Positions 1-64,000 of a stretch of DNA of 64,000 nt are shown in pieces (positions within the stretch are counted from its first letter, which is position 1; every line of letters starts with the position of its first letter). Source of the stretch: the human T2T-CHM13v2.0 reference genome, Homo sapiens; the NCBI GenBank assembly GCA_009914755.4, contig CP086569.2:576001-640000 (forward strand), read 5' to 3'. Position numbers and translations under genes: made by a program. Below the pieces are notes generated by a model. That model did not search any database. It was not told the origin of the DNA and saw nothing but the letters and a program-made list of their open reading frames with translations.

Positions 1-560
1 ATTTCTGTCACTGAGCATGATGTCTTCAAGGTTCTTCCACACTTCAGCCAGTGTCAGAGCTTTGTTCTTTTTCATGGCTGTATAATATTCCACTGTCTGG
101 ATGGACCATATTCTGTTTACCCTTTCAACTGCCAATGGACTCCTGGGTTGTTTCCAGCTTTGGGTCATTGTGAGTCATGCTGCTATGAACATTTGTGTCT
201 AGGTTTTTGTTTGAACATCCGTTTTCAGTTCTTTTTGGTACGTACCCAGGAGTTGAATGGCCGGCTTTAGGGTAGCTTCATGTTTAGCCTTTTGAGAAAC
301 CACCAAGCTGTTTAGAGACAAAAATGCTTTTGTCTTCCTCTGGTTCGAGGTTCCCTGTGATCCATAAAAATGGTTCAGCCTCCCTACTTGGTGTCTCTGT
401 TTCAAAGGAATGTGCTCATGTAGAGAAGGATATTTTTTGGAGTCTGGATTTTTGGGTCTGGGAGAAGGTTGAGAAGAGAAAGAGTGGATATCGTTGATCT
501 TTGTAGGGCAGAAAATTGCTGCAGCATCCACAATTGATTCTGCCATTGTGGGAAGTCAGC
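1..560 (-). mobile_element. LINE-1 ORF2 C-terminal fragment from an old L1 subfamily, truncated by the window edge
   Basis: The minus-strand translation (ORF 199..546) reads ...KPAIQLLGTYQKELKT..., and the reverse complement of bases 1-200 reads ...EYYTAMKKNKALTLAEVWKNLEDIMLS... These match the conserved L1 ORF2 motifs PAIPLLGIYPKE and EYYSAIKKNEIMSFAATWMELE. Confidence 0.75.
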
Positions 561-774
561 TAAGAGCTGCCTCTCTGCTCTTGAACCTGGTTGCAAAGGT
601 GGATTGAGGGAGGTCGGCCTGGCCTGAGGCTGGGATCTGTCAGGACCAGTCAAAACCGTCAAATTCCTTCTTCCTTTTTGTACTGCGAGGTCACAGGACA
701 GGTGCCAGCATCTACCTGTGATCCAGGAGCTGGGGCTAAGAAGTAGCCAGGTGGTACTGGAGTAACCTGTCCTG

Positions 775-3700
775 CACCCAAGTTCTGAACAACTGACCAC
801 CTGCAGGACCCTCCCCACCTGAGATCTGAACACCTCACCAACTGCAGTGACCGTCCCCACCTGAGATCTGACCACCTCACCACCTGCAGTGACCCTCCCC
901 CACCTGAGATCTGACCACCTGACCACCTGCAGAGACCCTCCCCACCTGAGATCTAAACAACTGACCACCTGCAGTGACCCTCCCCACCTGAGATCTAAAC
1001 ACCTGACCACCTGCAGGGACCCTCCCCACCTGAGATCTGAACACCTGACCACCTGCAGAGACCCTCCCCACCTGAGATCTAAACAACTGACCACCTGCAG
1101 GGACCCTCCCCACCTGAGATCTGAACACCTGACCACCTGCAGTGACCCTCCCCACCTGAGATCTGAACACCTGACCACCTGCAGGGACCCTCCCCACCTG
1201 AGATCTGAACACCTGACCACCTGCAGTGACCCTCCCCACCTGAGATCTAAACACCTGACCACCTGCAGGGACCCTCCCCACCTGAGATCTAAACACCTGA
1301 CCACCTGCAGGGACCCTCCCCACCTGAGATCTGAACACCTGACCACCTGCAGGGACCCTCCCCACCTGAGATCTGAACACCTGACCACCTGCAGTGACCC
1401 TCCCCACCTGAGATCTAAACACCTGACCACCTGAAGGGACCCTCCCCACCTGAGATCTAAACACCTGACCACCTGCAGGGACCCTCCCCACCTGAGATCT
1501 AAACACCTGACCACCTGCAGTGACCCTCCCCACCTGAGATCTAAACAACTGACCACCTGCAGAGACCCTCCCCACCTGAGATCTAAACACCTGACCACCT
1601 GCAGGGACCCTCCCCCACCTGAGATCTAAACACCTGACCACCTGCAGAGACCCTCCCCACCTGAGATCTAAACAACTGACCACCTGCAGGGACCCTCCCC
1701 ACCTGAGATCTGAACACCTGACCACCTGCAGTGACCCTCCCCACCTGAGATCTAAACAACTGACCACCTGCAGGGACCCTCCCCACCTGAGATCTAAACA
1801 CCTGACCACCTGCAGGTACCCTCCCCCACCTGAGATCTGAACACCTGACCACCTGCAGGGACCCTCCCCACCTGAGATCTAAACACCTGACCACCTGCAG
1901 TGACCCTCCCCACCTGAGATCTAAACACCTGACCACCTGCAGGGACCCTCCCCACCTGAGATCTGAACACCTGACCACCTGCAGGGACCCTCCCCACCTG
2001 AGATCTGAACACCTGACCACCTGCAGTGACCCTCCCCACCTGAGATCTAAACACCTGACCACCTGCAGGGACCCTCCCCACCTGAGATCTAAACACCTGA
2101 CCACCTGCAGGGACCCTCCCCACCTGAGATCTAAACACCTGACCACCTGCAGGGACCCTCCCCACCTGAGATCTAAACACCTGACCACCTGCAGGGACCC
2201 TCCCCACCTGAGATCTAAACAGCTGACCACCTGCAGTGACCCTCCCCACCTGAGATCTAAACAACTGACCACCTGCAGAGACCCTCCCCCACCTGAGATC
2301 TAAACACCTGACCACCTGCAGGTACCCTCCCCCACCTGAGATCTGAACACCTGACCACCTGCAGAGACCCTCCCCACCTGAGATCTAAACACCTGACCAC
2401 CTGCAGAGACCCTCCCCCACCTGAGATCTGAACACCTGACCACCAGCAGTGACCCTCCCCACCTGAGATCTAAACACCTGACCACCTGCAGAGACCCTCC
2501 CCCACCTGAGATCTAAACAACTGACCACCTGCAGGGACCCTCCCCCACCTGAGATCTGAACACCTGACCACCTGCAGGGACCCTCCCCACCTGAGATCTA
2601 AACACCTGACCACCTGCAGAGACCCTCCCCCACCTGAGATCTAAACAACTGACCACCTGCAGGGACCCTGCCCCACCTGAGATCTGAACACCTGACCACC
2701 TGCAGAGACCCTCCCCACCTGAGATCTGAACACCTGACCACCTGCAGGGACCCTCCCCACCTGAGATCTGACCACCTGACCACCTGCAGAGACCCTCCCC
2801 ACCTGAGATCTAAACAACTGACCACCTGCAGGGACCCTCCCCACCTGAGATCTGAACACCTGACCACCTGCAGTGACCCTCCCCACCTGAGATCTAAACA
2901 CCTGACCACCTGCAGTGACCCTCCCCACCTGAGATCTAAACACCTGACCACCTGCAGTGACCCTCCCCACCTGAGATCTGAACACCTGACCACCTGCAGT
3001 GACCCTCCCCACCTGAGATCTGAACACCTGACCACCTGCAGGGACCCTCCCCACCTGAGATCTGAACACCTGACCACCTGCAGTGACCCTCCCCACCTGA
3101 GATCTAAACACCTGACCACCTGCAGGGACCCTCCCCACCTGAGATCTGAACACCTGACCACCTGCAGTGACCCTCCCCACCTGAGATCTGAACACCTGAC
3201 CACCTGCAGGGACCCTCCCCACCTGAGATCTGACCACCTGACCACCTGCAGGGACCCTCCCCACCTGAGATCTAAACACCTGACCACCTGCAGGGACCCT
3301 CCCCACCTGAGATCTAAACACCTGACCACCTGCAGAGACCCTCCCCACCTGAGATCTAAACACCTGACCACCTGCAGAGACCCTCCCCACCTGAGATCTA
3401 AACACCTGACCACCTGCAGAGACCCTCCCCACCCAAGATCTGACCACCTGACCACCTGCAGTGACCCTCCCCACCTGAGATCTAAACACCTGACCACCTG
3501 CAGAGACCCTCCCCACCTGAGATCTAAACACCTGACCACCTGCAGAGACCCTCCCCACCCAAGATCTGACCACCTGACCACCTGCAGTGACCCTCCCCAC
3601 CTGAGATCTAAACACCTGACCACCTGCAGAGACCCTCCCCACCCAAGATCTGACCACCTGACCACCTGCAGTGACCCTCCCCACCTGAGATCTAAACAAC

Positions 3701-4885
3701 TGACCACCTGCAGGGACCCTCCCCCACCTGAGATCTAAACACCTGACCACCTGCAGAGACCCTCCCCACCTGAGATCTAAACAACTGACCACCTGCAGGG
3801 ACCCTCCCCCACCTGAGATCTAAACACCTGACCACCTGCAGAGACCCTCCCCCACCTGAGATCTAAACACCTGACCACCTGCAGGGACCCTCCCCACCTG
3901 AGATCTAAACACCTGACCACCTGCAGGGACCCTCCCCACCTGAGATCTAAACACCTGACCACCTGCAGAGACCCTCCCCACCCGAGATCTAAACACCTGA
4001 CCACCTGCAGGGACCCTCCCCACCTGAGATCTAAACACCTGACCACCTGCAGGGACCCTCCCCACCTGAGATCTAAACACCTGACCACCTGCAGAGACCC
4101 TCCCCCACCTGAGATCTAAACACCTGACCACCTGCAGAGACCCTCCCCCACCTGAGATCTAAACACCTGACCACCTGCAGAGACCCTCCCCCACCTGAGA
4201 TCTAAACACCTGACCACCTGCAGTGACCCTCCCCACCCGAGATCTGACCACCTGACCACCTGCAGAGACCCTCCCCCACCTGAGATCTAAACAACTGACC
4301 ACCTGCAGGGACCCTCCCCCACCTGAGATCTAAACACCTGACCACCTGCAGAGACCCTCCCCCACCTGAGATCTAAACACCTGACCACCTGCAGAGACCC
4401 TCCCCCACCTGAGATCTAAACACCTGACCACCTGCAGTGACCCTCCCCACCCGAGATCTGACCACCTGACCACCTGCAGAGACCCTCCCCACCTGAGATC
4501 TAAACACCTGACCACCTGCAGAGACCCTCCCCCACCTGAGATCTAAACACCTGACCACCTGCAGGGACCCTCCCCACCTGAGATCTAAACACCTGACCAC
4601 CTGCAGAGACCCTCCCCACCTGAGATCTAAACACCTGACCACCTGCAGGGACCCTCCCCACCTGAGATCTAAACACCTGACCACCTGCAGAGACCCTCCC
4701 CACCTGAGATCTAAACACCTGACCACCTGCAGAGACCCTCCCCACCTGAGATCTAAACACCTGACCACCTGCAGAGACCCTCCCCACCCAAGATCTGACC
4801 ACCTGACCACCTGCAGTGACCCTCCCCACCCGAGATCTGAACACCTCACCACCTACAGGTACCCTCCCCACCTGAGGTCTGAACA
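775..4885. repeat. 42-bp minisatellite (VNTR) of about 98 tandem copies. The unit is ccacctgcagNgaccctccccacctgagatctRaacacctga, with occasional 43-bp variants.
   Basis: A direct tandem period of 42 is visible throughout. Variant positions (cagTgac, cagGgac, cagAgac; tctGaac, tctAaac; cacctga, caactga) are interspersed. Because 42 = 14 codons, long open frames appear on both strands. Confidence 0.95.
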
Positions 4886-5106
4886 CCTGATGGTACATAA
4901 GCAGGGGTTTATATACCATCTTAACAAAGGATGATGAATTCCTGGAGGATTACCTAGGCAAAGGGAAAAAAAATTATGGACTTCCAGGGGTGGTACATTG
5001 TGGGAAGCTACATATCTTTGGGAAAGAAATGGAAGATAAGGGTGATTTCATCAGCTTTGATGCCTTCTCCATGACACGTGTCATCTGAAATAATTAAGAG
5101 CCATGC

Positions 5107-5849
<743 letters not shown>

Positions 5850-5850
<1 letters not shown>

Positions 5851-5965
5851 GATAGATAGATAGAAAGATAGATAGGTAGGTAGGTAGATAGATAGATAGA
5901 TGATAGAAAGATAGAAAGATAGGTAGATAGATAGATAGATAGAAAGATAGACAGATAGATGGAAA
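5850..5965. repeat. (GATA)n / (GAAA) compound microsatellite
   Basis: gatagatagatagaaagatagataggtagg... lies directly next to the LTR 3' end. Confidence 0.9.
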
Positions 5966-6960
5966 GATAGAGAACTATATATATAGTTTTATATATAGAA
6001 TGATACATAGTGTTATATATAGATATTTATATATAAACTATATATAACTACATAGTTTATATATAAAACTGTATAACTATATACAGTTTTACATATATAA
6101 AACTATATATGACTATATATAGTTATATTTATATATACATATATGTAAAACTATATATAAATATATATCTATAACATATAAAACTATGTGTAACATATAT
6201 AGTTACATTTACATATCTATACATATATGTAAAAATATATAGTTATAGTTTTATATATGTAAAACTACATATATAGTTTTATGTAAAACTATATATAAAA
6301 CTACACTATAAAACTATATATAAGACTATATAAAACTATATATAACTACATAGTAATATACATATAATGTTAAAACTATAACTGTATATAAACTACATAA
6401 TATATAATATATATTTAAATATATATAGTTATATATAACTATATATAACTATATATAGTGTTAAATATAAATATATAACTATATATAGTGTTAAAACTAT
6501 ATATAATATATAATATATATTAAATATATATATTTATATATAACTATATATAAACTATATATAATATATAATATATATTAAATATATATATTTATATATA
6601 ACTATATATAAACATATATAATATATAATATATATTTAAATATATATTTATATATAACTATATATAAACTATATATAATATATAATATATATTTAAATAT
6701 ATATATTTATATATAACTATATATAAACTATATATAATATATAATATATATTTAAATATATATTTATATATAACTATATATAGTGATATATATAATATAT
6801 GTATAGTTATATATATAACTATGTATAGTGATATATATAATATATGTATAGTTATATATATAACTATATATAGTGATATATAATATATGTATAGTTATAT
6901 ATATAACTATATATAACTGCAGAATGTATATATACAGAATAGATATATACGTCTAATAGT
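5965..6960. repeat. AT-rich tandem repeat built on TATATA/AACTATATATA, with a clear higher-order period of about 61-62 bp between roughly 6500 and 6800
   Basis: Repeated blocks of the form tatatataactatatataaactatatataatatataatatatatttaaatatatatatttat. Confidence 0.85.
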
Positions 6961-7299
6961 GTATATATATATATAAATAAGAGTTCTGTCTCTCATAGTA
7001 TATATATTTATGTCTCTCCTTTAGTTCTCTTCTCTAGAGAACCGTGACTAATACACCTGTACAAAAGGAAATGTATGTTCTGCCATTGTGCATTTGGGAG
7101 GGCGACCTCCAAGGCCTCCATCCCTTCCCTGGAGCTGATGGAGATGCGCTGCCCTTGGCTATTGCTATGAGGGGTACTGGGCTGGGGCAGGGATCCCCAT
7201 GGGGACACCACACCTTTCCTTTTGAGTTCCCCAAGGTTGCAGTGTTTCTGATGACTGAGCATTGAGGACAGTGGGGACACCACCTGGAAGGCAGGGCCT

Positions 7300-7500
7300 G
7301 GTCCCATATAAAAGAGGCAACGAGAGAGCCAAGGCCAGCTCTCCTTGTTGTTCTGAGCCTGGCCAGCAGCCAAGGGAGATGATGGACACAGTCCAGGGTG
7401 ATGTGGGCCCCTCCCTCTTGCGCTGCCCCTGGGCTGAGCTGGACGCTGCAAATTCGCGGGAAGACACGTTTTCGGCATCACCCCGTCCTGCAGGTAGAGG
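7300..7500 (+). promoter_or_regulatory. Candidate TATA-box promoter plus first coding exon of an unidentified gene
   Basis: catataaaagaggc at about 7305-7318 is followed about 65 bp downstream by ATGATGGACACAGTCCAGGGT. The frame stays open to CCTGCAG|gtagag, a GT donor, at about 7490. ORF 7262..7525 covers this stretch. I cannot assign the protein to any family. Confidence 0.2.
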
Positions 7501-7724
7501 GAGCCCTGGAGAGATTGTCTTCTGAGTTCCTTTCTCTTTTATTTATTTAGATTTGTGGGGCAGCCCTACTTTGTTCTATGAGAAAAGCAGGAGGGACCAG
7601 GAGGAGGTTCTATGGATGATGACCACGACCGACGTAATCTCAGGCAAGCTTCAGAAGAGGAGACGTGAGCGTTCACTAAGGAAGATCAAACGCACCCGCA
7701 AAAAGATGAGCCCAGCTTTGCTAA

Positions 7725-9600
7725 CGCCCTGGTGAGTGTCAGGTACAGATAGAGGATGAAAACCTTCAACACACAGGGAACGTGGGCTCCCAGCAGAGCT
7801 GACCACAGACAGGCCCAGGCCCTGCTAACACCCCAGTCACAGGTCCAGTGCAGACAGTGGACGCCGGTATTCAATGCACAGGGGACGTGTCTCCCTGCAA
7901 ACCTCACCACAGATGGGCCCAGGCCCTGCTAACGCCCCGGTCACAGGTCAGGTGTAGACAGTGGATACTGGTATTCAATGCACAGGGGACATGTGCTCCC
8001 TGCAGAACTGACTCCAGACAGGCCCAGGCCCTGCTAATGCCCCGGTCACAGGTCAGGTGCAGACAGTGGACACTGGTATTTAATGCAGGGGGGATGTGGG
8101 CTCCCAGCAGAACTGACCCCAGACAGGCCCAGGCCCTGCTAACGCTCCGGTCACAGGTCAGGTGCAGACAGTGGACGCTGGTATTCAATGCACAGGGGAT
8201 GTGGGCTCCCAGCAGAGCTCACCACAGACAGGCCCAGGCCCTGCTAACGCCCCGGTCACAGGTCAGGTGCAGACAGTAGACGCCGGTATTCAATGCACAG
8301 GGGACGTGACTCCATGCAAACCTCACCACAGACGGGCCCAGGCCCTGCTAACGCCCCGGTCACAGGTCAGGTGTAGACAGTGGATACTGGTATTCAATGC
8401 ACAGGGGACATGTGCTCCCTGCAGAACTGACTCCAGACAGGCCCAGGCCCTGCTAATGCCCCGGTCACAGGTCAGGTGCAGACAGTGGACACTGGTATTT
8501 AATGCAGGGGGGATGTGGGCTCCCAGCAGAACTGACCCCAGACAGGCCCAGGCCCTGCTAACGCTCCGGTCACAGGTCAGGTGCAGACAGTGGACGCTGG
8601 TATTCAATGCACAGGGGACGTGACTCCATGCAAACCTCACCACAGACAGGTCCAGGCCCTGCTAACGCCCCAGTCGCAGGTCAGGTGCAGAGAGTGGACG
8701 CCGGTATTCAATGCACAGGGGACATGACTTCATGCAAACCTCACCACAGACAGGCCCAGGCCCTGCTAACATCCCAGTCACAGGTCAGGTGCAGACAGTG
8801 GACGCTGGTATTCAATGCACAGGGGACGTGACTCCATGCAAACCTCACCACAGACAGGTCCAGGTCCTGCTAACGCCCCGGTCGCAGGTCAGGTGCAGAC
8901 AGTGGACGTCGGTATTCAATGCACAGGGGACGTGTCTTCCTGCAAACCTCACCACAGACAGGTCCAGGCCCTGCTAACGCCCCGGTCGCAGGTCAGGTGC
9001 AGAGAGTGGACGCCGGTATTCAATGCACAGGGGACGTGACTCCATGCAAACCTCACCACAGACAGGTCCAGGCCCTGCTAACATCCCACTCACAGGTCAG
9101 GTGCATTCAGTGGACGCCGGTATTCAATGCACAGGGGACGATGGCTCCCAGCAGAGCTCACCACAGACAAGCCCAGGTCCTGCTAACGCCCAGGTCAGAC
9201 TGGGTCAGGTACAGATGGGACCAGGCCCTGCTAACACCCTGGTGAGTATCAGGTGCACACAGAAGATGGGAACAGGGGATGTGGGCTCCCTGCAGAACTG
9301 ACCACAGACAGTCCTGGTCCTTGCTAACACCCAGGCCAGTTTAGCTGAGGTATAGACGGCAGACGGCGGCATTTAATGCACAGGGAATGCGGGTTCCCTG
9401 CAAAACTCACCACAGACATGTCCAGGCACTGCTAACATCCTGGGCACAGGTCAGGTACACACAGTGGACGTGAACATTCAATACTCATCCCAGATGGGAC
9501 CAGACCCTGCTAACGCCCCAGTCAGAGGTCAGCTGGGCATTTAATACACGTGAGACATGGGGTCCTGCAGAACTCACAACAGACGGGCTGAGCCCCGCCA
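7725..9600. repeat. 104-bp minisatellite of about 18 copies with a 416-bp (4-unit) higher-order repeat. It degenerates after about 9150.
   Basis: ORFs restart every 104 bp (8607, 8711, 8815, 8919, 9023). The block at about 7890-8210 is repeated almost identically at about 8305-8625. The unit is ctgctaacgccccggtcacaggtcaggtgcagacagtggacgccggtattcaatgcacaggggacgtgactccatgcaaacctcaccacagacaggcccaggcc. Confidence 0.9.
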
Positions 9601-9719
9601 ACGCCCAGGTCAGAAGTCAGGGCCAGAGTGTTGTGGCGTTTTTCCCGGGATTTTTGTGTCCAGCTAAATCTGTCCAGCTGCCGTCAGCTGTAACGCCTAG
9701 GAGCTGCAGCAGTCTCTGC

Positions 9720-10368
9720 TACCCTTTTATTCTTTCTCTCTTTCTTTTTCTTTTTCTTTCTTTCTTTCTTTCTTTGTCTTTCTTTCTTCCTTTCTTTCCT
9801 TTCTTTCTTTCCTTTCTTTCCTTCCTTTCTTTCTTTCCTTCTTTCTTTCTTTCTTTGTTTCTTTCTTTGTCTTTCTTCCTTTCTTCCTTTCTTTCCTTTC
9901 TTTCCTTCCTTTTTCTTTCTTTCTTTCTTTGTCTTTCTTTCTTCCTTTCTTCCTTTCTTTCCTTTCTTTCTTTCCTTTCTTTTTCTTTCTTTCTTTCTTT
10001 GTCTTTCTTTCTTCCTTTCTTCCTTTCTTCCTTTCTTTCTTTCCTTTCCTTCCTTTCTTTCTTTCCTTCTTTCTTTCTTTGTCTTTCTTTCTTCCTTTCT
10101 TCCTTTCTTTCCTTTCTTTCCTTCCTTTCTTTCTTTCCTTCTTTGTCTTTCTTTCTTTCTTCCTTTCTTTCTTCCTTCCTTTCTTTCTTTCTTTCTCTTT
10201 CTTTCTTTCTTCTTTCTTTCTTTCATCTTTCCTTTCCCTTCCTTCCTTCCTTTCTTTCTTTCTTTGTTTCTTTCTTTGTCTTTCTTTCTTTCTTCCTTTC
10301 TTCCTTTCTTTCCTTTCTTTCCTTTCTTTCCTTCCTTTCTTTCCTTCTTTCTTTGTCTTTCTTCCTTC

Positions 10369-10412
<44 letters not shown>

Positions 10413-10518
10413 TTTCTTTCTTTCCTTCTTTCTGTCTCTTTCTTTCTTTCTTTCTTTCAGCTTTCCCTCCCTTCCTTCCTTCCTTCCTTCCTTCCTTCCT
10501 TCCTTCCTTCCTTCCTTC

Positions 10519-10577
<59 letters not shown>

Positions 10578-10590
10578 TTTCTTTCTTTCA
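9720..10590. repeat. (TTTC)n / (TTCC)n / (CTTTC)n polypyrimidine microsatellite of about 870 bp
   Basis: Uninterrupted ctttctttcttcctttc... continues into the poly-T, that is the reversed A-tail, of the adjacent minus-strand Alu. Confidence 0.95.
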
Positions 10591-10868
10591 ATGGGGTCTT
10601 TCTCTGTCGTCCAGGCTGGAGTGCAGGGGTGCGATCTCGGCTCACTGCAACCTCCGCCTCCCGGGTTCAAGCGATTTTCCTGCCTCAGCCTCCTGAGTAG
10701 CTGGGATTACACGAGGTGTGTGCCACCACGCCCAGGTAATTTTTGTATTTTTAGTAGAGACGGGGTTTCACCATGTTGGCCAGGCTGGTCTCAAACTCCT
10801 GACCTTGTGATCCACACGCCTCGGCCTCCCAATGTGCTGGGATGACAGGTGTGAGCCACTGCGCCCAG
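10590..10868 (-). mobile_element. Alu SINE
   Basis: Reverse-complement Alu: ...ggagtgcaggggtgcgatctcggctcactgcaacctccgcctcccgggttcaagcgatt... ...gtgagccactgcgcccag. Confidence 0.9.
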
Positions 10869-11422
10869 TCTCTGCTCCCTTTTTCGAAGGTTGCTTCTTT
10901 GTGCCTGTTCAGTCTTTTCTGGAACCTCCCATCTCTCTCACGGAGACCTTAGGGGGTGTCCCTTCTAGAATGCTGCCCTGGAGCTGTGCCTGACCCCTCC
11001 TGGGACTTGAGCATTTTTCTGTCGAATGAATGCAGAGGGGTGGAGAAAAACTCCCGCTCTAAACTGGACTTTGCTTCCAACGACGGCTGTTTTTGAATTG
11101 TACCCATCGCCTCTTCATGGTATAAGGTAAGGGCTAAATATATATTATTCACTGGGCAGAATTTTAGTTTGATTTTATGGTAGTGAAATTTACATACCAT
11201 ACAAGTAACCAATTTACAGCGTCCAGTTCAGGAGCCGATAGTACATTCACAATGTTATAGAATTGTCACCTCTCTCTGGTCCGAGAACATTCTCGTCACC
11301 CCAAAAGGCAACCCTGAACCCCATTAAACAGTCACCCCCATTTCCACTTCTGAACCCCTGGTGACCTCGAATCTACTTTCTGTGTTTATAGATATTGTCT
11401 CAGGTAAGCAGGGGTAAAATAA

Positions 11423-11758
<336 letters not shown>

Positions 11759-11933
11759 TAGCCTTATCTTTCCTTGGCATCGTCTTCATATCCAAAAAAA
11801 TCCCTCTGGCCAAGTTTTCCTTGTGATGCTTTTTCCAAAAAAAATTGCAGGGACTCTTTAGAAAATTCCAATCTCCCTGGCAGTTTATGCTTGACTAGTT
11901 GGAGTGGCCATTTGGCCTTTAAGAACCTGGAGC

Positions 11934-12578
<645 letters not shown>

Positions 12579-12636
12579 TCAGATATACATTCAAAATATT
12601 ATTTTCAATAAATGTCTTCTCAGGCGTCCAAATAGA

Positions 12637-12838
12637 CAAGCGATTCTCCAGCCTCAGCCTCCTGAGTAGCTGAGACTACAGGCACCCGCCACCAAGCCCG
12701 GCTAATTTTTGTATTTATAGTAGAGACAGGGTTTCACCATGTTGGCCAGCCTGGTCTCGAACTCCGAACCTCAAGTCATCCACCCACTTTGGCACCCCAA
12801 AGTACTGGGATTACAGGCGTGAGCCACCACGCCCGGAC
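12637..12838 (-). mobile_element. Partial Alu SINE
   Basis: caagcgattctccagcctcagcctcctgagtagctgagactacagg ... gcgtgagccaccacgcccggac. Its 5'-flank is paralogous to the flank of the Alu at 11455-11746. Confidence 0.8.
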
Positions 12839-14395
12839 ATTAAACTTCTCTTAACCTTATATTTTCTTGTCACCCGCAGAGTGCCACCTGTCCAGGCATC
12901 GTGCTGGCACAGAACGGCCAATGGGCATGGAATTCCCAGCACTGTTTGTCTGATGCATTAGATGACATAAAGATGGTGTCCTAAGGTTCCACACAAACCT
13001 CTTCGCCCACCACTCGGATGATCTGAAAAGCACAAACATAGTTTGTGTCTCGTTGGGGTGTCTACAAACTGTTTTTTGGAACCATGGTCCTTCTCTGCAC
13101 AGGACTCACTTAGCCAAATGCAACTCTTCTCCTGACCTCCTAATTAATAAGATGAAGGCATTCGATCTGTGCGTCTGCAGCCCCGAGACCCCTTCTGCAT
13201 ATTAAAACCCACCTCGCCGGGCAGGCAGAACACTTGTTTGTGTGTATGGGAGCCCCCAGCAGCCCTTGGTCTATACTAGGCAAATAACAAAGAGGAGGAA
13301 AAAAAAAAACTTAACAAATTACAGCTGAAACAAATCACCATTGCCCCGTTTTCAAATTATTATATTTCTGGGGAATTTCAGCCCGTTACATGAAAAGGAA
13401 GACAGCCGATCCAGAGGGCTTTTGATCGTCAGGTTATGTTAATAACCGGCGCTCATGTAAAATGCATAAGATGTACCTTACTGTGGAAGAGGATGGCTGA
13501 TAATTACTCCGTATGCACAGAGGGTACCTCATTCCAAACGGATGCATAAAGACCCCCTTTTACATGGCAGCCTAATTACTTATAGACAGTTGAGCAGAAA
13601 ATTACTTTCATCTGCTTCAACATGTGGCAGCAAAGAGATTTGAGCTGTACTTTTCAAAACAGCTGGCTGGCATACTGCAAGAGAAGGCCGGTGTTGTGTG
13701 GGACTGATTGCAAAGTGCATTTTCTGATAATTAGATCTATTAGAGAGAGGCAAGGACCAGCCTGCATTGGAAGCGGAAAAAAAAAATTAACTGCAATGAA
13801 CAGCAAGCAGGCAGTTCCTAGATGCTCCCAAAAGCCTGAACGGGGGCTGGGACGGTCACAGAGCGGCCCGGCCCCCATGAGCTCAATCTCTGATCACAGC
13901 AGGGTCCCCAGAGAGAGTGGGGGGGCCCTCCTGATGGCATGGCCAGGACCCCCGAGGCCGCCACCGGAGACTCTGCCTTTGATCTCGCCCTGGTCTGCTC
14001 ACTCTGCGTGAGGACGACTCTGCCATCCTAATGATGGTTTTGCATCTGCCTGAGGTTTTGCTTTGCAGGGCTGCGGAAAGTGTCTAGCACGGCCAGCACC
14101 GGCCAGAGATACGGGGACCTGGGGGATGAGAATCCGCAGGTGCAGGTGGAGAAGAAACTTCTTTCTTGGAGGCTGCGGCGGCTCGTGGGGGAGCTGCCCC
14201 GGGTGGGAAGCATTTTGGGGCATCTACAGAGTATCTTGGGGAGGGGAATAAGACCTGCAGATTCTTCCTACATAGCTTATTTTGGTGTAGATAAAACGAG
14301 TGTTGTGGGACACTGTTTTCACAGCCTGGCGTTAGCTTCTGGTCTTCGGGATCTTCAAGAGAGGCTTTTAATTTTCTTTTTCTATTTATTTTTAA

Positions 14396-15300
<905 letters not shown>

Positions 15301-16214
15301 TTAACGTTTTAACTGACAACTGAAAGTTGTACATATTTAGGTTGTGTGCCATGAGGTTTTGACACTGTAGAATTCGTGGCATTAAGCTGATTAGCCAATG
15401 CCCTATCTCTGAGACTTACTATTGATTTGTGGTGAGAAAGAGTAACATCAACTCAGCCATTTTTAAGTCAACAATACGTATATTATTATCAACAATGTTA
15501 TCTTGTTGCACTGTAAATGGATACAATGTTACCAGTCACCATGCCATATATTGGAGCTCTTGAACTTTTTCCTCCTGACAAATTGACGCTCTGTGTCCTT
15601 CAACCAACATTTCCGCAACCCCCAATTAGAAGGGAAGGCCTTCAAACAGGTCTCTGCCACCAGCTTTTAACACCATTTGAATGTCATACCAACCCCCTCC
15701 TTGGCCCCTGAGTCCCTTCCGACGTCCCACACAGAGCCCCTCCTCCAGCCACTCACATCCTTGTGGACATCTGGTTGCTGGACTTCAGCCCCGGCCCTTG
15801 CTCAGTAATTCCTACAACACCCGTCCGTGACACCTGGGCTAAGACCTGAGACCAACCTTGTCCAAAAGACCCCGAAAATTCCTGACTCTTTGAGACCTTC
15901 TCCTCTCCTCCTGCCCCCATCTCCTCATCCCCACTCTCCCTCCCTGGAGTTTCTGCTGCTCTGAGCACCTCAAACTCACCCTCACCCCCAGGTCCTGGTG
16001 ATGTCCAAGCCGACTGCTGGGATGATGCAGTTCCCACAGACCTCCCCTGGCCACCCACCAGCATTCCAGCCTTTGCTTGGAGACTCCTCCTTCACCTTTC
16101 TCAAGAGGCAGTTCCCTTGGGGGTTTTCTCCATGGCACTTGATCACACAACTTCAGTTTCTGAAGGTCTTGATTTGTGGACGTGCCCCCCATGGCCCTGT
16201 TCGTGGCATTCAAT

Positions 16215-18570
16215 GAGTATCAGGGGATTGTGGCGTTCGGTGTGTATCAGTGTGTAGTGGCATTGATGGTATATCCGTGCGTTGAGGCATTTAGAGTGTA
16301 TTGAGTGTGTACAAGTGTATCATGGTATTGATTGCATATAAGTGCATTGTGGGATTGAGTGTGTATCAGTTCATTATGAGATTGAGTGTGTATCAGTGCA
16401 TTGTGGGATTGAGTGTGTATCAGTGCATTGTGGGATTGAGTGCATTGTGGGATTAAGTGCGTATGAGTGCATTGTGGGATTGACTATATATCAGTGCATT
16501 GTGGGATTGAGTGTGTATCAGCGCATTATGGGATTGAGTGTGTATCAGTGCATTGTGGCATTGAGTGCATATGAGTGCATTGTGGGATTGAGTGTGTATG
16601 AGTGCATTGTGGGATTGAGTGTGTATCAGTGCATTGTGGGATTGCATGTGTATCAGTGCATTCTGGGATTGAGGGCATATGAGTGCATTGTGGGATGGTG
16701 TATCAGTGCATTGTGGGATTGAGTGTGTATCAGTGCATTGTGGGATTGAGTGCATTGTGGGATTGAGTGCGTATGAGTGCATTGTGGGATTGACTATATA
16801 TCAGTGCATTGTGGGATTGAGTGTGTATCAGTGCATTATGGGATTGAGTGCATATGAGTGCATTGTGGGATTGAGTGTGTATCAGTGCATTGTGCGATTG
16901 AGTGCGTATCAGTGCATTGTGGCATTGAGTGCATATGAGTGCATTGTGGGATTGAGTGTCTATCAGTGCATTATGTGATTGAGTATATATCAGTGCATTG
17001 TGGGATTGAGTGTCTTTCAGTGCATTGTGGGATTGAGTGCATGTGAGTGCATTGTGGGATTGAGTGTGTATTAGTGCATTGTGGGATTGAGTGCATATGA
17101 GTGCATTGTGGGATTGAGTGTCTATCAGTGCATTATGTGATTGAGTATATATCAGTGCATTGTGGGATTGAGTGTCTTTCAGTGCATTGTGGGATTGAGT
17201 GCATGTGAGTGCATTGTGGGATTGAGTGTGTATTAGTGCATTGTGGGATTGAGTGCATATGAGTGCATTGTGGGATTGAGTGTGTTTGAGTGCATTGTGG
17301 GATTGAGTGTGTATCAGTGCATTATGGGATTGAGTGCATATGAGTGCATTGTGGGATTGAGTGTGTATCAGTGCATTATGTGATTGAGTGCGTATCAGTG
17401 CATTGTGGCATTGAGTGCATATGAGTGCATTGTGGGATTGAGTGTCTGTCAGTGCATTATGTGATTGAGTATATATCAGTGCATTGTGGGATTGAGTGTC
17501 TTTCAGTGCATTGTGGGATTGAGTGCATATGAGTGCATTGTGGGATTGTGTATCAGTGCATTGTGGGATTGAGTGCATATCAGTGCATTGTGGCATTCAG
17601 CGTGTATCAGCGCATTGTGGCACTTAGTGTATATTGAGTGTGTACAAGTGCCTTGTGGCATTGAGTGCATATGAATGCCTAGAAGCATTAAGTGCATATC
17701 AGTGCCTTGTGGCATTTAATGTATATCAGTGCATTGTGGCATTTAATATATATTGGTGCATTGTAGCATTGAGTGCATTGTGGCATTGAGTGTGTATTGA
17801 GTGTGTACAAATGCATTGTGGCATTGAGTGCATATGAGAGCATCATGGAATTCAGTGCACATTAGTAAATCATAGCATTTAATCTATGTCACTGAATTGT
17901 GGCATTGAGTGCATACAAGTACATTGTGGCATTGAGTGTGTATCAGAGAATCATGGCATTTGATGTATATCAGGGCATTGTGGCATTGAGCGCCTATGAG
18001 TGCATTGCAGCGTTGACTGCCTATCAGTGCATGGTGGCATTCAGCACGTATCAGTGCATCGTAATGTTGAGTGCGTATCAGTGCATTGTGGCATTGAGTG
18101 TGTATCAGTGCATTGTGGCATTCAGCATGTATCAGTGCATCATAATATTGAGTGCATATCAGTGCATTGTGGCACTTAGTGTGTATTGAGTGTGTACAAG
18201 TGCACGGTGGCATTGAGTGCGTATCAGTGCATTGTGGAATTCAGTGCATATCAGTGAATTGTGGCATTTAATCTATATCAGTGAATTGTGGCATTGAGTG
18301 CATATGAGTGCATTGTGGCATAGAGTGTGTATCAGTGCATTGTGACATTCAGCATGTATCAGTGCATTGAAACGTTGAGTGCATATCAGTGCATTGTGGC
18401 ATTGAGGGTGTATCAGTGCATTGTGGCATTGAGTGCATATGAGTGCACTGTGGAATTCAGTGCATATCAGTGAATTGTAGCATTTAATGTATATCAATGC
18501 ATTGTGGCATTGTGTGCATTGTGGCATTGAGAGTGTATCAGTGCCTCTCGGTATTGCGTGTGTATTCGTG
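16215..18570. repeat. 27-bp minisatellite of about 87 copies, unit cagtgcattgtgggattgagtgtgtat, with two subfamilies and higher-order structure
   Basis: The period of 27 is 9 codons, which produces the HNALIHTQS and CIVGLSVYQ repeat ORFs. The gtgggattgag variant runs from about 16340 to 17590. The gtggcattgag variant runs from about 17590 to 18560. Blocks of about 162 bp and about 330 bp recur, for example 16385/16715 and 16955/17110/17440. Confidence 0.95.
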
Positions 18571-18829
18571 AACAGGTGCTTCACCTGCTCCTCTCATGGT
18601 CAGCCCAGGAATCTCATATTTACTGTCCAGAGTCACGAAGGACCCTCCCCAGAGAGACTTCCCATTGAGAGACCCCTCCCCACTGAGTCAGACCCCTCGT
18701 CCCTCTCAAAGGCCACCTCTGAGACTGTCACACTTTGTCATGGGAATCCGGGGGCCCCTGGCATACTCTGTCCATGTTTGCCCAGCAAACACCATAGCGT
18801 AATAAAGGCAGAAGGAGATTCAGGGGCAC

Positions 18830-19150
18830 GATGGGCTTACGGGAGGCCACCAGCCACGGGGAATCTGGCATTCATAAGGAGCATGCAGTGAAATCTAGAT
18901 CCCTCACATGCACGGTTCACAGTAGGGTTTGTGCTCCTATGAGCATCAAATGCGTCTGCTGCTGATCTAACAGGAGGTGGGGCTCAAGCCGTAATGGGAG
19001 AGATGGGGAGTGGCTGTGAACACAGATGAAGTTTTGCTTGCTTGCCCACCGCTCACCTCTTGCTGTGGGACCTGGTTCCTTAGAAGCCACTGACTAGCAC
19101 CAGCAGCTGCAGTGTGTGGAGGCCTCCAGGAGCCAAACCCAGGATTTTTC
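18830..19150. mobile_element. Fragment of a non-autonomous palindromic DNA transposon. It resembles a MER30-like hAT element, but the family name is uncertain.
   Basis: ...cataaggagcatgcagtgaaatctagatccctcacatgcacggttcacagtagggtttgtgctcctatgagcatcaaatgcgtctgctgctgatctaacaggaggtggggctcaagccgtaatggg... It is paralogous to 26560-26860. Confidence 0.5.
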
Positions 19151-19865
19151 CCATGGAATTGGACTCCATTCCAAACATGCATCCCGGGGCCACTCTGCTG
19201 ACTGGGTCGCCTTCCTGTGTGGCTTGAAGTAAATGCAAGATTCGCTGTCCTGAAGCAAATGAATCTGAAGTTCAAGTCAGAGCAGACGTGGAGGGACGGG
19301 TGGCCGATCTGTCTACACGTTAGGCATTCTTCGTCACTACCAGGGGCACCATTGACTGCTCTTGATTTAATCCGTGTAACAGACTGGAGAAGCCCATTAT
19401 CCAAGAGTCAAGGTACAATCAATATATTTTGCAAAATAAAGAGTCTATTGGGTGCACACTAATAAAGAAAAAGAAAGCAAACCCTGTAGGTTTAATTTAG
19501 AGCTCACCCCCACCTCTTCCCACCTCAGCCCTGAAGTCGCCAAGACTCGTCATAAAACCGTTTCCTTGTTAATCCTCGCCGAGGTGTTTTTCTGTGCCCA
19601 GAGCCTGGCTTGGGAAATGAATGACGGGGTGATGGTTAGAAAACCAGGACACAATGTGGGGGCCACAGAAACATATATGGGGATGCCTAAGGCACTTGGA
19701 GGTGATGGCTGAGGGCTCCACGCCTGGGGTACGTGGTAGGGAGGAAGATTGGATTAAGTGAAATGCTGTTGACTTAATCCCAATGGGTTTTAACAAGAAA
19801 TCAAACCCAGAGGTGTCTGTTCTCAGGGAAGAGCTGCAGGAAGGGGGAAGATGGAACGTTGTACC

Positions 19866-20507
<642 letters not shown>

Positions 20508-20619
20508 AAAAAAGAATGCTGCACCCGGAAGAAGCACATTGCAGCCATCCCTGACAATTGCTTGGATGCTACAATGGTGAATTTTATAAGTCAGTCTGAT
20601 CAGGTCTTGCAATGAACAC

Positions 20620-23560
20620 GTTAAACATGATTTCTGGATGTATCTGTGAGGATGTTTCTAGAGGAGACTAGCATTTGAGTTCATGGGCTCACGAAAAGAA
20701 ACATCATCCGCTTTAAAACTGGTAAGGATAGGCCTTCTGTTGAGGGTGTGCAACAGGATTTGCTCCATTTCTCCTGCAACACTACTTGAGCTGGGACATC
20801 TCATTCCATCATCTGTCTTCAGACTGGCTCTTACAGCCTCGGTTCTTCTGGGTCTCAGGCCTTCAGCTAAGTTAGGGTCTTCACGCTATCAACTCTACTG
20901 CATTTCAGACCTTCAAACTCAGACTAGAACTCCCACCCTCAGCTCTCCTGGGTCTCTGGACTTCAGACTCACACTGGAACTCACACCCTCAGCTCTCCTG
21001 GGTCTCAGGACTTCACACTCAGACTAGAACCCACACCCTCAGCTCTCCTGGGTCTCTGGACTTCAGACTCACACTGGAACTCACACCCTCAGTTCTCCTA
21101 GGTCTCAGACCTTCAGACTCAGACTAGAACTCACACCCTCGGCTCTCCTGGGCCTCAGGCATTCAGACTCAGACTAGAACTCACACTCTCAGCTCTTCCA
21201 GGTCTCGGGCCTTCAGACTCACACGGGAACTCACACCGTCAGTTCTCCTAGGTCTCAGACCTTCACACTCAGACTGGAACTAGGGACCCTTGGCTCTCCT
21301 GGGTCTCAGACCTTCAGACTCAGACTAGAACTCACACCCTCGGCTCTCCTGGGTCTCAGGCCTTCAGACTCAGACTGAAACTCACACCCTTAGCTCTCCT
21401 GGGTCTCAGGACTTCTGACTCACACTGGAACTCACACCCTCAGCTCTCCTAGGTCTCAGATCTTCAGACTCAGACTGGAACTCACACCCTCAGCTCTCCT
21501 GGGTCTCAGGACTTCAGACTCTGTCTGAAACTAGGGACCCTTGGCTCTCCTGGGTCTCAGGACTTCAGACTCAGACTGGAACTCACACCCTCAGCTCTCC
21601 TGGATCTCAGGCCTTCAGACTCAGACCGGAACTCACACCCTCAGCTCTCCTGGGTCTCAGGACTTCTGACTCACACTGGAACTCACACCCTCAGTTCTCC
21701 TAGGTCTCAGACCTTCAGACTCAGACTAGAACTCACACCCTCAGCTCTCCTAGGTCTCAGACCTTCAGACTCAGACTAGAACTCACACCCTCGGCTCTCC
21801 TGGGTCTCAGGCCTTCAGACTCAGACTGAAACTCACACCCTTAGCTCTCCTGGGTCTCAGGACTTCTGACTCACACTGGAACTCACACCCTCAGTTCTCC
21901 TACGTCTCAGACCTTCAGACTCAGACTAGAACTCACACCCTCGGCTCTCCTGGGTCTCAGGCATTCAGACTCAGACTAGAACTCACACTCTCAGCTCTTC
22001 CAGGTCTCGGGCCTTCAGACTCACACGAAAACTCACACCGTCAGTTCTCCTAGGTCTCAGGACTTCACACTCAGACTAGAACTCACACCCTCAGCTCTCC
22101 TGGATCTCAGGACTTCACACTCAGACTGGAACTCACACCCTCAGCTCTCCTGGGTCTCAGGACTTCAGACTCAGTCTGAAACTAGGGACCCTTGGCTTTC
22201 CTGGGTCTCAGGACTTCAGACTCATACTGGAACTCACACCCTCAGCTCTCCTGGGTCTCAGGACTTCTGACTCACACTGGAACTCACACCCTCAGTTCTC
22301 CTACGTCTCAGACCTTCAGACTCAGACTAGAACTCACACCCTCAGCTCTCCTGGGTCTCAGGCCTTCAGACTCAGACTGAAACTCACACCCTCAGCTCTC
22401 CTGGGTCTCAGGACTTCTGACTTACACTGGAACTCACACCCTCAGCTCTCCTGGGTCTCTGGACTTCAGACTCACACTGGAACTCACACCCTCAGCTCTC
22501 CTGGGTCTCAGGACTTCACACTCAGACTAGAACTCACACCCTCAGCTCTCCTGGATCTCAGGACTTCACACTCAGACTGGAACTCACACCCTCAGCTCTC
22601 CTGGGTCTCAGGACTTCAGACTCAGTCTGAAACTAGGGACCCTTGGCTTTCCTGGGTCTCAGGACTTCAGACTCATACTGGAACTCACACCCTCAGCTCT
22701 CCTGGATCTCAGGCCTTCAGACTCAGACCGGAACTCACACCCTCAGCTCTCCTGGGTCTCAGGACTTCTGACTCACACTGGAACTCACACCCTCAGTTCT
22801 CCTAGGTCTCAGACCTTCAGACTCAGACTAGAACTCACACCCTCAGCTCTCCTGGGTCTCTGGACTTCAGACTCACACTGGAACTCACACCCTCAGCTCT
22901 CCTGGGTCTCTGGACTTCAGACTCACACTGGAACTCACACCCTCAGCTCTCCTGGGTCTCAGGACTTCACACTCAGACTAGAACTCACACCCTCAGCTCT
23001 CCTGGATCTCAGGACTTCACACTCAGACTGGAACTCACACCCTCAGCTCTCCTGGGTCTCAGGACTTCAGACTCAGTCTGAAACTAGGGACCCTTGGCTT
23101 TCCTGGGTCTCAGGACTTCAGACTCATACTGGAACTCACACCCTCAGCTCTCCTGGATCTCAGGCCTTCAGACTCAGACCGGAACTCACACCCTCAGTTC
23201 TCCTACGTCTCAGACCTTCAGACTCAGACTAGAACTCACACCCTCAGCTCTCCTGGGTCTCAGGACTTCTGACTCACACTGGAACTCACACCCTCAGTTC
23301 TCCTAGGTCTCAGACCTTCAGACTCAGACTAGAACTCACACCCTCAGCTCTCCTAAGTCTCAGACCTTCAGACTCAGACTAGAACTCACACCCTCGTCTC
23401 TCCTGGGTCTCAGGACTTCACACTCAGACTGGAACTCACAACCTCCGCTCTCCTGGGTCTCAGGCCTTCAGACTCAGACTGGAACTAGGGACCCTTGGCT
23501 CTCCTGGATCTCTGTCTTTCTAGCAGTAGATTAAGGAACTTCTCAGCTTCCATATTTAAC
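20620..23560 (+). mobile_element. ERVL-MaLR MST-type solo LTR whose internal tandem-repeat region has expanded massively
   Basis: The 5' part gtttctagaggagactagcatttgagttcatgg...gagctgggacatctcattcc... and the 3' end ...cttctcagcttccatatttaactgacctattttctcataataaatctagc match the MST LTR as I remember it. MST LTRs have a short internal motif of about 50 bp, ggctctcctggttctcaggccttcggactcggactggaactacaccatc. Confidence 0.6.
20860..23500. repeat. 50-bp minisatellite of about 53 copies with a 9-unit higher-order repeat of about 451 bp. It is derived from the MST LTR internal repeat.
   Basis: The unit is agctctcctgggtctcaggacttcagactcagactggaactcacaccctc. The marker unit ctgaaactagggacccttggct recurs at about 21525, 22170, 22625, 23075 and 23480. 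Identical ORFs sit at 22192 and 23094, which are 902 bp apart. Confidence 0.9.
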
Positions 23561-23569
23561 TGACCTATT

Positions 23570-23603
23570 TTCTCATAATAAATCTAGCATCTATCTATCT
23601 ATC

Positions 23604-23638
<35 letters not shown>

Positions 23639-23800
23639 ATCATCTATTATATTATATTATCTACCTATCTGTTTATTATCTGTTTATCATTTGTTATTAT
23701 CCCTACTATCATCTGAAAATCATGTTTTTATCATATATCTATTTATTATTCATCTACTTATCCCCTGTCTCTGTAGCTTCTACATAGCTATCTATCATTT
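23570..23800. repeat. (TATC)n compound microsatellite decaying into AT-rich sequence
   Basis: atctatctatctatcatctatctatctatc... lies directly next to the LTR 3' end. Confidence 0.9.
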
Positions 23801-23825
23801 ATCTATCTCTTCTCTGTTTTTTTTT

Positions 23826-24115
23826 TTTTCTGTTTTTAGATAGAGTTTCACTCTTGTTGTCCAGGCTAGAGAGCAATGGCGTGATCTTGGCTCATTACAA
23901 CTCTGCCTCCCAGGTGCAAATGATTCTCCTGCCTCAGCCTCCCGAGTAGCTGGGGTTACAGGCATCTGCCACCATGCCCAGCTAATGTTTTGTATTTTTA
24001 GTAGAGACAGGGTTTCACCATGTTGGCCAGGCTGGTCTCGAACTCCTGACCTCGTGATCCACCCGCCTCATCCTCCCAAAGTGCTGGGAATACAGGCGTG
24101 AGCCACCATGCTTGG
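23826..24115 (-). mobile_element. Alu SINE
   Basis: tttttttttctgtttttagatagagtttcactcttgttgtccaggctagagagcaatggcgtgatc ... gtgagccaccatgcttggcc. Confidence 0.9.
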
Positions 24116-25739
24116 CCTATCTTTCCCCTGTTGAATCTGTTTCTCTGGAATGCTTGAGGAATATAGACATCTCTACTTTGTCATGGTTTCATTCACTCAT
24201 TACAATGTCACCTCACTATATACCTGGTGCTTAAGAAAGGTCCGATAGACAATGTTGGGTAATGGGATGTATTTCTTGCTGATAACAGAATACCTGAAAC
24301 TGAGTAAATGATAAGAAATCAAATTTATTCTTACAGTTCTGGAGGCTCAATAATTCTAGGTCAAGGGGCGGCATCTGGTGAGGGCCTCCTTGCTATTGGG
24401 GACTCACTGCTGAGTCCCAAGGTGACACAGGTATCACATGGTGATGGGGCCGAGAGTGCTAACTCAGGTCTCTCTTCCACTTCTTATAAAGCCACTAGTC
24501 CCACTCCCTTGATAAACCATTAATCCATTAATTTATGATTGGATTAATCCATCTCTAAGAGCAGAGCCTTCACGGCCCAATCACCTCTTAAATAACTCAC
24601 CTCTCAATGCTGCCATGTAGGGGATAAAGTCTCCCCAGGAGTTTTGGAGGGAACAAATATTCACACCTTAGCATGGGGCTTGGATGACCTCCTAGTGTCC
24701 TCACTGTGGTGGTCTCCGGGCATGCATCTCTGTTCATGGCTCAGCCATCCACATGGTCCCAGAAGAGCCACCACAATCTACGTGGATGAAGTTCAGGGTT
24801 TTCAGACTCAAGATTTCTGGGATCCATCAACTGATGGCAGATGTCCTCAGCAAACACCACCAGAGTTACTTGAATCAACAACACCTCAAGTTGCTCGAAA
24901 CTCGGACAAATTTGGAACCAAGCGTATCACCATTGGAGAGAAGAGACCCATCGCTTTTTTCTTTGGGAGTGTTCGTGGAGGTGGATGGATAAGAGTGTAA
25001 GGAAGGTTGAGAGGTTAGTAGAGACAAGCTTTCACCATGTTGGCCAGGCTGGTCTCTAACTCCTGACCTCGTGATCCACCCTCCTCATCCTCATCCAGAG
25101 CAAGACTGGCTATTTCCCATTCTTAAATTGAGTAAAACTATCAGCCCTTTGCAAAACAGAACTCAAGGGGTGAGGGGTACTGTCTTCTGCATCGTCCACC
25201 TCCATTGCTGGTGGCAGTTATCCCCTGAAACCACCTTCGCCTGGAGCCATCCCAGCTTCTGCCCACATGATGGTTCCCCTTTCCTCATCTTCCTTTTTCC
25301 TCCTCCCACTTGTCCCACTTGTATCTTGAGGTTTTGCTGTACTACAAACAGAATCTGATAAAATAATCTTGACTAAGCCAATGAGTAAAAAAACCCTTGA
25401 GTATAGTCTTCCTCGCTCTTCCTGATTTGGACAAGAAGCTTGCAAATATGCTGGTATCTTCAGAAGAATGACTGCTATGGGGTTATGGGTGAGAAGTCAG
25501 TTTTCTCCTCTGGTTTTTCATGGGTATTTTAAAATTACAGCCAGGGGTAGCAGCAGTTCTCCCTCCCTAGCAGCTATGAGTCTATGGAAGGGTTTGTGTC
25601 CATGCTTTCTGAAATAATTACCAGAGCTAACCACATTCTATGTTTGGCTGTTTTTTCTTCTCCAAATGCATCTGGAGACCCACTTGGCAGCAGGAAGGTT
25701 GCTGGGTGCTCAGAGCATCTTACTCCAGGGAAGATTGGT

Positions 25740-25832
25740 GATAGGATAGATAGACAGACAGACAGATAGAAAAATCAATAGATAGATATCTAGATAGATA
25801 GATGACGGATAGATAGGCAGGCAGAGATAGAT

Positions 25833-25883
<51 letters not shown>

Positions 25884-25924
25884 GATAGATAATAGACACA
25901 TAGATGATAGACAGATAGATAGAT

Positions 25925-25959
<35 letters not shown>

Positions 25960-25960
25960 G
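25740..25960. repeat. (GATA)n compound microsatellite
   Basis: gatagatagacagacagacagatag...gatagatagatagatagatagatagatgatagataatagacac... Confidence 0.9.
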
Positions 25961-25984
25961 TAATGTGTTTGAATCATCCCAAAG

Positions 25985-26060
25985 TCACCTCCCCAACCCC
26001 CATTTCATGGAAAACTAGTCTTCCAGGAAACTGGTCCCTGGTACCAAAAAGGTTGGGGGG
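25985..26060. mobile_element. Terminal piece of the palindromic DNA transposon, same family as 26290-26860
   Basis: ...catggaaaactagtcttccaggaaactggtccctggtaccaaaaaggttggggggccgctg. Its reverse complement matches the cagcggtccccaacctttttggcaccagggacc... terminal inverted repeat. Confidence 0.5.
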
Positions 26061-26289
26061 CCGCTGATATAGGGGTATTTGTGTCCTTATGAGAAGGGGA
26101 AGAGACCCCAGAACTCTCTCTGTCTCTCTCTCTCTTTCTCTCTCTGTCTCCACTGTGTGAGGACACAGCAAGAAGGCAGCCGTTTGCAGACCAGAAAGAG
26201 AGCCCTCACCAGACACTGAGTCTGCCCTGTCCACACCTTGATCTCAGACTTCCAGCCTCCAGAACCACGAGAAAATAAATGTCTGCTGT

Positions 26290-26860
26290 TTAACCCAGCG
26301 GTCCCCAGCCTTTTTGGCACCAAGGACCACTTTCACGGAAGACAATTGTTCCACGAACTGGGGAGGGGGTCTGGTTTGGGGATGATTCACGTGCATTACA
26401 TTGATTGTGTACTTTATTTCTATTATCATTGCATTGTAATATATAATGAAATAATTATCCATCTCAGCATAATGTAGCATCGGTGGGTGCCCTGAGCTTG
26501 TTTACCTGCAACTAGATTGTCCCCTGTGGGGGTGATGGGAGACACAGTAGAGCATCAGGTATTGATTCTCATCAGGAGCATGCAGTGAAATCTAGATCCC
26601 TCACATGCACGGTTCACAGTAGGGTTTGTGCTCCTATGAGCATCAAATGCCTCTGCTGCTGATCTGACAGGAGGTGGGGCTCAAGCTGTAATGGGAGAGA
26701 TGGGGAGTGGCTGGGAACACAGATGAAGCTTTGCTTGCTTGTCCACTGCTCACCTCCTGCTGTGGCACCTGGTTCTTCAGAAGCCACTGACTAGTAGCAA
26801 TCTGTGGCGCAAGGGTTGGGAGACCCTGGTTTAACCCACCCAGTCTGTAGTCCCCTGTCA
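26290..26860. mobile_element. Non-autonomous palindromic DNA transposon, MER30-like hAT, family uncertain
   Basis: cagcggtccccagcctttttggcaccaaggaccactttcacggaagacaattgttccacgaactgggga ... gagcatgcagtgaaatctagatccctcacatgcacggttcacagtagggtttgtgctcctatgagcatcaaatgcc ... ccactgactagtagcaatctgtggcgcaagggttgggagaccctgg. Confidence 0.55.
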
Positions 26861-27038
26861 TGGGCAGCCTAAACAAAACTAATGCAAGCACCTGCCCCTG
26901 CAGGCAGTGAGCATAGGCTGTTTCCAAGCCCACCAAAGAGGCCACCTCTCTTGTAATTATAGTTGTATTTCTCATTGATGACAGATATAAAAATCCTTAA
27001 TGCCACATTGTTTGGGGGACCTCAGAAAAGGCAGGGAT

Positions 27039-28126
<1,088 letters not shown>

Positions 28127-28589
28127 CTAGAAGGATGCTGGCTAACTGGTACCAATTGCCTACATCCTATGACTCATCATGTCCCAGGTACGAGTGCCCA
28201 CGTAGGTGGTGGTCGTAGCTTCTGTTCTCATCAGCTTGATTTTTCAGAAAATTGTATCCTGGAATAGCCACTTATTGGCATTAGAGAGAGAAAGATGCTG
28301 ATTATAATAACTCCTGTGGCTTGAAGTATTGGGTCCAAGCTGCTACTAAGTTAACTGGAACATGTTCTATTCATTTGTTAGTGCCTAAAATTAACCAGGC
28401 TCCTTGAGGCCCTGAACACATTGTTCCGGAAATACATCAGTATTGATCACTGCTGCATTTCCTCATTAAATAGGGCAGCTGGGGTATTTTTAGCACAAAA
28501 CACTGAAACAGAACAAAATGTGATTATCTATGTCGTTATGGTAATACAGAAGTCCCAGATTTGACTTCTTTCAAAAAAAGAGGTCTTTA

Positions 28590-28722
28590 TATTCATAAAA
28601 AAGAGACAGACAGAAAGATGGAAAAAAGAAAGAGAAAGAAAGAAAGAAGGAAAGAAAGAGAAAAAAGAGAGAAAAAATAAAGAGAAAGAAGAAATAAAGA
28701 AAAAGAAGAAAGAGACACAGAG

Positions 28723-28777
<55 letters not shown>

Positions 28778-28824
28778 AAAAGAAAAGCAAGCAAGCAAGC
28801 AAGCAGGAAAGAGAAAGGAAGAAA

Positions 28825-28884
<60 letters not shown>

Positions 28885-28955
28885 AAAAGAAAGAAAGAAA
28901 GAAAGAAAGACAAACAAAGGGAGAGAAAGAAAAAAGAAAGGAAGGAAGGAAGGGA
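28590..28955. repeat. (GAAA)n / (GGAA)n polypurine microsatellite
   Basis: agaaagaaagaaagaaag... runs for about 360 bp. Confidence 0.95.
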
Positions 28956-28956
28956 C

Positions 28957-29665
<709 letters not shown>

Positions 29666-30164
29666 TGATTCTTTAAACAAAATTAATAAATATCTGGCAG
29701 AATCTTAACAGTGAGAAGATACTGTATTCATTGCCAAGGGCTGGGGCAGTGCAGAGGTGAAAGAGATACATTGAGGATCAGATGCAGAATGTTGGAGTGG
29801 TTCACAGTTTAGTATAACCCAGCATATTGGGGGTGTTGCAAACGAAGCCAATCCGGCCCCCTGCACGTTACTGTCAATAAAGTTTTATTGAAACATGGTC
29901 ACACACACATTCTTGTGCACACCGTCTGTGGCTGCTTTCCTGCCACAAGGGCAGAGCTAAATCCTTGCATGGCAGACTGTGTGGTCCACAAAACTGAAAA
30001 TATTGACTATCTGGCTCTTCACTTAAAAGATTTGCCCACCTCTGGTCTAACTGGTGTTGGAGGAATGCTTCGTAGTGACTCAGCCACTCCTGGTTTCTTT
30101 TTTCTTTTTTCTTTCTTTTCTTTTCTTTTTTTTTTTCTTTTTTTTTTTTTTTTGTTTTTTTTTT

Positions 30165-30445
30165 TGAGACTGTGTCTTACTCTGTCACCCAGGCTGAAGT
30201 GCAGTGGCTTTATCTCAGCTCACTGAACCTCCGCCTCCCGGTTCAAGCGATTCTCCTGCATCAGCGTCCTGAGTAGCTGGGATTACAGGCTCTTGCCGCC
30301 ATGCCCTGCTAATTTTTGTATTTTTAGTAGAGACAGGATTTCGCCATGTTGGCCAGGCTGGTCTCGAACTTCTGACCTCATGATCCACCCACCTCGGCCT
30401 CCCAAAGTGCTGGAATCTTACAGGTTTGAGCCACCACGCCCAGCC
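30165..30445 (-). mobile_element. Alu SINE preceded by a long T/C-rich tract at 30090-30165
   Basis: ttttgagactgtgtcttactctgtcacccaggctgaagtgcagtggc ... tttgagccaccacgcccagccc. Confidence 0.9.
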
Positions 30446-30960
30446 CAAATAATTTTTATTTAATATATTTAATATAAATATTAAATAAATAAATTTACTA
30501 AATATAAATGTTAAACAAATGTTTATTCATTAATATAAATATTACACAAATATTTATTTAATATTTATCTTAATGAATTAATTTACATAAATTTATTCAT
30601 TTATATCTTACACAAATATTTAATATTTTTATTAAGGAATTAAATTTATTAATTATATATTACACAAATATTTAATATTTATATGAAGGGATAAATTTAA
30701 ATAAATTTATTCATTTATATATTACACAAATATTTAATATTTATATGAAGAATAAATTTAAATAAATTTATTCGTTAATATATATTACACAAATATTTAA
30801 TATTTATATGAAGGAATAAATTTAAATAAATTTATTCATTAATATATATTACACTAATATTTAATATTTATATGAAGGAATAACTTTATTTAAATAAATT
30901 TATTCCTTCATATAAATATTAAATAAAAGTATACAATAAATAAATTTATATTAAAATATA
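30445..30960. repeat. AT-rich tandem repeat with a period of about 62-63 bp, built from palindromic units
   Basis: The unit attacacaaatatttaatatttatatgaaggaataaatttaaataaatttattcattaatatat recurs at about 30660, 30722, 30785 and 30848. Each unit holds the perfect palindrome gaataaatttaaataaatttattc. The array ends in a 44-bp near-perfect palindrome atatgaaggaataactttatttaaataaatttattccttcatat at about 30871-30914. Confidence 0.9.
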
Positions 30961-31554
30961 TTTTTTAAAATCCTGTTACCAAATATATGTATTTGGATAT
31001 AGCAGAAGCACGTGAAAGAGGAAAATGACCATCACAGCAGCATTCTTGGAATTATCTACTAAGGTAAAGGAGCCCCTTGGGGCAGGTGGTGATCGCTAAT
31101 CGAGGATCCCCTTGGAGAGCTGGTTGGTTTTGACTTGGTGGTCCTCTCTCCTGTTGGTTTCCGGGGAGTGGTCAACACATGGGCAGACAAGGTATATAGC
31201 TCTTTTTGGGGTCTATGGAGAATCAGAGCCCCTCCATGAACCCAGCTAAAGAGGCAACACATGCTTAATTCCATTCCACACTCAGGGAAGTCAACTCTAA
31301 CAACGCAGAAGAAAGATGAGAAGGACAAAAATGTCCATTCGGTTTGAGAGATGAACTCCCACATCTGTGGGCAGAAGGCCAAAGTTAGCCCCAAAGGCAC
31401 ACCCCGTCCACTCCAGGTGCTGTGTGTGTGTGGGCGTTAGCCTTCCAGGGACTTCACGGCCAAGAAGACAATTGCCCCACGGAGCTGGGACGACCCTCTT
31501 TTCTGAGCCATTTCAGAATGCCAGCCAGGGAATTCCTATTGAGCAGGTGCAAAA

Positions 31555-32479
<925 letters not shown>

Positions 32480-33410
32480 TAAATGATGTCTACAAAAAGC
32501 AAATCCTACAGTCACGGGTGCAGGTACATTTTTCTTTGCAATTCTAGCAAATTCTCCCCTTGGGAATACAAAATACGCCATTCTTTTTTTTAATTCTTGT
32601 TTTAAGGATGGCCACTGTCACAGAACATGAGTGAGGGACGGTATCTGCGTACGTTGAAAATGCTCACGGTTTCTGGTGCAGAGATTTCTCTGGAGTAATG
32701 GCATTTTTCTGTGTGGCAGTTAGCATTTAGAGTGAATAGAGTTTTTCTCTCTCTCTTTTTTTTTTTTTTTTGCAGTGTTATGCACTCGAAAATGTCATCT
32801 TTTTTCTATTCCTTTTAAAATCAAATTACAACCTGACATTCAATAAAATATCTTTTGCGCAACTAATAAAAACAAGACCCTCGCTGCCTTGACAATTAAG
32901 GCACGGGGTCCGACACGCCGCCTCCGATACAGTTTACGGCTTCCCTTTGATGTCAGGGTTTCCTATATTAAAAAAAAAAAAGAGCCCCATTATTTATTAA
33001 TAGCCTTCTGTGTTTTAAACGTTTCTTTTTCTTGTGTGGAGAGAAAAAAAATCATTTGCCTTTTAATGGGGTGTCAGATTTGCTTTCGAAACCTTCTAAA
33101 AGGTTATCGTTGTTGAATACGAACAAGTTTCTTTCTGCGGAATCAATGAAGACTCTGTTTCCCGGGCTGCTCCGTGGAAAACTTAATTTCACCATTTTGC
33201 AAAGTGCAGGGCTGGGACGTTTCACTGCGGTTAACTATTTTCACATGGAAGGTAAAGAAAAATGCAAAGTCCTCACACGTACTAAATAACCTGCAGGCTG
33301 CCTTATGTCCGGGACGTCTTGCAACGGCCTGGCGGTTAGAGCTCACGGAGATGTCCAGTTCAATTAGATGCTTCGTAAACCTGCTAGCAATTAACTCAGC
33401 CAGGAGCTGA

Positions 33411-33873
<463 letters not shown>

Positions 33874-33899
33874 CCTCCAAGTTCTATTGTAACCCATCT

Positions 33900-34440
33900 C
33901 TAACTTTGATTGTAACTGTAGGGAGGACAGATAGAATAGAATTTAGACCCAGGCTGGGTGCAGTGGTTCATGCCTGCAGTCCCAGCACTTTGGGAGGCTG
34001 AGGCAGGTGCATTGCTTGAATCCAGGCTGAGTGGTACAAAAAGTACCCTCAACTCTACAGTTGGAAGAGTAGACATTTAGACCTGGACAGAGTGTCTGTC
34101 CAGGCCTAAATTCTATTCTTTTTTCCTTTTTTTTTTCTTTTTGAGGCAGGGCCTCGCTCTATCACTCTGGCTGGACTGCCGTGGTACAGCCTCGGCTCAT
34201 TGCAACCTCTGCCCCCTGGGCTCCTGCCTCAGCCTCCTGAGTAGCTGGGATCACAGGTGCCCGCCACCACGCCTGGCTAAGTTTTGTATTTTTGGTAGAG
34301 TTGGGTGTTTTTGTGTGTGTCATTCAGGCTGGGTTCAAGCAATCCACCTGTCTCGGGCTCTCAAAGTGCTGGGACTAACAGGCGTGAACCACTGCACCCA
34401 GCCTGGGTCTAAATTATATTCTACCTGTAGGCAGGACAGA
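33900..34440. repeat. Copy B of the segmental duplication of about 450 bp described at 31555-31990
   Basis: gacagatagaatagaatttagacccaggctgggtgcagtggttcatgcctgcagtcccagcactttgggagg... ends ...gggtctaaattatattctacctgtaggcaggacagatagaatagaatttagagatgg. Confidence 0.85.
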
Positions 34441-34563
34441 TAGAATAGAATTTAGAGATGGGTTAGAATAGCATTTAGAGATGGATTATTTTTTGTTTGT
34501 TTGATTTTGCTATAGGGCAGGGTGCTCAAAAGCAGCTGTGAGTCTGTTTAGATAACAGTGGAC

Positions 34564-35254
<691 letters not shown>

Positions 35255-35479
35255 TAATTCCATTCTTCTTCAAGGTATTACATGTAAGAAGTTGAAAGGT
35301 CACCTTGTTTGTGTATGGATTATTGGTGGCTGAACTGCCTCTGAAATTCCTCTGTCATTGAGAAGAGCAGGGGTAGGTGTTCTGAGGGTGTAGAGAGGTG
35401 AAAGGAACAACCCGTAGTGGAGTTAATCCCAGGACCGTAGGTGACCCAGGGTTGATAAAGTCATCTGTGAGAAGTAAAT

Positions 35480-36770
35480 GATATAAACAGGGTCAGGTCA
35501 ACCTGTACAGGACTATGAACTTAATACACTTTACCTTAATAGACTGCTTCCTTGCTGTGATGAGTTCATGAAGTAGAAAGGGTGTCACCAGCCCACAGCC
35601 TGCACAGGACCAGGACTTCAATGCACTTGACCTCTCATTCCCTGAGTGAGGAACCCATGAAATGAGGGGGAGTCTCACCAGCTCAGAACCTGCACAGGAC
35701 TAGGACCTCAACACACTTGACCGTTCTTTCCCTGTGTGAGGAATATATGAAGTGAGGAGGAATCTCACCAGCCCAGAGCCTGCACAGGATGAGGACCTCA
35801 ATACACTTGTCCACTCTTTCCCTGTGTGAGGAATATATGAAGTGACAAGTGTGTCTCCAGCCCAGAGCCTACACATGACTAGGACCTCAATACACTTGAC
35901 TTCTCCCTCCTCATGTGAGGAATAGATGAAGTGACGAGGGTCTCATCAGCCCACAACCTCCACAGGACCAGGACCTCAATACACTTGACTTCTCCTTCCC
36001 CATGTGAGGAATAGATGAAGTCACGAGGGTGTCACCAGCCCACAGTCTGCACAGGATGAGGACCTCAATACACTTTAACACTCTTTCCCTGTGTGAGGAA
36101 TATATGAAGTCACGAGGGTGTCATCAGCCCAGAGCCTGCACATGACTAGGACTTCAATACACTTGACTTCTCCTTCCCCATCTGGGGAATAGATGAAGTC
36201 ATGAGGGTGTCACCACTCCAGAGCCTGCCCAGGACCAGGACCTCAATACACTTGACCACTCTTTCCCTGTGTGAAGAATACATGAAGTGAGGAGGGTGTC
36301 ACCACCCCAGAGCCTGCCCAGGACCAGGACCTCAATACACTTGACCACTCTTTCCCTGTGTGAGGAATACATGAAGTGATGAGGGTGTCACCAGCACAGA
36401 ACCTACACATGACTAGGACCTCGATACACTTGACTTCTCCCTCCTCATGTGAGGAATAGATGAAGACACGAGGGTGTCACCAGCCCAGAGCCTGCACAGG
36501 ACCAGGACCTCAATACACTTGGCCCCTCCTTCCCTGTGTGAGGAAGATATGAAGTGAGAGGTTCTCATTAGCCCAGAGCCTGCACCAGACAAGGACCTCA
36601 ATATGCTTGGCCTCTCCTTCCTCATGTGAGGAATATATGAAATGAGAAAGGTCTCACCAGCCCAGAGCCTCCACAGGATCAGGACCTCAATACACTTGAC
36701 CTGTCCTTCCCTGTGTGAGGAATAGATGAAGTGAAAATGGTCTCATCAGCCCAGAGCCTGCATTTTCATT
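35480..36770. repeat. 89-bp minisatellite of about 14 copies
   Basis: The unit is ...cagcccagagcctgcacaggaccaggacctcaatacacttgaccactctttccctgtgtgaggaatacatgaagtgaggagggtgtcac... The ccagccc landmarks sit at 35768, 35857, 35946, 36035 and 36124, all 89 bp apart. A solitary diverged unit lies at about 37265-37360. Confidence 0.9.
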
Positions 36771-37564
36771 CCACTCTTCCAATTTGGCCACAACACTGTA
36801 GAGTTGGACAGTCCCAGAGCCCCCCAAAATAGTCACTGAAGCCAAAATATCAGGAAGAGAAGAACTAGCTGTCTTTTCTATGCCATATTTTATCAGTGCA
36901 GACAGCTTTGAGGCTGATGTTCAAAGAATCCAAAAAAGGTAAGCATTTAATTATTTGTCCTTAATTGTAATACTCATTAAGGATTCCACCTTTATCATTA
37001 GCATATCATAAGATATCTTTCTTATGCAGATGAAAGTTGTGGAGATTCACTCTCTAGACAGCATTTAGTGAGATTAGGGTACTCAACCTACATCCATATC
37101 AAGGTAGCAGAAACGCATCTGAGAAAATTTAACCACTTATTTTGCCATGGTTCATGGAGATGACCTTAAGTGTGTCTGTCACCAAAAGGGACTTTGTAGG
37201 GTGAGAGTGATATAGTACATTGTCAAGGGAAGTTTGCTGATATCTAAGGCTGTTTTCTGGAATCTCCCTGTTGTGAGGAATCTATAAGGTGAGGAGGGCG
37301 TCATCAGCCCAGATCCTACACAGGACTAGGGACTCAATACACTTGACCTGTCCTCCTCTGCATGAGATCTGATGTCTCCATATCTTTTCCTGGTATGGCT
37401 CACAACCGAAACTTCACCTGAGTACAACAAAAACCCAGCCATGTTTTGCTGGGGCCACATCACATCCTTCCCATGATGGATTCTTTGGCCCAGTTTCCAG
37501 GGAGTATTCTTGGGTTTATCATATGTAGATACAGTCCTTGTTACCTCGACCTTAAAGCATCTTT

Positions 37565-38165
<601 letters not shown>

Positions 38166-38649
38166 ATTCAGTCTTAAAAACAAAAAAACGAAAAGAAAAA
38201 GAAAAAAGAAAGCATCCAGGTGATCTTCCCTATGGGTCATAGATGTCTTCACCCAGGGTGAATGTAGAACCGTGCACACCCAGACAATGCTGAGAATGAA
38301 GTGTGTAGGACTCAGATACAGATGATCTCAGGTAGAGGCTGCAGCTAGAAGCATTATTAAAGGTCCACATTAGCTTTCCCTCCCCTTCTCCCTGGGATGC
38401 TGCTACCCTCATTGAAGCTTCAGCCACCACATGCTCTCTACCGAGACGGCAGCTTCCCAAAGTGCTCCTCAACTCCCATCCTTGACTTCTTCCAGTCATT
38501 CTCCACGTAGCAGCTAATATTCTTTGAAGTCAAATTACGTCATTCTCATGCCTCTAAGGTAGGAAGCAGGACATGACCGCAGAGGCAGGGCTAAGACACT
38601 GGACCAGGTTGAGGACTAGCTAAAGCAGGTCTAGGGCAGAAGCAGCTCT

Positions 38650-39000
38650 CCATTAGTGATGTGGTTTGGCTGTGTCCCTACCCAAATCTCATCTCGAATT
38701 GTAGCTCCCATAATTCCCATGTGTTGTGGAAGATAATTTCATCATGGAGGCAGTTCCCCCATACTGTTCTTGTGGAAGTGAATAAGTCTCATGAGATCTG
38801 ATGGTTTTAGAAGGGTAAATCTGTTTCATGTGGTTCTCATTCTCTTCTTGCCTGCCGCCATGTAAGAAGTCCCTTGCTCTTGCGCGATGATCGTGAGGTT
38901 TCCCCAGCCAAGTGGAAGTGTAAGTCCATTAAACCTCTTTCCTGTATAAATTATGCAGTCTTGGATATGTCTTTATTGGCAGCATGAGAACAGACAAATA
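38650..39000 (+). mobile_element. THE1-family (ERVL-MaLR) solo LTR
   Basis: tgatgtggtttggctgtgtccctacccaaatctcatctcgaattgtagctcccataattcccatgtgttgtgg...ccattaaacctctttcctgtataaattatgcagtcttggatatgtctttattggcagcatgagaacag matches the THE1 LTR consensus, which runs TGATATGGTTTGGCTGTGTCCCCACCCAAATCTCATCTTGAATTGTAGCTCCCATAATTCC... Confidence 0.8.
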
Positions 39001-39284
39001 CGAAAGGACACACCCACCAGTACCATGTCATGCTACAAATACAATAAGACACACCCACCTGGTCCCATTTCCATGACAACACCCAGATGTTACTGCTCCT
39101 TTCCATGGCAATGACCCAATGACCCAGAAGGGGGTATATTTTTTTTCTAGAAATTACTGCAAAACCTGCCCCTTAATTTGCATGTAATTGGAAGCATTGA
39201 TAAATATGATTGTGGAACTGCCTCTGAGCTGCTACTCTGGACTCAGTGCCCATGGGTAAGCCTGCTCTGCAAAGACCAGCACCT

Positions 39285-39945
39285 CTGCTGCTGCTGTGAA
39301 CTGCCACTTCATAACAGTTGGTGGGACTGTCAATTAGTTCAACCACCGTGGAAGACAGCGTGGCAATTCCTCAAGGATCTAGAACCAGAAATAGCATTTG
39401 ACCCAGCAATCCCATGACTGGGTACACACCCAAAGGATTATAAATCATTCCACTATAAACACGCATGCATGCGTGTCTTTATTGCGGCACTGTTCACAAT
39501 AGCAAAGACTTGGAACCAACCTAAATGCCCATCAATGATAGACTGGATGAAGAAAATGTGGCACATAGACACCATGGAATACTATGTGGCCATCAAAAAG
39601 AATGAGTTCATGTCCTTTACAGGGACATGGATGAAGCTGGAAACCATCATTCTCAGCAAACTAACATAGGAACAGAAACCAAACACTGCATGTTCTCACT
39701 CATAAGTGGGAGTTGAACAATGAGAACACATGGACACAGGGAAGGGAACATCACACACTGGGGCCTGTCAGGGGATGGGGGGTTAGGGGAGGGATATCAT
39801 TAGAAGAAATACCTAATGTAGATCATGGGTTGGTGGGTGCAGCAAGCCGCCATGTCATGTGTATACTTATGTAACAAAACTGCACTTTCTGCCCATGTAC
39901 CCCAGAACTTAAAGTATAATAATAATAAAAAAAAGTTGGTGTCTA
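39285..39945 (+). mobile_element. LINE-1 3' end, comprising the end of ORF2, the 3' UTR and an A-tail
   Basis: ORF 39178..39417 ends ...PPWKTAWQFLKDLEPEIAFDPAIP. Then come ctgggtacacacccaaaggattataaatcat...cacaatagcaaagacttggaaccaacctaaatgcccatcaatgatagactggatgaagaaaatgtggcacatagacaccatggaatactatg...ctaatgtagatcatgggttggtgggtgcagcaagccgccatg...aacttaaagtataataataataaaaaaaag. Confidence 0.9.
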
Positions 39946-40254
39946 ACACCACCAGCTCACTCTTGAGTTATTTTCTAGATGAGACCAAAAACCCTTCCAG
40001 GCTAAGCCCCAATTTGGGGCTCACCTGCCCAGCGCCATCTCCAACCTTCACCTTCAATTTCTTCTGTTTCTTCCCCGGGACATGGAATAAATCCACCCTG
40101 GACTTTGAGCCCCAGATATGGGGATGTAGCAAACTTCTCAGGCTCCCACCCACAGTGTGCCCACTCTGCAGCTCCTTTTTCCATGTCCCTAACACTCTTA
40201 GCTCTTTCCAGCCTCCAGGTGCTGGACGTGGTGGGTGCCTCTCCCTGTAGTTCC

Positions 40255-40840
40255 CTCTCCAGCTCATATGTGGCTCTTTCTCTCTCTTCTTCTTCTTCTT
40301 CTTCTCCTCCTTCTCCTTCTCCTCCTCCTCCTCCTCTTCCTCCTTTTCCTCCTTTTCCTCCTTCTCCTTGTCCTTCCCTCCTCCTCCTTCTCCTCCTTCT
40401 CCTCCTCCTCCTCTTCTTTCTCCTCCTCTTCCTTCTCCTCCTCCTTCTCCTCGTCCTTCTCCTTCTCCTCCTCCTTCTCCTTCTCCTCGTCCTTCCCTCC
40501 TCCTCCTCCTCTTCTTTCTCCTCCTCTTCCTTCTCCTCATCCTTCTCCTCCTCCTCCTTCTCCTCCTCCTCATCCTTCTCCTCCTCCTTCTCATCCTTCT
40601 CCTCCTCCTCCTCGTCCTTCTCCTTCTCCTCCTTCTCCTCCTCCTCCTTCTCCTCCTCCTCATCCTTCTCCTCCTCCTTCTCATCCTTCTCCTCCTCCTC
40701 CTTGTCCTTCTCCTTCTCCTCCTTCTCCTCCTCCTCCTACTCCTCCTCCTCCTTCTCCCCGTACTTCTCCTTCTCCTCCTCCTCCTTCTCCTCCTCCTTT
40801 TCCTTCTCCTTCTTCTTGTTTTTTTGTTCTTCTTCCTCTC
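40255..40840. repeat. (CCT)n / (CTCCTT)n pyrimidine trinucleotide-type repeat of about 590 bp
   Basis: ctcctcctccttctcctcctcctcctc... explains the poly-R/E ORFs (39968..40888 minus strand) and the poly-L/S/P ORFs. Confidence 0.95.
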
Positions 40841-40889
40841 TCCACCCCACCCCTCATCCTTCCACAGTCTGGGGAGCTTAAACAACAAA

Positions 40890-41990
40890 TATTTATATTC
40901 TCTGTTCTGGAGATCAGAAGTTTGAGATGAAGGTGTCTCAGGATTGCACTTCCTCTGCAGGCTTTAGGGGAGGATGCTTCCTGCCACTCCCAGCTCCTGG
41001 GGGGTCCAGGCGTCCCTGGGCTTGTGGCCTCATCACTCCAGTCTCTGCCTCCATCTCCATGTGACCTTCTCCTCTGTGTCTGTGTCTCCTCTTCTGTCTC
41101 TTAGAAGGACACCTGTCATTGCATTTAGGGCCCAGCCTAATCCAGGATAACCTCATCTCAAACTCCTTCAGTTCATTGTATCTGCAAAGACCCTATTTTC
41201 AAATAAGTTCTCGTTCACAGATACTGGGAGCTTAAAACTACAGAAATTTATTCTCTCTCTGTCCTGGAGACCATGACTCTGAGATGAAGATATCTCAGGG
41301 CCGTGCTCCCTCCACAGTCTCTAGGGGAGGGTCCTTCCTGCCTCTCCCAGCTCCTGGGTGCTCCAGGCATCCCTGGCTTGTGGCCGCCTCACTCCAGTCT
41401 CTGCCTCCGTCTCCACGTGGCCTTCTCCTCTGTGTCTGTGTCTCCTCTTCTGTCTCTTAGAAGGACATTTACCATTGCATTTAGGGCCCATCCTAATCCA
41501 GGATTATCTCATCTCCAGATCCTTAATTACATCTACAAATAACCTTTTTCCAAATGAGGTCCCATTCCCAGGTTCCTGGGCTTAGGACATGGACATATCT
41601 TTTGGACGTCACCACCCAACCCATTGCAGTTGTGTTTTGTTCTTCCTGGAGGCTCTAGGGGAGGGTCCTTCCTGCCTCTCCCAGCTCCTGGGGGCTCCAG
41701 GCATCCCTGGGCTTGAGGCCCCATCACTCCAGTCTCTGCCTCTGTCTCCACGTGGCCTTCTCCTCTGTGTCTGTGTCTCCTCTTCTGTCTCTTAGAAGGA
41801 CACCTGTCATTGCATTTAGGATCCACCCTAATCCAGAATGATGTCATTCTAACTTAACTGCATTGGTAAAGACTGTCTTTCCAAATAAGACGACGTTGCC
41901 TAGTTGTAGGGCTTTGGAGTTCAACATTTTTTTTTTTTTGGAGAGCCCCCTATTCAACCTGTAACATTAAATATTATATATTATTCCCCT
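40890..41990 (+). repeat. Three tandem copies, period about 375 bp, of an interspersed MaLR/MLT-like element
   Basis: Copies lie at about 40890-41265, 41265-41640 and 41640-41990. Each holds ...ctctaggggagggtccttcctgcctctcccagctcctggg.gctccaggcatccctggcttgtggcc.cctcactccagtctctgcctccgtctccacgtggccttctcctctgtgtctgtgtctcctcttctgtctcttagaaggaca...cattgcatttagggcccatcctaatccagg... The last copy ends ...ggagttcaacattttttt...ttcaacctgtaacatt. Confidence 0.75.
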
Positions 41991-42849
41991 CTTCAACCCA
42001 TAACATCATATATTATATATTATAAATGGTTGTTCTTTCTACATTATCAACATATCATTATCTATTTATATTTTATAAGTGCTTTAGAAAGAAAGAAAAT
42101 GAATGGGGTTATATGATGAATGAGTCAGCTGTGTTCATCCCTCCTGATGGAAAATGAAGGTGGCCAAAATGCTAAATTGAGAATTCATTTGTCCCCTAAA
42201 GATATAGCCTTAGTAGGCCAGCATGAGGCCATTTTCTTGTCTTCCTTTTCCGTTCATACGATGATCTATATTCTATTCTCCTTATACACTAACTCTGTGT
42301 GATCTTTGCCTAGATAAACTTTCATCAAACGACTAATGAACAGAAAGTTTAAAAAATAGATTAATCACCAAATAATTGCGTTCGGAGTGTGTCCAAGTAT
42401 AGAAAAATCAGGGCATTCGCAGATAAGAACAGATTTCAATATTTATGAAGTACTTTTTCTATAATTAAGAAGAATTCTGCAAAAGATTTTTATTGTCATT
42501 ATTCTTTTGAATCTTAATCCATAAATGGTTATCAAATCATTAAAAGAAAAATGTATAACCCCAACATGAATTATCTTTCCTTTGATGAGCCTGGCAGAAT
42601 ATCAGTCGTTTTAGGTGTTTGGATCACTTTTGAGGATACATAAATGGCATTAGAAGTTTTCAGTCTAATTATAAGTCTGAAAACAGGGGCAGAAAAGAAG
42701 AGACACAAACAAAAGAGGAAGACAAAAAGTGGAGTGAGAGACATTGTGACATCCAGATGATGGAGGGGAATGAGGCATTTGTGCATTATTACCTTGGAAG
42801 TTCTCTAAAGATGGAATATATTCTGTGTCATCGTGTAAGCCAAAAATGA

Positions 42850-43168
<319 letters not shown>

Positions 43169-43217
43169 TGAACTGACCCTCTCTTAACCAAGGAGACTCC
43201 AGAGAAAAACTAGATTC

Positions 43218-44328
<1,111 letters not shown>

Positions 44329-44643
44329 TAAACTCGCTTTTATATATTAATCAATCCTATTAGTTCTGTCCCTCTAGCCAACCCTGATTAATATGCTGGC
44401 CATGATGAAAATGGAGATCAGATAGCACTTGTTATACCTGGCACCCTTGGAGTTTAGGCCCAGCTGACCATTAATGTTGAAAAAAGGTAAATAAAGGTTA
44501 AAAAAGGGGGTCATAAGACACAAGAACATACTCTTGGCAGCAATAAGATACCAAATTCCTGCCTGACTCTGGTGTACCCTTATGTGACACAGAGCAGGAC
44601 CTGGAGGAAATCTAAATATTTTACCCTAAAATGTATTTTTTTG

Positions 44644-45470
<827 letters not shown>

Positions 45471-45489
45471 AAATATTTTTTAAAATGAG

Positions 45490-46560
<1,071 letters not shown>

Positions 46561-47029
46561 AGGAATTATGGAAAAGAAAGCAGGGGGAGACGTTGGGAAG
46601 ACAGCCAGAAAAGGCCCTGTCCTTTCCCCGGGCCCTGGCTGACCGTGTAATGGCAAATTGATATAGGGCTGCAGCCCTGTCCTTCATGGAAAGTGACTGA
46701 GAGATCTGTCAGGACCCGTGTGCGCATTTTGATCTGCAGAAAGATTGAATTAGGCAGGGGATTAGAGTGGGGAACATTGCGATGCTTGCCGTTGTGAAAA
46801 CAAATGTCAGGTAGGCGTTCATTAGGCGGGCTGGGAGCAAGCCAGCTCTGTAGAAAGCACATTTATAGCCCACGAGGACACAGCATTTGACCTTGTCCCG
46901 TTGGAAGAAGCGGGGAGGGGGGTGGCGGATCCCAGGAGTTGATTTGTACGGCAGTGGCAATGAGTGGGTTGGGGGCTATTTGTTGAACGTCTCTGTGGGC
47001 TGTGGGCTTCTGTCTGCAGGGTTCTTTTG

Positions 47030-48300
47030 TTCCTGGTGTGTGTGCCATCTCATGCGTGCATAAGAACATACATGAATGCACACACACACGTACACACAGT
47101 GTGGTTACACATGCGTGCCTGGGAGGTGGCATATTCAGGTTTTGTCTTTGCTAGATTGTTACTCCAGCCATGCACAAGCTTTCACATGTGTGCAGTCATG
47201 CAAACATGCACACACATGCACACACACACATGCACACACAGTGTGGATACACATGCATGCCTGGGAGAAGGCATACGCAGATTTCTTCTTTGCTAGCTTC
47301 TTGCTGTGGCCATGCACAAACTCTCACATGTGTGCACTCATACAAACATGCACATACATGCATGCACACACAGTGTGCATACACATGCATGCCTGGGAGG
47401 AGGCATATGCAGATTTATTCTTTGCTAGCTTCTTGCAGTGGCCATGCACAAACTCTCACGTGTGTGTGCACTCATGCACACATGCACACTCACACACATA
47501 TGCACACATGTGCATGCAAAGTGTGATTACACATGCAGTCTTAGGAAGAGGCATATACAGATTTCTTGTCTGCTAGATTCTTGCTCCAGGCATGCACAAG
47601 CTCTCACAAGTGTGCAGTCATGCAAACATACACACACACACATGCACACACAGTGTGCATACACATGCATGCCTGAGAGGAGGCATATGCAGATTTTTCT
47701 TTGCTAGATTCTTGCTGTGGCCATGCACAAGCTCTCACGTGTGTGTGCACTCATGCACACATGCGCACACACACACATCCACACACGTGCATGCACGCAC
47801 AGTGTGGTTACATATGTGTGCCTGGGAGGTGGCATATGCAGATTTTGTCTTTGCTAGATTGTTACTCCAGCCATGCACAAGCTTTCACATGTGTGCAGTC
47901 ATGCAAACATGCATATACATGCATGCACACACATGCACACACAGTGTGGATACACATGCGTGCCTGGGAGAAGGCATATGCAGATTTATTCTTTGCTAGC
48001 TTCTTGCTGTGGCCATGCAGAAGCACTCATGTCTATGTGCACACATGTACACGCACACACATCCACACATGTGCACGCACACACAGTGTGGTTAAACTTT
48101 TATGCCTGGGAGTTGGCACAGGCTAATTTTCTCTTTGCTAGATTCTTGCTCTGGCCACGCACAAGCTCTCACGTGTCTGTGCAGTCATGCAAACACACAC
48201 ACACGCAGTGCACAAGCTCTCACATGTGTGTGCAGCCATGCAAACACACACACACACATGCAGTGTCTATATGCACGACTGGCTGGGAAGAAATCCAGGT
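47030..48300. repeat. CA/TG-rich tandem repeat of about 141 bp, about 9 copies, with a 5-unit higher-order repeat of about 705 bp
   Basis: The ccatgcacaag anchors sit at 47166, 47308, 47440, 47585, 47718, 47868, 48016 and 48155. The block at 47098-47210 is repeated almost exactly at 47805-47917. Confidence 0.9.
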
Positions 48301-48477
48301 GAAATGCCTCTTTGCTTTGTGGTTCCCCTAAGCTCCATCTTGACCAGACACCTGACCTCAGTCAAATCCAGGAAAACAGTAAATCGGGTCAATTCTCAAG
48401 GGGGATCTTGTTTTTATCCAACTGACAACTACCAGATATGTATTTACTTGTTTGCAAGCGTGTTTTAATTTATTTAT

Positions 48478-48735
48478 TTATTTATTTTTGAGACACAGTT
48501 TCATTCTATCTCTGCAGTGCCATGGCATGATCTCAGCTCACTGCAGTCTCTGCCTCCCAGGTTCAAGCAATTCTCCTGCCTCAGCCTCTGGAGTAGCTGA
48601 GATGACAAGCATGCACCACCACGCCCAGCTAATTTTTGTATTTTTGGTAGAGACTGGGCTGGTCTTGATCTCCTGACCTCAGGTGATCCACCTGCCTCGG
48701 CCTCCCAAAGTGCTGGGATTACAGGCATGAGCCAC
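48478..48735 (-). mobile_element. Alu SINE, partial, with a (TTTA)n reversed tail
   Basis: atttatttatttatttttgagacacagtttcattctatctctgcagtgccatggcatgatctcagctcactgcagtctctgcctcccaggttcaagcaattctcc... Confidence 0.85.
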
Positions 48736-48744
48736 TGTGCCCGA

Positions 48745-49205
48745 TCTATTTTGAAATTTTTATAGATTTTAGGGGTTTAAGTGCAATTTTGTTGCATGTG
48801 TAGATTGCAGAATGGTGAACTCAGAGATTTTAGTGTATCCATCACCCAAATAGTGTATATTGTACCCATTAAATAACTTCTCATCCGTCTGCTTCAGCCT
48901 CCCGAGTAGCAGGGATTACAAGTGTGTGCCAGCAAGCCCGTCTACTTTTTGTATTTTTTTTTTAAGAAGAAACAGGGTTTCACCATGTTGGCCAGGCTGG
49001 TCTCGGTCTCGAACGCCTGACCTCAGGTGATCTGCCCGCCTCGGCCTCCCAAAGTGCTGGGACGACAGGCATGAGCCCGCGTGCCCTGCTGCAGGTGTCT
49101 TTTTGATAGAATGACTTCTTTTCCTTTGGATAGATAACCAGGAGTGGAATTGTTCCATGGAAGGGTCGTTCTGTTTTCGGTTCTTTGAGAAATTTCCAGG
49201 TGTGT
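48745..49205 (-). mobile_element. LINE-1 3' end, comprising the ORF2 terminus and 3' UTR, split by a minus-strand Alu at about 48890-49085
   Basis: The reverse complement of 48745-48890 reads ...tacactatttgggtgatggatacactaaaatctctgagttcaccattctgcaatctacacatgcaacaaaattgcacttaaacccctaaaatctataaaaatttcaaaa, an L1 3' UTR. The minus-strand translation of 49085-49200 reads ...[37 protein letters not shown], an L1 ORF2 end related to ...[18 protein letters not shown]... Confidence 0.8.
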
Positions 49206-49684
49206 AAAACCAAAACCTCTGCCATTGCTTCCAGCCTGAGGTTTGGAATGTTTGGGGTGGGCAGCGGGAGAAAAATGGTGGAGAGGCCTCACATTGGCCC
49301 CAGCCAGCCTGAGGATATCCTACTGCACCTGCCAGGGGCCCTGTGGGACCTCCCTGCTGCTAACAAGCATGCCTCATTTACCATGCAAATGTTCCTTGGG
49401 GAGTCAGGCCTATCCATCACTCACCCTTCTTCCAGGACCTACCCCTCCCTTCCCTCCCCTCCCCCCACAATGGTCTCCAGTCACAGGAGGTCTTAACACA
49501 CATCAGCTGTGCTGGGCTGGCAGTGCGGATGTCAGTTTGGTGGGGCCCAAAGTGAAGTGTATCTTAAGGGTTTTCTTTAAGGAAAACAACAACAACAAGA
49601 AAACGTGAAATCTCTCACAAGATCCATTCTGGTACATTGGACATTGCTGCTCTGTGGGGTCCTGAACTGGTTCATGGAGGAGGG

Positions 49685-49910
49685 AGGAAAGAAGGAAGGA
49701 AGGAAGGAAGGAAGGAAGGAAGGAAGGAAGGAAGAAAGGAGAGAGGGAAAAGATAAAAGGGAGGGAGGGAGGAAGAGAGGAAGAAAGGGAGGAAAAGAAG
49801 GAAGGAGGACAGGAGGAGGGACAAGTAAGAAAGGAAAGAAAGGAGGAAAAGAAGAAAGAAGAAAGGAGGGAGAGAAGGACAGAAAGAGGGCGAGAGAGAA
49901 AGAAAGAAAA
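49685..49910. repeat. (GGAA)n / (GAAG)n polypurine microsatellite
   Basis: aggaaggaaggaaggaagg...gaaagaaagg... Confidence 0.95.
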
Positions 49911-49949
49911 AAACACTATCTATCCTATGAATGTATGATGTATTAATCA

Positions 49950-50228
49950 TCTCCCTGTCATCTACTTGTCATACATCTACCTATCTCATTTATCTATCAT
50001 CAATCATCTACATATCTGTCTTATCTATCTATTCATCTTATCTATGTATCTATTACCATCATGTATCTATATATCTATCTACCTAAGTATGTATCTGTTA
50101 CCATCATCTATTTATCTATCTATCTATCTACCTATCTATGTATCTATTACCATCATCTATCTATCTATCTATCTATCTTCTATCTACCTTCTATCTACCT
50201 ATGTATGTATCTATTACCATCATCTATC

Positions 50229-50262
<34 letters not shown>

Positions 50263-50358
50263 TACCATCATCTATCTATCTATCTATCTATCTTCTATCT
50301 ATCTTCTATCTACCTTCTATCTACCTATGTATGTATCTATTACCATCATCTATCTATC

Positions 50359-50404
<46 letters not shown>

Positions 50405-50497
50405 TACCATCATCTATCTATTTGTCTATCTATCTATCTACCTACCTATCATCTTCTATCTACCTAAGTATGTATCTATTACCATCATCTGTCTATC

Positions 50498-50540
<43 letters not shown>

Positions 50541-50604
50541 ATCTATCTACCTAAGTATCTATTACCATCACCTATCTTCTATCTATCTATGTATCTCTCT
50601 ATCT

Positions 50605-50641
<37 letters not shown>

Positions 50642-50720
50642 AAGTATCACCATCATCTATGTATCTCTCATCTATTTTATCTATACATCTATCTATCATC
50701 TATCATCCATCTATATGTCT
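49950..50720. repeat. Compound (TATC)n array with recurring taccatcatc and tacctaagtatgtatctattaccatcatc inserts
   Basis: ctatctatctatctatc... It is the reverse-complement orientation of the array at 58250-60870. Confidence 0.95.
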
Positions 50721-51555
50721 CTTTTGTATTATGGCACAATACACATAACATAAGATTTACCTTTTAACAACTTTAAAATGCAAAGTTCAGTGCCACGAAG
50801 TCCATTCCCAATGTTGGGCCACCATCACCACTGTCTCATTTCAAAACATTGTCATCAGATTGCACTGAATGGAGACACCAAGTGATGCCTGCTTAGTCAG
50901 AGAGCAGACGTTTGCTCAGCAAGGGGCTGCGACCAGGAGAATGGCGGACAGAGCATGGCCGAGAAGGCTGTCTTCAGCCTCCAGCCCCAGCCCGTCTCTG
51001 CCATCTGCATCCCTGAACTATTGGAAGAGGGGTTGACTGATGGTTGGCTGCCTGTCATCTCTCCTCTTTGATCACAGCCCTGCTTCTTGTTCAATCTCCC
51101 CCTCTCCCCCACCCCCTGCCAACCATCCAGCCACTGCTCTCTCTCTCTCTCTCTCTCTGATCCCCACGGTGGATGGAAGACCCCACCCCGCATTTCCAAA
51201 CACACAGAATATAGTCTCACTCTTCAAAGCAACGACGAATCTCTATGACTATTTCAAAATCATCAGGAGAGGGAATCTGGGTGAGGTTGACTCAGGGATC
51301 TGGGATCACAGGGCGGGGGTCAGACGAAGCCGGCTTCTGTAGGTGAGGAGGGACGGAGAGCTGACAGAGGCCCTGGGGGCCACACAGCGTGAAGTTTCCA
51401 TTGCAGGAGTGATGACCGCACCAAGAACCTTTCACAGCACGGGTCAACCCAAGGCCATCTCAGAGACGCTTGAATATGCAGCGAGGTTGAGAGCTGTTTC
51501 AGGGCAATGTTCAGATGCAAATCTTCTGCTTCGTTCATAAAATAGAATGAACTAA

Positions 51556-51857
<302 letters not shown>

Positions 51858-52115
51858 TGGCTTTGCTATTCCTATCTGTGCCTGAATAAGCCGCCTCTTT
51901 GAGGTCTTCAATGAATGGTTGTTGAATGAAGGAGTGAGTACGTGGCTTGTTCGGCACATTTCAGCCAAGGATGTTCCACGAAGTGTCAACCATTCTTTCA
52001 ACAATCCATTCATGATCGAGTGAATAAGATGAAATGACATCATGGAATCAATAAGATGAAAAAGCTCAAGAGGAAATAATGAAAGCACAATCATTGTCAG
52101 GAAAACAAGGGCATT

Positions 52116-52330
52116 GGCCGGGCGCGGTGGCTCACGCCTGTCATCCCAGCACTTTGGGAGGCCGAGGCGGGTGGATCACCTGACCTCAGGAGTTTGAGAC
52201 CAGCCTGACCAACATGATGAAACCCCATCTCTACTAAAAATACAGAAATTGGCCGGGCATGGCAAGATCATGCCCCTGCACTCCAGCCTGGGTGGCAGAG
52301 TGAGACTCCATCTGAAAAAAAAAAAAAGGA
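52116..52330 (+). mobile_element. Alu SINE with an internal deletion. Its A-tail runs into the (GAAA)n tract.
   Basis: ggccgggcgcggtggctcacgcctgtcatcccagcactttgggaggccgaggcgggtggatcacctgacctcaggagtttgagaccagcctgaccaacatgatgaaaccccatctctactaaaaatacagaaattggccgggcatggcaagatcatgcccctgcactccagcctgggtggcagagtgagactccatctgaaaaaaaaaaaaa. Confidence 0.85.
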
Positions 52331-52421
52331 AAGAAAGAAAGAGGAAAGAAAAAGAAAGAAAGAAGTAAGAAAGAGAAAAAAGAAAGAGAAAGAAAGAAAG
52401 AGGAAAGAAGAAAGAAAGAAA

Positions 52422-52466
<45 letters not shown>

Positions 52467-52810
52467 AGAAAGAAAGAAAGAAGGAAAGAAAGAAAGAGAA
52501 GAAAGAAAGAAAAAAGAAAGAGAGAGGGAGGGAGGGAGGAAAGAAGGAAGGAAAGAAAGAAAAAGAAAGAAAGAAACAAAGAAAGAAGGAAAGAAGGAAA
52601 GGAGAGAGGGAAGTGGAAGGGAGGCAAGGGGGAGGGAGGGAGTGAAGGAGGGAGGGAAGGAAAGAAGGAAGGAAGGAAGGACAAAAGAAAGAGAGAGAGA
52701 AAGAAAAGAAGAAAGAAAGAAGAAAAGAAAGAAGAAAGAAAGGAAAGAAGAAAGAAAAGAAAGAGAAAAAGAAAGAAAGAAGGAAGGGAGAGAGGAAGGA
52801 AGGAAGGAAG
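52330..52810. repeat. (GAAA)n / (GGAA)n / (GGGA)n polypurine tract of about 480 bp
   Basis: aggaaagaaagaaagagg...gggagggagggagg... Confidence 0.95.
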
Positions 52811-54136
52811 AAAGGCCATTAAGATTCCCTAAGCTATGGAGAACATTGATCTATTATGGGTTTCTCATGCTGGTGACGGGGAGAAAGTGGCAGATGATTG
52901 GTGGACGGATGGATACCTGATTTCTCAGAGTCTTGTTATCTTCTGAGTGCCAGGCTATCATTTTATAGAGGAAGCTAATAGAAACGGTCTGGCAATGGGC
53001 CTGGGGTCATCCGCTGGTGAGTAGCCGAGCCTGGTTCTGACGATGCACGTACCTGGCCCACAGGTGGAGGCTGTTAGGGGATGTCATAGGTAAGCAACAG
53101 GCCTTGAGCAGTGCTACCTGGCACTCCACAGCGTGCTAACCACCCCAAATTTTGCAGAAATCCTATAACATAGAAACGTTAAGAAACCTCAGAGGCAACA
53201 GGACTTTCATCCAGAAAGGGCAGGTGCATGGTGAGTCCCCCTGTCTCATCAGCTGGGTAAGAACTGGGTGATATTTCTATTTCTACACACAGGCTGACTT
53301 AGAGGCTTGAAGGTCCATAGCTAAGATCAGGGTGGGTATGGCAGGTGCATGTTCTCCATGTGATTCCATCTCCTGACTGTGCTTTTTGGTACCTGGAAAG
53401 ATCGTCTGTCTCTGAAACGACGGTGTGTGTGCTGCGTTGAAGGTGAACACAGCCCACGGTCATCTCTGCTCTTTTGGAAAAGTCACCACACATGTCCACA
53501 GATCCTTCCCGGCCAACTCTTTGGCAACTCCAGCAGCTGGGAGTCCATTTTCCTAATTTCTGCTTCTCACCGTAGTTCATAAATCAGAATGCAGATGAGA
53601 GACTCATGGTTAATTTTCCGCAGCGAGCCCAGAACGTCGGAGCCCATAAACTGCAGGAAGTCTCGGGCTGTGAATTTCTTGATGCTGACAAGTCAAACAG
53701 CTTAGAAATCATAATTATAAGTTACAAGTGGCTTAGGGGTTGTTCTCCGGACATAAAACTAATTTCATGTTTTTATTCATACTGTGTGAGAGAAAAGAGG
53801 GGAACGGGCTGGCGTTGGAGGGTGCTCCTGCAGATATCACAAGCTCCCTCTCTCAGCCTTAATGAGATCAGACGGCTTGCTTCCTTCTTTGTTACTGTCT
53901 GACTTGCCTTGAGGGGCTTTTGACGACTGTGTGGATGCTGCCCCTGCTTTTTTTCTGAGAGCGTACCTGTGAGGACGTGGCCAACCCAGGGGGTCTTCAC
54001 CAATAGGACACCGCATTTGCCCCCAGCACTGTGGCCTCAACATATATCTCTGTAAGAGTCCCCTGGGCCTACCATAAAAAAAGGACCCCAAACTGGGGGA
54101 CTTGAAGCAGCAGAAATAAGATTCTCTGCTTGTTGA

Positions 54137-54518
<382 letters not shown>

Positions 54519-54935
54519 CACCTGGCCTCATGCCTTTCTCTTATGTTCTGGTGATCCCAGCCATCTTTGGTTTGCAGACGCGTCTTTCCAATCTCTGCCG
54601 TCACCTTCATGGTCTTGATAGCTGTGTGTGTTTTTACGAACTCTCTCGTCTTGTTTATGAGAAGTCTAGTCATTAAATTGAAGGTTCACCCTAACCCAGT
54701 ATGACCTCCTAGTCATTTACATCTTAACCCACTTATTCCCAAGGTTGCAAGTTTTTTGAATTTTTGCAATCAGAGCTTGGTGATGACCTTCAGCCATAGG
54801 ATATCAATAACTTCCACAAGCCTAGTGTTCCATTATTGGAACACTAGGCATAAATGAGTGTTTACATCTGCAAAGATCCTATTCCCAAGTAAAGTCCCCT
54901 TCACAGATACCGCGGTTAGAAATTGAGCATATTGG

Positions 54936-55261
<326 letters not shown>

Positions 55262-57365
55262 TCAAGCCGTTTTCCAATCTCTAGGAAAAAAACAACAGCA
55301 CACACAGATATACATTTATCCCTTTTGGAAGAAGTAGCGTCTGCAGCTCTTTGAAAGACCAGAGAATTTTTACATTGTGAAGCTATTTAGGTACCTACTA
55401 CGTGCGGTGCTCTGCCATATGAAACATCAAACAGAAAATGACAAAGCAACCAAGAAAAGGCTTAACTTTCGGCTGAGAGGACGGACGGTTGCCGTCACTG
55501 ATTCGGCTTTTGTGTCTATAGCTGAACAGCCGAGGTGGTGTCACCACACTCTAGAGAGAAACCTGTCTAACCAGCAAGAGAAAGCAACTAGCTTGGTGTG
55601 CTGCAGAGACTTTAAGACTGGGGAGAAAGTTCAAGCAACATTCTGTAGCTTGCAAAACCAATCCAAGAAAATGAAATGAAAAACAAAAAACAAAAACAAA
55701 CAAAAAAAGGTAACCTATTGTCTTCTTGGATCTCCAGCCCTATAGTGGGAATGTGTTTCTCCAAAAATCATCTGTTTATCCGAAAAGGAAAAAAAAATAA
55801 AACGATAAAACAACAGCAAACCTCAATACAGAATCTCGTTCTTCTAAGACACAGACTTCACTGTGCTGATATCGCTTTTAAAGGAGGAAATTCAGAATAT
55901 ATCCACGTCTGCCTTTCCTTTAAAGACTGTTCATTGCAGAGGAACGTGGCCCTGCCAGTTTGACCTGCCTAGCAGGACTCCAATCAGAAAAGATAAGAGC
56001 ATGTTTAATTGATTAGTCAGAGTCTGTCCAGCGCTTTGAAGGTGAGGACTGAGATATTATTGTAATGATGAAGAGGGAGCTGTGATCTTTGGAGAATTTC
56101 TTCTCTCATGTAAGCCTCTTTCTCAATTTGATCTATGCTGCTCAAGTCTACTGCTGGGGTGTACAAATTACTGATCCCGATCAGTAGGAAGCACCTTACA
56201 TATTCAGGCGTGGGTTGCTGAACCTCGAGGCATGAAACCAAAGACGGGCTACTGAGAGACGGGAGCTGTCTCCAGCTATCCTTCTGGGAAGACAGTCTCA
56301 AGATGGCACCCGCCATGCTGGAGGTTGCCCAGGCATCATTCTTTTCTCTGAGATGTGTTGGCTGATTTCTCTTCACGGAACACATGCCACCTCCCCAGGG
56401 CAGCTCTTGAGGGAAATTCTTCCTGACACCTGTTGGAGCTTGAGCTATCTCCATGGTTTCTCTGAACCTTGACTGTTGCCATCAAACAGGTGTTAAATTA
56501 TGGCATATTGTCATTGCTTTATCCTCAGATTCCGCAACAGATCATAGGTCCTCTAAGGGGGATGACTATATGCTGTTTAATGCATAGATTTGTTTTTTCA
56601 GAGCAGTTTTGGTTTCAGAGAAAGGGAGGGCAGAAAATAAAGAATTCCCCTATATCCCCTTCATTTTTCTCCCAGCAGTTTCTGCTATTATTAACATCTT
56701 GAATTCAGGGAGGACATGCGTTGCAATTGATAAACCCATATTGATTATTATTCACTAAAGGTGATAGTTGACACTGAGGTCACTCTTGGCATTGTACGTA
56801 GTTTACACTGAGGTCAGTCTTGGCGTTCTACATCCTATGGGTTTGGACATACACAGAAGCTTCACGGCCCTAAAAATCATCTGAGAGCCACTTATTTACC
56901 TACACCAACTGTATAGTTTTCTTCTCTGCATCACCAGTAGCACTGTGCCATAATCAATCATGAATCAATCAATCAGTCCTTGATCAATCAGCTTAACATG
57001 CTGCTCAGTGTCTGGGGCTCCTCCAGAGCCAGGGTCACCTTAGTCCTGCTCTGTGGCTGCAGGCTGACTTATAGGGTAAGGGTGTGTGGGACTCCTGTGT
57101 CCCTGGATTTGGTCTATAGGAAGCCCCAGGAAGATGGCAGGAACAGAGATGCCACCTTCAGTCTGACAGTTGGCTTCTCAGGATGACTCCCTACAGGGAT
57201 GGCAGGAGCTGGCCTCACCCGGCTCTTGAAGGCCATAGTCCTGACAGGTGGCCACATCTCCACCCCTAGACTGCTCTCTCTCCAGCTACTGGAAACCCAC
57301 TCCTCACAGCATAGTCACAAGTCTCCCCCACACTCTGCTCCCACGGATAAGATACTCTAGCCACT

Positions 57366-57729
<364 letters not shown>

Positions 57730-58249
57730 TCATCCCTGAGTAGTGGTTTCAGTTCCCTGCCAACCTATGGAATTGTCCAGAAAAGCCCATCACCTTCTTC
57801 TGCAGGAACCAGGAGCCACCTCACCCACTTGTTCCTACAAAGCCTGCCTTTCATGGCTTCTGATGGTTCATTGTACTAGAATGCAACTTCACATGCATGC
57901 TGTAAAGGGTCCTCTTCCCCCATCTGTGCATAGACGTGAGCAATCAATGTGGTTGTAGCTGTCATGCCTCCAGTGCTACATGCCATGGTCAGCCATCCCT
58001 AGCATCCTAGCACAAGAAACCCTTTCTTACCAAAGCAATGGATAGGAGGCTGTCCATCCATTGCTTCCCAAAACCACCTGCTCCTTGTAGTAAATTGTGA
58101 GGATAAACAGGGCAGTGTTCCATTTTGGACTGCCTCTATATATTTAAATTATCTTTGACTTGGGACCCACAAGATTATGGAAGAAGAACATGGGAAGCTT
58201 CCAGGAAACCTGGATGTATTAGTCAGGGTTCTCTAGAGAGACAGAACTG

Positions 58250-58265
58250 ATAAGACGGATGGATG

Positions 58266-58312
<47 letters not shown>

Positions 58313-58453
58313 GGATAGATAGATAGATAGATAGGTAATGGTAGTAGATACATACTTAGGTAGATAGAGGATGATAGATAGATAGATAGATAGACAGAGA
58401 GATGATGGTAATAGATACACACTTAGGTATATAGAAGATAGATAGATAGATAA

Positions 58454-58507
<54 letters not shown>

Positions 58508-58597
58508 GATAGACAGATGATGGTAATAGATACTTAGGTAGATAGAGGATGATAGATAGATAGATGATGGTAATAGATACATAGGTAGATAGAAGAC

Positions 58598-58644
<47 letters not shown>

Positions 58645-58761
58645 TCATAGATACATAGATACATAGATAGATGATGGTAATAATACATACTTAGGTAGAT
58701 AGAAGATAGATAGATGATAGATAGATGATGGTAATAGATACATACTTAGGTAGATAGAGGG

Positions 58762-58802
<41 letters not shown>

Positions 58803-59324
58803 CATAGATAGATAGATAGATAGATGATGGTAATAGACACATACTTAGGTAGATAGAATATCATAGATAGATAGATAATGGTAGTAGATACATACTTAGG
58901 TAGATAGAATATCATAGATAGATAGATAGATAATGGTAGTAGATACATACTTAGGTAGATAGAGGATGAGAGATAGATAGATAGATAGATAGATAGACAG
59001 ATAACGGTAATAGATACATACTTAGGTAGATAGAGGATGAGAGATGGATAGATAGACAGATAATCGTAATAGGTACATACTTAGGTAGATAGAGGATGAG
59101 AGATAGATAGACAGATAGATAGACCGATAGATAATGGTAATAGATACATACTTAGGTAGATAGAGGATGAGAGATAGATAGATAGATAGATAGATAGACC
59201 GATAGATAATGGTAATAGATACATACTTAGGTAGATAGAAGATGATAGATAGATAGACAGACAGACAGATAATGGTAATAGATACATACTTAGGTAGATA
59301 GAGGATGAGAGATAGATAGATAGG

Positions 59325-59361
<37 letters not shown>

Positions 59362-59396
59362 GATGGTAATAGATACATAGGTAGATAGAGGATGAG

Positions 59397-59438
<42 letters not shown>

Positions 59439-59629
59439 TTAGATAGATAGATGATGGTAATAGATACATACTTAGGTAGATAGAATATCATAGATAGATA
59501 GATAGATAATGGTAGTAGATACATACTTAGGTAGATAGAGGATGAGAGATAGATAGATAGATAGATAGATAGACAGATAATGGTAATAGATACATACTTA
59601 GGTAGATAGAGGATGAGAGATAGATAGAT

Positions 59630-59675
<46 letters not shown>

Positions 59676-59786
59676 CCGACAGATAATGGTAATAGATACA
59701 TACTTAGGTAGATAGAAGATGATAGATAGATAGACAGACAGACAGATAATGGTAATAGATACATACTTAGGTAGATAGAGGATGAG

Positions 59787-59822
<36 letters not shown>

Positions 59823-59971
59823 GATGGTAATAGATACATACTTAGGTAGATAGAATATCATAGATAGATAGATAATGGTAGTAGATACATACTTAGGTAG
59901 ATAGAATATCATAGATAGATAGATAGATAGATAATGGTAGTAGATACATACTTAGGTAGATAGAGGATGAG

Positions 59972-60010
<39 letters not shown>

Positions 60011-60200
60011 CAGATAATGGTAATAGATACATACTTAGGTAGATAGAGGATGAGAGATAGATAGATAGATAGATAGACCGATAGATAATGGTAATAGATA
60101 CATACTTAGGTAGATAGAAGATGATAGATAGATAGACAGACAGACAGATAATGGTAATAGATACATACTTAGGTAGATAGAGGATGAGAGATAGATAGAT

Positions 60201-60247
<47 letters not shown>

Positions 60248-60286
60248 GATGGTAATAGATACATACTTAGGTAGACAGAGGATGAG

Positions 60287-60329
<43 letters not shown>

Positions 60330-60452
60330 CCGATAGATAATGGTAATAGATACATACTTAGGTATATAGAAGATGATAGATAGACAGACAGACAGACAGA
60401 TAATGGTAATAGATAGATACTTAGGTAGATAGAGGATGAGAGATAGATAGAT

Positions 60453-60494
<42 letters not shown>

Positions 60495-60755
60495 CAGATA
60501 ATGGTAATAGATACATACTTAGGTAGATAGAGGATGAGAGATGGATAGATAGACAGATAATGGTAATAGATACATACTTAGGTAGATAGAGGATGAGAGA
60601 TAGATAGATAGATAGATAGACCGATAGATAATGGTAATAGATACATACTTAGGTAGATAGAAGATGATAGATAGACAGACAGACAGACAGATAATGGTAA
60701 TAGATACATACTTAGGTAGATAGAGGATGAGAGATAGATAGATAGATAGATAGAT

Positions 60756-60805
<50 letters not shown>

Positions 60806-60870
60806 GATGGTAATAGATACATACTTAGGTAGATAGAAGATAGACAGATACTGGATAGATAGACGATGTA
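58250..60870. repeat. Compound (GATA)n array of about 2.6 kb with the recurring insert gatRatggtaatagatacatacttaggtagatagaggatgagagatag and a higher-order periodicity of about 0.4-0.5 kb
   Basis: gatagatagatagatag...gataatggtaatagatacatacttaggtagatagaggatgag... Units carrying gatagaccgatagataatgg recur at about 59175, 59690, 60085 and 60620. This produces the YLSIYLSIY ORFs. Confidence 0.95.
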
Positions 60871-61748
60871 AAATCACTAGCAGCACTTTTGGGAAAAGGT
60901 GTTGTATAAACTGGATCAAAGACTAACTCTGAGCTACACACATATGAAATCTCACCCAGAGGAGACCCCACTGCTCACAAAGACCTCAGTCAGGAGCGGG
61001 CGAGCTGTATTTTTATGCTAAAATTTACACAAAGGGACGGCCCCAGGCTCTCCCTCCTTTGCAAGCTGTGGTCAGTCACGCCGTCTGGCCGAGGAATCCG
61101 GCTTTCACAGGGGGAAGCAAATAATAGGACGGGGAAACCGCAGGGTCCTTGGGCACTCAGAGCTGTCACTCATCACAAATCCATAAAACAATTCGTGTGG
61201 AAGTAATGATATTGTTTAACCACTGTATTTTTGATTAATGTATAAATAATTTAACTGAGTATTTCTTGAGTTTTCAGCGTGTCTGCCATTATTTACCGGC
61301 CCTGTCATGACGGCTGCTGGTGCTCTGCCATATAAAACATCCTCAAGTCCGTCCGAGGAGGCTGGTGGGTTGTTAATGGTCTTAGGGGGAAACGGCATTG
61401 CAGCTATTAACAAGCCGATTAGCATAATCCATTGTGATATATCATCATCCAGAAGTTCATCTGTGCAACTCGATGGGACTGGGGAATGGCTTTGAAGATC
61501 TTATGATACAATAACTATCTATTTGATAAGCAATTAAAAAGATATTTTGAGACACGAGGAGTGAAGATAATGGAACGGAGAGGAGGAGGGAGGCATGAGG
61601 GTGCCACGCTTCAGGGGAACGCGTTTGCTGATGACGGATGGAGCTTGATTCAGCCTGAGCTGTGGATGTCAGTGGCATGTTTGGCTCCGGGAGCAGCGTG
61701 GGGTGGTGACCTAGAAGCTATGGTATTCACGCAGGACTCTCCGCATGA

Positions 61749-62941
<1,193 letters not shown>

Positions 62942-63194
62942 TCATCCCCACTGTCTAAAGCCAAAGTTTTTCTTTTTCACCTAAACAGGAACTCTCTATG
63001 TATTAAACTACTATTCCTCATACTCCCCGTCCCCCAGCCCCTGGAAATGTCTAATTTTACTTCCTGTCTCTCTGGATCTGCCTATTCAAGTTTGTTTCTA
63101 CTAATGGAACCCTACGTTATGTGGTTTTTTGTGTGGCTGGCTTATTTCACGGAGAGTCTTTTTCTTTTTCTTTATTTTTTTTTTTATTTGTTTA

Positions 63195-63482
<288 letters not shown>

Positions 63483-63483
<1 letters not shown>

Positions 63484-63646
63484 AAGCCTTCTTTTTCATG
63501 GCTAAATAATATTTCATAGTACAAATGGAATACAATCTATTTGTTGATTCTTCTGTTGATGGATATTTGGGTTTTTTTTTTAAGCTATTGTGAATAATGC
63601 TGTTAGGAACTTTGTGGACAAGTACCTGTTTGAGTCATTTTCCAAT

Positions 63647-63650
<4 letters not shown>
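63483..63650 (+). mobile_element. Old LINE-1 ORF2 fragment
   Basis: ...ttcatggctaaataatatttcatagtacaaatggaatacaatctatttgttgattcttctgttgatggatatttgggtt...gctattgtgaataatgctgttaggaac... matches L1 ...tttatggctgcatagtattccattgtgtatatgtaccacattttctttatccactcatctgttgatggacatttgggttg...gctattgtgaatagtgctgcaatgaac. Confidence 0.7.

Positions 63651-64000
<350 letters not shown>

What the first reader, a model, noticed from the sequence alone, without database searches (positions are those of the whole stretch)
20620..23560. An MST (ERVL-MaLR) LTR whose internal motif of about 50 bp has ballooned into a 2.6-kb VNTR with a 451-bp higher-order repeat
The 5' portion (tagcatttgagttcatgg...gagctgggacatc...) and the 3' terminus (...cttctcagcttccatatttaactgacctattttctcataataaatc) fit the MST LTR as I remember it. 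An MST LTR contains only a short internal tandem repeat of the ggctctcctggttctcaggccttcggactcggactggaactacaccatc type. Here that internal repeat has about 53 copies, organised as 9-unit HORs of about 451 bp. The marker unit ctgaaactagggacccttggct sits at 21525, 22170, 22625, 23075 and 23480. Identical ORFs lie at 22192 and 23094. This looks like a LTR-derived minisatellite expansion. It sits upstream of the LTR's own polyadenylation signal (ataataaa) and the adjacent (TATC)n, so any residual LTR promoter or polyA activity would be length-modulated.
Basis: partly seen in the sequence, partly recalled or inferred. Interest (0 to 1): 0.65.

Follow-up and report, generated by a model that had tools for sequence, protein, structure and literature searches.

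The report
Old retroviral LTR with expanded minisatellite
A 50-bp motif inside an ancient retrovirus-like LTR in human non-coding DNA has been copied about 54 times into a 2.7-kb minisatellite; this is a well-known way for such repeats to arise, and the surrounding region is full of them, so it is ordinary.

Summary
TRF finds a 50-bp repeat of 53.8 copies at 20819-23512, with a 451-bp period of 5.8 copies superimposed. The 451-bp order is regular only in the 3' half. There, two complete 9-unit blocks are 95.3% identical and share a 323-bp exact repeat. The 5' half is a patchwork of shorter multi-unit duplications.

The array interrupts one solitary LTR-like dispersed repeat. A profile built only from two other copies in this window hits the left flank from LTR position 5 (E=1.7e-7). 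The right flank carries AATAAA and a (TATC)n tract.

The class call (ERVL-MaLR) is reasonable. The subfamily label MST could not be tested, and from my memory the flanks look like MLT1.

The amplified unit is CpG-depleted (observed/expected 0.115), so the expansion came long after insertion. The 323-bp exact repeat means turnover is recent.

One third of the window is tandem repeat, as in human subtelomeres. No coding, RNA-family or DNA-hairpin signal was found.

LTR-internal minisatellites have been described since 1989. Copy-number variation between people and the state in other apes could not be tested with these tools. Interest is low.

The parts
20571..20818 (+). 5' part of a solitary ERVL-MaLR-type LTR (U3 side), starting about TACAATGGTGAATTTTA and running through CTTGAGCTGGGACATC
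   Evidence: A profile built from in-window copies C2 and C3 hits 20574-20696 at model positions 5-120, E=1.7e-7. BLAST to C2 gives 49 bp at 75.5%. Alignment to a remembered MaLR consensus gives z=30 (a lead only).
20819..23512 (+). 50-bp minisatellite, 53.8 copies, 30 distinct unit sequences among 53 units
   Evidence: TRF; unit decomposition and unit-type string.
20819..20937 (+). Diverged edge units (one partial unit plus units A and B). These are probably the LTR's own original repeats and were never homogenised.
   Evidence: Units A and B differ from the array consensus at 18 and 11 of 50 positions. Interior units differ at 2-9 positions.
22191..22641 (+). First complete 451-bp higher-order copy (units X P R Y Z C a V W)
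   Evidence: 95.3% identical to the next copy, with no gaps; unit string.
22642..23092 (+). Second complete 451-bp higher-order copy (units X O P E C C a V W)
   Evidence: A 323-bp exact repeat at lag 451 links 22424-22746 to 22875-23197.
21274..21295 (+). Marker junction (51-bp unit type), copy 1 of 6. The others are at 21525, 22176, 22627, 23078 and 23479.
   Evidence: 6 matches against 0.00 expected. The last copy is the native junction into the LTR 3' segment. GGCTTTC is shared with copy C3 at about 43806-43812.
23513..23588 (+). LTR 3' segment after the array, reading ...GGAACTTCTCAGCTTCCATA...CATAATAAATC, with AATAAA at 23577-23582
   Evidence: Sequence. Aligns to the remembered consensus at 43 of 58 positions, z=10.5. 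Not detected by the C2+C3 profile.
23589..23681 (+). (ATCT)n/(TATC)n microsatellite 6 bp after AATAAA, followed by a degenerate TATC-rich tract
   Evidence: TRF. Tetranucleotide arrays sit at the same LTR position in copy C2 (5849-5971) and in front of the orphan LTR end at 58255-58215.
23682..23786 (+). Degenerate TATC-rich tract with a possible LTR terminus (CCCTGTCTCTGTAGCTTCTACATA). The boundary is uncertain.
   Evidence: Alignment to the LTR ends of C2 and C4 does not exceed the shuffle controls, so this is inconclusive. An antisense Alu follows from about 23822.

Best explanation
This is a solitary, ancient ERVL-MaLR-type LTR in human non-coding DNA. From memory it is most likely of the MLT1 group.

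Such LTRs carry two to three native tandem copies of a roughly 50-bp motif in U3, upstream of the TATA/AATAAA region. Long after insertion, when the motif's CpG sites had already decayed to CpA, out-of-register pairing between these copies enlarged the array. The pairing could have occurred through unequal sister-chromatid or interhomologue exchange, or through replication-based duplication. Growth was mostly in multi-unit steps.

The latest steps duplicated 9-unit (451-bp) blocks at the 3' side and produced the higher-order pattern. The region itself is prone to such events, as one third of the window is tandem repeat.

The array is most likely a neutral, copy-number-variable VNTR with no coding or RNA product.

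Shown: the array, its block structure, the LTR homology of the left flank, the CpG depletion, and the VNTR-rich context. Inferred: the exchange mechanism, the timing, the polymorphism and the neutrality.
For: Array and 451-bp period.

Unit map ABCDCEFGH|IJKLM|NOPEQJKRSTUVW|XPRYZCaVW|XOPECCaVW|XORPEbcd.

Multi-unit rather than single-unit growth:
- Adjacent units differ as much as random pairs (5.85 against 5.78 of 50 positions).
- Exact repeats of 323, 202 and 177 bp lie at lags of 451, 902 and 1102 bp.
- Rows 3 and 4 are 95.3% identical with no gaps, while other row pairs are 84-93% identical.

LTR identity: the C2+C3 profile hits the left flank from model position 5. The remembered consensus aligns colinearly to both flanks. 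Edge units are the most diverged.

Late amplification: CpG observed/expected is 0.115. The unit position-4 site is G, so the dinucleotide there is still CpG, in only 5 units (1, 7, 11, 20, 23), all in the 5' half; it is also G after T (TG, not CpG) in the six marker-following units 10, 15, 28, 37, 46 and in unit 52 (G followed by T).

Regional propensity: 21.4 of 64 kb is tandem repeat. Other LTRs in the window also carry internal expansions.

Human origin: an identical ORF was found in human-sample contigs.

Precedent in the literature: MaLR-derived minisatellites (PMC6947457); an 8.7-kb minisatellite flanked by MLT1D (PMC4411736); 23% of human minisatellites are TE-derived (PMC3389668); VNTRs are enriched in subtelomeres (PMC7608644); duplications and deletions are the main force in VNTR allele change (PMC8327921).
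Against: The right flank is not detectably homologous to the two in-window LTR copies. Its LTR assignment rests on a consensus recalled from memory.

The LTR 3' terminus and any target-site duplication could not be located.

No other haplotype or species could be obtained, so polymorphism and timing are inferences.

No functional data of any kind are available, so neutrality is assumed rather than shown.
Confidence: 0.85

Rival explanations
1. The host element is an MST LTR: the younger MaLR lineage ancestral to THE1, rather than MLT1.
For: Both readers independently recall the same internal motif and the same flank sequences, and both families belong to ERVL-MaLR (classification table in PMC5753468). 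No repeat library was available to exclude MST.
Against: Motifs I remember as typical of THE1/MST-type LTRs are absent from the flanks at up to 2 mismatches. These are GTGTCCCCCCAAA, CCACCATGTGAGGACAC, TTTAAGCCACCCAGTCT and CCAGAACTGTGAGA. The flanks are heavily diverged: about 61% identity to the remembered consensus on the left (157 of 257) and 74% on the right. They are also strongly CpG-decayed. This fits a pan-mammalian MLT1 age better than MST. All of this rests on memory for the family labels.
Confidence: 0.2
2. The array is a functional regulatory VNTR, in which repeated transcription-factor sites act as a copy-number-dependent enhancer or silencer for a nearby gene.
For: There are six perfect AP-1 sites (TGACTCA) in 2.7 kb, against 11 in the other 61 kb. 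The array sits in the U3 part of an LTR, where enhancer repeats normally lie. VNTR-rich subtelomeric genes are known to be affected by VNTR length (PMC7608644).
Against: The AP-1 sites come from two closely related unit variants (K and P, one base apart) that were copied with their blocks, so the enrichment carries no independent weight. CpG depletion argues against an unmethylated regulatory island. No expression, chromatin or conservation data are available. No Rfam family, Pfam domain or DNA structure signal was found.
Confidence: 0.07
3. The array is an independent minisatellite that lies next to LTR-like sequence by chance, or it is an assembly artefact.
For: The region generates many VNTRs that have no visible transposable-element origin. 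The right flank is not matched by the in-window LTR profile.
Against: The repeat unit is colinear with the internal motif of the LTR family. The remembered consensus positions 269-356 match 20918-21006 at 80%. The native junction GGCTTTC(C)TGG is also present in copy C3. The array edges grade into diverged units that continue the LTR on both sides. The 30 distinct unit variants, arranged in an ordered pattern, are not what a collapsed or inflated assembly would give. A 100-bp piece identical to units L-M was recovered from an independent sample.
Confidence: 0.03

Closest known systems
Human minisatellite MS32 (D1S8) and mouse Ms6-hm / Hm-2, which arose inside MaLR-type LTRs (Armour et al. 1989; Kelly 1994; cited in PMC6947457)
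   Same: A short motif internal to a MaLR LTR was amplified in place into a minisatellite, and both LTR halves remain as flanks.
   Different: Those loci have shorter units: 29 bp for MS32 and 5 bp for Ms6-hm, from my knowledge. They are documented as hypervariable. Here the unit is 50 bp, a 451-bp higher-order period is present, and variability is untested.
The 8.7-kb 33-bp minisatellite at 16q24.1, flanked by MLT1D ERVL-MaLR sequence (PMC4411736)
   Same: A kilobase-scale minisatellite embedded in an MLT1-type LTR in a distal, VNTR-rich chromosome region. That paper shows it to be polymorphic and evolutionarily unstable.
   Different: The unit sequence and length differ, and no sequence relationship was found. 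That array is three times larger and has been linked to replication-error rearrangements.
LTR12 and L1PA internal tandem repeats, and TE-derived minisatellites in general (PMC3389668)
   Same: A tandem repeat already present in the element's consensus acts as the seed, and copy number varies between loci.
   Different: In LTR12 the variation was partly spread by transposition of already repeated copies. Here the amplified unit is CpG-decayed, so growth happened in place, long after insertion.
Higher-order repeats of alpha satellite (from general knowledge)
   Same: Multi-unit blocks are more alike than adjacent units. Blocks are 95.3% identical, whereas adjacent units are about 88% identical.
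   Different: There are only two complete blocks and no centromeric context. The 5' half is a patchwork rather than a regular higher-order repeat.

Membership tests
ERVL-MaLR LTR (superfamily) | Homology to other dispersed LTR copies, starting at the LTR 5' end | tested here: met
   An nhmmer profile of in-window copies C2 and C3 hits 20574-20696 at model positions 5-120, E=1.7e-7.
ERVL-MaLR LTR (superfamily) | The 3' part carries a TATA/AATAAA region and is homologous to the LTR 3' part | tested here: inconclusive
   AATAAA is present at 23577-23582. The C2+C3 profile gives no hit. The match to the remembered consensus is 43 of 58 positions, z=10.5, but that consensus is not from a database.
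ERVL-MaLR LTR (superfamily) | TG...CA termini and a 5-bp target-site duplication | tested here: inconclusive
   The 5' end reads TACAATGG, where the other copies read TGTGATGG or TGGGATGG. The 3' terminus could not be located above the shuffle controls, so the target-site duplication cannot be read.
ERVL-MaLR LTR (superfamily) | Classification by RepeatMasker/Dfam | not testable with these tools
   No repeat library is available. Literature searches for the sequence strings returned nothing.
   Four motifs that I remember as typical of THE1/MST are absent from the flanks. The test rests on memory, not on the curated consensus.
MLT1 subfamily group | Similarity to an MLT1 consensus | tested here: inconclusive
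   The flanks align colinearly to a consensus I recall as MLT1-type. The same remembered sequence also hits independent copies in the window at 5510-5637, 7005-7055, 43223-43381 and 58255-58215. It therefore represents a real family, but the name comes from memory.
Minisatellite / VNTR | Head-to-tail array of 10-100-bp units | tested here: met
   50 bp x 53.8 copies, with no indels apart from the 51-bp marker units.
Minisatellite / VNTR | Copy number varies between individuals | not testable with these tools
   Only contigs under 1 kb from human samples were reachable, and none spans the array.
Higher-order repeat | Multi-unit blocks are more similar to each other than neighbouring units are | tested here: met
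   Rows 3 and 4 are 95.3% identical, against about 88% for adjacent units. A 323-bp exact repeat lies at lag 451. This is regular only from about 22140 to 23492.

The most novel reading that the evidence does not exclude
The array could be a recent, possibly human-lineage expansion whose copy number tunes a neighbouring subtelomeric gene. The mechanism would be the number of AP-1-bearing units in an old LTR U3 region, making an ancient MaLR enhancer-repeat seed into a length-variable regulatory element.
Probability: 0.05. Interest if true: 0.5.

Novelty: new member of a known kind. Interest (0 to 1): 0.15.

Why it matters
It matters little beyond annotation. It is a clean example of how a short native repeat in an old LTR seeds a kilobase-scale VNTR, and of growth in multi-unit steps. 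The locus is probably a length-polymorphic marker and a source of mapping trouble for short reads. It would matter more only if array length proved to be human-specific or associated with expression of a neighbouring gene. The wider point is regional: several LTRs in this window have each ballooned at an internal repeat site, which shows that the chromosomal neighbourhood, as much as the seed sequence, decides which seeds expand.

Tried and rejected
External copies:
- Exact look-ups of ORFs at the array edge, inside the array and downstream found nothing.
- A flanking ORF was found only on human-sample contigs under 1 kb.
- A protein homology search with the 114-aa edge ORF found nothing.
- The metagenome scan gave one chimeric bacterial contig carrying 100 bp of units L-M.
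- Two scans of prokaryotic genome contigs found nothing.

Literature:
- Searches for sequence strings of the LTR and of the repeat unit gave 0 papers.
- Mermer 1987, Smit 1993 and Armour 1989 are not held.

Function:
- Rfam at gathering threshold gave 0 hits in the whole window.
- Pfam on ten non-repeat ORFs gave 0 hits.
- DNA folding of units gave z-scores from 0.4 to -1.9, not significant.
- The PRDM9 13-mer motif occurs 0 times in the array.

LTR 3' end: alignment to the ends of C2 and C4 was not above the shuffle controls.

Rejected readings:
- Coding potential of the 'identical ORFs'. They are not identical, are short and start at TTG.
- A tandem array of whole LTRs. The period is 50 bp, not the length of an LTR.

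Full report
**What is there**

The window is human. It is full of Alu elements. A 145-aa ORF 1.2 kb upstream of the finding recurs, residue for residue, on contigs from human gut and 'human metagenome' samples.

Tandem Repeats Finder reports a 50-bp repeat of 53.8 copies at 20819-23512, with 85% matches and no indels. It also reports a 451-bp period of 5.8 copies at 90% matches.

I cut the array into 53 units in one register. Forty-seven are 50 bp long, five are 51 bp, and the last (unit d, 23443-23492) is a marker-type unit cut to 50 bp by the array boundary. The 51-bp units and unit d carry the marker CTGRAACTAGGGACCCTTGGCT. The marker occurs six times where none is expected by chance, at 21274, 21525, 22176, 22627, 23078 and 23479.

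**Internal order**

With one letter per distinct unit sequence, the array reads:

ABCDCEFGH | IJKLM | NOPEQJKRSTUVW | XPRYZCaVW | XOPECCaVW | XORPEbcd

There are 30 distinct sequences among the 53 units. The blocks bounded by markers therefore hold 5, 13, 9, 9 and 8 units, after a first stretch of 9. Every consecutive run of nine units contains exactly one 51-bp unit. This is why the 451-bp period extends over the whole array.

True higher-order regularity is confined to the 3' half:
- The two complete blocks, 22191-22641 and 22642-23092, are 95.3% identical without gaps. Other row pairs are 84-93% identical.
- The longest exact repeats are 323 bp at lag 451, 202 bp at lag 902 and 177 bp at lag 1102.
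- Adjacent units differ as much as random pairs of units (5.85 against 5.78 differences per 50 bp).

Growth was therefore by duplication of multi-unit segments, not by slippage of single units. The 5' half has 18 distinct sequences among 22 units, and the 3' half has 13 among 24. The latest turnover is on the 3' side.

At a neutral rate of about 0.5e-9 substitutions per site per year, a 323-bp pair is expected to acquire its first difference after roughly 3 million years (a one-in-two chance by about 2 million years). This is my inference, not a measurement. The last duplication, or a conversion event, is therefore recent.

They are by-products of the repeat.

**What the flanks are**

No repeat library is available, so I looked for relatives inside the window. 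Two further LTR-like copies in the same orientation turned up:
- C2 at 5455-5848.
- C3 at 43223-43512 and 43757-43900, interrupted by an Alu. It is 76% identical to C2.

A profile built only from these two copies hits the left flank of the array. Model positions 5-120 align to 20574-20696 with E=1.7e-7. The left flank is therefore the 5' end of a dispersed LTR family, starting at about 20571.

The same profile does not detect the right flank. The right flank does carry ...GGAACTTCTCAGCTTCCATA...CATAATAAATC, with AATAAA at 23577-23582.

A MaLR consensus that I recall from memory aligns colinearly to both flanks. On the left it matches 157 of 257 positions (z=30 against shuffles). On the right it matches 43 of 58 positions (z=10.5). 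Its internal two-copy motif aligns to the first array units at about 80%.

The same remembered sequence also hits C2, C3 and two isolated LTR ends in the window. It therefore represents a real family. Its name, however, is only a recollection.

The array's edge units are the most diverged, at 18 and 11 differences from the array consensus. The last unit, which is of the marker type, runs directly into the LTR 3' segment. The marker is therefore probably the LTR's native last repeat junction. Copy C3 shows the same GGCTTTC..TGG junction.

I could not locate the LTR 3' terminus beyond the (TATC)n tract, so no target-site duplication can be read.

**MST or MLT1**

Both families are ERVL-MaLR (PMC5753468). 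From memory, MST LTRs resemble THE1. Four motifs of that type are absent from the flanks. They are partly present in a different, antisense LTR at 40872-41940.

The strong divergence and CpG decay also suit the pan-mammalian MLT1 group better. I put about 0.7 on MLT1 and about 0.2 on MST. This was not tested against a curated consensus.

**Timing and mechanism**

The array has 20 CpGs where 175 are expected, an observed/expected ratio of 0.115. Position 4 of the unit still forms a CpG in only 5 units (1, 7, 11, 20, 23), all in the 5' half. It is also G, but after T or before T and so not a CpG, in units 10, 15, 28, 37, 46 and 52. The remembered consensus has CpG at the other two sites as well, and the array has CpA there almost everywhere.

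The units that were amplified were therefore already decayed. The expansion came long after insertion, and the 3' half derives from decayed units.

The most likely mechanism is out-of-register exchange or replication-based duplication between the LTR's native repeats and then between larger blocks. This is the process proposed for VNTR allele change in long-read studies (PMC8327921).

There is no sign of hairpin-driven slippage; the unit fold z-scores run from 0.4 to -1.9. The array contains no PRDM9 13-mer.

**Context**

One third of the window, 21.4 of 64 kb, is tandem repeat. This includes seven other large arrays with unit lengths of 4 to 142 bp. Such density is typical of the last megabases of human chromosome arms, where VNTRs are strongly enriched (PMC7608644).

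Other LTRs in the window have also ballooned at internal sites:
- C2 carries about 1.1 kb of (GATA)n and (TA)n between its AATAAA and its terminal ...GTGACTAATACA.
- An orphan LTR end on the minus strand follows a 2.6-kb (TATC)n tract.
- An antisense LTR is partly triplicated with a 356-bp period.

The neighbourhood, as much as the seed sequence, explains the expansion.

**Function**

Nothing points to a function:
- No Rfam family was found in the window.
- No Pfam domain was found in ten non-repeat ORFs.
- No homologue of the edge ORF was found.

Six perfect AP-1 sites lie in the array. They belong to two closely related unit variants (K and P, one base apart) copied with their blocks, so they carry no independent weight.

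It has no support here.

**Comparison with what is known**

Minisatellites that arose inside MaLR LTRs have been known since 1989-1994: human MS32 and mouse Ms6-hm and Hm-2 (cited in PMC6947457). An 8.7-kb minisatellite at 16q24.1 is flanked by MLT1D and is polymorphic (PMC4411736). About 23% of human minisatellites derive from transposable elements (PMC3389668).

This locus is a further member of that kind. I found no paper containing its sequence. It will almost certainly already appear in the TRF and RepeatMasker tracks of the human reference.

**What could not be done**

No second haplotype or other species could be obtained.

**Verdict**

The subfamily name is probably wrong, and the regularity of the higher-order repeat is overstated. 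The feature is ordinary and of low interest.

Noticed in passing
window 1-64000: One third of the window (21.4 kb) is tandem repeat: 42 bp x97 (784-4890), 104/314 bp (7765-9197), (TTCT)n (9730-10589), 27/54/81 bp x80 (16300-18519), 89 bp x13 (35579-36762), (CTCCTC)n (40289-40816), 142/280 bp (47079-48262), and several tetranucleotide arrays. The landscape looks subtelomeric. No coding domain or Rfam family was found.
   Followed up: partly
window 5455-7055 (+): A second LTR of the same kind (C2). Its body at 5455-5848 ends in CTTAATAAACTCTCC. It is followed by (GATA)n and (TA)n through 6915, and then by the LTR terminus ...AGAGAACCGTGACTAATACA at 7023-7055. A different internal site, just after AATAAA, has expanded to about 1.1 kb.
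   Followed up: partly
window 58215-60863 (- strand): A 2.6-kb (TATC)n tract, read on the minus strand, runs directly into an orphan LTR 3' end, AGTTCTGTCTCTCTAGAGAACCCTGACTAATACA (58255 to 58215). No LTR body is visible on the other side of the array (60864-61960). Either the body was lost or the array replaced it.
   Followed up: partly
window 23589-23681, 5849-5971, 58258-60863: Tetranucleotide arrays sit at the same position, after AATAAA and before the LTR terminus, in three LTR copies. The motif is TATC in two copies and the complementary GATA in one copy of the same orientation. It is unclear whether the LTR's TA-rich site seeds them or the region simply favours GATA repeats. Two further arrays at 25740-25959 and 49975-50714 have no LTR next to them.
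   Followed up: no
window 40872-41940 (- strand): An antisense MaLR-like LTR of a different type (THE1/MST-like, from memory) is partly triplicated with a 356-bp period (2.8 copies, 79% matches). It lies directly after a 0.5-kb (CTCCTC)n tract.
   Followed up: partly
window 43223-43900 (+): A third LTR copy (C3), 76% identical to C2, split by an Alu fragment at about 43550-43750 and followed by another Alu directly after its AATAAA region. It shows no internal expansion.
   Followed up: partly
L006 1-100: A 1042-bp bacterial-looking metagenome contig (OGYJ01036083.1) ends in about 100 bp identical to array units L-M (window about 21439-21503). This is a chimeric join of human and bacterial reads.
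   Followed up: yes
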